Both the position numbers and the translations under genes were made by a program. The notes under the pieces are model-generated. The model saw only the letters and a list, made by a program, of their open reading frames with translations. It was not told where the DNA came from and did not search any database. A stretch of DNA of 64,000 nucleotides from Elusimicrobiales bacterium (GTDB taxonomy: Bacteria; Elusimicrobiota; Elusimicrobia; Elusimicrobiales; UBA9959): contig JBBRDG010000004.1 of assembly GCA_038204165.1 (NCBI GenBank), positions 4,330 to 68,329 of the forward strand, written 5' to 3'. This document shows positions 1 through 64,000 of this stretch, in pieces (position 1 is the stretch's first letter; the number at the start of each line of letters is the position of its first letter).

Positions 1-122
1 CCCTGCCGGCCTTTGTTACGCCCGCCGTGCTGAAAGTGCTGGTGGAGAAGTTCAACATCATGCCGGTAACCACGGCAGAGAAGGACCTGGAAACCATACT
101 CGGCGCGAAAGCGGCGAAATAA
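1..122 (+). CDS. hcp: hybrid-cluster protein / hydroxylamine reductase, C-terminal fragment (5' end outside window)
   Basis: Frame 3 is open from the window edge and reads LPAFVTPAVLKVLVEKFNIMPVTTAEKDLETILGAKAAK, then TAA at 120-122. From memory this resembles the conserved Hcp C-terminal tail. It is absent from the ORF track because no start codon lies in the window. Confidence 0.5.
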   Translation, partial: LPAFVTPAVLKVLVEKFNIMPVTTAEKDLETILGAKAAK

Positions 123-210
123 GCAGAAGACCGGCGCAGGCGCGCTTCAGCCCCAGGCTGGGGCGCGCCGACCGGGACTAACCCGGACGAAATAGGATAC
201 TAAGGAAATT

Positions 211-552
211 ATGAAACTGCTCAAAGTAATAAAAGAAGACTTAAGAGGCAAGCCGTTAAAAGCAAAGGATCTGGTAGGTTACGATAAAGGTGCCGTGGTA
301 AGCCGCACCATTCTGGAGAAGAAAACCGGCACGGTAACCATCTTCTCGTTCGACAAGGGCCAGGGCCTTAGCGAACATACCGCCCCCTTTGACGCCATGG
401 TGGAGATCCTGGACGGCGAAGCCGAAATCCGCATTGCGGGCAAACCGCATAAAGTAAAAGCCGGAGAATTCATTATAATGCCGGCCGGTAAGCCGCATTC
501 GCTCAAGGCCATTAAGAAATTTAAAATGGCCCTTATTATGATCAGGGCCTGA
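211..552 (+). CDS. cupin-domain protein
   Basis: 113 aa. GLSEHTAPFDAMVEILDGEAEIRIAGKPHKVKAGEFIIMPAGKPHSL fits the two-motif cupin_2 beta-barrel pattern. AGGA-type RBS (ctaaggaaatt) precedes the ATG. Confidence 0.7.
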   Translation: MKLLKVIKEDLRGKPLKAKDLVGYDKGAVVSRTILEKKTGTVTIFSFDKGQGLSEHTAPFDAMVEILDGEAEIRIAGKPHKVKAGEFIIMPAGKPHSLKAIKKFKMALIMIRA

Positions 553-602
553 AACCCGGGCGGCCGGTAATATAACCCGGCCGCTTAATTGTAAAATAAA
601 GC

Positions 603-1523
603 ATGCTCAAAGCATTATCCTCTCTGAGGCTGTTCTTCTTTATCTGCGCCCTGCTGGCGGCCGCTTTTATTTATCAGACCCTCTTCAACAGGGGCCTGCC
701 TATATACGGCACAGCCTGGTTCGCTGTTTTGGGCATTACGCTCGCCGTCAACATAGCGGCCTGCACCCTGCGCAGGCTTAACAAAGCCTCCCTTCATTTT
801 ATTCTGATGCACGCGGGGCTGGTCATAATAATAGCGGGCGCCTTTGCCACCCGCTATTACCGTTTTGAAGCGCAGCTGCCCCTGCACGCGGGAGCAGCCG
901 AAGACCTGGCGCACACGGAAACCGCCGCCTACAAACTCCCCTTCGCCGTGGAACTAAAGAGTTTCCGGCTTGAATACTATGCCGAGCCGCAGGGATTGAT
1001 AACTGTAGAGGAGAACGGACGCTCCCAAAGTTTTGCGGCCAAAGAGGGCGCCGTCTTCAGCCTCGCCGGAGGAGCAAAACTAAAAGTGCTCCGCGTAGTC
1101 AGGGACTTCGGCCTTAAGGCGGGTAATGAAGTGGTGGAGAAATCCCCCTACTGGAACAATCCGGCGGTCCGCCTGGAAATAGCCCTGGCGGGAAAGAAGC
1201 AAGCGCTCTGGTTCTTCAGCAATTTCCCGGGCATGCACGGGGTAGACCTGCCCTTCCGGGTGGCTTACAGCCTGGAACACGCGGAGATAAAGAACTATTA
1301 CAGTACCGTAAAAATACTGTCCGAAACCGGGCCTGAAGTAAACGCGGAGATAGGCGTGAACAAACCTTTAAAATACGGCGCCTATACCCTTTATCAAACC
1401 AGCTACGATCCTTCCGACGCGGAGTACACGCTGCTGACCATAACTATGGACCGCGGCGTGTGGGTGGTTTACCTCGGCTTTGCCTTATTTCTTACCGGGA
1501 TACTCTTATGGCTGCGCAAATAA
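603..1523 (+). CDS. ccsB: cytochrome c biogenesis protein, ResB/CcsB-like (short form)
   Basis: 306 aa with N-terminal TM helices, an extracytoplasmic middle and a C-terminal TM. It overlaps the ccsA start by 16 nt. The assignment rests mainly on topology and context. Confidence 0.6.
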   Translation: MLKALSSLRLFFFICALLAAAFIYQTLFNRGLPIYGTAWFAVLGITLAVNIAACTLRRLNKASLHFILMHAGLVIIIAGAFATRYYRFEAQLPLHAGAAEDLAHTETAAYKLPFAVELKSFRLEYYAEPQGLITVEENGRSQSFAAKEGAVFSLAGGAKLKVLRVVRDFGLKAGNEVVEKSPYWNNPAVRLEIALAGKKQALWFFSNFPGMHGVDLPFRVAYSLEHAEIKNYYSTVKILSETGPEVNAEIGVNKPLKYGAYTLYQTSYDPSDAEYTLLTITMDRGVWVVYLGFALFLTGILLWLRK

Positions 1524-2278
1524 TACTGATAAACACTTCCTTCGCATTTTCAATAGCCGCGCTGGCTGTTTTTACCACCGGCTATGTCTTTAAGAAACCC
1601 CGCCTGGAGCGCATAAGCCAGGTTTCTTTGGGCCTGGCCTGGCTTTCTTTGACGTGCGGACTGGGCGTCCTTTGGGTTAGCCTGGGCCGCCCCCCGCTCT
1701 CCAACCAGTATGAATCACTGCTTACTTTGATCTGGTTTATCTTCCCTCTTTCATTTTACATTCACCGCAAAACCTCCAAGCGCGAAATCTTCCCCGCCGC
1801 GGCGCTGGCTTCCTGCCTTCTTTTCGGCGCGGCCGCCCTGCTGGATAAAACCGCGCACCCGCTTATGCCGGCGCTGCGCTCGGACTGGCTGATCATCCAC
1901 GTCTTATCCTCGATGGCGGCTTATGCCGCTTTCGCCCTGGCCGCCGCGGCGGCTGGCTGGGCCTTGTTTAAAAGACAGGCTGAAGGCGCGGAAGATTTTT
2001 TACTGCGCCTGGCCAAAACAGGCTTTGCCTTTCTGACGCTGGGAATAATTACCGGGTCGGTGTGGGCCAACACCGCCTGGGGCGCCTGGTGGAGCTGGGA
2101 CCCTAAAGAGACCTGGTCGCTGCTGACCTGGCTGGCCTATGCGGTGGCGCTGCACCTGCGCAAGAAAGGTTTCCGGGGGAATAAATTTTCCACAATGCTG
2201 CTGATTTGTTTTGCGCTTGTGTTGTTCACCTATTTCGGGGTAAACTTTCTACTTAGCGGCATGCACAGTTACGGCTAA
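1508..2278 (+). CDS. ccsA: cytochrome c-type biogenesis protein CcsA (System II heme handling)
   Basis: Trp-rich WWD-type motif WGAWWSWDPKETWSL with flanking His residues; polytopic membrane protein. ATG at 1508 is preferred over the GTG at 1460 used by the ORF track. Confidence 0.85.
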   Translation: MAAQIILINTSFAFSIAALAVFTTGYVFKKPRLERISQVSLGLAWLSLTCGLGVLWVSLGRPPLSNQYESLLTLIWFIFPLSFYIHRKTSKREIFPAAALASCLLFGAAALLDKTAHPLMPALRSDWLIIHVLSSMAAYAAFALAAAAAGWALFKRQAEGAEDFLLRLAKTGFAFLTLGIITGSVWANTAWGAWWSWDPKETWSLLTWLAYAVALHLRKKGFRGNKFSTMLLICFALVLFTYFGVNFLLSGMHSYG

Positions 2279-2281
2279 AGA

Positions 2282-2788
2282 ATGGACCGAAAACAACTCT
2301 ACTCCAGGGCGAAAGGCTTAGCGGTGAAATACCGGACACAGCTGCTACAGGCGGGCTTGGCCGGCTTTTTTCTGGCCTCGGCTGGTGTCTTTATGCTTTT
2401 TGGGCCGCCTAAAATGATAGAGCTTACCGAAAGCCCGGAGTTCTGCGCCAAATGCCATACCAGCCAGAACGGCGACTGGCTCCACTCCGCCCACCGCGGG
2501 GAGAAATGCATAGACTGCCACCTGCCCAACAATAATTTTGCGAACCACTACCTGTGGAAATCCATCGACGGCGGCAAAGATCTGTTCTTCGAATTTTCCC
2601 GCCTGGGGGACGGCAACAACACTGAACTTACCGAGCACGGCAAGCAGGTACTGCAGGCGAACTGCATCCGCTGCCACACCGACATGGTTTCACATATAAA
2701 CAATAAGCGCAGCTGCATAGACTGCCACCGCACACTAATTCACCGCCGCACGGCGCTTACGCTTACAAGAGAGGAAATGAAAAAATGA
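2282..2788 (+). CDS. nrfH: tetraheme quinol dehydrogenase NrfH (NapC/NirT family)
   Basis: 168 aa with an N-terminal membrane anchor and four CXXCH motifs (CAKCH, CIDCH, CIRCH, CIDCH). 4-nt overlap with nrfA. Confidence 0.85.
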   Translation: MDRKQLYSRAKGLAVKYRTQLLQAGLAGFFLASAGVFMLFGPPKMIELTESPEFCAKCHTSQNGDWLHSAHRGEKCIDCHLPNNNFANHYLWKSIDGGKDLFFEFSRLGDGNNTELTEHGKQVLQANCIRCHTDMVSHINNKRSCIDCHRTLIHRRTALTLTREEMKK

Positions 2789-4230
2789 AAAAGTTATTAA
2801 TACTCCCGCTCATAACTTTCGCCGCCGTCTTTTCGGCCTGCTCCAAACAGCCGGAACCAATACGGGTTTCCGAAATAAAGGCCGGCGAATATGAGCCCAA
2901 AGAATGGGGTAAAAATTTCCCGCGTGAATACGAGGGCTGGAAGGCCACCGGGGATCCGGAACCTGCCGGCAAGAGCAAATACAAGCGCGGCTCCGAGGTG
3001 GGCGGCAAGGTTTACGACAAGCTTTCCGAATACCCGTACCTGGCGCTGCTGTTCAACGGCTGGGCCTTTGGGACGGAATATAATGAGCCCCGTGGTCACA
3101 TGCATATGATGGACGATGTGCTGGATGTGGATTCCGGGCGGCGCAAGTCCGGAGGGGCCTGCCTAACCTGCAAAACGCCGTACGCGCAGGAACTGCAGGA
3201 GAAACTTGGCAAAGACTATTTCTCAAAACCCTTCGCCGAGATCCACGCGCTGATCCCCAAGAACCACCAGAAGCTGGGCGCCGCCTGCATCCATTGCCAT
3301 GACCCCGCGGACATGTCGCTGAAGATACACAATGATTTTACGCTTGGCAAAGCCCTCCGGTCCATGGGCGTGGATACCGCCAAACTTTCAACGCAGGAAA
3401 TGCGCACGCTGGTCTGCGCGCAGTGCCATGTTACCTATGTAGTGAAGAAAGACAAGGACATGCATTCGGAGAATGTATTCTTCCCCTGGAAGAATTCGAA
3501 AACGGGGCATATAGCCGTGGAAGACGTCATAAAGACGATAAAGAGCGATCCGTCGCACCTTGAATGGACCCAGGCCGTAACAGGGTTTAAACTTGGTTTT
3601 GTACGCCATCCGGAATACGAACTGTATTCCAATAACAGCACCCACTGGCAGGCCGGGCTGGCCTGCGCCGACTGCCATATGCCGTATGTGCGCTCCGGCG
3701 CTTATAAGATTTCGGACCACCGGATTATGAGCCCCCTGAAGAACGACATGAAGGCCTGCATGCAGTGCCATGTAGAGGGCGCGGACTGGCTTAAGGCCCG
3801 CGTAATCAGCATCCAGGACAGGACCGCCTCCCTGCTGCTGCGCGCCGGCTACGGTACGGCTACCGCGGCCAAGCTCTTTGAAAAAGCCAACGCGGCGCAG
3901 AAGGCCGGCAAAAAAATAGATCCGGCGCTTTACGCTAAAGCCAAAGATTACTACGAGGAAGCCTTCTACCGTACGGCCTTTATAGGCGCCGAAAACTCCA
4001 CCGGGTTCCATAACCCTACCGAAACCATGCGCGTGCTGGGCGACGCCGTCTCCTTCTCCGGTAAATCCGAGGCGCTGCTCCGGCAGGCCCTGGCGCAGGC
4101 CGGGGTTAGCGTGCCCGCGAAAATAGACCTTGAACTGCCCAAGTACCTCAACAACCGCGGCACAAAGAAACTAAACTTCGACAAGTCCGTGGAATACAAA
4201 GACCCGTTCGGCAACCAGGAAAAACTGTAA
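2785..4230 (+). CDS. nrfA: pentaheme cytochrome c nitrite reductase NrfA
   Basis: 481 aa with a lipoprotein-like signal (VFSAC). CLTCK is the diagnostic CXXCK active-site heme motif; four CXXCH follow (CIHCH, CAQCH, CADCH, CMQCH). Confidence 0.93.
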   Translation: MKKLLILPLITFAAVFSACSKQPEPIRVSEIKAGEYEPKEWGKNFPREYEGWKATGDPEPAGKSKYKRGSEVGGKVYDKLSEYPYLALLFNGWAFGTEYNEPRGHMHMMDDVLDVDSGRRKSGGACLTCKTPYAQELQEKLGKDYFSKPFAEIHALIPKNHQKLGAACIHCHDPADMSLKIHNDFTLGKALRSMGVDTAKLSTQEMRTLVCAQCHVTYVVKKDKDMHSENVFFPWKNSKTGHIAVEDVIKTIKSDPSHLEWTQAVTGFKLGFVRHPEYELYSNNSTHWQAGLACADCHMPYVRSGAYKISDHRIMSPLKNDMKACMQCHVEGADWLKARVISIQDRTASLLLRAGYGTATAAKLFEKANAAQKAGKKIDPALYAKAKDYYEEAFYRTAFIGAENSTGFHNPTETMRVLGDAVSFSGKSEALLRQALAQAGVSVPAKIDLELPKYLNNRGTKKLNFDKSVEYKDPFGNQEKL

Positions 4231-4239
4231 GGAGAAACT

Positions 4240-5394
4240 ATGGGCGCCTATCCTGACAAGAAAAAAATATTAAAAGAGATACTTAAAAAATTACACGGCG
4301 GCCTGGCGCTGGAGGAAGCGAAGCGGCTCTTTGAAACTGAAATAGGCCAAGTTACTTCCAACGAGATCTTTGAACTGGAACAGTCCCTGCTGGCCGACGG
4401 CGTGCCGGCGGAAGAAATAAAAAAATTCTGCAACGTGCACGCGCTGCTGTTCGCGGGCGGTCTGGAGAAGGCCATGGAGGACCCCGCGTCAACTTCGCAT
4501 CCGGTATCCCTTTTCAAGGCTGAGAACGCAGAGATTAAGCGCCGCGTAGACGCCGCCTTGGCCCTACTGCCCTCGCTGAAAGCGGGAAAAAGCGCGGACT
4601 GGGTAAAGAACCTGCTGGAAGAACTGCGGGCGGTAAACATTCACTATGAGCGCAAGGAGCAGTTGCTTTTTCCATATCTGGAAAAAGTAGGCTTTACCGG
4701 GCCTTCAAAAGTGATGTGGGGCAAGCATAACGAAATCCGCGAAATGTTAAAAAAAGCCAGTAGCGCCGCCCCGGTGGAATTCCCGGCGGCGGCGCAGGCC
4801 CTGCTGGAAGAAATAGACGGCATGATCTTCAAAGAAGAGAATATTCTCTTTCCGGCGGCCCTTGAAAAATTAAAACCCGGGGATTGGGCCGGGATCTTTC
4901 GCGACAGCGCGCAAGCCGGCTATATCTTTATCGAACCTCCGGCTGCGGTTGCCGAAGCCCTGGATATAGCCCAAAACACGGCCGCCCTTTCCGGCGCCGT
5001 AGTTTCGCTGCCCAGCGGGAATCTTAACCTTACCGAACTTACCTCCCTGCTAAACACCCTGCCCGTCGACCTTACCTTTGTGGATGCGGAAGACACCGTG
5101 CGCTACTTCTCCGAGGGCAAAGACAGGTTCTTTCTGCGGGCCCGCGCCATTATAGGCCGCAAGGTGCAGAACTGCCACCCGCCGCAAAGCCTGGGGGCCG
5201 TGGAAAAAATTCTTGCCGCCTTCAAAGACGGTTCCAAAAGCACAGAAGAATTCTGGATAAATCTGAAAGGCCGAACCGTCCACATCCGCTACTTCGCCCT
5301 GCGCGGCCCGGACGGCAAGTATCTGGGTTCCCTGGAAGTAACGCAGGACATAACGGACATACAGAAAATAAAAGGCGAAAAAAGGCTGGCATAA
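4240..5394 (+). CDS. DUF438 / hemerythrin-like / PAS-domain protein
   Basis: 384 aa. The N-terminus (ILKKLHGG...EAKRLFE...EQSLLADGVP) is DUF438-like. The middle has H/E-rich hemerythrin-like helices (HYERKEQLLFPYLE...WGKHNEIREML). The C-terminus has a PAS-like fold (LTFVDAEDTVRYFSEG...CHPP). Confidence 0.65.
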   Translation: MGAYPDKKKILKEILKKLHGGLALEEAKRLFETEIGQVTSNEIFELEQSLLADGVPAEEIKKFCNVHALLFAGGLEKAMEDPASTSHPVSLFKAENAEIKRRVDAALALLPSLKAGKSADWVKNLLEELRAVNIHYERKEQLLFPYLEKVGFTGPSKVMWGKHNEIREMLKKASSAAPVEFPAAAQALLEEIDGMIFKEENILFPAALEKLKPGDWAGIFRDSAQAGYIFIEPPAAVAEALDIAQNTAALSGAVVSLPSGNLNLTELTSLLNTLPVDLTFVDAEDTVRYFSEGKDRFFLRARAIIGRKVQNCHPPQSLGAVEKILAAFKDGSKSTEEFWINLKGRTVHIRYFALRGPDGKYLGSLEVTQDITDIQKIKGEKRLA

Positions 5395-5395
5395 T

Positions 5396-5626
5396 ATGGC
5401 TGAAAGAACAGTAGATCTAGACAAAACGCTTTACGACCTTACCACGCAATACCCCGAGCTGATAGACGTGCTGTTCGACCTTGGTTTCGCAGGGGTAAAG
5501 AACCCCGCAATGCGCGAAGGGCACGGTAAACAGATGACCCTGAAGACAGGCTGCGCACATCTCGGCTTGGACCTTGAAAAGATTGCCACGGCGCTGCGCG
5601 CGAAGGGCTTTGAATTAAAAGCCTGA
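5396..5626 (+). CDS. DUF1858-domain protein
   Basis: 76 aa. TLYDLTTQYPELIDVLFDLGF is the DUF1858/ScdA_N-like helical motif. It starts 1 nt after the DUF438 gene stop. Confidence 0.6.
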   Translation: MAERTVDLDKTLYDLTTQYPELIDVLFDLGFAGVKNPAMREGHGKQMTLKTGCAHLGLDLEKIATALRAKGFELKA

Positions 5627-5671
5627 AACCTGTTCGGGGTAAGGCCTGAAATACACGCATAACAGACGAGG

Positions 5672-6427
5672 TTACAAACTTGCCCCGCAGGCGGGGCAGG
5701 GGCGCAGGGACGGCGGAGCTTCCAGATTACAGCGCTCCAGCAGGTCGGCCCTGCGGAAGACTTCCTCGGTATGACCGTCGGCGGCTACGGCGCCTTGGTG
5801 CAGTACTATGGTGCGCGCGCACACCTCGAGAGCGAAGTCCAGATCGTGCGTTGCAATAACTTTGGTGTGCGAAAAAGTCTTAAGCAGGCCAATCAGCCTC
5901 CGCCGCGACTTAGGGTCCAGTCCCGCTGTCGGCTCATCCATAACAAGTATATCCGGTTCCATGGCCAGCACGCCGGCAATGGCGGCGGCGCGCTTCTCTC
6001 CCTGCGAAAGCCTGTATGGCGGACGGGACTTAAGGTGCGGCATCCCCACAGTTTCCAGCGCCCGCATAACCTTGGGGTCAAGTTCCCCCTCCGGCACTCC
6101 AAGATTAAGCAGCCCGAAAGCCACATCGTCAAAAACGGTCGGCATGAAGAGTTGGTCGTCCGGGTTCTGGAATAGCATACCCACCGAGCGCCGCACGGCA
6201 GGCAGATTATCCTTATTGACCGGCAGCCCGCCCACAGAAAGCGCCCCGCCGGAGGGAAAAAGGCAGCCTGTAAAATGCTGCAGCAGCGTGGATTTGCCTG
6301 CCCCGTTCTCCCCCACCAGCGCGACGGATTCGCCATGCGCAATGCGGAAAGAAACGCCGCCTAGCGCCTTGGTGCCGTCCGGGTAGGAATAGTGCAAGTC
6401 TCTGGCGTCTACGATGTGATGGCTCAT
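5672..6427 (-). CDS. ECF-type metal transporter ATPase (CbiO/NikO)
   Basis: Walker A GENGAGKST, signature LSQGEKRA, Walker B ILVMDEP. Last gene of the M-Q-O set. Confidence 0.9.
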   Translation of the reverse strand: MSHHIVDARDLHYSYPDGTKALGGVSFRIAHGESVALVGENGAGKSTLLQHFTGCLFPSGGALSVGGLPVNKDNLPAVRRSVGMLFQNPDDQLFMPTVFDDVAFGLLNLGVPEGELDPKVMRALETVGMPHLKSRPPYRLSQGEKRAAAIAGVLAMEPDILVMDEPTAGLDPKSRRRLIGLLKTFSHTKVIATHDLDFALEVCARTIVLHQGAVAADGHTEEVFRRADLLERCNLEAPPSLRPCPACGASL

Positions 6428-6428
6428 T

Positions 6429-7232
6429 TTATCTTCCTGTAAGCAGATTTCCGAGAATCAGCGGGATATTTACCAGCCGGAAGAGCGTGAACGCGGCCGC
6501 CCAGCCGAGAACAAAAACCGCTTCGCGGCGTCCGAAAGCCGAAAATCTTAAGACCTTGATATGGCCGTGGAAGCCGCGGGCCAGCATGGCAAGGTAGATG
6601 CGCTCGGCCCGCTCAACAGCGCGCAGCAGCAGGTGACCTATAAGCTGGGTAAAGACCTTAAGGCCCATAGCCCCCCCCCGCGCGCGCAGCGAGCGCGCCC
6701 GGGCCATGCGCGCGGCCTCTCCGGTAAGGACGGACAAGAACCTGTTTAAAAACAGGAGCTGGATTACAAAAGGTTTGGGCACATGGAACCGCGTAAGCGC
6801 CTCGCAAATGGCGTTTAAGCCGGTCAGCGAAACCAGCGCCAGCGCCGCGGAAACAGTCAGCGCGAAGCGGAGCAATATAGAAACAAAAGAAACCCATCCC
6901 CCGCTTACAGCCAGCGGCCCCAGGTTAAACAGCGTGTGCCGGTCCAGCGCCGGGTTAAGGATTCCTACAAATACGGCGAAGGGAGAGACCAGCAATACTT
7001 TCTTTGCCAGGTAGCCGGCGGGCAGTTCCCCCGCCGCTATCAGGAATACCGGGTACAGGAAGAACGGGGCCAGCGCGGAAACTTCGTATTTATTAAACGA
7101 AACCACCGCTACTATAAAAAGCAGCGTGGTTAAGAGCTTGGCCCGCGCGTCCAGCCTGTGCAGCGGGCTTGAGCCCGCGGCCAGGGTGTCCATGCAGCCG
7201 ATGTCGAAATAAGTTGCGGCGAGGTTATCCAT
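6429..7232 (-). CDS. ECF transporter T component (CbiQ/NikQ)
   Basis: 267 aa polytopic protein with an ARG-rich cytoplasmic loop (ARARSLRARGG) typical of CbiQ. Abuts both neighbours with gaps of 1 nt or less. Confidence 0.8.
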   Translation of the reverse strand: MDNLAATYFDIGCMDTLAAGSSPLHRLDARAKLLTTLLFIVAVVSFNKYEVSALAPFFLYPVFLIAAGELPAGYLAKKVLLVSPFAVFVGILNPALDRHTLFNLGPLAVSGGWVSFVSILLRFALTVSAALALVSLTGLNAICEALTRFHVPKPFVIQLLFLNRFLSVLTGEAARMARARSLRARGGAMGLKVFTQLIGHLLLRAVERAERIYLAMLARGFHGHIKVLRFSAFGRREAVFVLGWAAAFTLFRLVNIPLILGNLLTGR

Positions 7233-8303
7233 TTATTGCACTGCAGCCTTCCTGCGTTTAAGGAAAAAGCCGGTAAGTCCCGCCAACACAAGAGTAAGCA
7301 AGCCGCCCACCAGCCCGGCGACCGAAGTGCCCGCGTTCACCGCCGGCCAAGCCGGCGAGGGTTCATCTTTAAACCAGGGTGCGCCCGCGGGATCCACACC
7401 GCCGGCGGGGTCACGTTTCGTCTCGGCTTTTTTAAACCCGTAGTCAGGAAGAAAAGCGGTCTTCGCCTGCAGCGAGGCCAGCAGGCCGTGCAGCCTGCCG
7501 GGGGTTTCCAGTTCTTCCCTGCCGGAAGCCTTAGACATGGACCACTCAAGCCCGTCGGGATTAGCCGAGGCTAGCCAGCTCAACACCATGCCGGTTACAA
7601 TTGCCGCTGCGGCCAGCCCCAGGACTGTTTTTTTAACGTTCACACCTATCGGAGTGCGCTGGGCGGCGGCTGCCAGAATTTCAGGCCGCGCCTTAATCAT
7701 AAACGAGACCAAGCCCGCCGTAACCAGTCCCTCTACCAGACCTATAGCCAGATGTATCGGCTGCATCAGCAGCACGAAGGTTTTGAACGGCAATTCGGAA
7801 ATGCCTGAGGTTATCGTTTCCATAACCACGGCAAAGGCCCCGAACTGCAAACCTATTACCGCGGCCAGAGTAGCACCCAGCATCACTCGTTTTATGTCCC
7901 GGCTCCCGCCGGTAATTTTCCTATATATCAACGGGTAGGCCACAAAGCAGGTGAAAAAACCCATATTCAGCATATTGCAGCCAAGGGCAAGCAGCCCGCC
8001 GTCAGCGAAGAACAGGGCCTGAACGGTCAACACAGACGCTATTACGAGGAACGCCGCGTAAGGGCCGAGCAGGATGGAAAGTATCATGCCGCCGCCAATA
8101 TGGCCGCTGGAGCCGGTAGCGGGAATGGTGAAGTTAATCATCTGCGCGGCAAAGATGAACGCGCCCAGCACGCCCATAAGAGGGATCTTCCTGTCATCCG
8201 CCTCTTCTTTAACTTTCCTGGCGCTGTAGGCGATAAGCCCACCCGAGACGACCCACATTGCCCCCCCGACTGACGGGGAGATTAAAGCGTCTGCCATGTG
8301 CAT
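7233..8303 (-). CDS. ECF metal-binding S component, CbiM/NikM fused to an N-like C-terminal PDGLE domain
   Basis: The N-terminus MHMADALIS keeps the Met1-His2 metal-ligand motif of CbiM/NikM. The C-terminal extension contains NPDGLEWS (PDGLE domain) and a final TM helix. Confidence 0.8.
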   Translation of the reverse strand: MHMADALISPSVGGAMWVVSGGLIAYSARKVKEEADDRKIPLMGVLGAFIFAAQMINFTIPATGSSGHIGGGMILSILLGPYAAFLVIASVLTVQALFFADGGLLALGCNMLNMGFFTCFVAYPLIYRKITGGSRDIKRVMLGATLAAVIGLQFGAFAVVMETITSGISELPFKTFVLLMQPIHLAIGLVEGLVTAGLVSFMIKARPEILAAAAQRTPIGVNVKKTVLGLAAAAIVTGMVLSWLASANPDGLEWSMSKASGREELETPGRLHGLLASLQAKTAFLPDYGFKKAETKRDPAGGVDPAGAPWFKDEPSPAWPAVNAGTSVAGLVGGLLTLVLAGLTGFFLKRRKAAVQ

Positions 8304-8324
8304 TTTGTAGCGGCCTCCGTGCCA

Positions 8325-8351
8325 TTAATATACATTACGTGTTACTATTAA
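8325..8351. promoter_or_regulatory. inverted repeat TTAATA-N15-TATTAA between nikR and nikMN (candidate NikR operator)
   Basis: Read directly in the 56-nt nikR-nikMN spacer. It is an AT-rich dyad in an otherwise GC-rich region. The operator role is inference only. Confidence 0.3.
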
Positions 8352-8359
8352 ATAAAAAA

Positions 8360-8770
8360 TTATTTCCCCGCGCTGGTAACGCTGAGCGTAGCGTGTTTTA
8401 CGCCCTTTATGGATTTAAGGGAATCGGCCAGCTCTTTAACTTTGGAGGCCGGGCCTTTTACGGCTATAATCTCAAGGCAGTTGTCATGGTCCAGATGCAC
8501 ATGCTGCGCGGAAATTATAGTGTGGCCGTAATCATGCTGAATATCCAGCAGCTTATTTACGACTTCGCTCCGGTGGTGGTCGTAAACAATGGTTACAGCC
8601 CCCGCCACGTTCCCTCCCTTAGTGAAAACATCCGTAACGAACTCTTTGCGGATCAGGTCCGCTATGGCCTTGGAGCGGTTGTCGCAGCCTGCCGCGCCGA
8701 TATGGGCGTCAAAACGCCGGAGGAGTTCCCCCTCCAGCGAGACGCCGAACCTGATAAGTTTGTTTACCAT
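8360..8770 (-). CDS. nikR: nickel-responsive regulator NikR
   Basis: 136 aa. N-terminal ribbon-helix-helix (IRFGVSLEGELLRRFD) and a C-terminal ACT-like metal domain with an HxxH-type His cluster (YDHHRSE...HDYGH...HVHLDHDNC). Confidence 0.85.
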   Translation of the reverse strand: MVNKLIRFGVSLEGELLRRFDAHIGAAGCDNRSKAIADLIRKEFVTDVFTKGGNVAGAVTIVYDHHRSEVVNKLLDIQHDYGHTIISAQHVHLDHDNCLEIIAVKGPASKVKELADSLKSIKGVKHATLSVTSAGK

Positions 8771-8835
8771 TAGTGTTATCTTAAAAACTATAGTAGCACT
8801 TCGCCGAGTTCGGCCTCAAGCGCTTACGGTTAAAT

Positions 8836-10197
8836 TCAGCGGCGCTTTTTATTCACCAGGTCGTCTACCTTCTGGATGACCCGCAGGGCCAGGCCGGCCG
8901 CGCTTCTGGATTGAGTGGCGTAGGTGGCGTCCTTCATATGGTCCAGTTCCTTGCCAAGCTCCACCTGGATTGAATCGGTTTTTCTGATGGAAAGCACCTG
9001 TGACGGGTAGACGCTTTTGTGCCCGGTCATCAGAAAACTTATAACGCAGGCGACGGTGGCGTAAGGCGCAACCACCGGCCCGAAAAGCTCCACGGCCATA
9101 ATGCTGGCCGCTATGGGCGTATTGGCGGCCCCTGCCAGCACGGCCACAAAACCAATGGCGGCGAACGTACCGGAATCCAGATGCATAACCTGGGCGTACA
9201 GGCTGCCCACGGACGTGCCGATAAAGAATATGGGAGTAATTATCCCGCCGCTGCCGCCAAAACTCAGGGTGATGGAAGTAAAAACGGATTTAAGGAAGAA
9301 GTCGTACCAGGCCGCCGGCGCGCCCCCCAACATAGCTTCAATAGGTCCCAGACCGAGGCCCAGGTATTTTTTCGAGAACACCAGCGCCAGCAGAACGAGC
9401 GCCGTGCCGCCGAGCAGGCCTTTAAGAGGACTCCAGATCTTTATGCGTTCCGAAACCTTTTCCCCGTATTTCAGCAACTCGATCAGGAGCAGCGAAGCCA
9501 GGCCGAAGAATATCCCGGCGAACATAACCTTTAGCATAAATGTTTCGGAGAATATCGGCACAAAATTTATGGGCTTGTAGAAATAAGAGATGCCCATGGC
9601 GGACGACACCTGGTAGGCGGTTATCCCCGCGATGAACGAAGGCAGCAGGACTTCGTAAAGGATAGCGCCCACAAAAAGCACTTCCACACCAAAGATGGCC
9701 CCTGCTATGGGCGTGCCGAAGACGGCCGCGAAGCCTGCGCTTATGCCGCAGATCACAAGCTTTTTCCGATCGTGCTCGTTAAACCTGAAAAAATCGCTCA
9801 AAGCGGAAGTAAGTCCGGCGCCTATCTGGGCGCAGGGCCCTTCCTTTCCCGCCGAACCCCCCAAGGCAAGGGTTACCACAGTGGCGACAAGCTTTACCGG
9901 AACCACCGCGAGAGGAATTCTGGCGGCGTTCTTATGAACCGCCTCAATAACTTTTTCAGTGCCGTGCCCCTTGGCGTCGGGCGCAAGATACTTAACCAGC
10001 AGGGCGCTAACGAACAGCGCCACCGGAAGGAAAAGATACGAATATTCCCAGGTATTGGCGGCCACAGTAGAAATATTTAAGAGTTTAAGAAAAAGCGTGG
10101 TGGCAAAGCCGACTACGGCCCCGGCCACAGTGGCCAGAAATACCCATTTAACGATGCTTATGAACAGTAAGGTAGATTCAGTGATGTGTGTCTTCAT
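8836..10197 (-). CDS. ClC-family voltage-gated chloride channel/antiporter
   Basis: GSAGKEGP, GTPIAGAIFGVE and GGIITP selectivity-filter-type motifs. ATG at 10197 has an upstream AGGGA RBS and is preferred over the track start at 10248. Confidence 0.85.
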   Translation of the reverse strand: MKTHITESTLLFISIVKWVFLATVAGAVVGFATTLFLKLLNISTVAANTWEYSYLFLPVALFVSALLVKYLAPDAKGHGTEKVIEAVHKNAARIPLAVVPVKLVATVVTLALGGSAGKEGPCAQIGAGLTSALSDFFRFNEHDRKKLVICGISAGFAAVFGTPIAGAIFGVEVLFVGAILYEVLLPSFIAGITAYQVSSAMGISYFYKPINFVPIFSETFMLKVMFAGIFFGLASLLLIELLKYGEKVSERIKIWSPLKGLLGGTALVLLALVFSKKYLGLGLGPIEAMLGGAPAAWYDFFLKSVFTSITLSFGGSGGIITPIFFIGTSVGSLYAQVMHLDSGTFAAIGFVAVLAGAANTPIAASIMAVELFGPVVAPYATVACVISFLMTGHKSVYPSQVLSIRKTDSIQVELGKELDHMKDATYATQSRSAAGLALRVIQKVDDLVNKKRR

Positions 10198-10248
10198 TTT
10201 TATATCCCTGTTTTCATTATATGAAAGAGAGCCCGTTAAAGCCATCAA

Positions 10249-10277
10249 TTGACTTAGACCGCGGATACTAATAAAAT
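10249..10277 (+). promoter_or_regulatory. sigma70-like promoter (TTGACT-17 nt-TAAAAT)
   Basis: Read directly upstream of the 10320 ORF. A GGGGGA RBS follows. Confidence 0.4.
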
Positions 10278-10319
10278 AGGCGGAGAGTAAAAACAGATTC
10301 TAAGGCGTAAGGGGGAAAC

Positions 10320-10580
10320 ATGAAACTTTCCATAAAAGCCATGGCAATATCCGGAGGCCTGCTTTGGGGCGGAGCTATTTTAATGGTAGCGCTGGCTAAC
10401 TCGGTCTGGCCGGGTTACGGCCGGGCATTCCTAGAGGTTCTTGCTTCCATCTACCCAGGCTTCCCTGCCGGCGGCGGGATCCTGAGTATTCTTGCCGATA
10501 CCGTTTACGGACTTTCGGACGGCGCCGTAGCCGGTACTTTGCTGGCCTGGCTCTATAACCTGGCGGCGCCGAACGCTTAA
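10320..10580 (+). CDS. small Gly-rich membrane protein, unknown function
   Basis: 86 aa with 2-3 predicted TM segments, a strong RBS (aagggggaaac) and its own promoter-like element. No family recognised. Confidence 0.45.
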   Translation: MKLSIKAMAISGGLLWGGAILMVALANSVWPGYGRAFLEVLASIYPGFPAGGGILSILADTVYGLSDGAVAGTLLAWLYNLAAPNA

Positions 10581-10649
10581 CGCGGCTAATTAAGAGCCGT
10601 GGTCCGCGCACAAAAACGCCATCGCTACGGCTTTCTGAATTGTGTTATT

Positions 10650-12068
10650 CTATTCCTCGGCCGGTTTTTCCGGCCCATTGCTTTCAAAGGAAACAGGGAT
10701 AATAAAACTTATCTCGGTCCCCTTACCGGTTTCCGACTGCACGTCGAGCATGGCGGCATGGCGGTCAGCCACCATTTTACAAAACGCCAGGCCGAGCCCG
10801 ATGTTCTTATAGCTTTTCCCCATAGTGCTGTACTTCCTGAAGATCTCCTCGCGAAAATTCTCCGGGATGCCCTCGCCCTCATCGCTTACATAAATGGCGG
10901 CTTTCCCGTTTTCCCTTATCCTTGCCCCGAGCTTAATCGCCCCTCCGGCCGGAGTGTACTGTATGGCGTTAAGCACAAGGTTGCCTATCACCCGCTTGAT
11001 AAGATCATGGTCGCCGAACAGCCAGGCGCCCTTTATTTCCGGAGCTAGCGCTAGTGCCCACCTCTTGCCGGCGGCACGGACAGAAGCCGCGTTTTCTCCG
11101 GCACATTCGCGCAGGAAATCTTCCAGCACCAAACGCTCCTTTTCCGGCTGATAGTCAGCGTTATTTAGCTTAGCGGTATTAAGAACATCGCCAATCATGG
11201 TCACAAGCATGCCTAACGACGTGCGCGCGATCTGCGCCAGATTGCGAAGTTGCTCTTTACTGAACGTTTTAGATTCCTCCTCGGAAAGCAGCAGGTCCAG
11301 CGAGGCCTTAAGCGCGGTAACCGGCTGTTTCAGATCATGCACGGTCATAGAGAAAAAGTCGTCCTTCTGAGTCTCGGCATTCCCGCGCCGTGTTTCTTCT
11401 TCCTTAAGACGGCTATGAAGGCCGGCAAGCGTTTGCGCTATTTTCCAGGTTTCCGTTCCATGGCTGAACGCGTCCTCCGCCGGAAGTGTATCAGCATTCA
11501 CGTTTTCAGCCAGTTCATTAAGAGCGCTCAGCTCCCGGCCCAGGCGTAAAGTAAGCAGCCATACGACCAGCATTATAACCGCGATGAAAATCAGGCTGAT
11601 GGCTATCCCTCGCCACATCAGGTTTTCAGTGATTTCACTTATTCCCGTCACTGAAACGCCCATTTCCATGTAACCATAACGGCTGCCGTTGCGGACAATG
11701 TCGCTTCGGGTATCGAAGACTTTATCCGTAACATCAAAAATATCTTTGTCGGCCGTTCTATTCTCTATACTTATACCGGGCTCTGCCCGCCTGTACAGCA
11801 CGTGGCCGCGCGTGTCAGAAACCCGGAGATAAGCGATCTGTTTAAAATTCTCGAAGTTTTTCAGTTTTTCCTTCAAGCGGACGGTCTCTCCTTTCTCCAG
11901 AGCCTCGCCGGCCATGTCCGTCAGAAAAGCGGTTATGTAATCTACCCGGTCCTGAGTGCGGCCCAGCAGCGCCTCCCTGGAACTTTGCACCCTGTCAAAA
12001 ATAATTACGGCGGAAAACACAAAAACCAAAACAGTTGTAAATAATATAAATTTAGTCCGCAGTTTCAT
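10650..12068 (-). CDS. sensor histidine kinase (TM - periplasmic domain - TM - HisKA - HATPase_c)
   Basis: H-box FFSMTVHDLKQP, N/G boxes (LNAIQYTP, DEGEGIP, GLGLAFC), and two TM helices flanking about 140 aa. Overlaps otsB by 17 nt. Confidence 0.85.
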   Translation of the reverse strand: MKLRTKFILFTTVLVFVFSAVIIFDRVQSSREALLGRTQDRVDYITAFLTDMAGEALEKGETVRLKEKLKNFENFKQIAYLRVSDTRGHVLYRRAEPGISIENRTADKDIFDVTDKVFDTRSDIVRNGSRYGYMEMGVSVTGISEITENLMWRGIAISLIFIAVIMLVVWLLTLRLGRELSALNELAENVNADTLPAEDAFSHGTETWKIAQTLAGLHSRLKEEETRRGNAETQKDDFFSMTVHDLKQPVTALKASLDLLLSEEESKTFSKEQLRNLAQIARTSLGMLVTMIGDVLNTAKLNNADYQPEKERLVLEDFLRECAGENAASVRAAGKRWALALAPEIKGAWLFGDHDLIKRVIGNLVLNAIQYTPAGGAIKLGARIRENGKAAIYVSDEGEGIPENFREEIFRKYSTMGKSYKNIGLGLAFCKMVADRHAAMLDVQSETGKGTEISFIIPVSFESNGPEKPAEE

Positions 12069-12843
12069 GTTTCCTCCTGCTGGCGATAATAAACCTGAGA
12101 AATTTTAGCACTTCAGACTGACTAGCAAGAAAATACCCGGCTTTTGAACCGGTACTGCGGCCAACCCGGACTGTTACTCCGCCCGAAACAAGCGCCTTGA
12201 ACATATCCTCGTCGGTAAGATCGTCCCCTACCGCCACGGCGAAAGCTCTCCCCAACCGTTTACGCAGCAATTCCAGAGCCCGGCCTTTATGGGTGGCGCC
12301 ACGCGTAACGAGTTCAAATACTTTGTGGCCGCCGCGCCAGTATAGATTCCCGCTTTGCGCATTGCCAAGAACTTTCATTCTGGCGAAAAAACCATGTTTA
12401 TAGGCCGGTTTAATATTCCTATAGTGCACGCTGGCTGAAAACACTTTGTTTTCCACCAACACCCCGGTTCCGGCGGGGAATCTTTCCTGGATGTCAGCAA
12501 CAATGCCTGGGATCAGGCCGCGAACTTTGGCCGCTGCCGCGTCGCGCCAGGCGAAACCCGGCCCCTCTATTTCCATACCGTGGTTTCCCCCGTAATAGAG
12601 GTTTTTTAAACCGACCAGCCGGCGCACGCTTTGCAGCGCCCGGCCGCTGAGGATAAAAACAGAAACCCCGGGCAGGGCAGCCAGGTCTTTAAGGGCTGCC
12701 TTGAACTCAGGCTTCAGCCGCGCCTGCCCGGGGGTTTCCGCCAGGGCCGCAAGCGTGCCGTCGAAGTCCAGGGTAACAAGCAGGTCCGGCGAGGCGGCCA
12801 GCCGCGCAGAGACAACTGCGGTGTTCTTCCAGAGAGACTTCAT
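12052..12843 (-). CDS. otsB: trehalose-6-phosphate phosphatase
   Basis: HAD motif I LDFDGTLA, motif IV GDDLTDEDMF. Immediately downstream of otsA (1-nt gap). Confidence 0.85.
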   Translation of the reverse strand: MKSLWKNTAVVSARLAASPDLLVTLDFDGTLAALAETPGQARLKPEFKAALKDLAALPGVSVFILSGRALQSVRRLVGLKNLYYGGNHGMEIEGPGFAWRDAAAAKVRGLIPGIVADIQERFPAGTGVLVENKVFSASVHYRNIKPAYKHGFFARMKVLGNAQSGNLYWRGGHKVFELVTRGATHKGRALELLRKRLGRAFAVAVGDDLTDEDMFKALVSGGVTVRVGRSTGSKAGYFLASQSEVLKFLRFIIASRRKHETAD

Positions 12844-12844
12844 C

Positions 12845-15100
12845 TTAAACCCCGGTAGACTTAAAATTACCCATGCGCAGCTTCATCAGTTCCTCTATCA
12901 GATTAGCCGCCCATTTATAGATATTATTTTCGTGCAGGTCCTGGCGCATGCGCGTCATCCGCTCTGTAACTTCCGTTTTAGGCATGGTGAGCGAATAGAA
13001 GATGGCGTCGGCCATCTGCTCGATATCGTACGGATTTACGATAAGCGCGTCCTTCATCTCGCGCGAAGCCCCGGCGAAACGACTCAGGATCAGCACGCCG
13101 CCCAGGTCCTCGCGCGCGGCCACAAATTCCTTAGCCACCAGGTTCATCCCGTCGTGCAGCGAGGTTACCAGGCAGGTATCGGCAATCTTAAAGAACTTAT
13201 TAATTGTTTTATGGTCATGATGTTTATCCAGGAAAACTATGGCCTTCCAATCCTTGGCCTTAAACCTCCAGTTTATCCGGTCTACCTCTGCATGCAGTTC
13301 CGCCAGGAACCGGTGGTACTGCGGGATATGCGTGCGGCTGGGGGCACCGATCTGGATAAGCGTGAATTTCTTCACGTATTCCGGATACTTTTCTAGAAAA
13401 CGCTCCACGGCCTTAACCCTTTCCAGCATGCCTTTGGTGTAGTCTATGCGGTCCACGCCCACGCCGACAAATTCGGCCTTGATGCCGAGTTCTTTGAGCA
13501 GCACCGCGGGGTCCGGTTTTAGAGCCGGGGCATTGCCTTCCGGGTCCGGGTGGGAAAAGTCAACGCTGATAGGAAAAGGCTTCACCGCGGTTATATGACC
13601 TTCCTTCTGCGCGGTGAAATGCTCCCAGTCTATGCGGGATTCTATCGTCCGGTCCACGGTCTCCAGGAAGTTGTTGCAGTAGAATTGAGTCTGGAAACCT
13701 ATCAGGTCCGCACCCAGGAGGCCCATAACCAGTTCCTTCTGCCACGGGCAAATGCCGAACGCTTCCGAATTCGGCCACGGGATATGCCAGAACACCGCCA
13801 CGCGCGCGTCGGGCCGCGCGGCTTTTATCAGGCCCGGCAGCAGGGTAAAATGATAGTCCTGTATCAGCACGCAGGGCTCTTTCACGTCGGCTATCTCTTC
13901 CAGCACCGTGTCCGCGAATTTCCTGTTAACTTCCTGATAATACTGCCAGTCCTCTTTTCTGAAGACCGGGCGAACGTGGGCTATGTGGCACAGCGGCCAG
14001 ATGCCCTCGTTGGAAAAGCCGTAATAGTAGCCGTCTTCCTCTTCCTTGGTAAGGGGAATGCGGCGCAGCGTGTAGGCCGGCTCTTCCGGCGGCACTTTAA
14101 TGCGGTTATGCGCATCCGTCACCTCGAAGTCGGCCTCGCCGCTGCCATGCGCCACCCAGGTGCCGCCGGCCGCTCTAAGGATAGGGTCCAGCGCCGTCAC
14201 AAGACCTCCGGCGGGGACTATAGTGAGGATCTCCTTGCCCTCTTTAATGTGCATATACGGCTCGCGGTTGGACACCACGAAAAGCGGCCGGCCGTCCATC
14301 TTCATTTTTATCTGTTCTTTCAAACGTTCCGGGGTCCAGAGGGATTCGCCTTTTTGACGTAGCCTGGCCTCGTTCTGCGCGGATTTTCTTGCCGCATGCA
14401 GATTTTTCGTGAGTGTGTTCACCTCAAAAGCGATCGGCGCAAAGATGTCCCCTTTTAACGGCGAAACTTGCTCGGAGGCCTCGCCGTTCCGGAGTTTTTT
14501 CATCCATTCCGCCATCTGCGTGAGCGGAGCGAGGACGTGCCACCGGACGACCAGGAGCGTGACAAGCGAGATCAGCAGCATCTGGACGAGCACCCGCAGC
14601 AGCGTCCGGATCCAGATCCGGAACAAGTCGTAGTCTATGTAGGAAACGTCTGTAAACAGGACTATCTTCGCCCGCTCCCCCCCGTTAACTTCAAAGGAAA
14701 CAGGGAACAGGAACATTTTCTTGTTGTTTATCGTATTCACCCTGCCGGAACCGTCCAGGCCCTTCAGCACTTCCTCTATCACTTTGGGGCTGGCGACCAG
14801 GGCCGAATCCAAGGAAGAAGAGCGGGTAATCAATTTGCCCTCCGGGTCATAGATGGCTATCCCGGTCAGCTGCTTCTGGTACTGGAATTTGTCCGCCATC
14901 TTCTGCAGCCCAGCGCGGTTTTTGGATTCGAGATTGCTCCGGGCTGATTCAATGAAGCTTTCCGCCAGCAGGGCGGAGCGCGACTGCACCTCTTCGTAAA
15001 GCTTTAGTTTTTCATGCCTTGCGTTGAACCAGGCCGAAACAATGGAGACAAAAACAACCACCACTATGAGCGAGACTATTAGTCTGACAGTTATACGCAT
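12845..15100 (-). CDS. otsA: trehalose-6-phosphate synthase (GT20) with an N-terminal TM - periplasmic - TM - HAMP sensor module
   Basis: The C-terminal ~480 aa carry GT20 hallmarks (VVSNREPY, GGLVTAL, FWHIPWP, GVDRIDYTKG, SLHDGMNLVAKE). The N-terminal ~270 aa have two TM helices and a HAMP-like linker. Confidence 0.85.
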   Translation of the reverse strand: MRITVRLIVSLIVVVVFVSIVSAWFNARHEKLKLYEEVQSRSALLAESFIESARSNLESKNRAGLQKMADKFQYQKQLTGIAIYDPEGKLITRSSSLDSALVASPKVIEEVLKGLDGSGRVNTINNKKMFLFPVSFEVNGGERAKIVLFTDVSYIDYDLFRIWIRTLLRVLVQMLLISLVTLLVVRWHVLAPLTQMAEWMKKLRNGEASEQVSPLKGDIFAPIAFEVNTLTKNLHAARKSAQNEARLRQKGESLWTPERLKEQIKMKMDGRPLFVVSNREPYMHIKEGKEILTIVPAGGLVTALDPILRAAGGTWVAHGSGEADFEVTDAHNRIKVPPEEPAYTLRRIPLTKEEEDGYYYGFSNEGIWPLCHIAHVRPVFRKEDWQYYQEVNRKFADTVLEEIADVKEPCVLIQDYHFTLLPGLIKAARPDARVAVFWHIPWPNSEAFGICPWQKELVMGLLGADLIGFQTQFYCNNFLETVDRTIESRIDWEHFTAQKEGHITAVKPFPISVDFSHPDPEGNAPALKPDPAVLLKELGIKAEFVGVGVDRIDYTKGMLERVKAVERFLEKYPEYVKKFTLIQIGAPSRTHIPQYHRFLAELHAEVDRINWRFKAKDWKAIVFLDKHHDHKTINKFFKIADTCLVTSLHDGMNLVAKEFVAAREDLGGVLILSRFAGASREMKDALIVNPYDIEQMADAIFYSLTMPKTEVTERMTRMRQDLHENNIYKWAANLIEELMKLRMGNFKSTGV

Positions 15101-15113
15101 AAGAGCTCCTTCG

Positions 15114-16160
15114 TTAATGAATGGCCGTAAGAGCCAGGAAGTAAATCAGCAGCAGCGCCAAGCCGGCGGGGATAGCCGTCTTTGCCCATTCCCGGCTTTT
15201 TATGCCGAGTTTGGAGGCGCATACTATGTTAGGGATATTCCCCGGGATCAGAACGCCGCCGGAAATGAGCAGACTGATAGTGAAGGAAAGTATCTGTTCC
15301 CTGCTCATATACGGAGTTATTCCCGCCGCCGCCAGCGTGGCGTTATCGAGAGCCGCGGAGCTAAGCCCCAGCCAATAAAGCTGCCAGCTGTTAAGCGCCG
15401 GAATCACCCGGCCGGCGATAGGGCTTAAGCCCTCGCCCAGGAATACCAGCGCCGCCACGAACACATAAACCTTGGCTGCCCGGAACAGTATAGTCCGGGT
15501 GCTATCCTCCCCTTCAGCTGTGTCCTTCCTGGAAACTGAGTCCCTGCCCAGCGGCCGCCAGTAGGCCGCCGCCGCTGCCACGGCGATTATGGCGGGAACT
15601 ACCCACAGCAGCAACAGCCGGGACAACCAGAAGAAGCCGGCATAGTGCGGAGCACCGGACAGCCTGGCCGTCACGATAGTTGAAAGCGGCTCGCCCAGGG
15701 GAGTCAGCGCCGCGCCGAGCCCGATAGCGAAACAGGCATAAACCACGGCCCGTATTTGCGATTGTTGGTCCAGGCGGAGATGCTGAATTATCTCGCAAAG
15801 AATTAGCGCGGCGATTATAGCTGTAATAAGGCTGGACAGGAAAGCTAGCGCGATAATAAGCGCAAAGAGAGCGTGCTTTATCCCGATTACGCGCTCAAGC
15901 CGCTCGATAAAACCTTCGACATACTTTTTGCCTGCCTTAAATAAAAAACCCGCGGCTAATACGGCCGCCGAGATCTTGATCGGGTCGACCAGCGACGCCT
16001 CTACCACATGCCAGCTCCACAAATTTGACACGGTCAGGGCGGCGCAGCCCATGAGCAGCAGAAAAAACTCCAGCTCTTCTTCAACCCGCTTGATAGAAAA
16101 CGGCAGCAACAGTACCAGCGCCATTATAAGCGCCAGACCTGGAATAGCCAAATATGACAT
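15114..16160 (-). CDS. polytopic membrane protein, DUF1646-like putative cation transporter
   Basis: 348 aa, about 10 TM helices. The N-terminal LPFSIKRVEEELEFFLLLMG resembles DUF1646 family members as I recall them. Not verified by search. Confidence 0.5.
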   Translation of the reverse strand: MSYLAIPGLALIMALVLLLPFSIKRVEEELEFFLLLMGCAALTVSNLWSWHVVEASLVDPIKISAAVLAAGFLFKAGKKYVEGFIERLERVIGIKHALFALIIALAFLSSLITAIIAALILCEIIQHLRLDQQSQIRAVVYACFAIGLGAALTPLGEPLSTIVTARLSGAPHYAGFFWLSRLLLLWVVPAIIAVAAAAAYWRPLGRDSVSRKDTAEGEDSTRTILFRAAKVYVFVAALVFLGEGLSPIAGRVIPALNSWQLYWLGLSSAALDNATLAAAGITPYMSREQILSFTISLLISGGVLIPGNIPNIVCASKLGIKSREWAKTAIPAGLALLLIYFLALTAIH

Positions 16161-16300
16161 TATGTCCCCTTTCCTGGACCGGTAGCGTTAAGCGTTGCGC
16201 GTATAAAAGAAATAGCCGCCTCCGGTAGTGTATACCTGAATGGCGGCCCGACCATTCCCATCCTTCGGAGGCTGAACTCCGAACCCTTATAAAGTTATTT
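16161..16300 (-). promoter_or_regulatory. structured 5' leader with competing hairpin, anti-terminator and intrinsic-terminator folds (candidate riboswitch or attenuator)
   Basis: On the minus strand there is a UUCGGAG-UUCAGC-CUCCGAA hairpin (~16264-16283). It is followed by a GGCCGCC-21 nt-GGCGGCU stem and AUUUCUUUUAU (~16203-16248). GCCUCCG of hairpin 1 is perfectly complementary to CGGAGGC, which overlaps the terminator 3' arm by 3 nt. Confidence 0.45.
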
Positions 16301-16375
16301 TACCGCATAAAGACAACGGCTGTCCACCTTATCAAGCCAAGGCGCGGGCGCCAACAAAACAAGCGGTTAAAGAAG

Positions 16376-16406
16376 CGGGCCGGATCTCTTTTTAAGACCC
16401 GGCCCG
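16376..16406 (-). terminator. possible terminator hairpin after argF
   Basis: CGGGCCGG / CCGGCCCG 8-bp stem with a 15-nt loop, followed on the minus strand by CUUCUUUAA. The U-tract is weak and the loop is large. Confidence 0.3.
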
Positions 16407-16428
16407 GCTATTACCCTGGAGGCTTTTT

Positions 16429-17433
16429 TCAGCGGCCGAGGGTGGCTACCATTACGGCTTTAATGGTGTGCATACGGTTCTCCGCCTGGTCGAAGGCGAT
16501 GCAGGCCTTGGACTCAAACACGTCCTCGGTCACTTCTACGCCGTTATTCAGGCCGAACTGCTCGCTAACCTGTTTACCCACCTTGGTGTCCGCGTTGTGG
16601 AAGGCCGGCAGGCAGTGCATGAACTTAACGTTCTTGTTGCCGGTCTTCTTCATCATGGCGGCGTTGACCTGGTAAGACTTAAGCAGCTTGATGCGCTCGG
16701 CCCAGACTTCCTTGGGCTCGCCCATGGAAACCCACACGTCGGTGTGCAGGAAATCCACCCCCTTCACAGCGGCGTCCACCTTATCGGTAACGGTAATGCG
16801 CGCGCCGGAAACCTTGGCTATCTCCTTACACTGCGCAATCAGTTCGGCTTCGGGCTGCAGGCCCTTGGGCGCGCCGATGCGCACGTCCATGCCCAGAATG
16901 GAACCAATTACCAGGAGCGAGCGGCCCATGTTGAAGCGGGCGTCGCCAACGTAGGCGTAGGAGATTTTCTCGAGCGGCTTGTCGCAGTGCTCGGTCATGG
17001 TCAGCACGTCGGCCATCATCTGCGTAGGATGCCACTGGTTGGTCAGGCCGTTCCACACAGGCACGCCGGCGTACCTGGCCAGCTCCTCCACTATCTCCTG
17101 GCCGAAGCCGCGGTATTCAATGCCGTCGTACATCCGGCCGAGCACGCGGGCGGTGTCCTTTACGGTTTCCTTGTGGCCCATCTGGCTGCCGGAGGGTTCA
17201 AGGTAGGTAACGTGCGCGCCCTGGTCGTGCGCGGCCACTTCAAAGGCGCAGCGGGTGCGGGTGGAGGTCTTTTCAAAAATGAGGGCGATGTTCTTGCCGG
17301 CCAGCCGCTGCTGTTCGGTGCCGGCGTACTTGGCGGCTTTAAGGTCTTTGGATAATTTCAGCAGGAAAACCAGTTCTTCTTTGGTGAAGTCGAGTTCTTT
17401 CAGAAAGCTCTTGTTCCTAAGATTAAAACCCAT
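16429..17433 (-). CDS. argF: ornithine carbamoyltransferase
   Basis: STRTR carbamoyl-phosphate motif ([13 protein letters not shown]), HPTQ, and HCLPAFH ornithine-binding motif. 334 aa. Confidence 0.93.
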
Positions 17434-17513
17434 TATAATTCTCCTTTTCTATCTCGCTAGCGTGCAGGATCCGCGACTAGGAATATTATACTCTTTGCCC
17501 GGCAGGAAACTAA

Positions 17514-17541
17514 AGAGGAAGACCCTTACGGATCTTCCTCT
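17514..17541 (-). terminator. intrinsic terminator after the RND/lipoprotein unit
   Basis: AGAGGAAGA / TCTTCCTCT 9-bp stem, followed on the minus strand by UUAGUUU. A TATAAT box (17485-17490) lies just downstream, ahead of argF. Confidence 0.5.
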
Positions 17542-17577
17542 CGCTACGCGCGCCAAAACACTTCAGGGACACGGCCG

Positions 17578-18039
17578 CTATTTCGGGATATTGCTTTTGC
17601 CTTTCAGGAGAGTCTGCTGCACGCTGGTAAGCAGCGGGTCGCAGACCTTGGGAAGGTTCGTTAACCCCAGCTGGGCGCCGTTGGCTTCGCCGGCGGGATT
17701 CGGGGAGATCAGGGCCGCGGTTATCTTTACATCGGTCTTTCCTGTGCCCGATTCCAGGATGCTAACCGTAGCCGAGCGCGTAACGTTCGCTCCGCCGGCT
17801 GGAAGGCCGGGGGTAGGATGCATTATCCCGCTTATGGTGCCGGTCTCGTAGCTGGAGTCCGTAACGATCCAGCCGTTGGCTTCCAGCGAGCTTACGCAGG
17901 CGTCGAAGACGTCTTTCTTGGGATATTCGAAGGTCATCGCGGCGGCCTCTTCCTGTTTGAGCTGCGGCGACTTATTGAAGGCTATGCCGGAGCAGCCGCA
18001 AAAGAGCAAAACCAGAAGCAAATACTTTGAGTTTTTCAT
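17578..18039 (-). CDS. lipoprotein, unknown function
   Basis: 153 aa with the lipobox LLFCGC|SG. 8-nt gap after the RND gene. No family recognised. Confidence 0.6.
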   Translation of the reverse strand: MKNSKYLLLVLLFCGCSGIAFNKSPQLKQEEAAAMTFEYPKKDVFDACVSSLEANGWIVTDSSYETGTISGIMHPTPGLPAGGANVTRSATVSILESGTGKTDVKITAALISPNPAGEANGAQLGLTNLPKVCDPLLTSVQQTLLKGKSNIPK

Positions 18040-18047
18040 TATCTCTC

Positions 18048-21000
18048 CTAAATTCTATCTTTCACCTGTCCAGTCATCTTAACATCTTCGCAGGTCGTTT
18101 TGCTGCGCACCCGCCTTTCCAGCGGCACAGCCAGGCTGTAAGCGCAGGGGACCACGAAAAGGGTAAGCAGAGTGGACAAGAAGACGCCGCCTATTACCAC
18201 CACGGCCATAGGCCGCATGGTCTCAGCGCCCGGGCCTACGGCCACCGCCGGCGGGATGGCGCTGGCGATTGTGGCGAGCGAGGTCATAAGGATGGGGCGC
18301 AGCCTTATAGGGCAGGCCTCCAATAGCGCGGAGCGCACGTCCATACCGGCGTCTCGGCGCCGGTTGGTGAAGTCCACAAGAAGAATGGAGTTCTTCTTAA
18401 CGATACCCATAAGCAGCAGCAGGCCGATCATGCTGTAGATATTAAGCGAGATCCCCGTAGCGCGCAGGGCGATGAACGCGCCGCTGGCGCTGAACGGCAG
18501 GGCCAGCAGCACCACGCCGGGGTGGACGAAGCTGTTGAACTGCGACCCCAGCACCATGTAGGAAGCTGCTATGCCCAGGATGAGCGCCAGCAGCAGGTTA
18601 GCCATAGATTCGCGAAAGGTCTGGGAGCTGCCGCTGAGCACCGCGTGGTACTCTTCCGGCAACAGCGCGGCCGCGGTCTTCGCTACGAAACTTATAGCGT
18701 CGGTCTGCGATTTACCCGGCGTAACGTTCGCAAACATGGTGATAGCGCGCTCGCGGTTATAGCGCGTTATGGTCAGCAGCGCGCTTGTATCTTTCAGCTT
18801 TACCACCTTTGAGAGCTGCACCATTTCCCCCTGCTCGTTCCGGAGCCAGATATTATTTATATCCTGCGCCCGGCTGTTCTCGCTATCAGTAAGCTTCACG
18901 CGGATATCATCCCGGTGGCCGGATTCGTCGGTGTATTTTCCCACGCGCAGCCCGCCGACCAGGGCGTTGATGGTGTCGGCTATATTGGCGACAGTTACGC
19001 CGCGCGCGGCGGCGGCGGCTCTGTCCGGGCCCACGCTAACCTCGGGCATGTTCGGGTTATAGTCCGAATCCACATCCGTCATCAGCCCGGAGGCGTTCAT
19101 TTTCTCCTTCATCTGCCCGCTCAGCGCGGCCAGTTTATCCCAGTCTGGACCCTGCACCGAAAATTCGATAGGGAACCCCCGCTGAGCGGAGAACCCGGCC
19201 AGCGAAAGGTCCTGCATGGTGGCCTTGGAAACGCCCGGGATCCGCTGGAACTCCCCGCGGATGAAGCCCATGAACTCCTGCTGCGTCGGGCGGCGCTTGA
19301 AAGGCGCCGTCACCGGCCTGTCCCCGGGATCTTTAAGGGTTACCAGCAGGATGCCCTGGTTGACCAGCCCGCCCTGGAAGCCGCCGATAGCGATGTAATA
19401 GGTGTCAACTTCGGGCCGCGCCTTCAGGATAGCCTCGGCCTGCCGGAACAGCCCGTCGGTAAATTCCAGTGACGAGCCCAGCGGAGCCTGGATGCTGGCG
19501 AGGAACCGGCTCTGGTCCTGCGGCGGCACGAATTCCTTCCTTACGCCCCGCAGCAGCAGGAGCGAAGAACAGAACACCAGCCCGGCCGCCATCATGACCC
19601 GCCAGCGCCGGTCCAGGCAGAATGCCAGAGCGCCTCCGTAAAACAGCCGCAGTTTTTTCGTCAGGCGGTCCATGAAGCGGCCCAGTCTGGTGGCGCCGCC
19701 GGGCTGCAGGAACTGGGAGGTACGCATGGGCGTAAGGGTGAGCGCCTCGAACAGCGAAAGCGCCACCACCACCGACAAGGTAACGCCGAACTGGAAGAAG
19801 AATTTGCCGATGATGCCGCTCATGAAGACCACCGGCATGAAGATGGCGAGGATCGCCAGCGAAGAGGCCACCGCGGCGGTGGTAATTTCACGCGCGCCGG
19901 TCATAGCCGCGCAGACCCGGTCCAGGCCGCCTTCTGCGTAGCGGACAATGTTCTCCATCACCATGATGGCGTCGTCGACTATGATGCCGATGGAAAGCGA
20001 AAGCCCGAGCAACGTGAAGGTATTAAGCGTAAAGCCGCAGAAGTAGAGCACAAGAAAAGACCCGATCAGGGACGTAGGTATTGCCAGCAGCACGTTGAAA
20101 GCCGAGCTGAACGACCCCAGGAACAGCCAGCAGATGGCGGAGGTGAGCAGCACCGACATGCAGAGCGTGAACAGGAGCTCATGCGTGGCGTCCTCTATAA
20201 AGCGCGTAATGTCGGTGGTAAGCGCGAGCTTCATCCCCGCCGGGAGCACTTTATTCAGTTCAGCCATGCGCGTCTTGACCGCGCGGCCGATAGCCACGGC
20301 GTTGGAGCCGCGCTGTTTAATAACGCCCAGCCCCACGGCTCGCTCACCCTTCAGCCTGGAGATGCGGCGCACGTCGGCCATGCCTTCCTCGGCGTAGCCC
20401 ACGTCGCTGATTTTTAGTTTCTTCCAGATAGGGACGCCGCTCCTGGACGCGATCACCAGGTCGTTGAATTCCTGCGGCGTGGCGGCTTCGCTCCGCACCC
20501 GCACGTTCACTTCTTTGGGGCCGTTGTCCATGTAGCCCGACGGTGTAAGGGTGTGCTCGCTGTTAATGGCGCCTATCACGTCCGAAACCGAGATCTGCTG
20601 CCGGCGCATTTTAGGCGAGTCCAGCCAGACGCGCATATTGGGAGCGATATAGCCGCCCAGGAACACGTCCCCAACCCCAGGTACTGTGGTCAGCCTGTCC
20701 TTCAGGTGGTCCCGGACGAACAACATTATTTCGCGCAGTGGCCTGCTGCCGGTGAGCGCGGCCCACAGGATAGGCTGGTCTTCGGGGTTGGACTTGGTGA
20801 CTATCGGCGGGTCGATGTCGTTGGGCAGCGTGCGCTGCGCCTGGGCTATCTTGGTCTGCACCTCCTGCAGCGCCACGTCCACGTCCTGGCTTAGTTCGAA
20901 CTCTATGGTAATAGTGGCCAACCCTTCCTGGCAGGTGGATTTTACGTTGCGGATGCCGGCCACGCTCATCACCGAGCTTTCCAGCACGTCGGCCACGGCG

Positions 21001-21191
21001 GATTCCATAGTTTCCGGCGAGGCGCCCACCCAGGTAGTAGTGATGGTCAGCACCGGAAAATCCACGTCAGGCAACTGGCTAAGGCCCATGCGCGAAAAGC
21101 CCAGCGCCCCGAAAACGATCAGGGCCGCCATCACCATCCAGGCGAATACGGGATTTTTTATTGATATTTCTGACAGCGTCATAAGTACCAA
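18048..21191 (-). CDS. RND efflux transporter permease (AcrB/HAE1-like)
   Basis: 1047 aa with a 12-TM, two-large-loop architecture. The N-terminus SIKNPVFAWMVMAALIVFGALGF...LPDVDFPVLTITT is typical of AcrB-family pumps. The start could be the ATG at 21182. Confidence 0.92.
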   Translation of the reverse strand: MVLMTLSEISIKNPVFAWMVMAALIVFGALGFSRMGLSQLPDVDFPVLTITTTWVGASPETMESAVADVLESSVMSVAGIRNVKSTCQEGLATITIEFELSQDVDVALQEVQTKIAQAQRTLPNDIDPPIVTKSNPEDQPILWAALTGSRPLREIMLFVRDHLKDRLTTVPGVGDVFLGGYIAPNMRVWLDSPKMRRQQISVSDVIGAINSEHTLTPSGYMDNGPKEVNVRVRSEAATPQEFNDLVIASRSGVPIWKKLKISDVGYAEEGMADVRRISRLKGERAVGLGVIKQRGSNAVAIGRAVKTRMAELNKVLPAGMKLALTTDITRFIEDATHELLFTLCMSVLLTSAICWLFLGSFSSAFNVLLAIPTSLIGSFLVLYFCGFTLNTFTLLGLSLSIGIIVDDAIMVMENIVRYAEGGLDRVCAAMTGAREITTAAVASSLAILAIFMPVVFMSGIIGKFFFQFGVTLSVVVALSLFEALTLTPMRTSQFLQPGGATRLGRFMDRLTKKLRLFYGGALAFCLDRRWRVMMAAGLVFCSSLLLLRGVRKEFVPPQDQSRFLASIQAPLGSSLEFTDGLFRQAEAILKARPEVDTYYIAIGGFQGGLVNQGILLVTLKDPGDRPVTAPFKRRPTQQEFMGFIRGEFQRIPGVSKATMQDLSLAGFSAQRGFPIEFSVQGPDWDKLAALSGQMKEKMNASGLMTDVDSDYNPNMPEVSVGPDRAAAAARGVTVANIADTINALVGGLRVGKYTDESGHRDDIRVKLTDSENSRAQDINNIWLRNEQGEMVQLSKVVKLKDTSALLTITRYNRERAITMFANVTPGKSQTDAISFVAKTAAALLPEEYHAVLSGSSQTFRESMANLLLALILGIAASYMVLGSQFNSFVHPGVVLLALPFSASGAFIALRATGISLNIYSMIGLLLLMGIVKKNSILLVDFTNRRRDAGMDVRSALLEACPIRLRPILMTSLATIASAIPPAVAVGPGAETMRPMAVVVIGGVFLSTLLTLFVVPCAYSLAVPLERRVRSKTTCEDVKMTGQVKDRI

Positions 21192-21222
21192 AACCCCCGT
21201 CTGAAGACGGGGGCTTTAGGCG

Positions 21223-22257
21223 TCAGTTGCCTTTGTAGGTTTCGGTCGAGCCGGGCGCCGAAGGCGGCGGGGCAGCCGGTAGCGGAGGGGCGGAAACAGC
21301 ACCCTCCGGCTGCACCGGCTTGCCGTCCGCGTCGAAGATGGCGAAAGAGCCGTCCTTAAAATCCAGCAGGATCTGCAGCGGGTCCGCACCGCCACCGGTG
21401 AACCGGACTTTAGTCACATCCCGGCCAAGGTACAGCATATAAACGGGCTTGCCGCTGGTCCGGTCGTAAAGGAAGGCCGCATTCTCGGTGCCGGTCACCT
21501 CCACCATTCGTCGCAGGTCGGGGCTGGCCCATTGCCTGCCCGTCCCCGGCGCCGGGGTCACCTCGGGAGGAGGGATGGTAGTGGACTTCTGCACCGTGAT
21601 CCCGCCTTCCTGGTAGGGATAATAGTTGTTGTCCATGTAGACATAGTCCATGCCGCCGGGCCCTTGCCACCACCAGGAGCCGTTCCACCAGAACACCCAG
21701 CGCGCGTAGCTGGTGTCGTACCACCACCACCGGTCCCCGTAATACCGGGTCCAGTAGAAAGACGGGCCGAAATAGAAACCGTACCAGTCTATATCGTCTT
21801 TATCGTAATAATGGGCGTACCGCCGGCCGCCGGCGTCGTGCCAGAAGAACTTGCTATGCTCCCGCTCCTGCCCTCTTTCACGCTCCAGGGAATGCAGGGC
21901 ACCGCGATCGTTGGTGATCTCCGCGTGGTGGGACGGCGGGATCCTCGCCGGGTTTACGCGGATCTCGTCGCCGTTGCCGAAGCGGCGCGGGGCAGCGAAC
22001 TGGTGACTGTCGTTGACTATATGGGCTGGTTCAAGGCGTTCCGGACGGGTAATGGAGATATTCTGCATCCTCGTTATCTGGCGGCCTTCACCGCGGTTCC
22101 AGGAGCGTTCCTGCCGGGCCTCGCCGCCCCCCGTAGAGCGCTCCTGCCTGCCCTCCCCCCGCTCGCGGTCTCCGCCCCGTTCCTCGGCTCTGGCCGCGCC
22201 GCCGCACAAAATTATCCCGGCCAGCAGCGCCAGGAACGTAAATTGTTTAGTATTCAT
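21223..22257 (-). CDS. secreted Trp/Tyr-rich protein with N-terminal Arg/Glu/Gly repeats, unknown function
   Basis: 344 aa with a signal peptide (LLAGIILCGGAARA). Repeats GEGRQERS / GEARQERS / GEGRQ. The core has 12 Trp in ~65 aa (RWWWYDTSYARWVFWWNGSWWWQG). GGAGGA RBS. Confidence 0.6.
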   Translation of the reverse strand: MNTKQFTFLALLAGIILCGGAARAEERGGDRERGEGRQERSTGGGEARQERSWNRGEGRQITRMQNISITRPERLEPAHIVNDSHQFAAPRRFGNGDEIRVNPARIPPSHHAEITNDRGALHSLERERGQEREHSKFFWHDAGGRRYAHYYDKDDIDWYGFYFGPSFYWTRYYGDRWWWYDTSYARWVFWWNGSWWWQGPGGMDYVYMDNNYYPYQEGGITVQKSTTIPPPEVTPAPGTGRQWASPDLRRMVEVTGTENAAFLYDRTSGKPVYMLYLGRDVTKVRFTGGGADPLQILLDFKDGSFAIFDADGKPVQPEGAVSAPPLPAAPPPSAPGSTETYKGN

Positions 22258-22397
22258 AATAATCCTCCGGGACAGGACGAAAACCTATTGCCCTTTTCCA
22301 AATTTTACTACACAGCAAACGCCTCGGAGTTGACTAGTTTCCGCTTTTTCCGGACCAGTGCGGCCAGCACGCCTGGCGGGCGCACGGAGAAGGAAGA

Positions 22398-22415
22398 GGG
22401 CCGCCAGCGCGGCCC
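22398..22415 (-). terminator. possible terminator after bfr
   Basis: GGGCCGC-GCUG-GCGGCCC hairpin, followed on the minus strand by UCUUCCUUCU. Confidence 0.4.
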
Positions 22416-22438
22416 CCCCCCGTTCAGTCAAGCAGCTT

Positions 22439-22864
22439 TTAGACTTCTTCAAGCAGCGTGGTGAAGGTATCGTGGTGGTCTTCCTCGTCCGTAAGTATCT
22501 TACGGAACAGTTCCTCGGTCACGTCGTCGTGCTCCTTCTTGGCCAGGTCGATGATCTGCTTGTACATATCGATCGCTTCCACCTCGGCCTTAACGTCGTT
22601 CTCGAGCTGCTCGCTGAGCGTGTCCCCTAAGAAGATAGGGGCGGGCTTTGTGGTAGGTACGCCTCCCAGGTAATTCAGGCGCTCGGCGATAATCTCGGCG
22701 TGCTTCATTTCCTCGATAGCTATGTTCCTGAAGCCGTCTTTTACCGCGTAGCCTTTTACGCCTTTCCACAGCACGTGCTGCCACATATACTGGATGCTTA
22801 CCTGAATTTCCCGCGCTATGGCCTGGTTGAGCAGGTCCAGCATTTCTTTAGAAGTTTTTTTCAT
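22439..22864 (-). CDS. bfr: bacterioferritin-family protein
   Basis: 141 aa. Ferroxidase-centre helices (REIQVSIQY, IEEMKHAE with the heme-ligand Met position conserved, DEEDHHD) align to E. coli Bfr from memory. Confidence 0.8.
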   Translation of the reverse strand: MKKTSKEMLDLLNQAIAREIQVSIQYMWQHVLWKGVKGYAVKDGFRNIAIEEMKHAEIIAERLNYLGGVPTTKPAPIFLGDTLSEQLENDVKAEVEAIDMYKQIIDLAKKEHDDVTEELFRKILTDEEDHHDTFTTLLEEV

Positions 22865-22915
22865 TTACCCTCCTGTTTTTTTTACCCGTCCGTCCGGCGT
22901 GCCGGCCGGCCGTGG

Positions 22916-23512
22916 TTATTTCTGACAGCGCTTGTCCGCCTCTTCCCAATTTACGGCGTTATGGAACGCCTCTATATACTTTGCCCTTTCCAGCTGGTAA
23001 TCTGTGATATAAGCGTGCTCGAACACGTCCATGATCAGCAGCGGCGCGCAGCCGGCCAGGTGGCCGCCGTCGTGCTCGTTCACCCAGGCGTTGAACAGCC
23101 TGCCGGAAGTATTATCCCTGTACAGGACCGTCCAGCCCACGCCGCGCATAAGCCCGGTGGCCGTGAAGTCCTTTTTCCAGCCCTCGTACGTGCCGAAGTC
23201 TTCCACGATGTTCTTATACAGATGGCTGTTCTGCCGGGGCGTGCCGGTCCCACCGAGATTGCCGAAATACAGCTCGTGCAGGCGCATGCCGTTGAACTCC
23301 CAGCCGAAGCGCCTCTTCAGCTCGGCGTACTCCGGCGTTTTCTCTTTGCCTTCGGCGAGCAGGGCCGAAAGCTTCTCCGCCAGGGTGTTGGTGTTATTCA
23401 CGTAGCCCTGGTACAGTTTCAGGTGGTTGGTTATCAACTGGCTGCTGAAGCCCGGCATCCCTTCCAGGTCCGGGTATGACGCCGCTTTGTAGGTTTGTAT
23501 GGTCTGCTGCAT
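22916..23512 (-). CDS. sod: Fe/Mn superoxide dismutase
   Basis: DVFEHAYITDY metal-ligand motif plus upstream His motifs (NHLKLY, RLHELYF). ATG at 23512 has a GGGGGA RBS. The 39-aa track extension upstream is rejected. Confidence 0.85.
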   Translation of the reverse strand: MQQTIQTYKAASYPDLEGMPGFSSQLITNHLKLYQGYVNNTNTLAEKLSALLAEGKEKTPEYAELKRRFGWEFNGMRLHELYFGNLGGTGTPRQNSHLYKNIVEDFGTYEGWKKDFTATGLMRGVGWTVLYRDNTSGRLFNAWVNEHDGGHLAGCAPLLIMDVFEHAYITDYQLERAKYIEAFHNAVNWEEADKRCQK

Positions 23513-23638
23513 GTTTCCCCCTTGGCGCCTCCGGCAGCCGGGCGAACCCGCCCGCCGTGAATGGCGCGCATCTTTCAAGTTAGTGTCCTTCAAAGCCAAT
23601 ATATAGGATATTCGCCCCGAATAAATCAAGAGGTATAC

Positions 23639-25315
23639 TTACTGCCAGGTTTCTTTCTTGCCGGCCTTGCTCCTGGTAAGTTTGTTGTCCGCCAGGTACT
23701 TGTAAGCCGAAAGGGCCGCCTGAGCCCCTTGCCCCACGGCGATGGAGATCTGTTTTTCTTCGGTATCGGTTACGTCCCCGGCGGCGAACAGGCCCTTCTC
23801 CGAAGTGGTCTGCGTCCGGTCCACCGCTATCTCGCCGTAAGGATTGAGCTGGAGCAGGTCTTTAAGCGGGGAGCTGTTAGGTGTGAGGCCAATTTCCAGG
23901 AACACCCCGTCCACGTCCAGGTCCAGCTTTTCCGAGCCGTCCGGGGAAACCAGCCTTATACTGTTAAGTTTGTCCCCGCCCAGGTATTCGCGCACTTCCA
24001 TAGGAGAGTGCAGAGTTACGTTCTTGGCTTTCTTAACTTCCTCCACCAGAGCGGGGTCGGCCCGGAAATCTTTGCCGCGGTGGACAAGGTGGATCTCCGA
24101 CGCGAAAGCAAGCAGATCGCGCACGGAGGTGAATGCTGAATTCCCGCCGCCCACTACCGCCACTTTTTTTCCTTTATAGAGCGGGGCGTCGCAGGTGGCG
24201 CAGAAACCTATCCCTTTCCCCACGAATTTTTCCTCGCCCGGCACGCCGAGCCGTTTATATTCCTTACCGGCGCAGTAGACCACGGAATGGGCCTTAAAGC
24301 GGCTACCCCCTTCGGTGGACAGGACGAATTCTTGCCCGCTCTTTTCTATCTTGGTCACGTTCTCTCCGAGCGCCTCGGCTACGGGATAACGGGACATATG
24401 CGCGCGAAAAGCTTCGGCCATGCTAGTGCCTGTCGCGTCTGGCAGGCCCAGGTAATTCTCTATGCCGGCGGTATAGGTGATCTGGCCGCCCAGCTTCCTG
24501 GCGACCAGGACCACGTCCAGGTCCTTGCGCGCCGCGTAAACCGCGGCGGACAGCGCGGCCGGACCGCCGCCCACTATAGCCATTTCGTACGTATGGCCGG
24601 GCTCGGCTTTTTTAGTCTTCCCCGCCGCTTCCACCGCGCGCAGTTGCTCCGTAATGGCTTTGTACTGCGCCGGGGCCACGGCTTTGATTATTTCAAGGTA
24701 GGCGGCCGGCGCGGGCATAGCGCCCTCGAAAGAGGGACCGCCGTTTATTATGGTCTTCGGTACGCCTGAGACGCGATATTTTTTAACGAGCTCCGGGAAT
24801 TCTGAGGACTCCACCATGTCCGCGCGGATATGGTCGTTGACGAAAGCGAACTCGTGCGCCACGCGCACCATTTCCGGGCAGTACTGGCAGGTCAACGTAG
24901 TCATCACCTGCAGGTGCACCGGCTCTGTTATCTTCCTGACCATTTCCTCCAGCTGAGGGTCCAGGCTGGACCTCCCCCCTGAGACCAGCAGGACGGCTTC
25001 CAGCAGGGAAGTAAATTCGTAGCCGCCGGTAAGGCCGTAGAACCGGATGCCATAGTCCTTCGCGCCCACAATAGCCGTGGCCGGGGCCATCTCTATCTTG
25101 TAGTTTAGCGCTGTATCTCCGTCCAGCACCAGATCGTGGACCTCCAGTTTAAGCAGGTCTGTAATCCCGCACAATTCCCGCAGCAATGCTTCCTGCAGTG
25201 CACAGGCCGGGCAGGCGCTCTTCTGCGTGAACAGCAGTAGCCGCACCGGGGCTTTCATCTTACCCAGCAGGAGTTTAACTTCAGCCCTGGTCTTTTCGTC
25301 CATTAAATCAGCCAT
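23639..25315 (-). CDS. AhpF-like NAD(P)H disulfide reductase (two N-terminal thioredoxin-fold modules + TrxB-like domain)
   Basis: CPAC and CQYC in the N-terminal Trx folds, GGGPA FAD motif, CATCD redox centre, GGGNSA NAD motif. The GGGGGAGGGG just upstream of the ATG at 25315 is its RBS, not coding sequence. Confidence 0.8.
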   Translation of the reverse strand: MADLMDEKTRAEVKLLLGKMKAPVRLLLFTQKSACPACALQEALLRELCGITDLLKLEVHDLVLDGDTALNYKIEMAPATAIVGAKDYGIRFYGLTGGYEFTSLLEAVLLVSGGRSSLDPQLEEMVRKITEPVHLQVMTTLTCQYCPEMVRVAHEFAFVNDHIRADMVESSEFPELVKKYRVSGVPKTIINGGPSFEGAMPAPAAYLEIIKAVAPAQYKAITEQLRAVEAAGKTKKAEPGHTYEMAIVGGGPAALSAAVYAARKDLDVVLVARKLGGQITYTAGIENYLGLPDATGTSMAEAFRAHMSRYPVAEALGENVTKIEKSGQEFVLSTEGGSRFKAHSVVYCAGKEYKRLGVPGEEKFVGKGIGFCATCDAPLYKGKKVAVVGGGNSAFTSVRDLLAFASEIHLVHRGKDFRADPALVEEVKKAKNVTLHSPMEVREYLGGDKLNSIRLVSPDGSEKLDLDVDGVFLEIGLTPNSSPLKDLLQLNPYGEIAVDRTQTTSEKGLFAAGDVTDTEEKQISIAVGQGAQAALSAYKYLADNKLTRSKAGKKETWQ

Positions 25316-25339
25316 ATAATTCCCCTCCCCCACATCCCG

Positions 25340-25732
25340 TCAGCGCTTTGCAGCGGCCAGGAAAGTCCTGACCATAGTTTCAAGGGCTCCCAGGTTCGCC
25401 GGCTTGGAAAGGTAATCGAAAGCGCCGATCTTCAGGCAATCCCGCGCTACGGCTTCGTCCCCGTTGCCGCTGAGCATGATGAAACCGGTCCGGGGCATTT
25501 CCGGCACAAGTTCGGTCAACACTTCCACCCCGTTCTTGCCCGGCATGGAGATATCGAGCAGCACCACGTCGGGACGCCTGGCCCTGGCCAGCTCCACCGC
25601 GCGCCCGCCGTCGTTAGCCTGCAGCGTCTCATACCCGTACGAAGACAGGAACCTGCAGACAGCGTTGGCAATAGCCTCGTCGTCATCCGCAACCAGCACC
25701 AGGGCCTTTGAAACGCCGTTAGTATTGATCAT
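25340..25732 (-). CDS. stand-alone response-regulator receiver (CheY-like)
   Basis: LVADDD, DVVLLDISMPG (phospho-acceptor Asp), conserved Ser (LSG) and Lys (SKP). No output domain. ATG at 25732 with a GGAG RBS is preferred over the GTG at 25765. Confidence 0.85.
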   Translation of the reverse strand: MINTNGVSKALVLVADDDEAIANAVCRFLSSYGYETLQANDGGRAVELARARRPDVVLLDISMPGKNGVEVLTELVPEMPRTGFIMLSGNGDEAVARDCLKIGAFDYLSKPANLGALETMVRTFLAAAKR

Positions 25733-25746
25733 AGTGTGCTCCAGTG

Positions 25747-26217
25747 TTAAGCGCTGAACCCGCACTTGTCTTCATATTCCCGCTCGAGCGCAAGCCGCCG
25801 CACCTCTTCAGCGAAGATAGCGTTACCGGCCAGCGCGTCATTGAAGTGCTCGGCCAGCAGCATGAACACTTTGGCGTCTTCCGTGCAGGTAATAGTGGCG
25901 TTCCTGGGCGCCTGACGCAGCAGCGCCATTTCGCCGAAGCAGTCGCCCGGCCCAAGCACCGACAGGCGCCTGGAAAAGAAGCCCCACTCCCTCACGGTAA
26001 CGCTGACGCGACCCTCGTAGATCACAAAGAACGAATCTCCTGTTTCCCCCTGCCGGCAGATCTTTTCGCCTTTCTTATAACTGAACATACTTACCCAGGC
26101 AAGGATCTTTTCCAGCAAGCCCATCTGTATATTAGCGAACAGCTTTATCTTGCGCACCATCCGGGTGAACTGGACGGTATCAAATTCTCTCATGCGCAGT
26201 TTTTCCATAGATTGCAC
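25747..26217 (-). CDS. cyclic-nucleotide-binding domain protein without a DNA-binding domain
   Basis: 156 aa. GDSFFVIYEG...GPGDCFGEMALL...PRNATI is a cNMP-binding beta-roll. No HTH follows. Confidence 0.8.
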   Translation of the reverse strand: MQSMEKLRMREFDTVQFTRMVRKIKLFANIQMGLLEKILAWVSMFSYKKGEKICRQGETGDSFFVIYEGRVSVTVREWGFFSRRLSVLGPGDCFGEMALLRQAPRNATITCTEDAKVFMLLAEHFNDALAGNAIFAEEVRRLALEREYEDKCGFSA

Positions 26218-26277
26218 GTTCGTCAGCTAAACTTGAATCCGCCCGTTTCTGAAGTAATTCTAGTGCTATATCTGTTT

Positions 26278-26302
26278 TAAGTCAAGCGGTCAACCTGACT
26301 TA
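26278..26302. promoter_or_regulatory. palindrome TAAGTCA-N11-TGACTTA in a divergent promoter region
   Basis: Perfect 7-bp arms read directly. It lies between the cNMP-binding gene (minus) and the FAD gene (plus). Confidence 0.3.
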
Positions 26303-26333
26303 GCGGGTAAAGAATACAGCGCAAGTATTAAAT

Positions 26334-28013
26334 ATGTTTAAATTTACTGAAGACTTTATTCAGGCGGAGAGGCACAGCGGTCGTACCCATATGAAGGATA
26401 TATTTTCAAACCAGCCGGAGCCGAATCTCACGGTCTTAACTGTAACCGAGGTGCGCGTTGCCGTAGAAAAGGGAAATGAGAGCTGCTGGCGCAAAGCGGC
26501 AGCCGACAGGCTGGGGCTGGTTGAGACCGATATCCGCATAGTCAAAATGCTGAGAAAAGCGCTGGACATGGCGGATCCGCAGCAGTTCTATTACGAGCTC
26601 ACTCTGGCCGTAGCCGTCCCCCGCGGCTATCCGAACAGCCGCAAATTTCCGACTTACCAGGAAGAAATAAAAATTCCGCGCCCGCCTCCGGGGCTTAAAG
26701 AACGCCCCATAGTAATCGGCTTCGGACCCGCTGGAATGTTCGCGGCGCTGGAGCTCCTGGAACGCGGCTTGAAACCTTTAATCCTGGAAAGGGGCAGGAA
26801 GATAGAGGAACGTTCCTCCGCCGTGCGCAGGTTCGAAACGCAGAAGTCTCTGGACCCGGAATCCAATATCCAGTTCGGGGAAGGCGGCGCCGGAGCCTAT
26901 TCCGACGGCAAGCTGTTCGCCCGCGTCAATAATTCCGGGTACGCGGCCAAAGTTCTGGAAACTTTTATAAGGTTCGGCGCGCCGCCCAGGATAGGCTACA
27001 CGGCCAAGCCGCACATCGGGACTGACGTGCTCTGCGCGATAGTCAGGAATATCCGCGCCTACGTACTGGAGCAAGGCGGCGAGATACATTACGGCGCCAG
27101 GGTGACGGACCTGCTGGTCTCCGGGGGCAAGGCGGCTGGGGTAGTGGTAAACGGCAGCGAGGAATATCTCTCTTCCCGCATCTACCTTGCCATCGGGCAT
27201 TCGGCGCGGGATACTTTCGAATTGCTGCAAAAAAGAGGCGCTGCCCTGGAGCGGCGCGGCATTTCGGTCGGGGTAAGGATAGAACACCCGGCCGCGGCCA
27301 TAAACCTGTTCCGGTATGGCCCCAAATACCAAAACTACCCCGGACTTGGCGCGGCCACCTACTCGCTCACGCACACCAACCGGCGGGCGGGACGCGGCGT
27401 ATACACCTTCTGCATGTGCCCCGGCGGGGAAGTGGTGAACGCCTCTTCCGGGCAGGGGCTGCTGGTGGTAAACGGAATGAGCTATGCCGCCAGGGCTTCG
27501 GCCTTCTCCAACGCCGCGCTCGTGGCCACCTGCCATCCGGAAGATTACCAGGGAGAAGGGCCGCTGGCCGGCTTTGAATTCCAGGAGACCATTGAGCGCG
27601 CGGCATTCAAAGCCGGCGGCGGGGACTGGTCGGTGCCGGCGCAGAACCTTAACGATTTTATTGGCGGTAAAGTTTCAAAAGAACTGATAAAAAACTCCTG
27701 CAGAATAGGCACGGCGGCCGCCGACCTCAGGGAAGTTCTGCCGGGGTTCGTGACCAGGGAACTTTTAACTGCTTTCGAAGAATTCAGGGACCGCTACCCG
27801 GGCTACGTTTCAGACCAGGCCTTGCTGCTGGCCCCTGAAACGCGGACCTCCTGCCCGGTAAAGATCCTGCGGAAAGATAATTGTGAGTCCAGCCTGATAG
27901 GTAACCTCTACCCCCTGGGCGAAGGGGCAGGCTACGCGGGCGGGATAACCAGTTCCGCGATAGACGCTATTAAAGGCGTGGAATACAGTTTGATGGAACA
28001 CCTGGCGAGCTGA
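26334..28013 (+). CDS. FAD-dependent oxidoreductase (COG2509-like)
   Basis: GFGPAGMFAALEL dinucleotide-binding motif, GGAGAYSDGKL, CPGGEVV, GEGAGYAGGI C-terminal FAD motif. The start may be the ATG at 26394. Confidence 0.75.
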   Translation: MFKFTEDFIQAERHSGRTHMKDIFSNQPEPNLTVLTVTEVRVAVEKGNESCWRKAAADRLGLVETDIRIVKMLRKALDMADPQQFYYELTLAVAVPRGYPNSRKFPTYQEEIKIPRPPPGLKERPIVIGFGPAGMFAALELLERGLKPLILERGRKIEERSSAVRRFETQKSLDPESNIQFGEGGAGAYSDGKLFARVNNSGYAAKVLETFIRFGAPPRIGYTAKPHIGTDVLCAIVRNIRAYVLEQGGEIHYGARVTDLLVSGGKAAGVVVNGSEEYLSSRIYLAIGHSARDTFELLQKRGAALERRGISVGVRIEHPAAAINLFRYGPKYQNYPGLGAATYSLTHTNRRAGRGVYTFCMCPGGEVVNASSGQGLLVVNGMSYAARASAFSNAALVATCHPEDYQGEGPLAGFEFQETIERAAFKAGGGDWSVPAQNLNDFIGGKVSKELIKNSCRIGTAAADLREVLPGFVTRELLTAFEEFRDRYPGYVSDQALLLAPETRTSCPVKILRKDNCESSLIGNLYPLGEGAGYAGGITSSAIDAIKGVEYSLMEHLAS

Positions 28014-28015
28014 CG

Positions 28016-28906
28016 TTAAACGTTTTTTTTCTTGACCGCCGCGGTCCTGGCGCCGATTTTACGGGCAGGCGCGGCGCTTTTACGCGCGGGAGCGCTTTTA
28101 GCCGCGGCCGGATGCCGGACCGTCCTCTTGGCGACGTGCCTGGCCGGCGTAGCGCGCCTCGGCCTGCGCCGGCGGTGGCGCACCGGGGCCCTTACCATCC
28201 AGTAACGGACCCGGCCCACGTCCACATGGGTAAAACCTTTTGAGGGATAGTAACCTACGCCGCCCGCCCCGAGCCGCAGAGCGAATTTTTTCACCGCGGT
28301 GGTCGTATAGCCCGGCACCCGGATATCGGCGGCCCAGCCCAGCATGTGCAGGCTGTGTTCGGCGGCTCCGGGCAGCGAGCGATTGAGAGCAAGGGTGCGG
28401 TAACCGCTCAGCAGTGTTATCCCCCTTTTCCCAAAATGGTCCTCCACGGCGTCCAGCAGTTCCATGAGTTTAATGGACATATCGGCTTCGCTGCTGTCCA
28501 GGCTGCAGCGGGTCACATGATCGAACTTCGCGACCTCGTCCATGTCGTAACCGCCGTCCCTGGTCCGGTAATTTAAAAGTATTTTTTCTCCGGTATCGCG
28601 GCGTATGATGGTAAGTTTACCGTTGCCGCCAAGGTTCACCGGCATGGGAGGTTCGACAGTTTCAGTGCTGATGAAAATATCCCCGCCCTCGGACTCGTTG
28701 TCTTCAACGTCCTGGACTTCCTCTTCAGTTATGTCGGGGCCCGGAGCGGGCGGGGGATAAGCAGTAGAATAGTCGGGGACCGAGGCAAGCTGATCGAGCA
28801 GGGTATCGGAATGGAGCACCAGTCCGGAATCGGCAACGGGACCGAGGCCCTGGGCGCCGGCGGTACTCGTATGGAACAACAAAGACAGGATAATCCAGTA
28901 TTTCAT
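28016..28906 (-). CDS. DUF882 / peptidase M15A-like (YcbK/MepK-type) with a basic C-terminal tail
   Basis: Signal peptide, then LLSGYRTLALNRSLPGAAEHSLHMLGWAADIRVPG...THVD (Zn-ligand H/D/H pattern). The last ~60 aa are Arg/Lys/Ala/Pro-rich. Confidence 0.7.
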   Translation of the reverse strand: MKYWIILSLLFHTSTAGAQGLGPVADSGLVLHSDTLLDQLASVPDYSTAYPPPAPGPDITEEEVQDVEDNESEGGDIFISTETVEPPMPVNLGGNGKLTIIRRDTGEKILLNYRTRDGGYDMDEVAKFDHVTRCSLDSSEADMSIKLMELLDAVEDHFGKRGITLLSGYRTLALNRSLPGAAEHSLHMLGWAADIRVPGYTTTAVKKFALRLGAGGVGYYPSKGFTHVDVGRVRYWMVRAPVRHRRRRPRRATPARHVAKRTVRHPAAAKSAPARKSAAPARKIGARTAAVKKKNV

Positions 28907-29167
28907 CAATAGCCGCACAGGCGGCTAGGTTATTTTAGCAAAAACTGCTCCGCCACGGCTTCCGGTTTCTCTTAAAACGGCTGCTGCGCTTAACTATTTA
29001 TCCAGCCCGGACCAGCGCCTGATTGATATTAGTCGTAGGACTAAAGGCCCTGAAACAGGTAGGCCGAATAACTTCAAAGGGGCAGGCCTATGAACCTATA
29101 AAATGCCGGTTCAAATAAATTAATATTATAGACAGCAAGTTCCATCATATCCGCGAGGAGAGTACCG

Positions 29168-30562
29168 ATGAAAAGAATAGCTATAACAAAGTTCCTGCTG
29201 GCCTCGGCTTTCATGGCGGTCCCTGCCGCCGCGCAGGACATAAGCTTCGACAGCCTGCCTTCGGTAAAGGACATAATAAGCCAGGCCCGGGCCTCGGAAA
29301 TTTCAGTCCCCCAACCCTCGCTTCCCCCTGACAGCCGGACGCCCAAAGAATGGACGCTGATGGTGTTCATGAACGGCAAAAACAATCTCTCCAGCTACGT
29401 GCATACCGACATGAACGAAATGGAACAGGTAGGCTCGACCGACAAGATGAACATCGTGGTCGAGGCCGGCAGGATCTACCAGGCGCCCCCCTCCTACCCC
29501 AACTACCCGGGCGGCTACGACGGTTACGACAATCCCTGGGGCGGCGTAGTCCCGCACCCCGGCTGGCCCAATCCGGACTGGAACATGCCCCCCGCCATGG
29601 GCCGCGAAGACGCGGCGGCCACGCGCTCCTCCGACTGGACCGGCGTGCGCAGATATTACGTTTTGAAGGACAACGACACCGCGGTTACCGGTTCCCAGTT
29701 GCTCGAAGAACTGCCCAAGACCGACATGGGCGACTGGAACCAGCTGGTGCAGTTCGTAAAATGGGCCAAGGCCAAGTACCCCGCCAGGAAATATATGCTG
29801 GTCGTGTGGAACCACGGCGACGGCTGGAAAACCAAGAGCCTGGGCTCGCAGATCCTGAAAGGTATTTCTTACGACGACGAGACCGGCAACGGCATCACTA
29901 CAGTGCAGCTGGGCCAGGCCTTGGGCGCCATGGGCGGCCTGGACATTTACGCTTCCGACGCCTGCCTGATGCAGATGGCCGAAGTGGTGTATGAACTTAA
30001 GAATTACGCGCCGGTTATAATCGGCTCCGAAGAGACCGAGCCCGGCGACGGCTGGGACTACACGGCTTTCCTCTCCCGCGTTAACCCTGCCAACCTCAGC
30101 CCCGAAGCCATAGCCAAGGCGGCGGTGGAAGGTTACAACGCCTCTTACGCTGCTAAAGGCTCCGGCATAACGATGTCCGCGGTGCGCTCCAACCAGGCTG
30201 AACCGCTGCGCCTGCTTACCGACCAGTGGGTAGACCTTGCTATGGCGCAGGACAAGGCCGCGCTTAAAGCCGCTCGCAGCGAAGCCAAGTCTTTCGGCGG
30301 CGCGGATTCCCGCGACTTCCTCCACTTCCTTTCGATAGCCGGCGCCAAGATCCCCGCGCTGGCGGCCAAGGGCAGGGAGATTACCGCCCTGGTACAGCAG
30401 AAGATGCTGATAAAGAACGCCCCTTACGGCGATTCCTACAAGAACGCCCTGGGGATCGGCATCTACCTGCCCTCCTACAGCTTCGACGCCAACTACTCCA
30501 AACTGGCGCTTTCCAAGGCCGGGAAGTGGGATGAGTTCACCAGCTGGCTCTCCGCGCAATAA
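29168..30562 (+). CDS. clostripain-family (C11) cysteine peptidase, paralog 1
   Basis: Signal peptide. EWTLMVFMNGKNNL, VVWNHGDGW (catalytic His) and YASDACLMQMAEV (catalytic Cys), then IGSEETEPGDGWDY. Confidence 0.75.
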   Translation: MKRIAITKFLLASAFMAVPAAAQDISFDSLPSVKDIISQARASEISVPQPSLPPDSRTPKEWTLMVFMNGKNNLSSYVHTDMNEMEQVGSTDKMNIVVEAGRIYQAPPSYPNYPGGYDGYDNPWGGVVPHPGWPNPDWNMPPAMGREDAAATRSSDWTGVRRYYVLKDNDTAVTGSQLLEELPKTDMGDWNQLVQFVKWAKAKYPARKYMLVVWNHGDGWKTKSLGSQILKGISYDDETGNGITTVQLGQALGAMGGLDIYASDACLMQMAEVVYELKNYAPVIIGSEETEPGDGWDYTAFLSRVNPANLSPEAIAKAAVEGYNASYAAKGSGITMSAVRSNQAEPLRLLTDQWVDLAMAQDKAALKAARSEAKSFGGADSRDFLHFLSIAGAKIPALAAKGREITALVQQKMLIKNAPYGDSYKNALGIGIYLPSYSFDANYSKLALSKAGKWDEFTSWLSAQ

Positions 30563-30582
30563 CAGCGGCTGCCGGAAATAAA

Positions 30583-30620
30583 AGAACGGCCCTTCCTGCG
30601 AAGGGCCGTTCTTCTTTATT
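30583..30620. terminator. bidirectional intrinsic terminator
   Basis: AGAACGGCCCTT-cctgcg-AAGGGCCGTTCT is a 12-bp perfect stem flanked by an A-run and a T-run. It sits between convergent genes (C11 peptidase and hypF). Confidence 0.7.
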
Positions 30621-30630
30621 AGGCCGGAGC

Positions 30631-32925
30631 TTACCCACTCGCCTGCTCCGCGTTGTAACCGTTGATAGCGTACCAGGCCTGGCCCAGCGCTATGCCCCCG
30701 TCGTTGGACGGCACCCGGGAATTGGTCAGCACCTTAAGGCCGGAGTTCGAAAGGCGGCGGCCCAGGTCTTCCAGCAGCGTCCGGTTCTGAAAAACACCGC
30801 CGGAGAGGCAGACGGTTTCAAGCCCGGCGTCGCCGGCGATCTTTAGCGCCGCGGCCGCGGCGGCTGCGGCCAAGCCGGCATGGAAGCGCGCGGAGATTAC
30901 GCCGGGCTTAACCCCGGCCAGCCTGTCGACTAAGGCGGCTTTCACGGCCGGGCCCGGGTCCAGCTCAAGGCAGGTCTCGCCCTGCGCCAGCCCAAAGGCG
31001 TATTCGCCGTACTTTTTACCGTCCAGCAGACTTTCCATTTCCATCGGGCCCTGCGCCTCGTAGGTGGCCTCGGTCCTTACTCCAGAGATAAAACTCAAAG
31101 CGTCGAAGAGGCGGCCCATGCTGGAAGTCTCGGGGCAATTAAGCCCGGTCTCCAGCATCCGCTCCACGGTATTTAGTTTCGCCGCGGGGATTTCTTTAAA
31201 AAGACCACCGGCGGACTTACGCCAGGAGGGACCAAGGGCCGCCCTGACCAGGGCCAACGCCGGGCGCCAGTTCTCTAAAGCGCCTATATCACCGCCGGGC
31301 AGCGGGAAATATTTAAGATGCCCGGCGCGCCGCCAGGTGTGTTTACCGAAGACCAGGAACTCCGAACCCCAGATCCTACCGTCGAGACCGTAGCCGGTCC
31401 CGTCGAAAGAAACGCCGAGAAAAGGGTCCTTCAGACCGTGCTCCGCCGCCACGCTTAAGGCGTGCGCCGCGTGGTGCTGCACCGCTACTTTGTCGCCGGG
31501 CAGGGAGGCGGCGATGTAGGAAGAGGCGTAATCCGGGTGCAGGTCATGCACTATCACGCCTGGGCGCACTTTAAGCAAGCCGGAGAACTTGACCAGCGTT
31601 TCCCTGAAAAACTCCTGATTTTTAGGCTCGGCCAGGTCGCCGATATGCTGGGAGAGGAAAGCTTCGGAGCCGCGCGTAAGACAGAAAGCGTTCTTAAGGT
31701 CGGCGCCGCAGGCCAGCAGCGTAACCCCGCCGGCGGGGAGCTTTATCCCGGCGGGAACGTAGCCCCTGGCCCTGCGGGCCAGGCGCAGTTCCCCCGCCGC
31801 CTCAAAAGCCACGCTGTCGTCGGCCCTGTTGTGGATGGGCCTGTTATGGGAAAGGGTAAAAGAAGCCGCGCCATCGAGCCGCGTGGAGACTTCCTGCGCG
31901 TCCTTACAGATAGGCTCGTCCCGCAGGTTGCCGGAAGTCATTACCAGCGGTCCCGTAAAACCTTTCTTCGCCAGCAGCGCGAAAAGGGCGGCGTGCAGCG
32001 GCGTATAGGGCAGCATCACACCCAGCCGCGAAAGGCCGGGAGCCGGTTCCGCAAAAACGCCCTTACGTTGCAGCATCACTACCGGCGCTTCGGACGAAGC
32101 TAGCGCGACAGCTTCCACTTTTGAGACGTAACAGAGCTTTTTCACGGAGGAGAGCGAAGCGGCCATCACGGCGAAGGGCTTATGGGGCCGGCACTTAACC
32201 GCGCGCAGCCGGCGCAGCGCCGGCGCGGCGTCCGCCCGGCAGGCCAGATGGAAGCCGCCCAGGCTCTGCAGCGCGCCTATGCGTCCTGCCAAAAGGAGAT
32301 CGGCGGTTTTTTTCAGCGCGGCCAGGCCGGCGTATTTTTTACCGCCGGCGGTCAGTTCTACCGCGGGGCCGCAGACAGGACAGGCGTTCGGCTGGGCGTG
32401 AAAACGGCGGTCGAGCGGGTTCGTATATTCGCGCAGGCAGTGCGGGCACATACTGAACCCGGCCATTGTGGTGGCGGGACGGTCATAGGGGATGGTCTTA
32501 ACTATGGTAAAGCGCGGCCCGCAGTTGGTGCAGTTGGTGAAAGGGTAAAGATAACGCCTGTCCGAGGGCGTCAGCATTTCGCGGCGGCAGTCCCCGCAAA
32601 GCGCCAGGTCGGCCGGAATGATGGCGCCCGCCGGGGCATTCCCTCCGCTTTTAGCGATGGCGAATAATTTCTCTCCGACAGGAGTTAACGGGAACACCGA
32701 AACAGAATCGATACGTGAAGCCGGCGGCTTGCGGGGGATGATCTGGCGGATAAACTCCCGAACGTTTTGGGGCAGCCCCTCGGCTTCCACAGTAACTCCG
32801 GCGGCGTCGTTCTTGACCCAGCCCGCCAGGCTATAGGCGAGGGCGAGTTTATAGATGTGCGGCCGGAAGCCCACGCCCTGCACCACGCCTTTAATCAGGA
32901 TCTTTCTTCGTATCGTGTAGATCAT
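30631..32925 (-). CDS. hypF: [NiFe]-hydrogenase maturation carbamoyltransferase HypF
   Basis: 764 aa. Acylphosphatase N-terminus (KGVVQGVGFRP), two Zn-finger CxxC pairs (CGDC...CTNCGPRF, CPHC...CPVCGP), then YrdC-like and Kae1-like domains. Confidence 0.95.
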   Translation of the reverse strand: MIYTIRRKILIKGVVQGVGFRPHIYKLALAYSLAGWVKNDAAGVTVEAEGLPQNVREFIRQIIPRKPPASRIDSVSVFPLTPVGEKLFAIAKSGGNAPAGAIIPADLALCGDCRREMLTPSDRRYLYPFTNCTNCGPRFTIVKTIPYDRPATTMAGFSMCPHCLREYTNPLDRRFHAQPNACPVCGPAVELTAGGKKYAGLAALKKTADLLLAGRIGALQSLGGFHLACRADAAPALRRLRAVKCRPHKPFAVMAASLSSVKKLCYVSKVEAVALASSEAPVVMLQRKGVFAEPAPGLSRLGVMLPYTPLHAALFALLAKKGFTGPLVMTSGNLRDEPICKDAQEVSTRLDGAASFTLSHNRPIHNRADDSVAFEAAGELRLARRARGYVPAGIKLPAGGVTLLACGADLKNAFCLTRGSEAFLSQHIGDLAEPKNQEFFRETLVKFSGLLKVRPGVIVHDLHPDYASSYIAASLPGDKVAVQHHAAHALSVAAEHGLKDPFLGVSFDGTGYGLDGRIWGSEFLVFGKHTWRRAGHLKYFPLPGGDIGALENWRPALALVRAALGPSWRKSAGGLFKEIPAAKLNTVERMLETGLNCPETSSMGRLFDALSFISGVRTEATYEAQGPMEMESLLDGKKYGEYAFGLAQGETCLELDPGPAVKAALVDRLAGVKPGVISARFHAGLAAAAAAAALKIAGDAGLETVCLSGGVFQNRTLLEDLGRRLSNSGLKVLTNSRVPSNDGGIALGQAWYAINGYNAEQASG

Positions 32926-32938
32926 TCTTTTAAAAGCC

Positions 32939-33754
32939 TCAGTTCTTGCCGCCGGTAACCACCTGGTTCCTGGAATAATCCAGCTCGCTGCCGAACATAC
33001 TGTGCGGAACCAAATACACCGCCGCAGTAACCACGAAGGCGGCTATAAGCCAGGGCCGGTAGTTGCGATCTTTGAAAACAAAATACAGGGCCGGCAGCCA
33101 GGCAACCAGCATCAGAAGCGTCTTATTGTCGGTAAGGTCGTAACCGAAAGGAAAGCCCGTCCAGGCCTGGCCAAAAGCGTAATACTGCACCAGCGGCCCG
33201 AACACAAAACCGCCCAGCAACAGGAATAAAATATTAAGCCAGACCGCGTGCTTAACCGCCAAGCCGCCGGTAAACACGGAAAGAAAGATGCGCACCGAGA
33301 AGAACATGAAAAGAAAAATAAAAACAATGTGCGGGATCAGCGCCCAGGCCGGCACCGCTCCCTTAAACCTGGTCACTACCGGGGCCCGGGAAAGCTCCAG
33401 CTCTCCGGAAGGATGCTTCACGAAGACCCGGTACGCCAGCTTGCCCGCCGGCGGCTGGGAAGGCAGCATAAAAAACAGAAGGCCGTCCTTGGCCTGCAGC
33501 GGAGAAACCTGCCCCGGATCCACGGTTTTATACCGGCGCCATTCCACCCGCCCCTCGAGAGGGCCCTTATAGGAAATCTTTACAAGGCAGTCATCACCGC
33601 CCGTAGTACAGCTCCGGGGAAAGCGATAACTCGAAATACCTGTGCCCTCCACCGCCCCGCCTTTAACAGGGTAAGTAGGACCCGTCATGCGCTGGAACAC
33701 GGCGAAAAAAACCGTTATCAAAAAACTCAGTATCCACAGTAAAGTCTTTTTCAT
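32939..33754 (-). CDS. membrane protein of unknown function embedded in the hyp cluster
   Basis: 271 aa from the ATG at 33754: one TM helix, a ~120-aa extracytoplasmic domain, then 4-5 TM helices. The track's GTG start at 33829 would overlap hypE. Confidence 0.55.
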   Translation of the reverse strand: MKKTLLWILSFLITVFFAVFQRMTGPTYPVKGGAVEGTGISSYRFPRSCTTGGDDCLVKISYKGPLEGRVEWRRYKTVDPGQVSPLQAKDGLLFFMLPSQPPAGKLAYRVFVKHPSGELELSRAPVVTRFKGAVPAWALIPHIVFIFLFMFFSVRIFLSVFTGGLAVKHAVWLNILFLLLGGFVFGPLVQYYAFGQAWTGFPFGYDLTDNKTLLMLVAWLPALYFVFKDRNYRPWLIAAFVVTAAVYLVPHSMFGSELDYSRNQVVTGGKN

Positions 33755-33803
33755 TTTATAATCCTTGCGGCTTGACGCCCGGGCCGGGTGGCGGAACGCA
33801 AGC

Positions 33804-34814
33804 TCAGCAAATACGCGGAAGTTGTTCACCCTCGAGCATCAGCATCACTCGGGAACCGCCTATCGACGTATTGAGCCGCACCTGCGGTTTCTTTTCCTTT
33901 ACCATACGGCCCACAATAGCCGCCTTCCGCCCGTAGCGGTGCGAACGCAGCGCCTTAAGCACGCGCCCAGCCGCCCCCGGAGCCACAAACAGCGCTATCT
34001 TCCCCTCGTTAGCCACATACAGCGGGTCCAAACCCAGCATGGCGCAGGCATTAGCCGTAGCCGGCGAAACCGGCACCGCATTCTCCTCCACCACCGCGCT
34101 AAGACCACAGGAGCCCGACACCTCGTTAAGCACCGTAGCAAAACCGCCGCGCGTAATATCGCGCATAGCGCGCACGCCCGGCGAGCGCAACGCGCATTCC
34201 ACAAGGCCGTTAAGCGGGGCGGCGTCGCTCTTTATGCCACCCTGCAGGCCCAGGCGGTTGCGGGCGTTCATAACGGCCACCCCGTGGTCGGCCAGGTTCC
34301 CGCTCACAATAATAACGTCGCCGTGCCTGACAGCCGCGCTGGTAAGCTCCCTGCCCTTCGGGATCAGGCCGACCCCGGAAGTGTTGATGAAAATCCCGTC
34401 GGCCTTGCCCCGCTCCACCACCTTGGTATCCCCGGTAACAATGCTTACGCCGGCCTCGCGGGCGGCGCGCCGCATAGAGGCCGTAACGCGCAGCAGCAGG
34501 TCTGCCGGAAAGCCCTCTTCCAGGATGAAGCCCGCCGACAGCGCCGCGGGCCGCGCGCCTTTCACGGCAAGATCATTGACCGTGCCGCAGACCGCCACCC
34601 GGCCGATGTCCGCGCCGGGGAATTCCACCGGAGTCACCACATAGGAATCGGTGGTGAAAGCCAGCGTAACCCCACCCACTTTTACCTCTGCGGAGTCTTC
34701 AAGCGGTTTAAGGGCGGGATTGGAAAAGCTTTTAAGAAAAACCTGTTCCACCAGCTCGCGGCTGAGCCGCCCGCCGCTGCCGTGCCCCAGCACTATTTTT
34801 TTAAAGCCTCGCAT
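33804..34814 (-). CDS. hypE: hydrogenase maturation protein HypE
   Basis: 336 aa with the AIR-synthase-like fold (HGSGG, DSYVV, DITRGG). The C-terminal PRIC motif carries the thiocyanate Cys. Confidence 0.93.
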   Translation of the reverse strand: MRGFKKIVLGHGSGGRLSRELVEQVFLKSFSNPALKPLEDSAEVKVGGVTLAFTTDSYVVTPVEFPGADIGRVAVCGTVNDLAVKGARPAALSAGFILEEGFPADLLLRVTASMRRAAREAGVSIVTGDTKVVERGKADGIFINTSGVGLIPKGRELTSAAVRHGDVIIVSGNLADHGVAVMNARNRLGLQGGIKSDAAPLNGLVECALRSPGVRAMRDITRGGFATVLNEVSGSCGLSAVVEENAVPVSPATANACAMLGLDPLYVANEGKIALFVAPGAAGRVLKALRSHRYGRKAAIVGRMVKEKKPQVRLNTSIGGSRVMLMLEGEQLPRIC

Positions 34815-34903
34815 ATTCAGCCCCTCCGGACAGTTTTTTTATGAAGTAAAGGATTCCGCCACGGTTTTTTGCCGCCGGGTTTAGTGTTCCTGCCGCATAA
34901 CCG

Positions 34904-36034
34904 CTAGCCGCCGTACTTGAACCAGGCCGCGCAGGCGCCTTCGGAAGAGACCATACACGGCCCGACCGCGGAAGAGGGCGTACAGGCTTTCCCGAACAGG
35001 CGGCAGTCGGGCGGCTGGACTTTGCCGAGCAGGATCTGGCCGCACAGGCAGCCTTTGGGTTCGGGTGCGTCCTTATACGGGACCTTGAACTTCTTTACTG
35101 CGTCAAAAGCGGCGTAGGCTTTTGAGAAGGCCAGGCCGGTACCGTCCAGCAGGCCGATCGCGCGCCAGTTAGCGGCGGACACTATAAAAGCCTCGGCCAT
35201 CAGTTTCCTGGCGGCGGGGTTCCCGTCCTTGTGGACCACCCTGAAATATTCGTCCTCTATCCGCGGCTCGCCGGACAGCACCTGCCGGAGCAGCATGTTT
35301 ATCCCGGCCAGGATGTCGAGCGGCTCAAAACCGGTAACCACGCAGGGCACCTTGTATTTCTCAGCCACAAAACGGTATGGGGCCAGGCCGATAATGGCGC
35401 TGACGTGGCCCGGCAGCATGAAACCGTGGATTCTGTTCTCAGGGTCGGAAAGCAGCATCTTAAGCGCCGGCGGCACCAGTTTGAAGAAAGCGGTGGAAGA
35501 AAAATTCTTAAGTCCGAGCTTCCTGGCGCGCGCGACAGCCGCCGCTATGACCGGGGCGGTGGTCTCGAACCCTACTCCGATGAACACCACTTCCCTCCCT
35601 GGGTTTGCCTCGGCCAGGGTTACCGCGTCCAGCGGCGAATAGACTATCCTTATATCTGCGCCACGCTCGCGCATGGAGTTAAGGTCCAGCCCGCCTGAGC
35701 CCTTAACCTTCATCATGTCACCGAAAGTAGTTATGATCACGCCCGGCAAGCTGGCTAGCGCCAGCACGCGGTCGATGTCGCCCTGGGAAGTGACGCAGAC
35801 CGGGCAGCCCGGCCCGGAAAGCATGCGCAGTTCTTTGGGAAAAAGCTTGCGCATGCCGCTGGCCGCAATTGCCATGGTGTGGGTCCCGCAGACCTCCATG
35901 AAATTCACCGTACCGCCGATCTTTAAGGCGGCAGCACGGGAAAGTTTTCTCATCTCCCCCATAGCGGCGGAGGCGAGGGCCTTGTCGCGCCAAAGCGGGG
36001 AGCTGAAGCGCGCAGTTGCGGCTGAAGTTTTCAT
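34904..36034 (-). CDS. hypD: hydrogenase maturation protein HypD
   Basis: 376 aa with MEVCGTHT, GPGCPVCV, FETT and GHV-type motifs typical of HypD. 4-nt overlap with hypC. Confidence 0.93.
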   Translation of the reverse strand: MKTSAATARFSSPLWRDKALASAAMGEMRKLSRAAALKIGGTVNFMEVCGTHTMAIAASGMRKLFPKELRMLSGPGCPVCVTSQGDIDRVLALASLPGVIITTFGDMMKVKGSGGLDLNSMRERGADIRIVYSPLDAVTLAEANPGREVVFIGVGFETTAPVIAAAVARARKLGLKNFSSTAFFKLVPPALKMLLSDPENRIHGFMLPGHVSAIIGLAPYRFVAEKYKVPCVVTGFEPLDILAGINMLLRQVLSGEPRIEDEYFRVVHKDGNPAARKLMAEAFIVSAANWRAIGLLDGTGLAFSKAYAAFDAVKKFKVPYKDAPEPKGCLCGQILLGKVQPPDCRLFGKACTPSSAVGPCMVSSEGACAAWFKYGG

Positions 36035-36291
36035 GGCTTATTATGTGCCAGCGGGCCGGACAGGGCGTCGCCGTGGCCGGCGCCGTAGATCTCTTCAAAA
36101 AGCTTCAGGGTCTCCGCGGCCTCCGCGGGCTCGAGCACCTGGATGGCGAACCCGGCGTGCACCAGCACGTAATCGTTGCGCTTGGCCGCGGGCACGAGGT
36201 CGAGCGAAATGGCGCGCTTCACGCCGTTGAAATCCACTTCGGCGTTGTTGTCTTTTACAGAGATTATTTTACCGGGAACCGCGAGGCACAT
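36031..36291 (-). CDS. hypC: hydrogenase maturation chaperone HypC
   Basis: 86 aa with the N-terminal MCLAVPGKI (essential Cys2). Confidence 0.9.
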   Translation of the reverse strand: MCLAVPGKIISVKDNNAEVDFNGVKRAISLDLVPAAKRNDYVLVHAGFAIQVLEPAEAAETLKLFEEIYGAGHGDALSGPLAHNKP

Positions 36292-36401
36292 GGGAACTCC
36301 TGGGCAGCGGGTATTAGTTTTATTAATATAAATTATACTATTTTAACCGCCGCCCCCCTCCCGCGGAGACGGGCTATAGCCATGCGCTTTCAAAGCCTGA
36401 T

Positions 36402-36431
36402 TTAGTATTACCTCCGTTTTTTTGGTATACT
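36402..36431 (+). promoter_or_regulatory. candidate promoter of the tRNA-Tyr/Leu unit (TTAGTA-18 nt-TGgTATACT)
   Basis: Extended -10-like TGgTATACT about 34 nt upstream of tRNA-Tyr. Read directly. Confidence 0.4.
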
Positions 36432-36464
36432 ATATGTCCTGAAGTTAGTTGTTCTTTTATACAT

Positions 36465-36548
36465 GGTTGGGTGACTGAGCGGTCAAAAGTAACGGTCTGT
36501 AAAACCGTCGGGCTACGCCCTACGAAGGTTCGAATCCTTCCCCAACCA
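36465..36548 (+). tRNA. tRNA-Tyr (anticodon GTA), class II with a long variable arm
   Basis: Acceptor GGTTGGG/CCCAACC, anticodon stem-loop ACGGT-CTGTAAA-ACCGT, T-loop GGTTCGAATCC. CCA is not encoded. Confidence 0.85.
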
Positions 36549-36571
36549 TACTTAATTCAGCACTGTTTTAT

Positions 36572-36655
36572 GCGCGGGTGGCGGAACTGGCAGACGCGCA
36601 CGGCTCAGGACCGTGTGACCGAAAGGTCTTATGGGTTCAACTCCCTTCCCGCGCA
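36572..36655 (+). tRNA. tRNA-Leu (anticodon CAG)
   Basis: Acceptor GCGCGGG/CCCGCGC, anticodon stem-loop CACGG-CTCAGGA-CCGTG, long variable arm, T-loop GGGTTCAACTCCC. Confidence 0.85.
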
Positions 36656-36668
36656 TTCATTTTAAAAA

Positions 36669-36705
36669 GCTGTTCGTATTTATACGAACGGCTTTTTAAT
36701 TTTTC
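36669..36705 (+). terminator. intrinsic terminator of the tRNA unit
   Basis: GCTGTTCGTA-ttta-TACGAACGGC stem followed by TTTTTAATTTTT. Confidence 0.65.
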
Positions 36706-36707
36706 AT

Positions 36708-36752
36708 AGCGCGGGAAGCGAGCCAACAATTTGGCTCGCGCAGGGAGTTGAA
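36708..36752. repeat. inverted, hairpin-interrupted copy of the tRNA-Leu 3' end
   Basis: GCGCGGGAAG...AGGGAGTTGAA is the reverse complement of tRNA-Leu TTCAACTCCCT/CTTCCCGCGC. It is split by the perfect hairpin CGAGCCAA-caat-TTGGCTCG. Confidence 0.6.
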
Positions 36753-36850
36753 AGCCGGAGCTTCGAGGGCAGCAGCCCGCAGAAGCGAGGCGGGGCCGCG
36801 ACCTCTGAGCGGCGACGGCCGCGAAGAGAGTTGTGGCCAACTCCCCCGCC

Positions 36851-36888
36851 TAAAATAAGGAAAAAGGCTGTTCGTGCAACGAACAGCC
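36851..36888 (-). terminator. intrinsic terminator downstream of pilD
   Basis: GGCTGTTCG-tgcaa-CGAACAGCC stem, followed on the minus strand by UUUUUCCUUAUUUUA. The stem core GCTGTTCG is shared with the 36669 terminator. Confidence 0.55.
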
Positions 36889-36904
36889 TCATCTTCTTTC
36901 TCTT

Positions 36905-36966
36905 ATCTTAATCTTAAATCTTAATCTTAAATCTTAATCTTAAATCTTAAATCTTAAAACTTAAAA
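36905..36966. repeat. AT-rich tandem repeat (ATCTTA/ATCTTAA units; 13-mer ATCTTAATCTTAA about 3.5 copies, degenerating to ACTTAAA)
   Basis: Read directly: atcttaatcttaaatcttaatcttaaatcttaatcttaaatcttaaatcttaaaacttaaaacttaaaac. It abuts the pilD stop codon. Confidence 0.85.
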
Positions 36967-36967
36967 C

Positions 36968-37753
36968 TTAAAACGGCAGCACAAAAAAGAACGCCTCCGG
37001 CCTCACCAGCGCATATAAATTTATAACCGCCCCCACCGCCAAAAATGGCCCGAAAGGCATGCTGGACATCCTGTCCGCCTTCTTCATCACCAGCAAACTT
37101 ATCCCGTAAACCGAACCAAAAAAAGAGGCCATTATCACGCTGGTCACTACCCCCTGCCAGCCGCAGAGCGCGCCTATCCCCCCCATCAGGAAGATATCGC
37201 CTTCGCCGACCGCCTCTTTCTTATATATAACTTTTCCTATAAGGGCCAGCGCCCAGATAAACCCGGCCCCTGCGGCGGCCCCGATAGCCGCAGAAGCGAG
37301 GCGCTCTCCCCAGCCGCCTGAGAAAGAGGGGTTAAACAGGCTGCCGCCAATCCCCAACAGGAAAAGGGCCAGCGAAAAAGCGTCGGAGATCAGCATGGTC
37401 TCAAAATCTATCACGCTTACCACGATAAGCACGTAAACGGCCGCCAGCGAGACTGCAAGCCAGACCGGGCTGCCTATCCACCTGGCGGCGAAAAGCGCCG
37501 TGAGCAGCCCCGTGATCAACTCTATGGCCGGGTAGCGCAACGAGATGGGCTCCTTGCAGGCGCGGCAACGCCCCCTGAGCAGCAGAAAACTAAGAACGGG
37601 GATATTGTCGTAAAATTTTATCGGGGTCTGGCACTTGGGACAATGGGAGGCCGGCCAAAGAATAGATTTATCGATTGGAAGGCGCAATATGCAAACGTTA
37701 AGAAAACTGCCAAAGAGCAGTCCTAGAGGAAAAGCGATAAGAGCGGCGAGCAT
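36968..37753 (-). CDS. pilD: prepilin peptidase / N-methyltransferase (A24 family)
   Basis: 261 aa. N-terminal Zn-finger CPKC...CRAC, catalytic Asp motifs (VIDFET and GEGDIFLMGGIG), polytopic. Confidence 0.9.
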   Translation of the reverse strand: MLAALIAFPLGLLFGSFLNVCILRLPIDKSILWPASHCPKCQTPIKFYDNIPVLSFLLLRGRCRACKEPISLRYPAIELITGLLTALFAARWIGSPVWLAVSLAAVYVLIVVSVIDFETMLISDAFSLALFLLGIGGSLFNPSFSGGWGERLASAAIGAAAGAGFIWALALIGKVIYKKEAVGEGDIFLMGGIGALCGWQGVVTSVIMASFFGSVYGISLLVMKKADRMSSMPFGPFLAVGAVINLYALVRPEAFFFVLPF

Positions 37754-37784
37754 CGGTATATTCTAACATTTGTTACAGGAACAT

Positions 37785-37815
37785 AAAAAAAACCCCGCGC
37801 CTTGCGACGCGGGGC
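37785..37815 (-). terminator. intrinsic terminator of pilA
   Basis: CCCCGCG-tcgcaagg-CGCGGGG on the minus strand, followed by UUUUUUUUAU. Confidence 0.7.
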
Positions 37816-37835
37816 CTTTTACGGATAACCTTTGA

Positions 37836-38315
37836 TTAGAAGGCGGTCCAGGCTTCAATGCCCTTTATGTCTGTGTGGGTGCAATTCGCCATGAAGTTGC
37901 CCCAGGTGGCGGAAGCCGCCGTGTTGTTCATATAACCCCAGCCGCCGCCGGCCCACCCAAGGCCGCCGGCATTAGCGGTGTACACACCGGAGGTCGAGAC
38001 GTAGGCGCTATACGTGGTCACAACGTTGCTGTCTGCCTTGCCGGTGAGCGGCAGCTTGGCCACGGGTATCGTGTTGATGTACTTGCCGTTATTGGTAAGC
38101 ACGCCCAGGTCGTCAGCCGGGAACCAACCCTCGTTGTCGCCGTAATAGACCTGCAGAGCGCTACGGACCGAGGAGAGAGCGCCTTTGGTGGCGCCTTCCT
38201 TGGATTTGTTGATGAGGTCGGCGAACTTCGGTATGGCTATGGCAGCCAGAATACCGATGATGGCGACGACGATCATAAGCTCTATCAGGGTGAAACCTTT
38301 CTTGTTATTTTTCAT
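37836..38315 (-). CDS. pilA: type IV pilin / pseudopilin
   Basis: Class III signal KKG|[22 protein letters not shown] (Glu+5). 159 aa. GGAGGA RBS. Confidence 0.9.
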
Positions 38316-38381
38316 GCGTATACTTCCTCCTTAATTTCCCCCCACGGATAATAAATAAATGAAGCCCTTGGGGATACCATA

Positions 38382-38411
38382 AATCTACATTAATAGCCCG
38401 TATGCTGTCAA
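38382..38411 (-). promoter_or_regulatory. candidate sigma70 promoter of pilA (TTGACA-18 nt-TAGATT)
   Basis: Read on the minus strand about 70 nt upstream of the pilA ATG, in an AT-rich spacer. Confidence 0.35.
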
Positions 38412-38454
38412 ATAAAAAAAAACCTAACGTGGGTCTTGGGCTCAGAATTAAAAA

Positions 38455-38487
38455 CCGCCATTTTTTTGCTATCAATTAATGGCGGGG
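38455..38487 (-). terminator. terminator-like hairpin downstream of tRNA-Ser
   Basis: On the minus strand, CCGCCAUU...AAUGGCGG 8-bp stem followed by UUUUUAAUU. The arm sequence repeats the tRNA 3' end (CCGCCA). Confidence 0.5.
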
Positions 38488-38547
38488 TGGACTTTACTAT
38501 CCTGCGCCGCTACGGACACTGCGCCATTTTTTTGCGAAGCAAAAAAA

Positions 38548-38637
38548 TGGCGGAGAGGAAGGGATTCGAACCCTTGATACCCTTTCGAGTATACAGACTT
38601 TCCAGGTCTGCGCCTTCAACCGCTCGGCCACCTCTCC
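38548..38637 (-). tRNA. tRNA-Ser (anticodon GGA), CCA encoded
   Basis: On the minus strand: GGAGAGG acceptor, D-arm GCCGAGCGGTTGAAGGC, anticodon stem-loop CAGAC-CTGGAAA-GTCTG, long variable arm, T-loop GGTTCGAATCC, ...CTCTCCGCCA. Confidence 0.85.
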
Positions 38638-38713
38638 GTTATACCGCGCCCCTTGCGGGATTCGTCGTTGGAAACCTATACGACGATGTTATCATTCTAG
38701 GATATTTGGTAAT

Positions 38714-39202
38714 ATGAACACAATGGCGAAAGAGAAAAGCGACAATAAAATAGAGCCCATTGCCACCAACCGCAAGGCCCGGCACGACTACCAGATCGAG
38801 GACACCTTCGAGGCCGGGCTGGCGTTAGAGGGACCGGAAGTAAAGTCATTGCGCCTGAAGCAGGCCACGCTGACCTCCGCCTTCGCGCGCGCCGAGAAGG
38901 ACGGGATTTACCTTTACGGCCTGCATATAGCGCCCTATAAATTTAATACGGTAAAAGAGATAGACCCGGTGCGTACCCGCAAACTCCTGCTGCGCTCGCC
39001 GGAGATAAAACGCATCACCGGAGCACTAAATACCAAAGGTATGACCCTGGTAGCCATAGAACTTTACTTCAAATGCGGCTGGGCCAAAATTCTTCTTGGC
39101 CTGGCCAGGGGCAAGAAATCCGCCGACAAGCACGAGGCGATAAAGCAGCGCGATCTCGACAGAGAGCTGCGCAGGGAGTTTAAGGAAAAATTTAAAGGCT
39201 AG
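38714..39202 (+). CDS. smpB: SsrA-binding protein SmpB
   Basis: ATNRKARHDYQIEDTFEAGLAL.G.EVKSLR and the basic C-terminal tail are SmpB hallmarks. The start could be the ATG at 38723. Confidence 0.9.
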   Translation: MNTMAKEKSDNKIEPIATNRKARHDYQIEDTFEAGLALEGPEVKSLRLKQATLTSAFARAEKDGIYLYGLHIAPYKFNTVKEIDPVRTRKLLLRSPEIKRITGALNTKGMTLVAIELYFKCGWAKILLGLARGKKSADKHEAIKQRDLDRELRREFKEKFKG

Positions 39203-39221
39203 TCCGCTAATAGTCTAAAGG

Positions 39222-39252
39222 AAAGGCCCGGGAAATCCCGGGCCTTTTCTTT
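39222..39252. terminator. bidirectional terminator between smpB and the OMP gene
   Basis: AAAGGCCCGGG-aaat-CCCGGGCCTTT stem followed by TCTTTC. Confidence 0.6.
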
Positions 39253-39269
39253 CGCAGCTTCGCAGCGAT

Positions 39270-39986
39270 TTAGAACCTGAACCCGGCGCTCGCGTTCACA
39301 AGGCCGCGGCCATGGGTATAGGTATACCCGCCGGCGATATAAGCGAGATGGTATCTAGCCCGCAGGCCGGCGGTAAAGCGGGGCTCGTTGACCCTTACAT
39401 CTTTATTCACTAGGGCAGGGTCAACAACCCCCTGGGCTTCCAGCCGGGTAAAGTCGCAGCCCGCGCCCAGATAAGGCGAGACCCCGGGCAGGTTAATGGA
39501 GAAGAGCACACTGGTATTAAAATGCACTGCGTAGAAATACCTGTTGGTAGCAATGTTGGCCATCCCCACTATCATCGCGTTGACCTTATATTTTTCGTCG
39601 GTTACGTTCCACAACCCATAGCGCAGGCCGCCGCCAGCTACAGTCATCCCCTCAGAACTGCCGCCCCGCACGAAACCGTCTACCCGGTAAGGCATGCCGA
39701 TCTCCGCCTGCACTACGCCCAAGCCGAAAATATCGTTCTTTTTAAGCACTGTGTTTCCGCCTGACGGGGTAAACTGGGCCATGCCGCGCACGCCAAGGTC
39801 GAAGCCGGAAAAACCCAGCGGACGCGCGGTCTGGTTGGTGCCCGACCCCAGCAGGCCTCCGATGTCGCGGGTGAAAGGCTTAAGCGAGGAAACCGTTACG
39901 TCCCTGAAACCGTCGTAAGCCGCGGCGAAAGCGGATGAAGCGCTAAGAAAAAAAGAGAGCAGGGTAACAGATATTACTTTAAGCAT
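39270..39986 (-). CDS. outer-membrane beta-barrel protein
   Basis: 238 aa with a signal peptide (SASSAFAAA), alternating beta-strand pattern, and an aromatic C-terminus ...SAGFRF. Confidence 0.65.
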   Translation of the reverse strand: MLKVISVTLLSFFLSASSAFAAAYDGFRDVTVSSLKPFTRDIGGLLGSGTNQTARPLGFSGFDLGVRGMAQFTPSGGNTVLKKNDIFGLGVVQAEIGMPYRVDGFVRGGSSEGMTVAGGGLRYGLWNVTDEKYKVNAMIVGMANIATNRYFYAVHFNTSVLFSINLPGVSPYLGAGCDFTRLEAQGVVDPALVNKDVRVNEPRFTAGLRARYHLAYIAGGYTYTHGRGLVNASAGFRF

Positions 39987-40002
39987 AATTTTCCCCGCAG
40001 GA

Positions 40003-41778
40003 TCAGTCGGTTTTCTCGGCGGCGCCGCCGAGCACTTCCTTAACGGTGGTCAGCCCGAGCAACACTTTTTCAAGGCCGTCCATAGCCAGCGTACGCATGC
40101 CGTTCTTAATAGCCATGGCCTTGACAGGGATGGCGGAAGGATCGTTCAGGAGCTGTTGCCTGATCTCTTCGTTCAGGATTAGCAGTTCATGCATGCCAAC
40201 CCGGCCTTTATAGCCGGTATTCTTGCAATTGTCGCAGCCTTTAGCCCTGAAGATCTTGGCGCCCGGCGGCACTTTCACGTTATTAGCTTCGAAGACGGCG
40301 AGTTCTTCCGGGGTCATGGTATCCTCGGTCTTGCAGTCCTTGCAGAGCCGGCGGGCCAGGCGCTGGGCCAGCACGGATTTCATGGTATTGGCCACAACGA
40401 AACGCGGCAGCCCCATCTGCGTAAGACGCTCGAGAGCGGACGGGGCGTCGTTGGTATGGATGGTGGAGAACACCAGGTGTCCGGTCATGGCGGCCTCCAG
40501 CGCGATGTGCGCCGTTTCCTCGTCGCGGATTTCGCCGACCATGATAACGTCGGGGTCGAGGCGCATGAACGAGCGCAGCGCGGAAGCGAAGTCGAATTTT
40601 TTACCCTCGCCAAGTTTTACTTCGGGATTTACCGGCACCTGTACAATGCCGTCGATATTATATTCCACCGGGTTCTCGGCGGTGATAATCTTGATGTCGG
40701 GACGGTTGACATAATTGAGACAGGCGTAGAGGGTGGTGGATTTACCGGAGCCCGTGGGGCCGCAGACCAGCACCAGACCAAAATTCTTCTTGCCGCCTAT
40801 CCCCTGAAACTGTTCCAGCAGTTTTTTTTCTGTGTCCGGCAGAAAGCCCATAATTTTGATATCCACGCGGACCGAAGCCCGGTCCAGGATACGCATAACG
40901 CAGGACTCGCCGTACACGGTGGGTACCATTTCCACGCGGAACTCTATTGGGTTGCCCTTGGCAATAATCTGGATGCGCCCGCTCTGGGGGATGCGCCTCT
41001 CGGTGATGTTCATCGAGTTGGTCATGATCTTGATCTTGGCGCTGATAGCCTGCCGGTAGGCCCACGGGATCGAGAAGGAAGCGGCGCGCAGCATGCCGTC
41101 CACGCGGTAGCGGACCAGCACCTTGGAATTCTTGCCGTTGGGATCCTCGAACGGCTCGATATGTATGTCGGAAGCTTTCAGGCTTAGCGCGCCTAAAATA
41201 ATGGCGTTAACCAGTTTCTCCACTTCGGGGGCGGTGGCGTCGATGTCGCTGATATCTTTTTTTTCGGCCTCGGCGGCCAGCGAAAAGCCTACCTCCTCGC
41301 CTGCGGGCTTAGCCTGCTGGGACTGTTGCACGGATTCCACCAACGCGTCCACCTGGGCGTTATCCTGCTTGCCGTAAACGGTATCTACGACTTTCAGAAT
41401 CCAGTGGGAAAGTGCGAGGTAAGGCTTTACCTCCAGGCCGGTGCGCAGCCCGATATCCTCTATAATCAGGAAGTCCCTGGGATCGGCCATAGCCAGAAAA
41501 AGAGCGTTCTCCTGACGGGCGAAAGGCACGCAGAACTGCTTGCGGGCAAGGGCCTCAGGCAGCAGTTGCACTACTTCCGCGGGCGTCTCGATTTTGGAGA
41601 GATCTATCGCCTTGAAACCCCACTCGTCCGCCAGCACTTTAAGCAGCTTAAGTTCTGGGACAAGCTTTTGTTCCACCAGCACCTGCTGAAAGGTTTTCCC
41701 GTCTTTTTTAGCGGCTTCCTCGGCCGCCTTGTACTGCTCTTCGGAGACAAGTTTCCCCTCTATGAGGATTTCCCTCAT
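40003..41778 (-). CDS. pilB: type IV pilus / T2SS assembly ATPase (PilB/GspE family)
   Basis: N-terminal T2SSE_N/MshEN-like domain, Walker A GPTGSGKST, Asp box, Walker B, His box, and the tetracysteine CKDCK...CDNCKNTGYKGR. ATG at 41778 has an AAAGGAA RBS. Confidence 0.9.
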   Translation of the reverse strand: MREILIEGKLVSEEQYKAAEEAAKKDGKTFQQVLVEQKLVPELKLLKVLADEWGFKAIDLSKIETPAEVVQLLPEALARKQFCVPFARQENALFLAMADPRDFLIIEDIGLRTGLEVKPYLALSHWILKVVDTVYGKQDNAQVDALVESVQQSQQAKPAGEEVGFSLAAEAEKKDISDIDATAPEVEKLVNAIILGALSLKASDIHIEPFEDPNGKNSKVLVRYRVDGMLRAASFSIPWAYRQAISAKIKIMTNSMNITERRIPQSGRIQIIAKGNPIEFRVEMVPTVYGESCVMRILDRASVRVDIKIMGFLPDTEKKLLEQFQGIGGKKNFGLVLVCGPTGSGKSTTLYACLNYVNRPDIKIITAENPVEYNIDGIVQVPVNPEVKLGEGKKFDFASALRSFMRLDPDVIMVGEIRDEETAHIALEAAMTGHLVFSTIHTNDAPSALERLTQMGLPRFVVANTMKSVLAQRLARRLCKDCKTEDTMTPEELAVFEANNVKVPPGAKIFRAKGCDNCKNTGYKGRVGMHELLILNEEIRQQLLNDPSAIPVKAMAIKNGMRTLAMDGLEKVLLGLTTVKEVLGGAAEKTD

Positions 41779-41857
41779 GTTCCTTTTACGTTTGAGTCCC
41801 TGGGCCGCTAGCATATTGATTCAGTTATTATAAATATATTATCTGCTGATTTACAAG

Positions 41858-42199
41858 CTAATCTGCGAACTCCAGAATATCCCCCTCTTCCAGGCGGCCC
41901 TCGCAGCGGCCGGCCGGAAGTTCGAGTACGCCGCGGGCTCCTGAAACCCAGGGCGAAAACCGCCACGGCTTGAAATTGCGCAGGACCCTGATAACCTTAA
42001 GTTCCCTGTCCAGAAAAACCGCGTCTATCGGGAAACGCATAAAACACATATGGATCATGGCACAGGGCTCCAACCAGAGCCCGTCTTCGGCCCCGAGAGA
42101 GCGCCTTGGGATAAGCCCGAAAAGCCTGGTCGTGAAGGTGTCTGCCCGCCCGGCAGTGGAACTTACCGGCAGCCCCTTCGTATTGTTAAAGATTTTCAT
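41858..42199 (-). CDS. DUF192 (COG1430) protein
   Basis: RLFGLIPRRSL...GLWLEPCAMIHMCFMRFPIDAVFLD...VLELPAG...GDILEF fits the DUF192 pattern. ATG at 42199 is preferred over the TTG at 42220. Confidence 0.7.
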   Translation of the reverse strand: MKIFNNTKGLPVSSTAGRADTFTTRLFGLIPRRSLGAEDGLWLEPCAMIHMCFMRFPIDAVFLDRELKVIRVLRNFKPWRFSPWVSGARGVLELPAGRCEGRLEEGDILEFAD

Positions 42200-42223
42200 A
42201 TCGGCACCCGCCCCTCGCAAAAT

Positions 42224-43837
42224 TCAGCGTATTACGGCGAATCTGCCCGTAGCGAAATTCTTTTCCGTCTTGATCCTGAAAAAATAAATCCCGCTGGCTA
42301 CCGGCGCGCCGGCGGCGTTGCGCCCGTCCCAGGCCAGGCCGTTTATTTTTTTAACTAGTTCCCCTTCAGAGGTATAGACCTTTACCTCGACTCCGGAGCC
42401 GGTGAGGTCCGCGGGGACGGTAAAGGTAAGCAGGCGCTGGGATTTGGGCCTGAACGGGTTCGGATAAGCTACGGCCTTAGTCGTACCGGGGAACAGCGTG
42501 GTCCCGGTAACGGCCAGGCGCATGGCCTTAAGAGCGTTGATACGCCCCCAACCGAAATCCCGGTCCGGACCCGGCACGCCCAGATCATCGGAGGAATTTT
42601 TCATAGTAGCGAAGACCTGCGCTCCCGTAAAAGAAGGTTTGGCCGACCAGATCAGCGCGGCCAGCCCGGCGGCCATAGGCGAAGAAAAAGAAGTGCCGGA
42701 AACGGAAGCATAGCTATTGAAAACATCGGTAGTGTATATTTCCAGGCCCGGAGCGGTTATACCGCTGCTTATCATTATGGAGTCAGTGTTGGAAAAATAA
42801 ACAAGTTTATCCTGGGCGTCGGTAGCCCCCACGGCGTAAACCCCGGAGCAGTTCGCCGGAGAATCTATATAACCGTACCCCTCATTTCCCGCAGCCGCAA
42901 AAACCATCAACCCGGTGTTAACCGCGGCGGTTACCGCGCTATTCAGCCCGTCAGAACAAGAACCGAGAGCCGTCCCCAGGCTGATATTAATCACGACCTT
43001 GCCGGCCGCCGGGGTATCATGAAGCGTTATCGCATAATCTACGGCCTTGGAAATGGCGAGTTCGGTAGTGCCGCAGGTGTTCCCGTAATCGCTGCAGTCG
43101 TGGGAAGCCGAACAGCAGGCCATATCGCAGTCGGAAGAAGAAAACACGTTAAGGGAAACAAGCTTCGCGCCCCAGGACATCCCGGCGATGCCGGCGGAAT
43201 TATCCGAGGCGGCCCCGGCTACGCCGGCGGTCCTTGTGGCGTGGTTGCAGACCGGGGTAGACGGCTGGTTTACAGTTCCCGCGGCGCCATTCTGCGGGAA
43301 AGACATACTTGGGGCAATAAGCTTGCCGGACAGCTCCGGATGGGAACCGTCTATGCCGGTGTCGATAAAAGCGATAGTTGTAGTGCCGGGAGAGCCTGTC
43401 CCGTATTCCCAGGCGCCGAAGGCCTGGACCTGCGCCAAGGCGTACTGCCTTTCGACGTAAGTGTCGTTAGGGACTTTTTTAGGTCTGTAAACATTATTCG
43501 GTTCAGCCCACTCTACCGACGGCAGGCCTTTAAGCAGCGCCAACCCGGCCGCCACGCCCATCCCCTGCGGCAAGCCTACCGCCGACCAGTTAAACCGCTC
43601 AAAGGAGCTCAGGACGCTGAACCCGGCCGCCCCCAGCGCCGAAATTGCGGCGGAGGAGGAAACCCCTGTCTTGAACCTTACAATGGCCGAACCGGCGGCC
43701 ACCTCCTGATATGAACTCTTACCGGAGGCCGGAGAAAAGCGCGCCAGGCGCTCTATTTTAAGGGCAAAAACGGAGGAGGCCGGCAGCAGGCAGAGCGCCG
43801 CCGCAAGAACCACCTTAGCCGTTTTAGTGGCGGGCAT
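42224..43837 (-). CDS. secreted subtilisin-family (S8) serine peptidase with a C-terminal FlgD-Ig/sorting-domain-like beta-sandwich
   Basis: Signal peptide. Triad contexts AFIDTGID (Asp), NHATRTAGVAG (His), SGTSFSSPMAAGLAA (Ser). The C-terminus ...AWDGRNAAGAPVASGIYFFRIKT...GRFAVIR. Confidence 0.85.
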   Translation of the reverse strand: MPATKTAKVVLAAALCLLPASSVFALKIERLARFSPASGKSSYQEVAAGSAIVRFKTGVSSSAAISALGAAGFSVLSSFERFNWSAVGLPQGMGVAAGLALLKGLPSVEWAEPNNVYRPKKVPNDTYVERQYALAQVQAFGAWEYGTGSPGTTTIAFIDTGIDGSHPELSGKLIAPSMSFPQNGAAGTVNQPSTPVCNHATRTAGVAGAASDNSAGIAGMSWGAKLVSLNVFSSSDCDMACCSASHDCSDYGNTCGTTELAISKAVDYAITLHDTPAAGKVVINISLGTALGSCSDGLNSAVTAAVNTGLMVFAAAGNEGYGYIDSPANCSGVYAVGATDAQDKLVYFSNTDSIMISSGITAPGLEIYTTDVFNSYASVSGTSFSSPMAAGLAALIWSAKPSFTGAQVFATMKNSSDDLGVPGPDRDFGWGRINALKAMRLAVTGTTLFPGTTKAVAYPNPFRPKSQRLLTFTVPADLTGSGVEVKVYTSEGELVKKINGLAWDGRNAAGAPVASGIYFFRIKTEKNFATGRFAVIR

Positions 43838-44364
43838 TACTTGGTTGGTTTGGCCCAGGCGGCTATAACCGCTGACTCTACCGCGCCCTTGAAGGCCGCG
43901 TCCGGAAAAGTCAGGGAGTCCGGAAAAGCCACCCAGTAAGTCCCTGGTTCTTTAGCGGAAATCATCACGCCAGCCACGGCCAGCAGCTCGCCGTCGAAGG
44001 AGATCTCGGCGTTGGCGACACGCACTTTTGACTTGAGGGGCCGGAGCGCGGTAATCTTTATTTTCGGGGAGGCGGGCGCCTTGGCGGGCTTGGCGCAACG
44101 GGTTTTAAAGCAGGTTTCCAGCTTGCCATAAAGGCTCTTGGAAAGCAGTTTAACGTCGGAGTAGGTCTTGCCTTTATTCTCGGTCACGGGCATGATAACC
44201 GCGCCCTTCTCGAAGGTCACGCCTTTAACGGAAAACGCGGAGAAAGTGAACTCCCCGGAAAGAACGCCGTTGACGGAAGCCGTGCTTACCGCGGTTATCT
44301 CAAGCGCCGAAGCCGCGGCCTGAAAAGAAAGACAGAGCGCCAGAACCTCAATCAACTTTTTCAT
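43837..44364 (-). CDS. secreted protein with two tandem SpoVG-like modules (tentative)
   Basis: 175 aa with a signal peptide (CLSFQAAASA). Two halves, LEITAV...FSVKGVTFEKGAVIMPV...YSDV and IKITAL...AEISFDGELLAVAGVMISAKEPGTYWVAFP, resemble the SpoVG strand pattern. Overlaps both neighbouring genes. Confidence 0.5.
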   Translation of the reverse strand: MKKLIEVLALCLSFQAAASALEITAVSTASVNGVLSGEFTFSAFSVKGVTFEKGAVIMPVTENKGKTYSDVKLLSKSLYGKLETCFKTRCAKPAKAPASPKIKITALRPLKSKVRVANAEISFDGELLAVAGVMISAKEPGTYWVAFPDSLTFPDAAFKGAVESAVIAAWAKPTK

Positions 44365-45037
44365 TTGCCCTCCTGATTATCCCCACTATGTCATAAATAT
44401 CGTCCAGTTCGAAATCCGCGCCCGAGACCTTGGTGTCGAACTCGTTGCCGTACTTGGCCCAGGCGGTCCGCATCCCCAAGGCCTTGGCGCCTTTGATATC
44501 GCGCTCGGCCCAGTCGCCTACCATGATGGAGGCCGCCGGTTCAACGTTCATCAGGCTGAGTATTTTCTGAAAGGGTTTTGGCGAAGGCTTTTTCTCGCCG
44601 GTATCCTCGAAAGTTACTACATGGTCGAAGTAGTGGTGTAGCCCAAGCCCCACAATGCGCATCCACACGCTGAGGCGCGGCGCGTCCGAAACCACGCCCA
44701 TACGCACGCCGCTGCGGAGCAGGTCGGTAAGCGCCATTTTTACGTGCGGGTACAGGGTCATATGGCCCTCCTTCGCCCGTTTGTAGCCTATAATGCCCGC
44801 CGCCAGGATCTTGTAGTCTATCTGACCGAATTCCTTGGTGAGCACCTTATCGAAGATGTTCTGGTCCTCGATGCCTTCCGCCCAGTAGATAGTGAAGATC
44901 TTGTCCACCAGCTCCTGCTTCGGCATAGCCAGGCCCGCGTCGATCATGGCGTCGGCGGCCGCGTCCACCGCGGCGCGCTTCATGCGCATGAAGTCCATCA
45001 GCGTGTTATCAATATCCAGAATAACGGCTTTAATCAT
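44348..45037 (-). CDS. HAD-superfamily hydrolase (phosphatase)
   Basis: Motif I ILDIDNTL, motif II VVSDAP, motif IV VGDWAERDI. 229 aa. Confidence 0.8.
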   Translation of the reverse strand: MIKAVILDIDNTLMDFMRMKRAAVDAAADAMIDAGLAMPKQELVDKIFTIYWAEGIEDQNIFDKVLTKEFGQIDYKILAAGIIGYKRAKEGHMTLYPHVKMALTDLLRSGVRMGVVSDAPRLSVWMRIVGLGLHHYFDHVVTFEDTGEKKPSPKPFQKILSLMNVEPAASIMVGDWAERDIKGAKALGMRTAWAKYGNEFDTKVSGADFELDDIYDIVGIIRRANEKVD

Positions 45038-45061
45038 AAATTAAACTTCGGCTGCGCGGTT

Positions 45062-45637
45062 TTATTTTTTGGGTTCGGTAAAGCGCTCTACGTAGGACAT
45101 GTTGCGGGTGTCCACGCGCACCTTGTCCCCCACCTTTATGAACATCGGCACCTGGATTTCAAGCCCGGTGGACACCTTGGCCAGCTTCATCACGTTGGAA
45201 ACGGTATTGCCGCGCACGCCGTCCACGGTCTCCACGACCTCCATCACCAGGTTGGCGGGCAGCCCGACGCTGAAGAAAACGCCGTTCAGGTAAAGTCCTT
45301 CCACCGGCATGTTCTCGGTCAGGAACTTCATAGTATCGACTAGCTTGTCCAGCGGCAGGCCGGCCTGTTCGTAGCTCTCGTCGTCCATAAAGTAGGCCAT
45401 ACCGCCGTCGGAGTAAACGTAGGTTTTGGGGCGCTTCTCTATCTGCACGTCCTTAAACTTGTCCTCGGGGCGGTAAGCGGTCTCTATGATGGAGCCGGTT
45501 TCCACGTTCTTGAGCTTAACGCGCACCACGGCGCGGGCCTGGGACTTCCGGTGGTGCTGGACGGTCATCACCTGTACGGTCTGGCCGTTCTCGTTTATGA
45601 ACATTATGCCTTCTTTGAATTGTGTTGCGAGTATCAT
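45062..45637 (-). CDS. efp: elongation factor P
   Basis: 191 aa from the ATG at 45637 (AAGGAGA RBS). Three-domain EF-P pattern (HHRKSQARAVVRVKLKN, KLAKVSTGLEIQVPMFI). The 70-aa upstream extension in the track is rejected. Confidence 0.93.
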   Translation of the reverse strand: MILATQFKEGIMFINENGQTVQVMTVQHHRKSQARAVVRVKLKNVETGSIIETAYRPEDKFKDVQIEKRPKTYVYSDGGMAYFMDDESYEQAGLPLDKLVDTMKFLTENMPVEGLYLNGVFFSVGLPANLVMEVVETVDGVRGNTVSNVMKLAKVSTGLEIQVPMFIKVGDKVRVDTRNMSYVERFTEPKK

Positions 45638-45705
45638 GAGTGTCTCCTTGAGTTTATACTGAATCTTTCGTATTTCCGATAATCTGCGTTGAGCGCCACC
45701 CGGCG

Positions 45706-46752
45706 TTACACCTGCGGATGAACGGCCTGGTACGCCATCACCTTCAGCGCCAGGATGCGTTTCTCCATCGGCGGGTGCGTGGCCAGCAGGTCCGCCGCAA
45801 ACCCCATCTTCTCTTCGATCTGGCTGCCGCGCGGGTCGGTTATGCACATATGTGCCACGCCGTTATTGATGGCGTTGGTGGGCATTACCGCAGCCCGGAT
45901 CTTCTCGAGCGCCGCTACCAGCGCCAGCGGGTTGCGGGTCAGTTCCGAACCGCTGGCGTCGGCCAGGAATTCTCGCTGTCTGGAAACGGCCATAGCCAGC
46001 AGCCTTGAAATCAGGGGCGCCAGAATCACGAGTACGAGCCAGAGCGCGAAAAGAATCAGCGCCGCCCCGCCGCCCTTTTTGCCGGAGCTCCTTGAAGAGC
46101 TTCCGCCGGAAGAGGAGCCGCGGCCGCCGAAGCGCATGCTGCGCCCGGCGAAGTCGCTCAGCAGGGCTATCGCGCCGATCATGCCGGCCATCACGGTCAT
46201 AAGGCGCATATCGTAATTGCGGATATGGCTCATCTCGTGGGCCACCACGCCCTGCAGCTCCTCACGGTTGAGCGACCGCAGCAGTCCGGCGGTGACTGCT
46301 ATCACGGAATTGGCAGGGGTCGTGCCCGTTGCGAAAGCGTTAAGGTCCTGGTCGGGCACAACGTAGGCCGTCGGCGCCGGCAAGCCCGCTGCGGTGGCCA
46401 TTTCTTCCACCACGTTTAAAAATTGTTTTTCCTCAGGGTCGAGTGGGTCGGCGCGTCTGGCCATGGTGGAGCGCAGCACCATCCGGGGCCCGTTCAGCAT
46501 GCTGTTGCCGGCGATGCCCATGCCAATCAGCAGCGAGATAATAGTGCCTAAAGGTATCCTGGACGCGGCCGGGGAACTCTGCCTCTCGTAGTATCCGTTG
46601 GGATTATACGTAACCTTGGGTTCGGTAAAAGGGCTGAAGTTAAGATAGAAATAATCGAACCCAAGGCCTATCACCAGAAAAAAAAGCACGAACACCAGCA
46701 TAATAGCCGCCGTCAGGCGCCGGTTAGAGGACTGTTGTTCGTAAATATTCAT
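45706..46752 (-). CDS. htpX: M48-family zinc metalloprotease (HtpX-like)
   Basis: HEMSHIRNYD (HExxH), TM helices, Gly/Ser-rich linker, distal Glu ligand region (EFLADASG). Confidence 0.85.
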   Translation of the reverse strand: MNIYEQQSSNRRLTAAIMLVFVLFFLVIGLGFDYFYLNFSPFTEPKVTYNPNGYYERQSSPAASRIPLGTIISLLIGMGIAGNSMLNGPRMVLRSTMARRADPLDPEEKQFLNVVEEMATAAGLPAPTAYVVPDQDLNAFATGTTPANSVIAVTAGLLRSLNREELQGVVAHEMSHIRNYDMRLMTVMAGMIGAIALLSDFAGRSMRFGGRGSSSGGSSSRSSGKKGGGAALILFALWLVLVILAPLISRLLAMAVSRQREFLADASGSELTRNPLALVAALEKIRAAVMPTNAINNGVAHMCITDPRGSQIEEKMGFAADLLATHPPMEKRILALKVMAYQAVHPQV

Positions 46753-46795
46753 TAAAAAAGAAACGCGGACAGGGACCGACTGCGTCCCTGCCCGC
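46753..46795 (-). terminator. terminator-like hairpin between lemA and htpX
   Basis: On the minus strand, GCGGGCAGGGAC...GUCCCUGUCCGC (12 bp, 1 mismatch), then GUUUCUUUUUUA running straight into the htpX ATG. Confidence 0.5.
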
Positions 46796-46806
46796 TTACG
46801 CGAAAC

Positions 46807-47370
46807 TTAGACCGTCAGGTTCACCTTGGGGGTTTCCCTGTCGGGGGAATCCGCCGGAAGTTCCCACAGCACAGACGGAGAGAAGCCCAGCATGGAGGCG
46901 AACAGGTTGGTCGGAAAAACCTGCTGCTGCGTGTTGAACTTGGTCACCACGTCGTTATAGAACTGGCGCGCGAAACCTATCTGGTTCTCGGTGTGGGTCA
47001 GCTCTTCCATCAGCGTCTTAACCGCCTCGATGGCCTTCAGGTTAGGGTAGTTCTCGGAGATAGCCATCAGCCTGCCCAGGGCCTGCGTGAGCATACCTTC
47101 CTTGGCCAGTATTTCGTTCATATTGCCGCCCTGCCCTGCGGAAACGGCCGCGGCGCGGGCCCGGATTACGCTCTCGAGGGTTTCTTTCTCAAACTTCATC
47201 TCGCCTTTTACCGATTCCACCAGGTTGGGGATCAGGTCATGGCGGCGCTTAAGCTGCACGTCTATCTGGCGGAACGCGTTCGCCACCTGGTTGCGCAGCT
47301 GCACCAGCCCGTTGAACGTGAACACCACCCACGCGCCGATAACCAGCAGTACTATCGCTATTATGATCAT
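46807..47370 (-). CDS. lemA: LemA-family protein
   Basis: 187 aa with an N-terminal TM helix. QIDVQLKRRHDLIPNLV...ENYPNLKA...RQFYNDVV are LemA hallmarks. Confidence 0.88.
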   Translation of the reverse strand: MIIIAIVLLVIGAWVVFTFNGLVQLRNQVANAFRQIDVQLKRRHDLIPNLVESVKGEMKFEKETLESVIRARAAAVSAGQGGNMNEILAKEGMLTQALGRLMAISENYPNLKAIEAVKTLMEELTHTENQIGFARQFYNDVVTKFNTQQQVFPTNLFASMLGFSPSVLWELPADSPDRETPKVNLTV

Positions 47371-47418
47371 TTTTCCTCCTCAAAAACACCGTAGATTTCT
47401 AAGAGCTGAAGGCGGGCC

Positions 47419-48465
47419 TTACCGGCCCATCTTCGTAAGTATTTCGCAGCCGGTCTTCGTGACCAGCACGGAATCCTCTATGCGCACTCCGAACTTGCCG
47501 TGCAAGTAAATACCGGGCTCTACTGTCACAGCCATTCCCGCTTTAAGTACTTCTTCAGACTTGGTGTTAAGAGTAGGCGCCTCGTGAATCTCAAGGCCCA
47601 CGCCGTGGCCGGTGCCGTGGATGAAATACTGGCCGTAGCCGGCGTCGGCGATATGGCTGCGGCAGGCGGCGTCCACGTCGCGCGTCTTCACGCCGGCACG
47701 CACCTTGGCGAGTCCGGCCTTCTGCGCGGCGTCTACGATGGCGTACACTTTTTTAAATTCCGCGTCGGGCTTGCCGTGGAAATAAGTGCGGGTAATGTCG
47801 GAGCAGTAGTTGCCGTACACGCAGCCGTAATCTATCAGTACCGCCTCGTTGTTCCTGAGCTTGCGCTCGGAAGTCTCGTGGTGGGGCAGGGCTGAATCCG
47901 GGCCAAAACCTATGATTAGATTGAAAGAAGGACCCTTGGCGCCCATGGCCTGCATAATGTCCTCCAGCTCGCGGTAAACGGACAGCTCGGTGCGGCCGGT
48001 CTTGATACGGGGCTTGATTAAGCCGAACGCCTTGGCGGCTATTCGGCAGGACTTGCGCAGGATCTCGACTTCTTCTCCTTCCTTGACGGTCCGGAGCGAG
48101 GAAGTGAGGCCCTTGTGTTCGGCGAAGCCGCATTTCTTCCAGAAATTACCGCGCAGATAGCTCTCGGTCTCCGGCTCGAACACAGCTTTCTTAAGGCCGA
48201 GTTCCTTCACCTTGGCGGCAGCCGCCTCCAACATATTGTCGGGCGAGGAGGCTTTCACGAAATTGACCTTGGAATTGAAATCTGCCAGCAGCATCTTGGG
48301 CATGAAAGCCCAGACTCCGGTACGGGAAACCAGCATAAGGAGCCCATCCAGGTGGAAACCGGTCAGGAAACCTATCTCCAGCGTGCGGCTCAGCACAATG
48401 GCGTCCAGGCGGTTCTGCTTGAGCAGGTATTGCAGGTCTTTTATGCGTTTGGCGTGAATATTCAT
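47419..48465 (-). CDS. pepP: Xaa-Pro aminopeptidase / M24B peptidase
   Basis: Pita-bread metal ligands: DYGCVYGNYCSDITRT, HGTGHGVGLEIHE, VEPGIY...IRIED. Confidence 0.85.
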   Translation of the reverse strand: MNIHAKRIKDLQYLLKQNRLDAIVLSRTLEIGFLTGFHLDGLLMLVSRTGVWAFMPKMLLADFNSKVNFVKASSPDNMLEAAAAKVKELGLKKAVFEPETESYLRGNFWKKCGFAEHKGLTSSLRTVKEGEEVEILRKSCRIAAKAFGLIKPRIKTGRTELSVYRELEDIMQAMGAKGPSFNLIIGFGPDSALPHHETSERKLRNNEAVLIDYGCVYGNYCSDITRTYFHGKPDAEFKKVYAIVDAAQKAGLAKVRAGVKTRDVDAACRSHIADAGYGQYFIHGTGHGVGLEIHEAPTLNTKSEEVLKAGMAVTVEPGIYLHGKFGVRIEDSVLVTKTGCEILTKMGR

Positions 48466-48486
48466 GGTCTCCCCATAAACCGAAAT

Positions 48487-48512
48487 AAGCCCCCGGCGAG
48501 AGCCGGAAGCTT
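48487..48512 (-). terminator. hairpin between rsmA and pepP
   Basis: AAGCUUCCGGC-ucuc-GCCGGGGGCUU (11 bp including 2 G-U pairs), then AUUUCGGUUUAU on the minus strand. Confidence 0.45.
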
Positions 48513-48567
48513 ATTAATTATACTATTTTATATAGACAACTTCCCTGCGGAGCGCCTATGGCTGGAC

Positions 48568-49338
48568 TTATTTTTTTCCGCCTAGAATATCGGCCAGCAC
48601 GGAAAAACCCTCCAGGGAGATCTCCTGAGCCCTGACGGTCGGTTTAAACCCGGCCTTTTCCACAGCGGCCGCGCCTACGGCTTTTTCCACGCCGCAAAGG
48701 GACAGGGAATTTATCAGGGTCTTGCGGCGGTGGGCGAAAGCCTTCCGCACCAGCGCCCGGAAAGCGTCCTCGGCCGCTTTCTCCTGAAAGAACTTCTTCG
48801 GCTTGAAAGCTACCACGGCGGAATCCACCGCTGGCACGGGCTTGAAACTGGCGGCCTTTATGCTCATGACCAGCGAAGCGGAGGAGCGCGAAGCGGCCAG
48901 CAGGGAAAGATAACCGTAATCGTGATCGCCCGGCAAGGCCAGGATACGGCTGGCTACCTCTTTCTGAAACATAAAAACGGCCAGTTCGAAGCCGGGAAAA
49001 AACAGGGTTTTCTCAAGTATGGCGGTGGAACACTCGTAGGGCAGGTTGCCGATAAAGGCCGTACGGCCGGGACCGGCCACCGTGCCCAGGTCGGTCTCGA
49101 GAAAGTCGCTGTTCACTATCTCCAGTCCCGGGAACCTGGCATTCAGGGCCGGCACCAGGCGCGGGTCTATCTCCACAGCCTTCATGCGCTCCTTGTATTT
49201 CGGGTACAGGTAGGCGGTAAGAGCCCCGCCGCCTGGCCCTATCTCTACTACCCGGTCAAAAGTCCCGTCGTCGAGGCTTGCGGCTATAGCCGCGCAGAGG
49301 CTCTCGTCGGCTAGAAAAACCTGGCTGAATTTAGGCAT
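48568..49338 (-). CDS. rsmA: 16S rRNA (adenine1518/1519-N6)-dimethyltransferase
   Basis: QVFL N-terminus, SAM motif VVEIGPGGGALT, and catalytic GNLPY. Confidence 0.88.
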   Translation of the reverse strand: MPKFSQVFLADESLCAAIAASLDDGTFDRVVEIGPGGGALTAYLYPKYKERMKAVEIDPRLVPALNARFPGLEIVNSDFLETDLGTVAGPGRTAFIGNLPYECSTAILEKTLFFPGFELAVFMFQKEVASRILALPGDHDYGYLSLLAASRSSASLVMSIKAASFKPVPAVDSAVVAFKPKKFFQEKAAEDAFRALVRKAFAHRRKTLINSLSLCGVEKAVGAAAVEKAGFKPTVRAQEISLEGFSVLADILGGKK

Positions 49339-49385
49339 AAAAGTAAGGGACCGAAGCTCTTACAAAGGATAAAACCGCGCGGCGG

Positions 49386-50771
49386 TCAGCAAAGGGTGGC
49401 CAGTTTAAGCTTGATCTCCTCGCCGAGCTTCCAGACGTCACCCGCGCCAAGCGTCAAAAAAACGTCGCCGCGCCGGAGTTCCTTCATGGCCTCCAGCGCG
49501 CCGGGAAAAGCGGAAGCCGCCGAGCCGTTGCGGACCAGCTGACGCAGGACAAGGCCGGAATCCACGCCGGGCAGTGGTTTTTCCCCCGCCGCGTAGACCG
49601 GCGCCACGTAAACGCGGTCGGCTGCCCCGAAGGCTTTGCCGAAATCGCGGTAGAGCAGGGCGGTGCGGCTATAGCGGTGCGGCTGAAAGAGCACCACCAG
49701 CCTGCGGCCCGCGAAAAGGCCGCGCGCGGCTTCGAGCGTGGCTTTCACTTCTGTGGGATGATGGCCGTAGTCGTCTACAAAATCCACGCCGCCGGCGGCG
49801 CCCAGCCTGTCCATGCGCCTTTTAACGCCGGAGAAAGCCCAGAGCCCCCCGGCCAGTTTCCCAAAATCGAAGCCCAGGTAGCTGCCGGCCGCCAGCGCCA
49901 GCAGGGAGTTGCGCACGTTATGCGCCCCGCCGGTGCGGAGCCGCACCCTGCCCTTCTTTTTACCGCGGAAGAAAGCCGTGTAAGAGGAACCGGCGGACGA
50001 GAACGAAGCGTCGCGGGCGGTCCAGTCCGCCGTCCCGCCGAGACTGCAGGTGACGTGCGGCACTTTAAGGCCGGGAAGGATTTCCCTCACGCCCGGGTCG
50101 TCGGAGCAGAGCGCCGCCATGCCGTAAAAAGGCAGGCGCCCGAGATGCCGCTTAAAAGCCTCACGCAGGTTAGCCATGTTCCCGTAATGGTCGAGGTGGT
50201 CGGAATCGATATTGGTGACGCAGGCCACGAGCGGCGAAAAATAAAGGAATGAGCCGTCGGACTCGTCCGCTTCGGCAACCAGGTATTCGCTGCGGCCCAG
50301 CTTCAGGTTGGAGCCGGCCCCTTTCACTATGCCGCCGACCACCGCGGTAGCGTCTGCGCCGGCGGCTTCCAGCGCCGCGGCCGTCATGGAAGTAGTAGTG
50401 GTCTTGCCGTGCGTGCCGGCGATCGTAATGGTTTTTTTTCGCTCGGCGAGCTTGGAGAGCATCAGCGCGCGCTGCACCACGGGTATGCCGGAGTTCAGGG
50501 CCGCCGCCAGCTCGGGATTGTCAGGCTTTATCGCGGAGCTGACCACCACTACGTCCGGTGTTCCCAGCGCGCCGGCCGAGTGCCCCACCGTGATTCGCGC
50601 GCCTTCCCTGGCCAGGGCGGAGGTGATTTCCGAGCCTTTAACGTCGGAACCGGAAACCTTGTAGCCGAGGCCCAGCATCAGGCGCGCGATGCCGCTCATC
50701 CCTATGCCGCCGATGCCTATGAAATGAGCTTTCTTTATTTCTTCCAGCGAGAAGTCTTCCGCGTAGTTCAT
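49386..50771 (-). CDS. murC: UDP-N-acetylmuramate--L-alanine ligase
   Basis: HFIGIGGIGMSGIA, GTHGKTTTTSM P-loop, DYGHHPTE. 461 aa. Confidence 0.93.
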   Translation of the reverse strand: MNYAEDFSLEEIKKAHFIGIGGIGMSGIARLMLGLGYKVSGSDVKGSEITSALAREGARITVGHSAGALGTPDVVVVSSAIKPDNPELAAALNSGIPVVQRALMLSKLAERKKTITIAGTHGKTTTTSMTAAALEAAGADATAVVGGIVKGAGSNLKLGRSEYLVAEADESDGSFLYFSPLVACVTNIDSDHLDHYGNMANLREAFKRHLGRLPFYGMAALCSDDPGVREILPGLKVPHVTCSLGGTADWTARDASFSSAGSSYTAFFRGKKKGRVRLRTGGAHNVRNSLLALAAGSYLGFDFGKLAGGLWAFSGVKRRMDRLGAAGGVDFVDDYGHHPTEVKATLEAARGLFAGRRLVVLFQPHRYSRTALLYRDFGKAFGAADRVYVAPVYAAGEKPLPGVDSGLVLRQLVRNGSAASAFPGALEAMKELRRGDVFLTLGAGDVWKLGEEIKLKLATLC

Positions 50772-51331
50772 TAAATTTTCTCCATGCCTTCCACGAGCCG
50801 GTCCAGCCAGGCCTGAGCAGCCGCCACGGCCGCCGCCCAGGAACAGGGCTCCAGTTCAATTATAACAGTATCGGCCATTTTTGAGAAAGCCCCGTCAAAG
50901 ACGGCGGCCCCCTTGCGGCAGAACACCAGGCAGCGCCTGTCCGAAAAAAGCAGTTCCACGGCGCGGGCGCTGAAGCGCTCCGAAAGCATGGCCAGCGGCC
51001 CCAGCTCGTCGAAAAGAAGGATCTTTCCGGCTTCGGCGGACTCGAGCGAACGCAGCGCCGTCCCTTCCAGCGCCGCCAGGCTGACCCCGTATTTATTGAA
51101 AGATACGGGGCTCAGCAGGCTTTTGGAGGCCAGCACAGCGCGGCCGCCGCCCAGCGCCTGAATCTCAAACCCGTCCCTGCGCCCTTCCGGACGCAGTTCG
51201 AAAGTGCGGAACCCGCCGAGCCAGCGGCCGTACCCGGCCACAAGCTTGCCGGCCAGGCGCTCTTTTAAATTATAGTCGCTGAACTTCACCACCAGACGGG
51301 AGGCGGTCTCCAGGCCTCGGGGATATTTCAT
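50771..51331 (-). CDS. THEP1/NTPase-like protein lacking a Walker A motif
   Basis: GGFRTFELRPEGRRDGFEIQAL...NKYGVSL...ILLFDELGPLAMLSERF parallels the THEP1 (COG1618) core and Walker B. The P-loop position reads VVKFSDYNLKE. Overlaps the TPR gene by 4 nt and murC by 1 nt. Confidence 0.55.
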   Translation of the reverse strand: MKYPRGLETASRLVVKFSDYNLKERLAGKLVAGYGRWLGGFRTFELRPEGRRDGFEIQALGGGRAVLASKSLLSPVSFNKYGVSLAALEGTALRSLESAEAGKILLFDELGPLAMLSERFSARAVELLFSDRRCLVFCRKGAAVFDGAFSKMADTVIIELEPCSWAAAVAAAQAWLDRLVEGMEKI

Positions 51332-52926
51332 TTTTTTCCCTCGAGCCAGATCCTGTTGGCCAGCGCGGTCTTATTGCCCGGCTCGAGCCTGAGCGCTTCA
51401 AGGCAGGCGGCCAGCGCCCGGTCTTCGGCCCCGGCTTCCACCAGCGCGGCGCTGCGCCCCAGCGCGGCCTGCGCGCTGCCGCCCGAAAATTCGTCCAGCG
51501 CCAGTTCATGCTCGCCAAGCAGCAGGTACCCGAGCCCTCGCAGGAGTTTTATTCCCGGATCGGAACCGGCCTCGTCCATCTCCTCCAGCGCCTCGGAAGC
51601 GTTATCGAGCCAATTGTCCCCCATCACCCAGAGCCCCATGTCGTTGCCCACGTCGCGCGGCTTGTAGAGCGCCTTGTTCTTACGCTCGGGAGAGACGGAG
51701 GAAGGGGGCCCGGTCTCGATGTTGAAATTCAGGCGGGCGTCGCTTTTAGGGGAGAGGCCTTTCATGAGCTTGTCGGCCTCCGCGGCTATCTCGCCCGCTT
51801 TCTTAAACCGCTCCTGCTCTGTCCCCGCAGCCAGGAAATATTCGCGCTTGGTATAGCTGAACCTGGGCTTTTTAAACGCCGCCTGCAGGCGGCCTGCCAT
51901 TTTCTCGCCGGCGCCTTGCGCCGGCAGGGCGGCCTTGGGCGTCTCCAGCAGTTCTATTACCACCCTGGCCTCCTGGCCCGGCGGGATCTTTTTCAGCGCC
52001 GAGAGCAGCGGACTGTCCGGGGCCTTCGCCGTTCCGTCGTCCGGAGCGCCGCCGGCATAGGCCAGCGACATGGAAATGCCGCCCTTGTCGTTACCCGAAG
52101 CCAGCATGAAAGCGCCGTCCATTATTTTTTTAATCTCCTGGCCCCTGTCCGCTTTCCGCAGCGCCCAGCACAGGCGGAACCTGGCCACCGAATCCCCGGG
52201 CTTTACTTCGAGCGCCTTCTTATAGAGTTTTATCGCCGCCGGAAGGGCGCCGGCCCGCTCTTTCAGCACGGCCAGCTCCAGCAGGGCATCCTCGTAGCCT
52301 GGAAAAATAGACACGGCCTTTTCCAGTTGCACTTCCGCCTGGTCGTAGCGGCCCAGGCGCGAATAGAACATCCCCAACTGGTAGCGGTAAAGGGGGTTGG
52401 AAGGGTCCAGCGCCGCGGAGGCGCGGAAATAATCAAGAGCGTGCCCGGAGTCGCCAAGGGCCTGGTATACCGAGCCGGCGTTCATCTTGACGTCGGCGCG
52501 CGAAGGGTCGAGGCGGTCCGCTTCCAGGAAATCGGCTAGTGCCTCTTTGTACTGGCCAGCCCTGGCTCTCACTATACCGCGCAGCTGGTACCCCATCGGG
52601 TTAGAAGGGTCGAGCTTAAGCGCAGCCTCGAACTCATCCAGCGCTTTGTCCGGGGCGCCTAGCCAGTACAGCGCGGAACCGTACAGCAGGCGCGGCCACG
52701 GGCTTTCCGGGGCTTTCTGCGAAGCCTTGTAGAATTCGTCGGCTGCGGCCCCGTAATTCTCCTCTCCCATCAGCGCGTAGCCGCGGCGGAGGTTGAAGGC
52801 GCTCTGCTCCTCCATGATGCGGTCCCATACCGTGTTAGTGCCAGCGGGCGCGGGGACGCAGCGCGCGGGAGTCGCCGCGGCGGCGCAGAGCGCACCGGCC
52901 AATAGGATGTATTTAAACCGCGCCAT
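51328..52926 (-). CDS. secreted TPR-repeat protein
   Basis: 532 aa with a signal peptide. Repeated A..Y..AL.LDP.N TPR signatures (ALKLDPSNP, ADRLDPSRA, AAALDPSNP, ALEVKPGD, ALRLEPGN). Confidence 0.8.
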   Translation of the reverse strand: MARFKYILLAGALCAAAATPARCVPAPAGTNTVWDRIMEEQSAFNLRRGYALMGEENYGAAADEFYKASQKAPESPWPRLLYGSALYWLGAPDKALDEFEAALKLDPSNPMGYQLRGIVRARAGQYKEALADFLEADRLDPSRADVKMNAGSVYQALGDSGHALDYFRASAALDPSNPLYRYQLGMFYSRLGRYDQAEVQLEKAVSIFPGYEDALLELAVLKERAGALPAAIKLYKKALEVKPGDSVARFRLCWALRKADRGQEIKKIMDGAFMLASGNDKGGISMSLAYAGGAPDDGTAKAPDSPLLSALKKIPPGQEARVVIELLETPKAALPAQGAGEKMAGRLQAAFKKPRFSYTKREYFLAAGTEQERFKKAGEIAAEADKLMKGLSPKSDARLNFNIETGPPSSVSPERKNKALYKPRDVGNDMGLWVMGDNWLDNASEALEEMDEAGSDPGIKLLRGLGYLLLGEHELALDEFSGGSAQAALGRSAALVEAGAEDRALAACLEALRLEPGNKTALANRIWLEGKK

Positions 52927-52964
52927 GATATAAGAGGATTATATTTTATTTGGCGGATAAGGGC

Positions 52965-54119
52965 TTACTTTTTGCCGACCGCTATCAGCCGGGGAGCGCT
53001 GAACTTACCCTCGAAGCCGAGCAGGTCTACCAGCGCGATGCGCATATAGTAACTACCCGCGGGAAGTTTATCGTTGAGATCGATGGAGTCAAAGGCGTCG
53101 TAGTTCTTATCCAGCAGGAGCGCGGTAAAATTCTGGTCCTTTGAGACCTGCAGATGGTAGCTCTGCACGGGGTTAGCCACCGAGATCATCTTGACGATCT
53201 CGCTAGCGTCTATGTTCTTGTCATCGACGTTCCCGGCTTGGGGTATGCCCTTGGTCAGGTCCTTGTCCTTGGGCAGGGCGGCGGCCACTACCGGCCCCGT
53301 CTTAACCCCTTTCTTCATGTTCAGCGAGACTACTCCGCCATCGGTCTTCAGGCGTGTGCCCCCGGACCCTGCGAGCGCCGTCAGGGCGCCTGGCTCCAGT
53401 TCCGGCAGCGGCGGCAGTTTTACCGGCTGCGAGGGAGGCATGTCCATCTTTACTTCAGCGGCGAAGCCGGCGGAGACCTCCACGGTCTTACCCTGGGCCT
53501 CTACGTCGGCCTTACCTTTATAGACCTGCACCAGCGTGGTAAGGTCGTCATTAAGCCTGGCTCCGAATTCGGTATCCTTGGTCTTGGGCGTAATGCGGGC
53601 GGAGGCCGTGACCACGCGGGAGCGCAGGCCGCGCATTTCGCCGGCCAGCAGTTCCACGTCGGTGTTCTTCTTGCCGGGCGGGCGCAGGATGGCTATGGAA
53701 TTGGGATACAGGTTCAGGATCTCGCCGGTGTAGAAGCGGACGTCCGCGCGCGCGTCGGCGCGGGTACGCAGCGTATCGTTCTTAAAAAGGTCCATCTTAA
53801 GCGCCACGTTCTGCCAGTCCGAGACGCCGGTGCGGCGGAACAGCACTTCGTTAAGGGAATAGACCAGCTTGGCGGCGCGGTACTGCTCTTTTATCAGCCT
53901 CACCGGCACCTTGAGCTCCATGCCGGGCAGGGCCCGGGTCGGGTCAGAAGAGGGCAGGCGGTTGTATTTCAGAATCTCGTTCCAGCGGGTAGGGTCCTTA
54001 AGATAGGTATTGGAAATACTCCATAACGTGTCGCCCGGCTTCACGGTCATGGCCTGCAGCTCCTCGGCCGAGGCGGCGCCAGGCAGACAGAACAGCAGGG
54101 CCAGCAGCAGGGTTTTCAC
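52965..54119 (-). CDS. LysM + FecR-like domain secreted protein
   Basis: Signal peptide, then LysM (MTVKPGDTLWSISNTYLKDPTRWNEILKYNRL), a FecR-like beta-rich middle, and a C-terminal Ig/FN3-like segment (YHLQVSKDQNF). Confidence 0.75.
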   Translation of the reverse strand: MKTLLLALLFCLPGAASAEELQAMTVKPGDTLWSISNTYLKDPTRWNEILKYNRLPSSDPTRALPGMELKVPVRLIKEQYRAAKLVYSLNEVLFRRTGVSDWQNVALKMDLFKNDTLRTRADARADVRFYTGEILNLYPNSIAILRPPGKKNTDVELLAGEMRGLRSRVVTASARITPKTKDTEFGARLNDDLTTLVQVYKGKADVEAQGKTVEVSAGFAAEVKMDMPPSQPVKLPPLPELEPGALTALAGSGGTRLKTDGGVVSLNMKKGVKTGPVVAAALPKDKDLTKGIPQAGNVDDKNIDASEIVKMISVANPVQSYHLQVSKDQNFTALLLDKNYDAFDSIDLNDKLPAGSYYMRIALVDLLGFEGKFSAPRLIAVGKK

Positions 54120-56248
54120 GCTTCCACCTTCCTTATAACCTTGCCGGACAGGTCCTTGTCTAAATCCTTCGGCACCGAGAAAATGAACTTGGCGCCGGAG
54201 CCGGGCTCCGATTCCGCCCAGATCTTCCCGAGGTGGGCATTGGCCACGTACTTACAAATGGTGAGCCCCAGGCCGGTGCCGCCGGCTTTCTGACCTTTTA
54301 CCTGTTCAAACTTCTCAAAAACTTTATTCAGGTATTCCGGCGGGATACCGTCGCCGGTGTCGCGCACCCAGGCTACTATGTTTTCGCCGTCGTCGCGCAT
54401 GCCGGCGGTGATAACGCCGTTATCGGGCGTGAATTTTATGGCGTTGCCGATAAGGTTGGTGAACATGCGCTCCATCAGGCCGGAGTCCGCCTCCACGATC
54501 AGCTGTTCGGGGCCTTCGATCTCGAATTTAATATGTTTGCGCTGGCCCAGCGACTCCATGAGCTCTATGACCCGGGCCGCCACCTCGCGAAGATTGGTCG
54601 GGGCCAGCTTTATCTCCATCTTGCCGGCTTCCATCTTGGCCACGTCGAGGATATTGTTGATCATGCCGAGCAGGCGGAAAGAAGCGCGGTCGATGGAGAT
54701 CAGCATCTTCTTCTGCGCCTCGTTCACGGGGCCGGGGATTTCCTTGATCATGAACTCCACGAAACCTTTGATGGCGCCCATCGGGTTGCGTAAGTCGTGC
54801 GTGATAGAATGCAGGAACTCGTCTTTGATGCGGGCCAGTTCCTTATCCAGCGTTATGTCGTAAAAGCCCAGCAGCCTGCCCATGGGGGCGTCCTTGCCCG
54901 GCGCGATGATCGGAATGACGAAGCACTTGAAGAAGCGGCGGGAATGTTCCTGCGCCACTTCTATTTCCGCGTAATGGTTCTCCTTGCGGCTGGTGAGCAC
55001 TTCACCGACGGCGTCGTGCACCGGGCCCGGGGCGATCAGCTCCAGGATGCCGCGGCCCTCCACCGGCGCGGTGGCGGCCAGGCCTAGCACGGACCTGGCC
55101 TTGCGGTTGGCCAGCTGCGCCTTGTCAGCCATATCAATCATCACAATCCCGTCTTCAGTAGAGAAAAGGATGGCTTCAGTGTTCTTCTGCTCGCGGATGA
55201 TCTTGTCCACCTGCATGTCGGAATAGGTCTTGAGCTGCAAGACCATCTTGTTGAAAGTTTCGGCCAGGTCGCGCAGTTCGTCAGTGGTGTCAACTTCGGC
55301 CCGCCTGGAGAAGTCCCCGGCGGCCACGAATTCGGCAGCTCTGGTAAGCACGGTTATAGGTTTTGAAAGGCTGCGGCTCAGCACCCACGCGGCAAGCACG
55401 GCCAACGCGAGGAAAAGCAGCACGGCATAAACGGCCTGGCGCTTCATGAAAAGGGCGTAGCGGTACGCGCCCTCCTGCGGCTGGCTTACCACCACGGCAC
55501 CGCCCAGTTCCGGGATTGGCGCGTAGGCGCCCAGCATCTGCCGGCCCGCTTCGTCGGTGAACTCGGCCGAACCGGAGGAAAGGGATTTAACCGCGTCGCG
55601 GGAAAGACGCCAGCCCGCCGCGGCGGTTGCGGCCTCAGCCGGCAGGTCGCCGGGCCAGGCGATGGGCGCCCCGGAGGCGTCCAGGATGAGCGGAAAACCC
55701 TGTTCCCCTACCCTTTTAAGATCCAGGGAATCAATGAAGGAACCCAGGTCCAGTTCCGCCCGCAGGGCCATGTCCTTGCCGAAAGGGTAATAAAATACAG
55801 CGAGACGGGACTTGGCGTCTACCGCCAGGCTTCGCCTGCCGGCTCGGGCAATCTTTAAACCCAGAATAGCGGAGTAATTCTTGAGAGCTTCATTCTTCCC
55901 GCCAAAAGGAGTGATGATTTTGACCAGTTCGGACCCGTCGCGCGCGACAACGGAAATCTGCTTCAGTTCCCTGCGGGTCTCGAGCAGGGTGGCGAGCAGG
56001 ATCTGCTTGTTCTCCCAGTCCATGCGCTCCATAGCGGTCAGCACGGTGCGGAGCGAAACGTCGGCGCTGCGGATATAGCCGTTGAAGTCGGAGGCGATCT
56101 TGTCCGCGGCGGTGAGGTGGAGTTCCAGGATAGCGGTGCGGACGCCGAGCTGCCCCAGGCTTATCAGGCGCCAGCCCAACAGCGCCATAGGCAGTACGGA
56201 AACCAGTACCAGTACCGCCACGAATTTATGGATAAGCCGGAGTTTCAT
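54116..56248 (-). CDS. sensor histidine kinase (Cache-like periplasmic domain, HAMP, PAS, HisKA, HATPase_c)
   Basis: 710 aa. H-box FLHSITHDLRNP, N box NLIGNAIKFTP, G boxes DTGDGIP / GTGLGLTIC. 4-nt overlap with the LysM gene. Confidence 0.88.
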   Translation of the reverse strand: MKLRLIHKFVAVLVLVSVLPMALLGWRLISLGQLGVRTAILELHLTAADKIASDFNGYIRSADVSLRTVLTAMERMDWENKQILLATLLETRRELKQISVVARDGSELVKIITPFGGKNEALKNYSAILGLKIARAGRRSLAVDAKSRLAVFYYPFGKDMALRAELDLGSFIDSLDLKRVGEQGFPLILDASGAPIAWPGDLPAEAATAAAGWRLSRDAVKSLSSGSAEFTDEAGRQMLGAYAPIPELGGAVVVSQPQEGAYRYALFMKRQAVYAVLLFLALAVLAAWVLSRSLSKPITVLTRAAEFVAAGDFSRRAEVDTTDELRDLAETFNKMVLQLKTYSDMQVDKIIREQKNTEAILFSTEDGIVMIDMADKAQLANRKARSVLGLAATAPVEGRGILELIAPGPVHDAVGEVLTSRKENHYAEIEVAQEHSRRFFKCFVIPIIAPGKDAPMGRLLGFYDITLDKELARIKDEFLHSITHDLRNPMGAIKGFVEFMIKEIPGPVNEAQKKMLISIDRASFRLLGMINNILDVAKMEAGKMEIKLAPTNLREVAARVIELMESLGQRKHIKFEIEGPEQLIVEADSGLMERMFTNLIGNAIKFTPDNGVITAGMRDDGENIVAWVRDTGDGIPPEYLNKVFEKFEQVKGQKAGGTGLGLTICKYVANAHLGKIWAESEPGSGAKFIFSVPKDLDKDLSGKVIRKVEA

Positions 56249-56295
56249 AATCTTTGCGAGTTCATTATACCATTAGTTGCCGAGCCAGAGCCCGG

Positions 56296-56889
56296 TCAGA
56301 GCTTCCTTAGTTCCGGTAGCAGGCCCCTGAGCGCCAAGGCCCTATGGCTGAAGCCGTTCTTCTCAGCCCCGGAAAGCTCGGCCAGCGTCCGGCCCGAGTC
56401 GGTTATTTCAAAAAGCGGATCATACCCAAAACCGTTGCCGCCCCTGGCGGCCAGAGCTATGCGCCCTCCCAACGTTCCACGGGAAACCTTCGTCCTCCCG
56501 TCAGGGCAGGCGAGGGCCATCACGCAGGTGAAGTGCGCCGTCCGGCCTGCCAATGGCACCCCGGAGAGCTCGGTCAGGAGCCTGGCGTTATTTTCGGCCG
56601 CCGTGGCGTTCACTCCGGAGTACCTGGCGGAAAAGACACCTGGTGCCCCGCCAAGGGCGTCCACTTCCAGCCCCGTATCGTCGGCAAGAGCCCACTGTCC
56701 CGTGAACCGGGCCGCGGCGAGAGCCTTCTTGAGCGCGTTCTCCTCCAGCGTAGCCCCGTCCTCTTCGGCCGGCGCCGCGCCTGGAAAATCGGCAAGCGCC
56801 TTCAGGCCGAACGGCAAGTCCGGGAGTATCAAACGGATCTCATCCACCTTGTTAGAGTTGAAAGTGGCTATTACCAGAAGCTTTTGCAT
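56296..56889 (-). CDS. rdgB: dITP/XTP pyrophosphatase (RdgB/Ham1)
   Basis: IATFNSNKVDE, DDTGLEVDALGGAPGV.SARY, GFGYDPLF. 197 aa. Confidence 0.9.
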   Translation of the reverse strand: MQKLLVIATFNSNKVDEIRLILPDLPFGLKALADFPGAAPAEEDGATLEENALKKALAAARFTGQWALADDTGLEVDALGGAPGVFSARYSGVNATAAENNARLLTELSGVPLAGRTAHFTCVMALACPDGRTKVSRGTLGGRIALAARGGNGFGYDPLFEITDSGRTLAELSGAEKNGFSHRALALRGLLPELRKL

Positions 56890-56937
56890 AAATTAAAAAT
56901 AGTTATAAACCGCGGCAAATATATTAGAATATATTTT

Positions 56938-59310
56938 GTGGACGAAAATTTTTCAAATCTTAACATTTTTGCCGGGCCACAGGCTTCGTTCCTTCAGGCC
57001 CTGCCGGCTTTCTCCGCGGTGCCGGAACTGGCTTTCCCGGTAAAGCAGGAGAATACGGGCCAGGCCGCGCTGCACCACATCCCCCAGTTCGTGGAGAACG
57101 GACAGGCCATGCTGCCAGCCTTTACTTCCGCCGCGCTGCTTAACCCGCCGTTAATAAAACTTCCGGCCGGAGAAGCCGCGGTGATGCTTTTTCACGCGCC
57201 CAACAACGATTTCTTCAGCTTCAACCCCCAGCATCCGCAGGCGCGTACGGCCCTCTCGCCGCTCAGAGCTTCCCGCCGCGAGATTTCGCTGCTGGCCGGT
57301 TTCCTGCAGGCCGGCGCCAAGACCTCCAGCGACCCAGACCGGATGGCGGCCGGGGAATTCGCCCTTGGCCGGCTGCACGCCGCCCATTACCTTTTTACGC
57401 TGGCCGCTGCCAAGAACCCGGCCTCCAGAGCGCGTTTCGCGCTGAGCTCGGCACTGATAGAACTGGGCCTGCTGCAGGAAGCTTACGACGGGCTTAAGAC
57501 GGACCGGGACCCCGAAGCGCTGCTTAATCTTGCAGTGATACACAGGAAGACAGGCAACCAGCAAGCGGCAAGAGACATGCTGGCCGCCATTCCCCAGGGC
57601 ACCCCGTTTGAAGACCGGAAAACGGCGGAGCAGGCCTGGCTGGACCTGGAAACCGGCAAAGAAGTTGAAGCCGAAAAAGCCTTCAAGAGACTGGCCGCCA
57701 CCGCTTTCGAAAAGACCGAAGCGCTCTCGGGCCTCGGGGCCGCTATAGCAAAGACCGCTTTTAGGACCAAGGACAAGAGCAGGCTGACCGCGGCCGCCGA
57801 CACCCTCAGGTCCGCCCTGGTAACGCCTGCCGCCTCGTCCGCCCGTATTTTCTTCCAGCTCGGCAACCTCTATTTCCGTTCCGGAGATCCCGTCCAGGCC
57901 GAAGCCAGCTACCGCCGGTCCGCCGCAATGGCCCCTTCCATACAGGCCGTCGCCAACCTGGCGATGACGCTGCTAAAGACCGGCAGAATAGAGGAAGCCG
58001 CCGCGATAACTCTGAAGGTCGCTCTTACGGACGCCGCCTCGGCGGCTCGGCTCACCGCGGAATTCCCGAAAGACCGGCTCGCATCCCTTTTCCCTCCGCC
58101 CCAGGCCGCGCCGCAATATCAGGCTCCGGCGCAGCCCGCGTTCGCTCCGCGCCGCGAGGCGCCAGCTCAGCCCGCGCCGGCGGCCGATCTTCCACCTTTC
58201 GCGCAGCCCCGCCGCCAGGAAGCGCCAGTGCAGGCCGCGCCGCCTCCAGAGGCAAACAACTTCATTTTCCCCGGCATGCCCTCGACTCAGTCCGCTCCCG
58301 CCTCAGCCGCAGCCTCGCTGGCTCCGGCTCAGCCGGTAGCCCCGCCGCAACAAGTCTCTAATCGCACGCAGTCGCTGCAGCCTCAGAAAATACAGATGGA
58401 GACCTTCCAGGACATGATGGATTCTCATCCCATGCCCACCGAAGCCGAAAGCCGCAAGGATGATTTCATCTCCCGCGCCTTCCGCCTGGCCTCGGCACTG
58501 GAGGATGAACTAGGGCGCAAGATATATTTCAACATTGACGGCCTGGCGGAAGTGGAAAAAAAACTGCGCCTTACCTTTATTAAGACCAAGGGCAATCCCC
58601 AGGCCAACCTGGAGACGGTCAAGGACTGCTCCGCCTTCCTGTGCTATTTTCTGCAGGAGCGCTACAAAGGCCGCCTGATAAAGTTCGCCGATTTTGACCC
58701 CTGGGGCTGGCCCATGACCTTCCAGCAGCCGGGGCGAAAAATTACCACCTACCCGATACAGCGCGTCTGGCGGATGCTCTGGGAGCCCGCCGTGCCCGAG
58801 CCCGGCTGGCTGTCCAAGTATACTTCCTGGCTGGCCGATAACCTGAAAGAAAACACTCCCCCTTTAAGTGGGGCGGCGGCTGCGCGCGCCCATGTAATCA
58901 GCCACCAGGAAAGACTGGCCGACGCCCAGACGGAACACCGCCGCACCCTGTTACTTACGGCCTCGCTGCCGGAAACCTCGCAGGTGGAACTTGCCCGCAG
59001 CGGCCTGACAAAACTTGAAAGCGCCCTACGCAATAATTTCAGGGCCGACATCCCCCCCACCGCGGACGGCTGGAAACTGCTGCGCTGTTACGGCCATATC
59101 CTGGCGGAAATCATGATAAAGGATTTCAAAGCGGTCTGGTATAACACGGACGGCGAAGACGGCGGCTGGTCCATGCAGCTGCCCTGGAAGACCTTTATTT
59201 TCCCTATTGGCAAACTTTACAAGACCGCTTCAAGCCGCGGCAGCCTCGGCGAATACTACGAAACCATCCTGGCGGACAAGCTAAGGAACGTGGGCCCCGG
59301 GGCCGCATAG
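56938..59310 (+). CDS. large protein: unknown N-terminus, TPR-like repeats, Pro/Gln/Ala-rich linker, and a duplicated unknown C-terminal module
   Basis: The track ORF (56344-59310) overlaps rdgB on the opposite strand. The first plausible in-frame starts after rdgB are GTG 56938, GTG 57091 and ATG 57109, so the start is uncertain. Linker PPPQAAPQYQAPAQPAFAPRREAPAQPAPAADLPPFAQPRRQEAPVQAAPPPE. Confidence 0.6.
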   Translation: MDENFSNLNIFAGPQASFLQALPAFSAVPELAFPVKQENTGQAALHHIPQFVENGQAMLPAFTSAALLNPPLIKLPAGEAAVMLFHAPNNDFFSFNPQHPQARTALSPLRASRREISLLAGFLQAGAKTSSDPDRMAAGEFALGRLHAAHYLFTLAAAKNPASRARFALSSALIELGLLQEAYDGLKTDRDPEALLNLAVIHRKTGNQQAARDMLAAIPQGTPFEDRKTAEQAWLDLETGKEVEAEKAFKRLAATAFEKTEALSGLGAAIAKTAFRTKDKSRLTAAADTLRSALVTPAASSARIFFQLGNLYFRSGDPVQAEASYRRSAAMAPSIQAVANLAMTLLKTGRIEEAAAITLKVALTDAASAARLTAEFPKDRLASLFPPPQAAPQYQAPAQPAFAPRREAPAQPAPAADLPPFAQPRRQEAPVQAAPPPEANNFIFPGMPSTQSAPASAAASLAPAQPVAPPQQVSNRTQSLQPQKIQMETFQDMMDSHPMPTEAESRKDDFISRAFRLASALEDELGRKIYFNIDGLAEVEKKLRLTFIKTKGNPQANLETVKDCSAFLCYFLQERYKGRLIKFADFDPWGWPMTFQQPGRKITTYPIQRVWRMLWEPAVPEPGWLSKYTSWLADNLKENTPPLSGAAAARAHVISHQERLADAQTEHRRTLLLTASLPETSQVELARSGLTKLESALRNNFRADIPPTADGWKLLRCYGHILAEIMIKDFKAVWYNTDGEDGGWSMQLPWKTFIFPIGKLYKTASSRGSLGEYYETILADKLRNVGPGAA

Positions 59311-59377
59311 GCCTTTCGGCCTTGATTCCGGCCGGATTTTTAGTAATAATTGTAAAGTAAAGATAGAGCAGGAGCCA

Positions 59378-60751
59378 ATGATGACAATACTCGCTAACCT
59401 CTTCTCCTCGTTGCTGCTGGCCGCCCCGGTTCAAGCCGGCCCGGCCTTAGACTCTCTAACCGCCATTACCGCCCCCCCGGCCACCATACCGGCCCCGGTC
59501 AAAGCCGGCTCTGAAACCCGCAAAGAATGGACCGTGCTGGTTTTTATGAACGGCAAAAGCAATGTGGAACCGTTCGCCCTGGCGGACTTTAACCGCTTCG
59601 AAACTCTGGGCTCTACAGAAAAAGTCAACATTGTAGTTGAACTGGGCCGCTCCCAGGGCCTGGACAACGATACTACCGCAGACGGCGACTGGGCCGGCGT
59701 ACGCCGCTTCTATGTTACCCGCGACACGGACACCGAGCACATTTCCTCTCCGCTGCTGGCCGACCTTGGCGCCGCCGACATGGGCGACTGGAAAGAGGCG
59801 GCGGCCTTCCTTAAATGGGGCAGGGCCGCCTACCCCGCGAAGAAATATCTCTTCGTGATCTGGGACCACGGCTGGGGCTGGATAGACCCGGTCGCCGCCT
59901 CCTGGAAAAACAGCGCAGGCTCCAAATCCATCTCTCACGATTTTGTGACCAAGCACTATATAGCTACAGCCGACATGGGCAAGATCTTCAAGGAGGCCGG
60001 CAAAGTAGACCTTTACATTTCCATGGCCTGCTTCATGCAGATGGCCGAAGTGGCCTACGAGCTTAAGGACGGCGCGGACGTCATAGTCGGCTCCGAGGAA
60101 GTGATCCAGCTTGCCAGTCTTAACTGGGAAGGTTTCCTGAGCACGCTGGAAAAGAATCCCGGGGCCGGGGCCGAGACCGCCGGCACTTATATGGTGGACA
60201 CTTTCCACGAGATGTATTCCCGCCCGGAATTCCAGCAGCAGCTCGCGGAGACCAAGTACGGCACCCAGCTTTCCGCGATCCGCGCGGCCAAACTGCCTGA
60301 GTTCGCGAAAAAGACAAAGACCTGGTACGGCCTGGCTATGGCCGCCGGGGACAAGCCCGCCCTCGCCAGGGCGAAAACCGAAGTGCTGCGCTTCGAGATA
60401 GGCGACGATACCACGGATCCGGACAAAAGGATTTCCTTCTACGGCGACCTGTACAACTTTGTAGAGTTGGCGGGCCGTTACGCTAACCCCGCACTCCCCG
60501 GCGCCAAAGAGCTGGCGTTGGCGGGCGAAGACCTTAAAACATTCATTGCCGCCGGCCTGACCATAAAGAACGTCTGGGTAGGAAAGGACCGTACCGGCAA
60601 GGAATATTCCAACACCCATGGTATTTCCATAAACCTCCCCGGTAAGCCCGGCAACCTTATTGAGTATTATCCCGCGTATTCAAAGCTCGCTTTCGAGAAA
60701 GCCTCCGGCTGGAACACGTTCTCAAAGTACCTTGAGAGCATAGGAGAATAA
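59378..60751 (+). CDS. clostripain-family (C11) cysteine peptidase, paralog 2
   Basis: Signal peptide. EWTVLVFMNGKSNV, VIWDHGWGW (His), YISMACFMQMAEV (Cys). Collinear with the 29168 paralog. Confidence 0.75.
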   Translation: MMTILANLFSSLLLAAPVQAGPALDSLTAITAPPATIPAPVKAGSETRKEWTVLVFMNGKSNVEPFALADFNRFETLGSTEKVNIVVELGRSQGLDNDTTADGDWAGVRRFYVTRDTDTEHISSPLLADLGAADMGDWKEAAAFLKWGRAAYPAKKYLFVIWDHGWGWIDPVAASWKNSAGSKSISHDFVTKHYIATADMGKIFKEAGKVDLYISMACFMQMAEVAYELKDGADVIVGSEEVIQLASLNWEGFLSTLEKNPGAGAETAGTYMVDTFHEMYSRPEFQQQLAETKYGTQLSAIRAAKLPEFAKKTKTWYGLAMAAGDKPALARAKTEVLRFEIGDDTTDPDKRISFYGDLYNFVELAGRYANPALPGAKELALAGEDLKTFIAAGLTIKNVWVGKDRTGKEYSNTHGISINLPGKPGNLIEYYPAYSKLAFEKASGWNTFSKYLESIGE

Positions 60752-60755
60752 GAAG

Positions 60756-61583
60756 GTGCCTCAGCCTCCTGAAGCGGGCTCGTCGTTCGGGCCCGCTTTT
60801 TTCTTTCTCTCGGCGAAGCAGCGCGGGGCTCTCTCCGCTTATTACGGCTACGCGCGCGCGGTGGACGACATAGCCGACGACCCTGCCCTGACGCCCGCGG
60901 AGAAAGCCGCCCGCCTGGAAGAGTGGCGCCGGACCGTGGACCGGATCTTCGCCGGGAAGCCCGCGGACAACACGCTGGAGCGCGACCTCGCCCTGGCCGT
61001 AAAGACTTTCCCCCTCAGACCCGAACATTTTCTACTGGTACTGGAAGGTGTAACCATGGACCTGAAAAAGTCCGGCTACGCCACGTACGCGGAGTTGGAA
61101 CTCTACATGTACCGGGTAGCTTCTGCCGTGGGCCTGGCCTGCCTGGCCGTCTGCGGCTACGAAGCCCCCGGGGCGGGACTGCTCGCGGAAAAGTTGGGGC
61201 ACGCGGTGCAGCTCACCAACATCATCCGCGACGCGGCCGAAGACTACGCCGCCGGCCGGGTCTACCTGCCGGCCGAGGACCTGGCCCGTTTCGGCTGCCC
61301 GGCAGCCTGCCTCGGCGGTTCCAATTACCCTCCCAATTTAATAGAATTGATGAAATTCGAAGCGGCCCGGGCCCGGGGCCTGTATGCCGAAGCGCTGGCA
61401 CTGGCCGAGCCACGGCTTAAGCGCAGCCTGGCTGCCCCGCTAGCAATGGGCGGACTGTACCGGGAGCTGCTCCGAAAGATTGAACGCGGCGGGTTCAGGA
61501 TAAAAGAAGGCCGGGTGCGGCTCACCCGCTTCGAGAAAGCCCTGGCGCTGTTCAAAGTCTGGCTGGACTACCTCAAGATCTGA
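60756..61583 (+). CDS. squalene/phytoene synthase family protein (HpnD/CrtB-like)
   Basis: Asp-rich motifs [11 protein letters not shown] and [18 protein letters not shown]; [13 protein letters not shown] start 4 nt after the C11 stop. Confidence 0.75.
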
Positions 61584-61596
61584 CACCGGAGAAACT

Positions 61597-62160
61597 ATGC
61601 TTAAATCTGACGCCTGGATACGCGAAAACTGCCGCAAGCACAAGATGATCGCCCCCTTCGTGGAAGGCCTGGTGGCCAAGGGCAAGGTCTCCTACGGCCT
61701 TTCCTCCTACGGCTACGACATCCGCGTTTCCAACGAGTACAAGGTCTTCACCGACGTGCACAACTGCGTAGTGGACCCCAAGGCTTTCAACGACAAGTCC
61801 TTCGTGGACATCAAGGCCCCGTACTGCATCGTGCCGGCGCATTCCTTCGCGCTGGCCCGCTCGGTGGAATACTTCCGCATCCCCAGGGACGTGATAGGGC
61901 TGTGCATCGGCAAGAGCACTTACGCGCGCTGCGGCATCGTGGTCAACATTACGCCGCTGGAACCCGAATGGGAAGGGCACCTTACGCTGGAAATTTCCAA
62001 CACCACCCCGCTGCCCGCAAAAATCTACTCCAACGAAGGGATCGCGCAGCTGGTCTTCCTCGGGACGGACCAGGTCTGCGAAACCTCCTATAAGGACAGG
62101 AAGGGCAAGTACCAGGCCCAGCGCGGGGTCACGCTCCCCCGCATCCTGAGAAAATCGTGA
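61597..62160 (+). CDS. dcd: dCTP deaminase
   Basis: [32 protein letters not shown], and the C-terminal [10 protein letters not shown]. 187 aa. Confidence 0.92.
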
Positions 62161-64000
62161 AGACCGCGCCGGCGCTCACCGGGGCCGCGGCCCTGTACTG
62201 CGCGCTGGCGCTGTGCCCTTTCACGTACGCCTCCCCCGCTGACCTCGTCCGCGCCAGGGAAGCCGCGGCCGCAGGCTCGGAAACGATAGCCTTGGAACTA
62301 GCCCTGGAAGGCTTCAAGGCCGACCCCGCCGACCGTGAGCTTTTTCTTTACGCGGTGGAGTTGCTGCCGGAAAAGCCCTCCCGGTATGCCCCGCAGCTGG
62401 CCGAACAGGCTAACGCCCTTATAGTAAGGAAGGGCGAAGATTCCGCCGGCTACCTTGGCCTCTGCAAAGCGCAGCGTTCCTCCGCCCGCACTGAGGAAGC
62501 GCTTTCCAACTGCAAGAAAGCCCTGGAACTCGATCCCACCTTCTACCCCGTATACCGCGAACTGGGCCTAACCTGGGCGGCGGCCGGGAACACCCGCAAA
62601 GCGGAGGAAACCCTTGCGCTTGGCGTTGAGATCTCCTCCTCCAGCTATAAAGCGTTCTACAACCTGGCCAGGCAGCAGGAAACCCTCGGCGGAAACAGCC
62701 GCGCCGCAGCCTCTTACTCCAAGGGCCTGGCCCTGGCGGGACGCTATCCCGGCCCTGACGCGCGGCGCTACAAGGCGCTGCTGAAAGCAGGGCTCAGACG
62801 TACGGCTAATAAAGCAGAAAAAAAAGCCCGAGCTAAACCGGCAGCACCGGCTGCCCCGACCGCCCCGGCGCGCAAAGAACAGGCCGCCGCCTGCCTGGCA
62901 AAGTTCAAGGAACTAGTTTCGCAAGGCGACACGGCGGCGGCGGCGGCCCAGAGCGAAGCCTGCCTTAAGCTTTCCCCCTCCGACCCCGGCCTGGCCGCGG
63001 GCCGCGCGCCGCTGCTGGTGCGCCTTGGCAAGTACGAAGACGGGGTAAAAGAGTACACCCGCGCCGCGGAGCTGTACGGGCCGCGAAAGGACATGGCCGC
63101 CTTCTGCCGGGTCAAAGCCGCGGAAACCTGGATCAAGCTGGAGAAACCCGCGAAAGCCATAGAACAATACAACCTGGCGCTGGCCGCCAACCCCGGAGAC
63201 ATTAACGCCCTGAAGGGCCTGGCCTCCGCGCTCGAAGCCCGCGGGGATGTGAACAGCGCTATAACGGTTTACGAAAAGATCATTAAGCTATCCCCGTCCG
63301 ACAACAAGATCCGCGCCCGCCGGGACGAGTTGAACGCTTCACGGCTGACTAACGACGAGATGCTGGCGGAACTGCTGCTTCGCCAGGCCATAGACGCGCG
63401 AAAAACAGCGCTGCTGCCCGAAGATATACTGCTTTTTAAGGCTATCAAGACAGCCGAGATCAGCGGCGCGGTGGACATGCTTAAAGCCAAGGCCCGCTCC
63501 TCAAGGGGCCTGGTTACGGAAAAGAAAACAGCAACAGGCACAAGGCTGCTACTTACGGGGGCCGGCTACAAGGCTTACAATTTCTACGCCACGCGGGAAG
63601 CCGTAAAATTCTTCGAGAAGCAGGGCGTGGGCCTGCGCGAAATGTTCAAACTTCGCTCGCTGACCGGCGCCCCACTTTTTAACGCGGCGGGCAGACTTAC
63701 CTACGAAGGAGAGGACGCCTGGCGGAAATCCGTCGCAGGAGAGAAGAACTGGCTTTTAAGCTACGAACCGGTACCGCAGAGCCCGACGGCGCTGAAAGCC
63801 GAGAAGGACGTGCAGGAATTTACCGGGCATGGCTACGAAGAGATTTCCGAACCCGAATACCTCTGGCTGATGCGCTATACCGACTGTCCGGAAGACGTGC
63901 TGCTCGCCACCCCGCTGAATATGAAAACCACTACGGACGGGGCCCGCATGCGCTACTTCATGTGCTTCCAGGAAAGAGACCCCTGCATGAACATGGTAAA
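62157..64000 (+). CDS. TPR-repeat protein with an unknown C-terminal region (3' end outside window)
   Basis: Not in the ORF track because it has no stop in the window. GTG at 62157 overlaps the dcd stop (GTGA), and the frame stays open to 64000. Signal-like N-terminus ([15 protein letters not shown]), TPR signatures ([36 protein letters not shown]) and an Ala/Pro/Lys linker. Confidence 0.65.

Follow-up and report, generated by a model that had tools for sequence, protein, structure and literature searches.

Four tightly packed genes on the minus strand of the window (the whole 64-kb stretch of DNA that was analyzed) encode, in the direction of transcription, a DUF1646 transporter, a trehalose-6-phosphate synthase (OtsA) fused to a membrane sensor, the phosphatase OtsB, and a histidine kinase, and they are preceded by a leader of ∼130 nt. 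The locus raises the questions of what class of RNA this leader represents, which ligand it senses, and whether it controls one gene or all four.

Operon layout and encoded proteins

The open reading frames occupy positions 15114-16160, 12845-15100, 12052-12843, and 10650-12068 (all minus strand), and reading of the sequence confirmed the close packing claimed in the preliminary description. The transporter/otsA junction consists of TAA, the 13-nt segment CGAAGGAGCTCTT with GGAG inside it, and ATG; the otsA/otsB junction is TAA-G-ATG, a 1-nt gap; and otsB overlaps the kinase gene by 17 nt (ATGAAACTGCGGACTAA), with AGGAGG ahead of the overlap. The junctions within the operon are tight or overlapping and are furnished with Shine-Dalgarno sequences. 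On the 5' side, the unit is bounded by the strong terminator of argF (16376..16406, minus strand; a 13-bp stem with 9 GC pairs, then CTTCTTT), the upstream gene for ornithine carbamoyltransferase (Pfam OTCace and OTCace_N). At the other end, a weak terminator-like hairpin, GCCGTAGCGATGGC followed by GTTTTTGTG (10618..10631, minus strand; consensus match only), lies 19 nt past the kinase stop codon and is the probable 3' end of the operon as judged from sequence. Weak promoter-like (12339-12368) and terminator-like (15952-15968 and 12137-12152) matches inside the operon occur at chance frequency, but some separate expression of the kinase gene could take place. We infer that all four genes are co-transcribed.

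The first gene product (348 aa; 15114..16160, minus strand) is a DUF1646 family membrane protein and predicted cation transporter. The profile comparison settled its family membership as previously proposed, with a match to Pfam PF07854 at E=6e-100 and 335 bits (gathering threshold 21.4) that covered 342 of the 347 profile positions; a weak CitMHS match was also obtained. Among 5947 homologs, the closest were 60-79% identical and every one with a named source was from an Elusimicrobia metagenome-assembled genome (MAG). The protein presumably serves in ion extrusion.

The second product (751 aa; 12845..15100, minus strand) contains a Glyco_transf_20 (GT20) domain at residues 274-738 (E=3e-115, 386 bits, well above the Pfam cut-off), encoded at 12845-14305. 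Scores against the NCBIfam models TIGR02400 and PRK14501 were 434 and 480 bits, both below the equivalog cut-offs (565 and 634, respectively), with the glucosylglycerol-phosphate synthase model scoring lower than these OtsA models at 292 bits; the trehalose assignment is supported by the adjoining OtsB. The sensor fusion noted earlier proved to be a real N-terminal module (14306-15100) composed of a transmembrane segment, an extracytoplasmic PDC-PAS domain, a second transmembrane segment, and a HAMP-like linker. An NCBIfam model of the WalK N-terminus matched residues 5-246 (E=3e-8), and the best Foldseek matches of the protein, whose AlphaFold model has a pLDDT of 78, were likewise WalK structures (9a5d_A, E=3.6e-7; 4ywz, TM 0.69). 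Identification of OtsB (263 aa; 12052..12843, minus strand) was upheld by Pfam Trehalose_PPase (E=7e-33) and NCBIfam TIGR00685 (122.7 bits, above the equivalog cut-off of 68.05), and that of the membrane sensor histidine kinase (472 aa; 10650..12068, minus strand) by its HisKA plus HATPase_c domains. All close homologs of the kinase with a named source were again from Elusimicrobia MAGs. A deltaproteobacterial origin, which the published terminator variants had led us to expect, is not supported by these homologs of the transporter and kinase. No response regulator gene was found beside the operon within the 64-kb window; in the related locus L090, a single-domain response regulator gene precedes the orthologous kinase gene. 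Comparison with L001-L006 and L084-L086 had given the impression that the kinase was an addition specific to the window, which was ruled out when orthologs (55-59% identity) turned up at the corresponding place in the operons of L088, L089, and L090.

OtsA and the kinase encoded in the same operon have homologous extracytoplasmic sensors, of the PDC type in OtsA. This homology was detected only at the profile level and only within the extracytoplasmic part; direct BLAST of the two N-termini was marginal (E=0.059), and the TM2/linker regions gave nothing above a reversed-sequence control. The sensor-OtsA family is large, with no fewer than 290 clusters at 50% identity; an exhaustive HMMER search with the N-terminal module was needed, a word-indexed search having returned only nine fragments. 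No description of the family or of a PDC-GT20 fusion was found in the open-access literature.

The leader RNA and its terminator

The leader contains a 49-nt aptamer (16238..16286, minus strand) of the nhaA-I class (Rfam RF03057; Li+-I/Na+-II family), with helices P1 at 16265-16282 and P2 at 16238-16257, located 78 nt from the DUF1646 start codon. Upstream of it is a predicted sigma-70-type promoter (TGGACA and TAAAAT, 18 nt apart; 16297..16326, minus strand; score 10/12), from which, judged by consensus match and conservation, the transcript would start 2-4 nt ahead of the aptamer. The aptamer is retained in 20 related leaders and keeps the same position in relatives, and the -35/-10 pair is equally distant from GGGU in L001, L003 (both copies), and L005. 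The RF03057 model, whose gathering score is 37, scored the aptamer at 41.4 bits (E of 8e-5 over the whole 64-kb window), orthologous leaders reached 45-50 bits in the same model, and a purpose-built covariance model (R1) scored the window aptamer at 66.5 bits. In an alignment of 17 RNAs, 95.8% of the cells were paired, compared with 34-56% in a slid-partner control, and 10 of the 14 pairs showed compensatory changes. The conserved GGGU, AGG, and CGGGCC loop are all present, with the linker reading AGGA where the family consensus is AGGU. The score above a curated cut-off, together with the recurrence in relatives with covariation, places this leader RNA beyond chance.

The preliminary description had instead connected the leader with the DUF1646 motif, the Na+-I riboswitch. 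A DUF1646 gene does lie downstream and the two-hairpin architecture is common to both RNA classes, but at E<=10 the aptamer matched no Rfam family other than nhaA-I, and its signature nucleotides (GGGU, AGG, and loop CGGGCC) are unlike the published GGUUGA, UCAAGA, and loop GGGUGG. The only other Rfam matches in the 381-nt leader region were three weak ones (mir-3926 on both strands and Atu_Ti1) over the argF terminator. None of 17 other DUF1646 loci scanned with Rfam revealed a Na+-I RNA, so the result for the DUF1646 model comes without a positive control. We consider a Na+-I assignment to be highly improbable.

The leader also contains an intrinsic terminator (16203..16248, minus strand) consisting of a stem at 16214-16248 (5' arm 16233-16248 and 3' arm 16214-16227) and an interrupted U-rich tract, AUUUCUUUUAU, at 16203-16213. 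Its 5' arm overlaps the loop and 3' arm of P2, so that the terminator and this aptamer helix share 11 nt and their pairings are mutually exclusive, in agreement with the terminator and anti-terminator alternatives seen earlier. The terminator fold is that of minimum free energy (-31.2 kcal/mol, compared to -24.8 kcal/mol with the aptamer enforced), and an equivalent GCCGCC...GGCGG followed by a U-tract is found in ∼15 of 20 related leaders. Because the 3' arm of P2 is common to aptamer and terminator, the leader is predicted to be switched ON by a cation through anti-termination. RNA synthesis would begin a few nucleotides 5' of GGGU. In the unbound state, the 3' half of P2 would pair with the downstream GGAGGCGGC, the terminator and U-rich tract would form, and transcription would halt ahead of the first gene. 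As a small alkali cation rises in the cytoplasm, the bound aptamer would keep P2 closed and block the terminator, and RNA polymerase would enter the four-gene operon. The DUF1646 transporter would then extrude ions, the sensor-fused OtsA together with OtsB would synthesize the compatible solute trehalose, and the kinase would signal downstream.

The same aptamer, mostly with the same terminator, was found in relatives across several phyla; the closest are Elusimicrobia MAGs, and Omnitrophota and Phycisphaerae MAGs are included. The genes that follow encode DUF1646 or Na_Ca_ex, sensor-OtsA, OtsB, and often the kinase and/or DUF5752-TreT. An nhaA-I RNA precedes DUF1646, sensor-OtsA, and OtsB genes in L001, L003 (twice), L005, L006, L084-L086, L088, and L090, and it precedes Na_Ca_ex, sensor-OtsA, OtsB, and kinase genes in L089. 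In L022, L041, L049, and L054 the aptamer stands directly before sensor-OtsA. Across the relatives, the regulon encompasses OtsAB, TreT, DUF1646, Na_Ca_ex, SSF, and an ABC sugar-uptake operon.

These data bear on the alternative that the leader is a constitutive or protein-dependent attenuator with a fortuitous likeness to nhaA-I, or that a riboswitch controls the DUF1646 gene and the others are transcribed separately. The window aptamer exceeds the gathering threshold by just 4 bits and there are weak promoter-like sites within the operon, as this alternative would have it. Against it stand the higher Rfam scores of the relatives, the covariation in both helices and strict conservation of the unpaired nucleotides, gene junctions (13-nt gap, 1-nt gap, and 17-nt overlap) that leave no space for a promoter, and the four loci in which the aptamer immediately precedes sensor-OtsA; we judge it improbable. 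Although the AGGA linker, the interrupted U-tract, and the weak matches within the operon count against it, the leader is probably an nhaA-I-class riboswitch that is turned ON by anti-termination ahead of the four-gene operon. The earlier proposal that one RNA element gates the entire unit thus survives in part: a single riboswitch most likely does so, but it belongs to nhaA-I rather than to the DUF1646 motif.

Identity of the sensed cation

The nhaA-I RNAs correspond to the Li+-I class, with rare variants functioning as Na+-II riboswitches (White et al. 2022, PMC9646797), and the specificity-determining position is a U (16251) in the window aptamer, where it pairs with the G at 16244 in the reading GAAUGGU-CGGGCC-GCCAUUC. 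The same U is found in 19 of 20 relatives, the exception being the C of L041. In the Na+-II RNA of Desulfobulbus propionicus, the C54U mutant retained its Na+ response, and with U in that background the RNA responded more broadly, to Li+, Na+, and NH4+ (PMC9646797). We consider Na+ the likeliest physiological signal, with a cross-response to Li+ possible. Na+ and osmotic stress are favored by the genes of the operon, by the terminator, and by the base of P1; the P1 base (GGGUCC...GGAGG) resembles that of the Na+-II representative and not the Li+-I examples (GGGUGC...GCAGG). Na+ is also favored by the trehalose genes, Na+-type transporters (DUF1646, Na_Ca_ex, and SSF), and ABC sugar uptake in the regulon, by the occurrence in L041 of a Na+-II C variant before the same genes for trehalose synthesis and DUF1646, and by the behavior of the C54U mutant. 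Two observations argue against a Na+ ligand: the sole specificity nucleotide defined by experiment is U, the Li+-I-like or broadened state, rather than the C of Na+-II, and a canonical Li+-I-like aptamer (GGGUG...CAGG) precedes sensor-OtsA in L049, a Phycisphaerae MAG.

The leader might accordingly be viewed as a genuine Li+-I riboswitch, in which case Li+ would be the ligand, the DUF1646 protein a Li+ exporter, and trehalose an offset to Li+ toxicity. Besides having the U, the RNA fits an RF03057 consensus built mostly from Li+-I RNAs, and White et al. raised this possibility for otsA-associated RNAs (PMC9646797). The regulon (OtsAB, TreT, SSF, ABC sugar uptake, and Na_Ca_ex) is nevertheless typical of osmotic stress, terminator platforms were reported for the Na+-responsive variants and not for Li+-I RNAs (PMC9646797), the P1 base is of the Na+-II type, and the same genes are under a C variant in L041. 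We regard a dedicated Li+ riboswitch as unlikely and favor Na+.

Implications and comparison with known systems

The preliminary description knew of no earlier account of this combination of elements, but the operon is clearly a further example of a described system and not a new kind. The first genes after nhaA-I RNAs are known to include otsA (16 cases) and DUF1646 (4 cases) (PMC9646797, Supplementary Table I), and White et al. discuss trehalose, osmotic stress, and Na+-sensing variants with terminators (PMC9646797). Those terminator-bearing variants were found only in Deltaproteobacteria, and proteobacterial classes are the only ones named for the motif (PMC9646797). The present results extend the range of nhaA-I, notably of its terminator-coupled form, to Elusimicrobia-like MAGs and, through relatives, to those of Omnitrophota and Phycisphaerae. 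White et al. posed the question of which cation, Li+ or Na+, is sensed by nhaA-I RNAs associated with otsA (PMC9646797). The 49-nt aptamer, with its clean terminator, lends itself to single-round transcription assays on this point, and the natural U and C variants before the same gene set are directly comparable.

Tentatively, the locus may constitute a layered salt-sensing device made up of the riboswitch, a sensor-gated OtsA, and a kinase with a homologous sensor, and the U-type, terminator-coupled aptamers, which come from mostly Elusimicrobia MAGs, may be a further specificity variant. Were this true, a riboswitch for cytoplasmic alkali cations would license transcription, OtsA would be a transmembrane receptor-enzyme whose activity is controlled by a signal that is external or comes from the membrane, and the kinase would relay that same signal. 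Receptor-fused trehalose-6-phosphate synthases that share their sensor with a kinase could represent a new osmosensing route onto compatible-solute synthesis. The N-terminus of OtsA has the same order of transmembrane segment, PDC domain, transmembrane segment, and HAMP-like helix as WalK/CitA-type kinase sensor modules, with WalK as its best structural match, but the output is a GT20 trehalose-6-phosphate synthase instead of a kinase.

One of the known riboswitches closest to the leader is the Na+-II 'hypo' RNA of D. propionicus, an nhaA-I variant with the same aptamer-terminator layout whose transcription is activated by Na+ in vitro (PMC9646797). Both have two hairpins, a 5' GGGU, an AGG linker, a CGGGCC loop, and a P1 base of the type GGGU(C/U)C...G(G/A)AGG; both use the 3' arm of P2 in an intrinsic terminator, implying the same logic of ON by anti-termination; and neither is associated with nhaA. 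They differ in the closing pair of P2 (U-G here and C-G, involving C54, in D. propionicus), in the host lineage (apparently Elusimicrobia rather than Deltaproteobacteria), and in the downstream genes, which are identifiable here (DUF1646, OtsA, OtsB, and the kinase) and 'hypothetical' in D. propionicus. With canonical Li+-I RNAs (RF03057) the leader shares a score above the gathering threshold, the specificity U, and a position upstream of a cation transporter, and otsA and DUF1646 are among the rarer genes associated with that class; the terminator platform and osmoprotection operon set it apart, as does the first P1 pair (U-A here and C-G in the relatives, compared to G-C in Li+-I). The Na+-I class resembles it in DUF1646 gene association, in a similar two-hairpin architecture, and in the expected output, which is to switch ON genes for sodium and osmotic stress. 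Its conserved nucleotides are different ones, its covariance model gave no match, and the leader is not a member of that class.

Leader RNA class and alternative folds

The operon is very probably headed by a transcriptional ON riboswitch of the nhaA-I class. When the whole window was scanned with Rfam 15, the sole cis-regulatory match was nhaA-I (RF03057; 16238-16286, minus strand), which scored 41.4 bits (gathering score 37; E=8e-5). The RNA, GGGUUCGGAGUUCAGCCUCCGAAGGAUGGGAAUGGUCGGGCCGCCAUUC, carries the nhaA-I hallmarks of the published constructs, namely a 5' GGGU, the linker AGG, and CGGGCC as the P2 loop, closed by GGU/GCC, and the class was confirmed by this direct comparison; by every testable feature, the leader belongs to the nhaA-I family. 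The preliminary description had instead suggested a DUF1646-motif (Na+-I) RNA. We rejected that candidate because no other Rfam family, the DUF1646 motif included, matched the aptamer at E<=10 in the 381-nt leader region (the DUF1646 model also gave 0 matches at 17 other DUF1646 loci and thus had no positive control here) and because the signature nucleotides differ, the published Na+-I constructs having GGUUGA, UCAAGA, and a GGGUGG-type loop. The remaining matches of the permissive scan of this region were three weak ones, all over the strong terminator (16376-16406, minus strand) of argF, the gene 5' of the operon.

The minimum-free-energy fold of the leader retained P1 and replaced P2 with a long hairpin. 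The 5' arm of the terminator hairpin (16233-16248, minus strand) includes the loop and 3' arm of P2, the terminator 3' arm lies at 16214-16227, and the tract AUUUCUUUUAU follows at 16203-16213 (both minus strand). Because the terminator 5' arm takes up these P2 elements, the aptamer and the terminator are mutually exclusive, which bears out the terminator and anti-terminator alternatives previously proposed for the leader; the fold energies were -31.2 kcal/mol with the terminator and -24.8 kcal/mol with the aptamer enforced. The D. propionicus RNA, which activates transcription upon cation binding (White et al., PMC9646797), has the same aptamer-terminator layout. In the window leader, a bound cation would allow the aptamer to form and prevent the terminator, giving read-through into the operon. 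A predicted promoter, TGGACA-18-TAAAAT (16297-16326, minus strand), places the predicted transcription start just upstream of GGGU, and orthologous loci have identical hexamers at this distance.

The four genes and the sensor fused to OtsA

The four minus-strand ORFs, their junctions, their identities, and the sensor fusion of OtsA all agreed with the preliminary description, the coordinates exactly. The transporter (15114-16160, 348 aa) matched Pfam DUF1646 with E=6e-100. The sensor-fused OtsA (12845-15100, 751 aa) matched Glyco_transf_20 over residues 274-738 (E=3e-115); among NCBIfam models, this GT20 domain was nearest those for OtsA (434-480 bits, under their strict cut-offs), and the glucosylglycerol-phosphate synthase model scored lower. 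OtsB (12052-12843, 263 aa) matched Trehalose_PPase (E=7e-33) and exceeded the NCBIfam T6PP equivalog cut-off, and the sensor histidine kinase (10650-12068, 472 aa) contains HisKA and HATPase_c. As read from the sequence, the transporter/otsA junction is TAA-CGAAGGAGCTCTT-ATG, a 13-nt gap with GGAG inside; the otsA/otsB junction is TAA-G-ATG, a 1-nt gap; and otsB and the kinase gene overlap by 17 nt (ATGAAACTGCGGACTAA) with AGGAGG ahead.

Behind the kinase stop codon is a weak hairpin resembling a terminator (10618-10631, minus strand). Within otsB and the DUF1646 gene are weak matches to promoter or terminator consensus sequences (12339-12368, 12137-12152, and 15952-15968, all minus strand), at chance frequency in the scan; such sites could allow some riboswitch-independent kinase expression. 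By Pfam, the surrounding genes in the window are unrelated (CLC channel, CbiMNQO, AcrB, SOD, and NrfA), and the window gene annotation places no response regulator next to the operon. The CLC-type chloride channel gene (8836-10248, minus strand) is directly downstream on the same strand, and between it and the operon an 86-aa membrane protein is encoded on the opposite strand (10320-10580, plus strand); its score against the phage holin family NF037947, 53 bits, is below the cut-off of 70. Elsewhere in the window are a second histidine-kinase core (54152-54826, minus strand; 29% identity to that of the operon kinase, tblastn E=1e-24) and, from Rfam, three long-variable-arm tRNA genes (36465-36548 and 36572-36655, plus strand; 38551-38637, minus strand) that are unrelated to the operon.

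In NCBIfam, residues 1-270 of OtsA matched the WalK N-terminus (E=3e-8, residues 5-246). In the AlphaFold model (pLDDT 78), a transmembrane helix is followed by a helical stalk and then a five-stranded alpha/beta domain, after which another long helix crosses the membrane ahead of a helical linker; the top Foldseek match of the model was WalK (9a5d_A, E=3.6e-7, 265 columns), followed by the extracytoplasmic PDC/PAS domains of WalK, CitA, and DcuS. An exhaustive HMMER search found the module in 696 representative proteins, of which 290 reached E<=1e-10. GT20 was matched in 9 of the 10 long hits examined (8 significantly; the tenth had no Pfam match), and the sensor module therefore appears to be dedicated to OtsA. 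When the alignment of OtsA N-termini was compared with the kinase family, profile against profile, the probability was 96.8% (E=2.8e-10, 232 columns). With the extracytoplasmic part alone (residues 31-104 of both proteins) the values were 95.4% and E=1.9e-8, compared with 0.2% for the reversed control; the TM2/linker segments of the two proteins matched no better than their reversed-sequence control. From the extracytoplasmic match, the external sensor domains of OtsA and the kinase are probably homologous, each coupled to a different output.

Recurrence in related genomes

The closest source-named homologs of the transporter (60-79% identity) and kinase (55-59%) were all from Elusimicrobia MAGs. 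Rfam detected nhaA-I RNAs of 45-50 bits upstream of orthologous DUF1646 genes in related loci L001 and L003 (twice in L003). A covariance model, R1, built from ten nhaA-I RNAs of related loci, found 17 aptamers in 86 sources, and three further loci gave four more matches, one a known copy again, for a total of 20 distinct aptamers. In the alignment, which was fitted to the model so that these counts are biased somewhat towards structure, 95.8% of paired cells were complementary versus 34-56% with slid partners, compensatory changes occurred in 10 of 14 pairs, and 7 of 7 P1 pairs covaried. The terminator GCCGCC...GGCGG with its U-tract was present in ∼15 of the 20 leaders; a few (L022 and the Phycisphaerae locus L049) have a ribosome-binding site beside the aptamer instead. 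An Omnitrophota MAG (L031, 5473-5532) has a divergent aptamer that starts with GUGGUC, not GGGU, and has a strong terminator; it precedes an OmpA-like lipoprotein gene and then DUF1646.

The aptamer is followed by DUF1646, sensor-OtsA, OtsB, DUF5752, and TreT in L001, L003 copy 1, L005, L006, and L084-L086. The kinase follows OtsB in L088, which is copy 2 of L003 (DUF1646, sensor-OtsA, OtsB, kinase, DUF5752, TreT, and SSF), in L090 (DUF1646, sensor-OtsA, OtsB, response regulator, kinase, DUF5752, and TreT), and in L089 (Na_Ca_ex, sensor-OtsA, OtsB, and kinase). L087 has DUF1646, Na_Ca_ex, and a 626-aa protein without a Pfam record, and in L022, L041, L049, and L054 sensor-OtsA is directly behind the aptamer. 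Kinase-bearing layouts recur in relatives, so the four-gene set of the window is not peculiar to this contig but a design that is used repeatedly.

In the RIFOXYA12_FULL_51_18-type genome (L003 7800-17047; L088 1-12314), the whole unit of riboswitch, DUF1646, sensor-OtsA, OtsB, and the genes behind them is present as a tandem duplication, with the kinase solely in the second copy, as in the window. The Elusimicrobiales MAG L089 has two nhaA-I aptamers (15112-15159, minus strand, and 4822-4870, plus strand). One heads the operon with Na_Ca_ex, a different cation transporter in place of DUF1646, and the other an ABC sugar-uptake operon (SBP_bac_1, two BPD_transp_1, and ABC_tran); nearby are genes for a mechanosensitive channel and for an amino-acid permease that bears a Usp domain. 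Most relatives also have a conserved ∼50-aa ORF between the riboswitch terminator and DUF1646 (L002 7812-7991, L084 7827-7988, L085 7829-7981, L086 361-516, L087 3541-3708, and L003 about 14990-15160), encoding a single-transmembrane peptide (...NTxKTPGT...IEYLxWWGF...ILKYIF...). This ORF is missing from the shorter leader of the window and from L005 and L006, and L003 copy 1 has a mere remnant.

Cation selectivity and relation to described riboswitches

White et al. (PMC9646797) assigned the majority of nhaA-I RNAs to Li+-I riboswitches and named the rare, Na+-responsive, terminator-bearing variants, found only in Deltaproteobacteria, Na+-II; changing C54 of the D. propionicus RNA to the common U broadened its response to Li+, Na+, and NH4+. 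In the published construct sequences, the P2 5' arm ends with position 54. The window has U there (16251, paired with G 16244), as do 19 of the 20 related aptamers, the exception being L041. This base, at the sole experimentally mapped specificity position, favours Li+ or broadened specificity, as does the canonical Li+-I-like aptamer ahead of sensor-OtsA in L049, and Li+ may possibly act beside Na+. On the side of Na+ are the terminator expression platform, a Na+-II-like P1 base (GGGU(C/U)C...G(G/A)AGG, unlike GGGUGC...GCAGG in three Li+-I constructs), the osmotic-stress regulon, and the C-variant of L041, which precedes the same set of trehalose and DUF1646 genes. That aptamer (528-586, GAUGGC-CGGGCC-GCCAUC) has the Na+-II-type C, and behind it come sensor-OtsA, one unidentified gene, OtsB, DUF5752, and TreT, before the transporter gene DUF1646, which is last here and not first. 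We infer, with a moderate preference, that cytoplasmic Na+ is the physiological ligand. The window RNA shares the terminator of Na+-II but lacks its C54; it is not cleanly assignable to Li+-I or Na+-II. For otsA-associated RNAs, White et al. (PMC9646797) left both Li+ and Na+ as options.

The preliminary idea of a riboswitch-led salt/osmostress operon was right, although the RNA class was wrong and the system, claimed as undescribed, was not. White et al. (PMC9646797) had already tabulated otsA (16 cases) and DUF1646 (4 cases) downstream of nhaA-I and suggested the osmotic-stress reading, so that our core finding fits an already described system; Weinberg et al. (2017) noted that nhaA-I is rarely associated with DUF1646 and signalling genes. 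The host classes named for nhaA-I in these papers are proteobacterial only, the literature searched contained no report linking nhaA-I with Elusimicrobia, and we found no description of a membrane-sensor-fused trehalose-6-phosphate synthase in the open-access literature. Relative to the described systems, the new elements are the apparent Elusimicrobia host range of nhaA-I, the U-type aptamer together with a terminator, the full operon composition with its conserved kinase, and the sensor domain probably common to OtsA and the kinase.

Follow-up and report, generated by a model that had tools for sequence, protein, structure and literature searches.

A family of trehalose-6-phosphate synthases with an N-terminal transmembrane Cache-HAMP module, and its nhaA-I riboswitch-linked operon in Elusimicrobia

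The control of compatible-solute synthesis is usually described in terms of transcription and cytoplasmic ionic strength. The 64,000-nucleotide stretch of Elusimicrobiales DNA analyzed here, referred to below as the window, encodes on its minus strand a trehalose-6-phosphate synthase (OtsA) of 751 residues (12845..15100), and a first-pass annotation made from the sequence alone had read the N-terminal part of this protein as a membrane sensor through which an envelope signal controls the enzyme directly, in parallel with a kinase that uses a related sensor. The same annotation had described classical OtsA as a soluble protein of about 470 residues, which agrees with the 474 residues of the E. 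coli enzyme. The questions raised by this locus are whether the additional residues truly belong to the synthase, what kind of module they form, and whether such a protein would act as a receptor.

Extent of the sensor-OtsA gene and its catalytic domain

The part of sensor-OtsA that precedes its GT20 domain comprises 272 extra residues, and the order of elements from the N terminus is TM1, an extracytoplasmic WalK-type Cache/PDC domain of ∼140 residues, TM2, a HAMP-like two-helix module, a linker, and GT20. The first-pass annotation had proposed a TM helix, an extracytoplasmic domain, a second TM helix, and a HAMP-like linker ahead of GT20, and this layout was borne out by hydropathy, Pfam, AF2 modeling, and profile comparisons; the strings that it had quoted are all located as described, with LIVSLIVVVVFVSIVSAW at residues 7-24, LLRVLVQMLLISLVTLLVV at residues 167-185, and VVSNREPY at residues 275-282. 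A bifunctional TPS-TPP fusion was rejected as the cause of the 751-residue length since the additional residues are at the N terminus and OtsB has a gene of its own. Such OtsA-OtsB fusions (TPS-TPP, PRK14501) are of similar length, about 730 residues, but their extra domain is a C-terminal phosphatase whereas the one found here is an N-terminal membrane sensor.

The ATG at 15100 has a Shine-Dalgarno sequence (GAAGGAG) 7 nt upstream and lies 13 nt past the stop codon of the preceding gene, and the orthologues in other genomes are 751-residue products according to the gene callers. Comparison of residues 1-272 with the closest relative yielded values of 0.21 for pN and 0.69 for pS, and the strongest purifying selection within the module was found for the TM2-HAMP-linker segment (pN 0.105 versus pS 0.68). 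The Shine-Dalgarno sequence and the selection on the N terminus answer the concern, raised in the first-pass annotation, that the true start might lie downstream of the TM region. Two in-frame ATGs immediately before the GT20 domain could be taken to mean that the real start is Met265 or Met267 with the upstream 264 codons outside the enzyme, or the fusion could be an assembly error, but the strong ribosome-binding signal at 15100 has no counterpart at the internal ATGs, neither internal Met is conserved, purifying selection acts on residues 1-272, and the same fusion recurs in hundreds of independent metagenomic and genomic occurrences; an annotation artefact has next to no chance of being correct and is effectively refuted already. 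We conclude, from the translation signals and the substitution pattern, that the N-terminal module of sensor-OtsA is translated and under purifying selection.

The GT20 trehalose-6-phosphate synthase domain (residues 273-751; 12845..14284, minus strand) was assigned on the basis of Pfam, PDB matches, and substrate residues. The Pfam GT20 profile (PF00982) matched residues 274-738 over profile positions 4-471 of 473 with 386.2 bits against a cut-off of 32.5 (E 2.7e-115), and the OtsA and Tps1 structures in the PDB matched the domain at E 3e-74 and weaker, the former value being that of mycobacterial OtsA and the E. coli OtsA structures following at E 5e-64. The substrate-binding residues of E. 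coli OtsA are Arg9, Tyr76, Trp85, Arg300, Gly22, Asp130, His154, Arg262, Asp361, Glu369, and Trp40 (PMC1769515), and the residues were mapped by taking the gene numbering as the crystal numbering plus 1. Ten of these listed residues are invariant in the alignment with E. coli OtsA; Trp40 maps ambiguously, with W39 kept and W42 (gene numbering; an acceptor-site Trp in E. coli) replaced by His or Gln in the family. Homology to E. coli OtsA (1gz5, 1uqt) extends over the whole catalytic domain, which is likewise paired with OtsB, whereas the E. coli enzyme is soluble, has no N-terminal extension, and possesses the W42 that is His in the present protein. Among the NCBIfam models, the highest score for the GT20 part was that of PRK14501, with 480 bits over positions 4-465 of its 729; the best single-function model was the equivalog TIGR02400 (433.9 bits, below its cut-off of 564.85), ahead of the GgpS model with 292 bits. 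The retained substrate-binding residues show that the GT20 domain is intact, and with an OtsB that scores above its equivalog cut-off encoded next to it, we predict the domain to be catalytically competent.

The Cache, HAMP-like, and linker parts of the N-terminal module

An exhaustive HMM search (E ≤1e-30) showed that sensor-OtsA belongs to a family comprising at least 249 clusters at 50% identity, with members in at least three phyla (Elusimicrobiota, Acidobacteriota, and Methylomirabilota), so that the survey of HAMP-GT20 fusions suggested in the first-pass annotation uncovered a conserved multi-phylum family. Word-index searches had returned 9 proteins, all truncated or frameshifted, for the N-terminal piece of OtsA alone and no matches for the N-terminal piece of the kinase alone, even though the database contains the full-length kinase at 100% identity; the absence of the family from the database that was suspected after these searches was ruled out by the 249 clusters.

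The Kyte-Doolittle profile of sensor-OtsA contains two TM peaks, at residues 3-21 (score 2.91) and 167-185 (score 2.54). TM1 (residues 3-24; 15029..15094, minus strand) is a helix in the AF2 model, and TM2 (residues 167-185; 14546..14602, minus strand) is part of a continuous modeled helix spanning residues 153-204. Lys and Arg residues are placed on the N-terminal side of TM1 and past TM2, which points to an N-in topology with the sensor outside. The intervening Cache/PDC domain (residues 25-166; 14603..15028, minus strand) was recognized by Foldseek and by the family profile. The structure search matched it to the WalK model 9a5d_A at E 1.6e-6, to the WalK extracellular domain 4ywz with a target-normalised TM-score of 0.69, and to CitA, DcuS, and TlpQ, and the family profile matched the WalK extracellular domain 5is1 among PDB sequences at E 7.7e-5. 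The modeled fold, in which a long helix at the N terminus leads into an alpha/beta PDC between the two TM helices, is similar to solved Cache/PDC domains. The matches to Pfam Cache families were under the curated cut-offs for sensor-OtsA itself (sCache_3_2, E 0.038; SMP_2, E 2.8e-4), and 19 family members matched sCache_3_2 and 5 matched Cache_WalK at E ≤0.01. The extracytoplasmic domain is thus assigned to the WalK-type Cache/PDC fold, as judged from the structure search on the AF2 model together with the sequence profile. The putative ligand-pocket region (residues 95-125) is poorly conserved, for which reason a ligand cannot be proposed, and the best-conserved residues of the sensor domain are close to the membrane. 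The domain is variable among family members and is duplicated in one of them (P0011).

The HAMP-like module (residues 186-249; 14354..14545, minus strand), which comprises AS1, the connector, and AS2, was assigned from a sub-threshold Pfam match, hallmark residues, and an HMM alignment. The Pfam HAMP profile (PF00672) scored 13.6 bits (E 0.087), below its gathering score of 25 bits, and aligned residues 185-234 with profile positions 2-51 of 53; a sub-threshold match with near-full profile coverage makes "HAMP-like", the label chosen in the first-pass annotation, an apt one. The same profile reached E ≤0.01 in 7 of 150 family members (best 1.7e-4), and the NCBIfam WalK model aligned its positions 7-258 with sensor-OtsA residues 5-246 at E 3e-8. 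The expected anatomy was found, with a Pro starting AS1 (P192, 96% of members), a Gly starting the connector (G206, 93%), and a Glu within AS2 (E226, 97%). In the AF2 monomer, a helix at residues 218-249 joins that at 153-204 in the HAMP arrangement of two amphipathic helices directly after TM2, and the family HMM puts this stretch in register with the bona fide HAMP of the kinase encoded at 54119-56272 of the same window.

The linker (residues 250-272; 14285..14353, minus strand) was delimited by its conservation and invariant length and carries the motif ESLWTxERL, in which W255, T256, R259, and L260 each reach a conservation of 99% or more. All 55 of the 55 members compared have the same spacing of 22 residues between W255 and the SNR motif, whose Arg, which binds glucose-6-phosphate, follows the end of the linker at a distance of about 5 residues. 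AS2 and the linker hold the most conserved residues of the N-terminal module. A variable and in one member duplicated sensor combined with a conserved AS2 and an invariant linker is, as a sequence pattern, that expected of a signaling receptor and not of a passive anchor. Of the known systems, WalK/YycG provides the best structure and sequence match to the whole module and has the same order of elements, with an identity of only 10-15%; its output consists of PAS, DHp, and CA domains acting on WalR whereas here it is a GT-B glycosyltransferase, and its YycH/YycI partners were not seen.

The neighboring kinase, the operon, and the nhaA-I riboswitch

The second gene downstream of sensor-OtsA, after OtsB, encodes a sensor histidine kinase (10650..12068, minus strand) with HisKA and HATPase_c domains that both score above threshold. 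As the first-pass annotation had noticed, its layout resembles that of OtsA, with hydropathy TM peaks at residues 7-25 and 154-172, and the weakly similar strings that it had pointed to are present (KQLTGIAIYDPEGKLI at OtsA residues 76-91 and KQIAYLRVSDTRGHVL at kinase residues 76-91). When the family of the kinase TM-Cache/PDC-TM-HAMP module (residues 1-234; 11367..12068, minus strand) was compared with the OtsA-module family by hhalign, the probability was 97.9% (E 3.9e-13) over 229 columns, whereas a control with another, unrelated HAMP kinase from the window reached only 6.6%; the pairwise comparison that had been suggested thus revealed homology from end to end at the profile level. The AF2 model of the kinase (pLDDT 85.7) had WalK 9a5d_A as its top Foldseek match (E 1.2e-7), the same top match as for OtsA, so that the two periplasmic domains do share structural similarity. 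The second-best structural match of the kinase model was 4u64, the periplasmic output domain of a LapD orthologue, and its TM2-HAMP region matched Tsr at E 0.0015. Identity between the two modules is only 16-19%, and because BLASTP of the N-terminal modules alone is not significant (E 0.068) and insufficient by itself, the claim of homology relies on the profile comparisons and their controls. For the TM2-HAMP segment alone, the two families matched with a probability of only 38.7%, which makes the HAMP-level relationship weak by itself. On the basis of the whole-module profiles, we conclude that the N-terminal modules of sensor-OtsA and the kinase are truly homologous.

The first gene of the operon (15114..16160, minus strand) encodes a DUF1646 membrane protein (Pfam DUF1646, E 6e-100, with a weak CitMHS match), and DUF1646 has been proposed to be a Na+/H+ antiporter (PMC9646797). 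It is followed by sensor-OtsA, then by the trehalose-6-phosphate phosphatase OtsB (12052..12843, minus strand; TIGR00685, 122.7 bits versus a cut-off of 68; Pfam Trehalose_PPase, E 6.6e-33), and then by the kinase. Upstream, a strong terminator-like hairpin (16376-16406) follows the ornithine carbamoyltransferase gene, and just downstream of it a consensus scan found a sigma-70-like promoter candidate (16297..16326, minus strand; TGGACA, an 18 nt spacer, and TAAAAT; 10 of 12 matches). A terminator-like hairpin past the kinase gene (10618..10631, minus strand), detected by consensus scan only and weakly supported, probably marks the end of the operon. No response regulator is encoded in or near the operon, and the window encodes a single receiver domain, at 25340-25765. 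The order transporter, sensor-OtsA, OtsB, and kinase is also present in both other Elusimicrobia genomes examined, and OtsB adjoins sensor-OtsA in every locus with an identifiable downstream gene. The neighbors of sensor-OtsA loci include DUF1646, Na_Ca_ex, and CitMHS-type transporters, ClC, MscS, SSF, and TreT.

A covariance-model search identified an nhaA-I RNA aptamer (Rfam RF03057, Li+-I riboswitch class; 16238..16286, minus strand) in the 5' leader, 78 nt upstream of the first operon gene, where the full model was matched with 41.4 bits and E 1e-5, the gathering score being 37. RNA folding added an expression platform (16203..16248, minus strand) in which an intrinsic-terminator-like hairpin (16214-16248; centroid -19.6 kcal/mol) is followed by a U tract (16203-16214; UAUUUCUUUUAU), and one segment serves both as the 5' arm of this hairpin and as the 3' arm of aptamer helix P2, making the two structures alternatives. 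Between 9500 and 17600, no RNA elements other than nhaA-I were detected. The riboswitch had gone unmentioned in the first-pass annotation. Loci L001, L002, L003, L007, and L008 likewise have above-gathering nhaA-I matches ahead of the sensor-OtsA gene or its operon, and in each of the five Elusimicrobia genomes examined the element precedes either sensor-OtsA directly or a transporter gene located before it. Folding produced an analogous terminator hairpin for L001, L003, and two sites of L008 (4822-4870 and 15112-15159), and a complementary segment with a U tract is readable in 6 of 6 nhaA-I instances of relatives. From the aptamer and its platform, the riboswitch is predicted to be a second, transcriptional, cation-dependent input to the operon.

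The presence of nhaA-I with a terminator platform upstream links the sensor-OtsA system to salt stress. White et al. (2022, PMC9646797) reported 16 cases of nhaA-I upstream of trehalose-6-phosphate synthase genes and suggested Li+ or Na+/osmotic control, and terminator-bearing variants were found to respond to Na+ (PMC9646797). The present RNA belongs to the same family and its terminator-type platform resembles these Na+-responsive variants; the terminator-type variants in that paper are found only in Deltaproteobacteria whereas the present ones are in Elusimicrobia, and the paper is silent on any sensor module of the associated OtsA. The association that it described between otsA and the Li+-I riboswitch gains here a concrete operon context pointing to Na+/osmotic stress. 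The acidobacterial members of the family have neither the riboswitch nor the kinase, so that the link to salt has been demonstrated for Elusimicrobia alone. Locus L001 also has no kinase, and its riboswitch directly precedes OtsA.

Proposed mode of action and competing explanations

We favor, as the likelier account, a receptor-type trehalose-6-phosphate synthase in which the membrane sensor module tunes the cytoplasmic GT20 domain. The protein would be a homodimer in the inner membrane, the dimer being suggested by the way HAMP domains work, with the HAMP-like part forming a four-helix module and a rigid linker of invariant length joining it to GT20. An extracytoplasmic or membrane cue, most likely salt or osmotic, would produce a conformational change in the sensor, TM2, and HAMP that is relayed via the ESLWTxERL linker and alters either the N-lobe or acceptor site of GT20 or the way in which the two GT20 domains are placed relative to each other. 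Synthesis of trehalose-6-phosphate would be tuned in this way within seconds and without new transcription, and OtsB would convert the product to trehalose. We infer direct control of enzyme activity from the architecture and its conservation, the only basis for this step, and the direction of the regulation and the nature of the cue are likewise inferred. The nhaA-I riboswitch would switch the operon on through antitermination in response to cations, and the co-transcribed kinase would translate the kind of cue perceived by sensor-OtsA into a change in transcription via some response regulator. A broader proposal, offered tentatively and with somewhat less than even confidence, is that Cache-HAMP-GT20 proteins are an unrecognized class of one-polypeptide receptor enzymes gating a primary-metabolism glycosyltransferase, and that in Elusimicrobia they belong to a three-tier salt response: the riboswitch would license transcription, the receptor enzyme would set solute flux in real time, and the kinase, with its paralogous sensor, would broadcast the cue.

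A rather unlikely explanation, though one with some substance, is that the module serves only as an anchor or scaffold that tethers and dimerizes OtsA at the membrane, near the transporter or for product channeling, and transmits no signal. It would fit a Cache domain that has no evident conserved ligand pocket and whose best-conserved residues are near the membrane, as well as a locus in which the riboswitch already supplies a transcriptional salt input. A folded Cache domain of ∼140 residues plus a HAMP would, however, be superfluous for a simple anchor; the HAMP hallmarks and the strictly invariant linker length are kept across phyla, and a diversified or duplicated sensor with a constant transmitter is typical of receptors.

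It is quite improbable that sensor-OtsA and the kinase are accessory co-sensors, pairing via their homologous modules as a hetero-oligomer or in the manner of WalK and YycH, with one modulating the other. The end-to-end homology of the modules, the co-transcription of the two genes, whose ends overlap in several genomes, and the operon's lack of a response regulator would suit such a pairing. Against it are the low identity of the modules (16-19%), the absence of the kinase from the sensor-OtsA loci of Acidobacteriota and from locus L001, and a genome that has two sensor-OtsA paralogues and one kinase. Inside-out signaling of the LapD type, with GT20 sensing UDP-glucose, G6P, or T6P and the periplasmic domain acting as the output to a partner, has only a very small likelihood: PDC, TM, and HAMP modules are capable of outward signaling, and a LapD-orthologue output domain (4u64) is the runner-up structural match of the kinase model, but the catalytic and substrate-binding residues are intact, OtsB is the adjacent partner at every locus, and no conserved candidate gene for a periplasmic partner lies nearby.

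The receptor reading has precedents on both of its sides. HAMP-linked receptor enzymes, such as the Rv3645-type mycobacterial HAMP-adenylyl cyclases, HAMP-GGDEF proteins, and LapD, follow the same principle of joining a sensor-TM-HAMP unit to a cytoplasmic catalytic domain, and to our knowledge the HAMP outputs described so far are signaling enzymes, namely cyclases, kinases, phosphatases, and methyl-accepting domains. Among GT20 compatible-solute synthases, GgpS of Synechocystis and the K+-stimulated OtsA of E. coli are activated post-translationally on salt stress, but there the cytoplasmic ionic strength acts on a soluble enzyme, unlike a built-in transmembrane receptor. The literature searched contained no primary-metabolism glycosyltransferase as a HAMP output and no relevant report of a HAMP, Cache, or TM sensor with trehalose-6-phosphate synthase or GT20, and a published description of the Cache-HAMP-GT20 fusion was not found. 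What we rate as new, judging from the domain composition, is the use of a metabolic glycosyltransferase as the output of a Cache-HAMP receptor type that is already known. If the sensor does gate the enzyme, envelope signals would have a route by which they reach metabolism directly, at the committing enzyme and independently of transcription; a metabolic GT-B glycosyltransferase would join the HAMP output domains, and product formation would offer a simple assay system for HAMP function. The Pfam annotation of the family consists of GT20 only, and the 751-residue orthologues are recorded that way; because an annotation based on Pfam thresholds misses the N-terminal module, the number of comparable hidden receptor-enzyme fusions may be underestimated.

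The synthase gene, its N-terminal module and its catalytic domain

The gene for sensor-OtsA occupies 12845..15100 on the reverse strand and encodes 751 residues, with the N-terminal module in the 5' third of the ORF; the sequence strings quoted in the first-pass annotation were all located there as stated. Hydropathy analysis gave two strong transmembrane (TM) peaks, at residues 3-21 and 167-185, with basic residues ahead of TM1 and past TM2, which together place the ~140 intervening residues outside the cytoplasm and the remainder of the protein within it. The GT20 domain spans residues 274-738 (Pfam, E 2.7e-115), and solved OtsA/Tps1 structures match this part only. The start codon, ATG 15100, lies 13 nt past the stop of the preceding gene and has a Shine-Dalgarno sequence (GAAGGAG) 7 nt to its 5' side. 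Independent gene callers report orthologues as 751-aa products, and comparison with the nearest relative gave pN 0.21 versus pS 0.69 for codons 1-272, the TM2-HAMP-linker segment being the most tightly constrained part of the N terminus (pN 0.105). On these sequence criteria the start codon is well supported. The Shine-Dalgarno sequence, the independent calls and the purifying pN/pS pattern indicate that the fusion is real, effectively excluding a gene-calling artefact as its source, and the earlier claim that this OtsA bears a TM-sensor N terminus is confirmed.

An AlphaFold2 model of residues 1-272 (input alignment of 7 sequences, mean pLDDT 78) has TM1 as the start of a long helix that extends into the periplasm and is followed by a compact alpha/beta domain. 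Helix 153-204 then runs unbroken across TM2 and leads through a connector to a second long helix (218-249); after a short break, a final helix (257-269) reaches the first GT20 strand. The top Foldseek match in the PDB was the full-length WalK model 9a5d_A (E 1.6e-6), followed by crystal structures of the WalK extracellular domain (4ywz, target-normalised TM-score 0.69) and then by CitA, DcuS and chemoreceptor Cache/PDC domains. The family profile matched the WalK extracellular domain among PDB sequences (5is1, E 7.7e-5), and positions 7-258 of the NCBIfam WalK model, covering TM1, sensor, TM2 and HAMP, aligned with residues 5-246 (E 3e-8). The sequence comparisons and the predicted structure agree on a WalK-type sensor. 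Pfam matches of sensor-OtsA itself were sub-threshold (sCache_3_2, E 0.038; SMP_2, E 2.8e-4; HAMP, E 0.087), and among 150 family members 19 matched sCache_3_2, 5 Cache_WalK and 7 HAMP at E ≤0.01. We call the segment directly past TM2 HAMP-like, a label that reflects its HAMP structure and its insufficient Pfam score; it rests on the helix-connector-helix layout, the retention of hallmark residues across the family (P192, 96%; G206, 93%; E226, 97%), nearly complete coverage of the Pfam HAMP profile (positions 2-51 of 53), and alignment of the family HMM in register with the canonical HAMP domain (Pfam E 1.4e-13) of another kinase in the window.

We aligned E. coli OtsA with five sensor-family members and took the 11 listed residues that bind glucose-6-phosphate or UDP-glucose from PMC1769515. 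Ten of these were invariant (Arg9, Tyr76, Trp85, Arg300, Gly22, Asp130, His154, Arg262, Asp361, and Glu369), and the catalytic domain looks active by this comparison. The residue listed as Trp40 maps ambiguously: W39 is kept, and every sensor-family sequence of the alignment has His or Gln in place of W42. In sensor-OtsA, the W42 of E. coli LWFGWSG corresponds to the His of TWVAHGS (residues 308-314; about 14158-14178, reverse strand). This position falls in the region of the glucose-6-phosphate (acceptor) site, and a change in acceptor binding or in regulation may lie behind this small difference. The OtsB gene directly follows, and its product passes the NCBIfam equivalog cut-off.

Distribution and conservation of the family

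The N-terminal profile HMM, run exhaustively against 1.84 billion cluster representatives, matched 2467 proteins at E ≤0.001, 990 at E ≤1e-10, and 249 at E ≤1e-30, most of them partial sequences on short contigs. Full-length members have 745-761 aa and share the layout of sensor-OtsA. Among longer ones, a metagenomic protein of 913 aa (P0011) carries the extracytoplasmic sensor in two tandem copies, a dCache-like arrangement, followed by TM2-HAMP-GT20, and two acidobacterial proteins, P0240 (817 aa) and P0245 (826 aa), are extended by loop insertion. Their low-complexity inserts of 60-80 aa, rich in Ser, Ala, Gln, and Gly, lie in GT20 between the N-lobe and C-lobe. Named sources belong to Elusimicrobiota, Acidobacteriota/Terriglobales, and Methylomirabilota. 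Every source annotates the protein as a plain trehalose-6-phosphate synthase, and GT20 is the one domain in the Pfam entries precomputed for the 751-aa orthologues, which probably explains why the architecture stayed unnoticed.

N-terminal conservation peaks outside the sensor, in HAMP AS2 and the linker, where at least 99% of members retain each of E244, A245, R248, W255, T256, R259, and L260; all 55 members compared keep a spacing of exactly 22 residues between W255 and the catalytic SNR motif. The sensor and the HAMP connector vary in length among members. Receptors characteristically join a varying input to a rigidly kept transmitter, and the most fitting reading of sensor-OtsA is a receptor-type trehalose-6-phosphate synthase. 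Given this pattern, it is unlikely that the N-terminal module is a passive anchor.

The kinase sensor and the proposed mechanism

A sensor histidine kinase (HisKA and HATPase_c; 10650..12068, reverse strand) overlaps the end of otsB and has the TM-sensor-TM arrangement of sensor-OtsA. The two sensors had been described as weakly similar. Pairwise BLASTP of the N-terminal modules was not significant (E 0.068, 22% identity); the deep family HMM put the kinase at the top of all 479 six-frame ORFs in the window (E 1.3e-6), and its periplasmic segment alone scored above 1000 of 1000 shuffles. When the OtsA N-terminal family was compared, profile to profile, with 16 kinase orthologues, the probability was 97.9% (E 3.9e-13) across 229 collinear columns that reach from residue 1 to the HAMP end, and a sensor-only comparison gave 94.8% over the first 68 columns; an unrelated TM-sensor-TM-HAMP kinase of the window, used as a control, reached only 6.6% and 26.5%. 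In the AlphaFold2 model of the kinase module (pLDDT 85.7) the elements follow one another as in sensor-OtsA, and the best structural match of this model is the WalK model that also topped the sensor-OtsA search (E 1.2e-7). The profile comparisons, shuffles and control establish the similarity as real remote homology at 16-19% identity, which does not prove a common ligand. A kinase paralogue with ~40% identity and the same type of N-terminal module (P0201; L010/L011 8566-11920) is flanked by genes for HSP20 and an HtrA-like PDZ protease, a context of envelope or protein stress rather than trehalose.

The order transporter, 751-aa OtsA, OtsB, and kinase is kept in other Elusimicrobia (L006, L007, L008, and L009), and the kinase is absent from the acidobacterial loci examined; that sensor-OtsA acts as a co-sensor working with the kinase seems quite improbable. 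No response regulator was found within the operon. At 25340-26217 on the reverse strand, a stand-alone receiver (141 aa) overlaps the end of a gene for a cyclic-nucleotide-binding-domain protein (156 aa). No other receiver domain occurs in the 64-kb window, which makes this one a candidate partner for the orphan kinase.

For the receptor-type synthase, a periplasmic or membrane cue would act on the Cache/TM2/HAMP unit, and the resulting change would travel along the fixed-length linker to the N-lobe of GT20 or to the dimer arrangement, so that enzyme activity would shift without new gene expression. The Arg of VVSNR, the first listed substrate-binding residue, lies ~5 residues past the linker end, and a conformational change carried by the linker would therefore reach the acceptor-binding loop. 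Cytoplasmic cation levels would decide whether the operon is transcribed, and a parallel transcriptional arm would come from the kinase and its paralogous sensor module. Conservation is poor in the putative ligand pocket and good among the membrane-proximal residues, so a specific small ligand is no more likely than a physical or ionic cue; cues of the latter kind underlie the osmolarity responses of PhoQ and EnvZ. Inside-out signalling is a very unlikely alternative to this direction of control. The anatomy, homology, conservation and context of sensor-OtsA are observations, and the finding is real, conserved, and testable; its function, meaning regulation by the sensor together with the sign and cue, we infer. 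A full-text literature search of incomplete coverage returned no description of a HAMP, Cache or TM sensor joined to a trehalose-6-phosphate synthase or GT20 domain. The parts (GT20, WalK-type Cache, HAMP, nhaA-I riboswitch) are all of known kinds; the novelty lies in how they are combined, HAMP having a metabolic glycosyltransferase for its output.

The nhaA-I riboswitch and the genomic context

An nhaA-I RNA (Rfam RF03057, Li+-I class; 41.4 bits versus a gathering threshold of 37) with a competing terminator, overlooked in the first-pass account of the operon, lies at 16203-16286 on the reverse strand, the RNA itself 78 nt ahead of the first operon gene, DUF1646. It is preceded by a promoter-like site and a strong terminator that closes the preceding gene. 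The 3' arm of P2 can alternatively pair with a downstream segment to form a hairpin followed by UAUUUCUUUUAU, a predicted intrinsic terminator in competition with the aptamer fold. The RNA and a like terminator platform precede the sensor-OtsA gene or operon in five of five other Elusimicrobia loci examined, in L001 immediately 5' of the gene. RNAs of this class are validated Li+-sensing ON switches (White et al., PMC9646797), and rare terminator-bearing variants, until now reported from Deltaproteobacteria alone, answer to Na+ instead (PMC9646797). The same study lists otsA as an associated gene in 16 cases and proposes osmotic control of trehalose, with no mention of a sensor domain on the otsA product (PMC9646797). 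Neighbouring genes encode DUF1646, Na_Ca_ex and CitMHS-type transporters, a ClC channel, an MscS-type channel, a sodium:solute symporter, and TreT. The riboswitch and these ion and solute transporters place the system in the salt and osmotic stress response, at least in Elusimicrobia.

In the Elusimicrobiales genome of L008, a second nhaA-I RNA (15112-15159, reverse strand) lies 37 nt ahead of an operon of SBP_bac_1, two BPD_transp_1, and ABC_tran genes, which may serve salt-induced uptake of compatible solutes or sugars. Elusimicrobia bacterium RIFOXYA12_FULL_51_18 (L006/L007 1-12314) encodes two large GT20 proteins (743-751 aa) in genes separated by a few kb, and each gene is followed by OtsB and a DUF5752 and TreT pair; the riboswitch, DUF1646, and kinase accompany the second only. 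On the acidobacterial contig L005, sensor-OtsA and OtsB are followed by DUF5752-TreT. A ClC-type chloride channel gene adjoins the trehalose operon on opposite sides in two Elusimicrobiota genomes (8836-10248, reverse strand, in the window; 2391-3800 in L003), and no fluoride or other riboswitch was detected 5' of the window copy. Elsewhere in the window, a 344-aa protein without a Pfam match (21223-22257, reverse strand), which has a signal-peptide-like N terminus, ERxxGxG repeats, and a Trp/Tyr-rich core, is encoded next to an AcrB-type RND pump (18048-21191).

Follow-up and report, generated by a model that had tools for sequence, protein, structure and literature searches.

The leader RNA described here, read from the minus strand of a 64,000-nucleotide stretch of DNA (hereafter the window), is very probably a transcriptional ON riboswitch of the nhaA-I structural class, judged by its match to the family model and by its predicted folds, and falls into the terminator-bearing subtype described as Na+-II. 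It belongs to a curated, experimentally characterised family in which its gene associations are already listed. A cmscan search of the whole 64-kb window against Rfam at the gathering threshold returned a single cis-regulatory match, nhaA-I (RF03057), at 16286-16238 (-), which covers model positions 1-55 of 55 with 41.4 bits (gathering score 37; E = 8e-05 for the 64-kb window and 4e-07 for a 351-nt subregion). The same search also found three tRNA genes, at 36465-36655 (+) and 38551-38637 (-), which are unrelated to the leader. The motif elements GGGU, AGG and UGGUCGGGCCGCCA are all present in the RNA, and the P2 core UGGUCGGGCCGCCA matches the Rfam consensus letter for letter, its U included. 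Counted against the riboswitch reading are the margin over the gathering threshold of just 4.4 bits, a junction of AGGA in place of the AGGU of the Rfam consensus, and the interruption of the terminator U tract AUUUCUUUUAU. An earlier note on this DNA had called the region a ligand- or protein-controlled transcription attenuator in a 5' leader, built from an upstream hairpin and an intrinsic terminator, and had proposed an Rfam search; its general call of a ligand-controlled attenuator was right, while the family to which the RNA belongs had gone unrecognised. The features of the locus are collected in Table 1.

Table 1. Features of the nhaA-I leader, its surroundings and the genes that follow it (window coordinates)
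Feature	Position	Strand	Details and basis
Upstream ornithine carbamoyltransferase (OTCase) gene	17433-16429	-	Pfam OTCace
Upstream OTCase terminator, 13 bp, separate	16376-16406	-	Terminator scan; makes the leader its own transcription unit
Promoter-like site	16297-16326	-	TGGACA 16326-16321, 18-nt spacer, TAAAAT 16302-16297; consensus scan, 10/12 matches; putative
nhaA-I class aptamer: GGGU, P1, AGG junction, P2 with CGGGCC loop	16238-16286	-	cmscan
P1 hairpin (hairpin 1 of the earlier note)	16264-16283	-	UUCGGAG 16283-16277, loop UUCAGC, CUCCGAA 16270-16264; -9.4 kcal/mol
GCCUCCG, 5' half of the anti-terminator proposed earlier (P1 loop and 3' arm)	16266-16272	-	Complementary to CGGAGGC 16224-16218; regarded as coincidental
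J1/2 junction AGGAUGG	16258-16264	-	AGG columns nearly invariant in the alignment of relatives
P2 hairpin	16238-16257	-	GAAUGGU 16257-16251, loop CGGGCC 16250-16245, GCCAUUC 16244-16238; -8.4 kcal/mol; in the Rfam alignment
U16251, equivalent of D. propionicus C54 (Rfam model position 42)	16251	-	Mapped from WT/M4 templates, Supplementary Table II, PMC9646797
Intrinsic terminator hairpin, 14 bp, two 1-nt bulges	16214-16248	-	MFE of the full leader; about -19.6 to -19.2 kcal/mol
U-rich tract AUUUCUUUUAU, 3' of the terminator stem	16203-16213	-	Read from the sequence
Shine-Dalgarno-like AGGGGA, 4 nt before the DUF1646 AUG, outside the switch	16165-16170	-	Read from the sequence; putative
First gene: DUF1646-family membrane protein, predicted cation/H+ antiporter	15114-16160	-	Pfam PF07854, E = 6e-100
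Second gene: 751-aa OtsA-like trehalose-6-phosphate synthase	12845-15100	-	Pfam Glyco_transf_20, E = 3e-115, residues 274-738
Third gene: OtsB-like trehalose-phosphatase	12052-12843	-	Pfam Trehalose_PPase, E = 7e-33
Fourth gene: histidine kinase, 17-nt overlap with otsB	10650-12068	-	Pfam HisKA, HATPase_c

For the full leader the minimum free energy is -31.2 kcal/mol (z = -2.0), and the centroid structure consists of hairpin 1 followed by a bulged 14-bp terminator (16248-16214), at the base of which GGCCGCC (16248-16242) pairs with GGCGGCU (16220-16214). The isolated aptamer has P1 and P2 as its minimum free energy structure, at -17.8 kcal/mol with a fold z-score of only -1.0; together, the nhaA-I E-values and the z-score of -2.0 for the full leader mark the region as non-random. 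The 5' arm of the terminator (16248-16233) is composed of the GGCC of the P2 loop, the entire P2 3' arm and a few further bases, and the alternative between P2 and the terminator is therefore the switch. As in Na+-II RNAs, the expression platform is thus an intrinsic terminator that is mutually exclusive with the aptamer, and because the two already exclude each other a separate anti-terminator is unnecessary. During growth of the transcript the minimum free energy structure is P1 plus P2 until position 16222 and P1 plus terminator from 16214 on, and the final structure of P1 and terminator lies at -29.0 kcal/mol compared with -17.8 kcal/mol for P1 and P2. Since the terminator is the more stable of the two, a ligand-stabilised aptamer must hold P2 kinetically for read-through to occur.

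The mechanism we propose would begin with transcription starting a few nucleotides upstream of GGGU, after which P1 and P2 would fold first and, by homology, form a monovalent-cation pocket together with GGGU, the AGG junction and the CGGGCC loop. An ion bound in this pocket would lock P2 and its loop while 16237-16203 is being transcribed, so that the terminator could not nucleate and polymerase would proceed into the DUF1646, otsA-like and otsB genes and probably the histidine kinase gene. With no ion bound, the terminator would strip GGCC and GCCAUUC from P2, and transcription would stop at the U tract. This ON logic is predicted from homology to the Desulfobulbus propionicus RNA, whose terminator is built alike. 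The latter, named Na+-II, gave Na+-dependent read-through in single-round transcription, and its response was lost in mutants M2, in which the GG of the AGG junction is changed, and M3, which alters the loop (PMC9646797).

We surveyed terminator-type relatives with a pattern scan of reference genomes (GGGT..TRGYCGGGCCGCYA..GCGGCNNTTT, exact core required), which gave at least 119 loci; from the listed loci 145 instances were parsed, which reduce to 143 unique RNAs with the window counted in. Three of the 119 listed loci (L001, L024 and L039), in which P1 and AGG are missing, were set aside as fortuitous. In a MAFFT alignment of the 143 RNAs among the matches listed, 94.2% of aptamer pairs are paired compared with 83.2% in shuffles, and P1 and P2 have a covariation score of 0.468 against 0.242 in shuffles, a value reached by 0 of 500 of them, with slid controls at 0.10-0.16. 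Across the listed relatives six of the seven P1 pairs change on both sides, with 98% of cells paired, as do four of the seven P2 pairs, with 90.5% of cells paired. The terminator design is likewise common to all 143 listed RNAs, with a mean of -22.4 kcal/mol by per-sequence folding, compared with -19.2 kcal/mol for the window, and in every one of them (143/143) GGCCGCY pairs with the 8 nt that immediately precede the U tract. Among these RNAs the P2 3' arm is more complementary to the cognate terminator 3' arm than to non-cognate ones (p = 5e-20). Because loop lengths and bulges put the inner terminator pairs out of register in the MAFFT alignment, column-wise counts of them were uninformative, and end-anchored counts and per-sequence folding were used in their place. 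Among 14 sampled relative loci all but one passed the Rfam gathering score, with 17 matches of 37.3-53.2 bits; the exception, L049, gave zero nhaA-I matches at that score.

These data bear directly on the switching scheme of the earlier note, which quoted the RNA exactly as the minus strand reads from 16286 to 16203 and proposed a three-state attenuator, in which a GCCUCCG/CGGAGGC anti-terminator competes with hairpin 1 and a ligand or protein chooses between them. Its parts are real: hairpin 1 (UUCGGAG/CUCCGAA) is P1 of the aptamer, and the terminator GGCCGCC/GGCGGCU with its U tract stands and extends to 14 bp with two bulges. The perfect 7-nt complement is also literally present (16272-16266 with 16224-16218), would take 3 nt from the terminator stem, and a structure forced to include the helix reaches -26.6 kcal/mol, yet we regard this three-state scheme as highly improbable, given that the complementarity is at chance level and that an anti-terminator role for it finds no support. 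The window is the only one of the 143 listed RNAs with a run of six or more contiguous Watson-Crick pairs at this place, and runs of at least seven occur in 0.4% of non-cognate pairings, so that about 0.5 would be expected among the 143 listed RNAs and one, the window, is seen. The proposed duplex is no better in cognate than in non-cognate pairings of these RNAs, whether by mean run (3.17 vs 3.20, p = 0.63) or by mean dG (-6.01 vs -6.05 kcal/mol, p = 0.70), and its columns in the 143-sequence alignment are 50.2% paired compared with 50.1% in shuffles, with a covariation of 0.173 vs 0.175. The comparative alignment that the note had suggested thus upholds P1, and also P2, and fails to uphold the anti-terminator pairing. 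Alternative-fold calculations, likewise suggested, put the occupancy of the helix at no more than 0.14 at any transcript length and at 0.00 once the terminator is complete. In the nearest Elusimicrobia relatives among the matches listed the duplex amounts to just 4-5 bp, as these read CCGGA-C/A-GGCGGC, where an extra nucleotide splits the run; the window is without that one nucleotide, and the contiguous CGGAGGC therefore arises. We conclude that the GCCUCCG/CGGAGGC pairing is coincidental. The scheme also clashes with the ON switch of the family, because an unfolded aptamer would then yield read-through. What competes with the terminator is instead the P2 hairpin with its conserved CGGGCC loop, both of which the note had overlooked.

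Equally improbable, in our judgement, is that the structure is unregulated, a constitutive terminator or RNA-stability element that resembles nhaA-I by chance: the modest score of 41.4 against 37 and the z-score of only -1.0 for the isolated aptamer would fit such a view, but they are set against a full-length model match with an invariant core, a position 5' of an operon and behind a promoter-like site of its own, the retention of the element ahead of this operon in orthologous leaders, and a coupling of P2 to the terminator that is family-wide among the matches listed. A ribosome-mediated attenuator with a leader peptide was considered and rejected. The earlier note had seen no evident leader peptide, which is essentially right, as the only candidate is a 33-codon ORF (16261-16160, -) that starts within the aptamer junction and is not conserved, the corresponding frame in the relative L007 stopping after 7 codons. 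From its AUG in the junction this ORF reads across the terminator to a closing UAAUG, in which it overlaps the start codon of DUF1646.

The leader appears to form a transcription unit of its own. From the position of the promoter-like site, the transcription start is predicted at about 16290-16288, 2-4 nt before the GGGU of the aptamer, and a TA..A element resembling a -10 box is found at equal distance in four orthologous Elusimicrobia leaders. The idea that the leader hairpin serves as the terminator of the upstream gene was discarded, as a 13-bp terminator (16406-16376) belongs to the OTCase gene itself and is followed by the promoter-like site. That terminator is a strong GC-rich hairpin with a CTTCTTT tail directly 3' of the stop codon, and it accounts for a spurious match to mir-3926, found on both strands. 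On its other side the leader lies 43 nt upstream of the DUF1646 gene, which is followed by the otsA-like gene and otsB, and Supplementary Table I of PMC9646797 lists DUF1646 in 4 cases and otsA in 16 cases among the gene associations of nhaA-I RNAs. The histidine kinase gene is probably part of the same operon because of its overlap with otsB. The OtsA-like protein carries at its N terminus about 270 residues of transmembrane, sensor-like extension, which anchors it in the membrane; this region of ~270 aa has no significant Pfam match, with SMP_2 alone appearing below threshold (21.1 bits against a cut-off of 28.9), and such a transmembrane N-terminal architecture is unusual for a trehalose-6-phosphate synthase. 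Further downstream on the same strand (7233-10248, -) are other ion-related neighbours, namely a CLC-type chloride channel, a NikR-like regulator and a CbiM/PDGLE metal-uptake protein.

The closest loci among the matches listed are the Elusimicrobia metagenome-assembled genomes (MAGs) L046, L007, L028 and L050, whose OtsA-like proteins share 74-78% amino acid identity with that of the window, and seven metagenome contigs belong to the same clade. At the nucleotide level the leaders of L046 and L007 are 83-86% identical to that of the window and the leader of L050 76%, and the leader of L028 lies within a longer 67% match. Aptamer and terminator have been kept in these orthologous Elusimicrobia leaders, in contrast to the diverged flanks; P1 carries compensatory substitutions such as UCGGAG/CUCCGA versus CCAGAG/CUCUGG, and the U tract GGCGGCTATTTCTTTT is identical in L046 and L007. 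DUF1646 is the first gene also in L028, L120 and L122, whereas L007, L046 and L050 run straight into the otsA-like gene. In two metagenome relatives (L124:413-3608 and L126) DUF1646 is reduced to its last ~43 codons, corresponding to 15242-15114 of the window, a remnant which begins about 20 nt after the riboswitch terminator and is followed by the otsA-like gene, and DUF1646 seems to have been largely deleted in this lineage. A further Elusimicrobia MAG (L104:1082-1131, +) holds a second nhaA-I aptamer of 48.5 bits, which is without a terminator and ends 13 nt before the ATG of the otsA-like gene; the same gene family is therefore found under a different expression platform.

Across the wider survey, phyla were counted from the labels in submitters' titles. 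Labels other than Deltaproteobacteria were attached to at least 40 listed loci, with Omnitrophota (12), Elusimicrobia (11), Planctomycetes (4) and Nitrospirota (4) followed by Spirochaetes (3), Actinomycetota (3), NC10 (1), Desantisbacteria (1) and Ozemobacteraceae (1). At model position 42 the terminator-type RNAs have U in 136 and C in 7 of 143 among the matches listed, and in all 143 a pyrimidine follows GGGU, giving a pyrimidine-purine pair at the base of P1. The proportions drawn from this exact-core scan (U ~95%, non-deltaproteobacterial labels ~35%) are estimates among the matches listed. Downstream genes were called by a simple first-ORF rule, by which some calls are probably wrong, and only Pfam family totals were used: in the 97 related units among the matches listed, the first genes include pentapeptide-repeat (11), Glyco_transf_20 (10), CitMHS (7) and MscS (6) families, together with NhaA, NhaB, Na_H_Exchanger and TrkA, and salt and osmotic functions dominate. 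The commonest of these first genes, encoding pentapeptide-repeat proteins (11 of the 97 listed units), has no obvious link to cation biology. An OtsA-like homolog was detected by tblastn in 23 of the 119 listed riboswitch loci. Tandem arrays of two to three complete aptamer-terminator copies were seen in 20 of 120 listed units (for example L013, L045, L115 and L023), and tandem copies have been mentioned for nhaA-I RNAs (PMC9646797).

Which ion the riboswitch senses is less clear-cut than its class. On balance we favour Na+ as the most likely physiological ligand, possibly with a cross-response to Li+ or NH4+. Na+ is favoured because the operon putatively exports cations and makes the osmoprotectant trehalose, and we counted in the same direction the salt and osmotic functions of the genes downstream of relatives (97 listed units) and the pyrimidine-purine pair at the P1 base, which the window has in common with the Na+-validated D. 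propionicus RNA. A response to Li+ or NH4+ is possible because the specificity position is occupied by U. C54 of the D. propionicus RNA, which lies directly 5' of the CGGGCC loop as placed by comparison of the WT and M4 sequences (Supplementary Table II, PMC9646797), was shown to narrow the response to Na+, and in the C54U mutant (M4) Li+, Na+ and NH4+ all elicited a response (PMC9646797). In the window the equivalent of C54 is U16251, and selectivity for Na+ is therefore not to be assumed.

The same nucleotide could be taken to indicate a Li+-selective riboswitch of the Li+-I type, to which the validated nhaA-I members belong (White et al., 2022, PMC9646797), responding through U16251 to toxic Li+ and inducing a cation exporter. 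We consider this unlikely. U16251 is indeed the nucleotide of most nhaA-I RNAs, the core UGGUCGGGCCGCCA is the Rfam consensus, and DUF1646 is a predicted cation/H+ antiporter; against this, the P1 base pair is G-C and the junction AGGU in both the validated Li+-I RNAs and the Rfam consensus, where the window has U-A and AGGA, Li+-I RNAs are mostly without terminators and the terminator-bearing RNAs differ from them in gene associations (PMC9646797), trehalose synthesis by OtsA and OtsB suits osmotic or Na+ stress more than Li+ detoxification, and the U54 mutant of the Na+-II RNA kept its Na+ response (PMC9646797). We also put forward, more tentatively than the assignment to Na+ and as a possibility that we rate below even chances, that the terminator-bearing nhaA-I RNAs with U (136 of the 143 listed, with at least nine phylum-level labels, the window among them) are a functionally distinct sensor. 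The single RNA of this architecture to have been assayed, that of D. propionicus, falls in the minority (5% among the matches listed) with C. The RNAs with U might be a deliberately broad switch for monovalent cations (Na+, Li+, NH4+) or ionic strength, in keeping with the behaviour of the C54U mutant, and if so, salt load would be coupled directly to the synthesis of a compatible solute, trehalose, and to ion export.

Altogether, the riboswitch most likely lets transcription into an operon for Na+ export and trehalose synthesis as salt rises. An operon that contains DUF1646, a family of unknown function, and an unusual membrane-anchored trehalose-6-phosphate synthase thereby gains a regulator and a signal, salt or Na+, that is likely to induce it. 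Nothing found here overturns current understanding, and two points of the survey go modestly beyond the description of 2022. Terminator-bearing nhaA-I variants were then described as rare, as found only in Deltaproteobacteria and as lying upstream of genes of unknown function (PMC9646797), whereas the phylum labels suggest that the terminator-type branch is far more widespread. The survey also suggests that the C54 archetype is atypical of this branch, with C in 7 of 143 (5%) among the matches listed.

Three characterised systems can be compared with the window. Na+-I, the DUF1646 motif (White et al., 2022, PMC9337991), resembles it in the control of a DUF1646 gene, in a two-hairpin aptamer of similar outline, in a terminator-based ON switch and in a link to osmotic-stress genes. 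The consensus models of the DUF1646 motif and nhaA-I can be told apart by the lower portion of P1 and by the P2 loop (PMC9646797), and a permissive cmscan of 16100-16450, with E up to 10, gave only nhaA-I and a meaningless mir-3926 match, so that Na+-I was set aside. With Li+-I, the mainstream of nhaA-I (RF03057), the window shares a passing score with the Rfam model, the P2 core UGGUCGGGCCGCCA including its U, and a cation transporter gene. In the Rfam consensus and three Li+-validated constructs GGGU is followed by G, and the base of P1 is a conserved G-C pair, in contrast to the pyrimidine and the U-A pair of the window; translational control has been speculated for most Li+-I members (PMC9646797), whereas the window has a transcription terminator, and the window RNA is not upstream of nhaA and controls trehalose synthesis genes. 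The closest parallel in architecture is Na+-II, with its D. propionicus archetype upstream of a hypothetical gene. Both RNAs have GGGU, P1, AGG, P2 and the CGGGCC loop, a pyrimidine-purine pair at the base of P1, and a terminator 5' arm formed from the P2 loop and the P2 3' arm ahead of a U tract, with the same predicted ON logic. They differ at the specificity position (C54 in Na+-II, U16251 in the window), in the neighbouring P2 pair (A-U vs G-C) and in the junction (AGGU vs AGGA). They differ also in host, a deltaproteobacterium as opposed to an apparent relative of Elusimicrobia, which departs from the Deltaproteobacteria-only distribution, and in the genes that follow, which in the window are identifiable as DUF1646, otsA-like and otsB.
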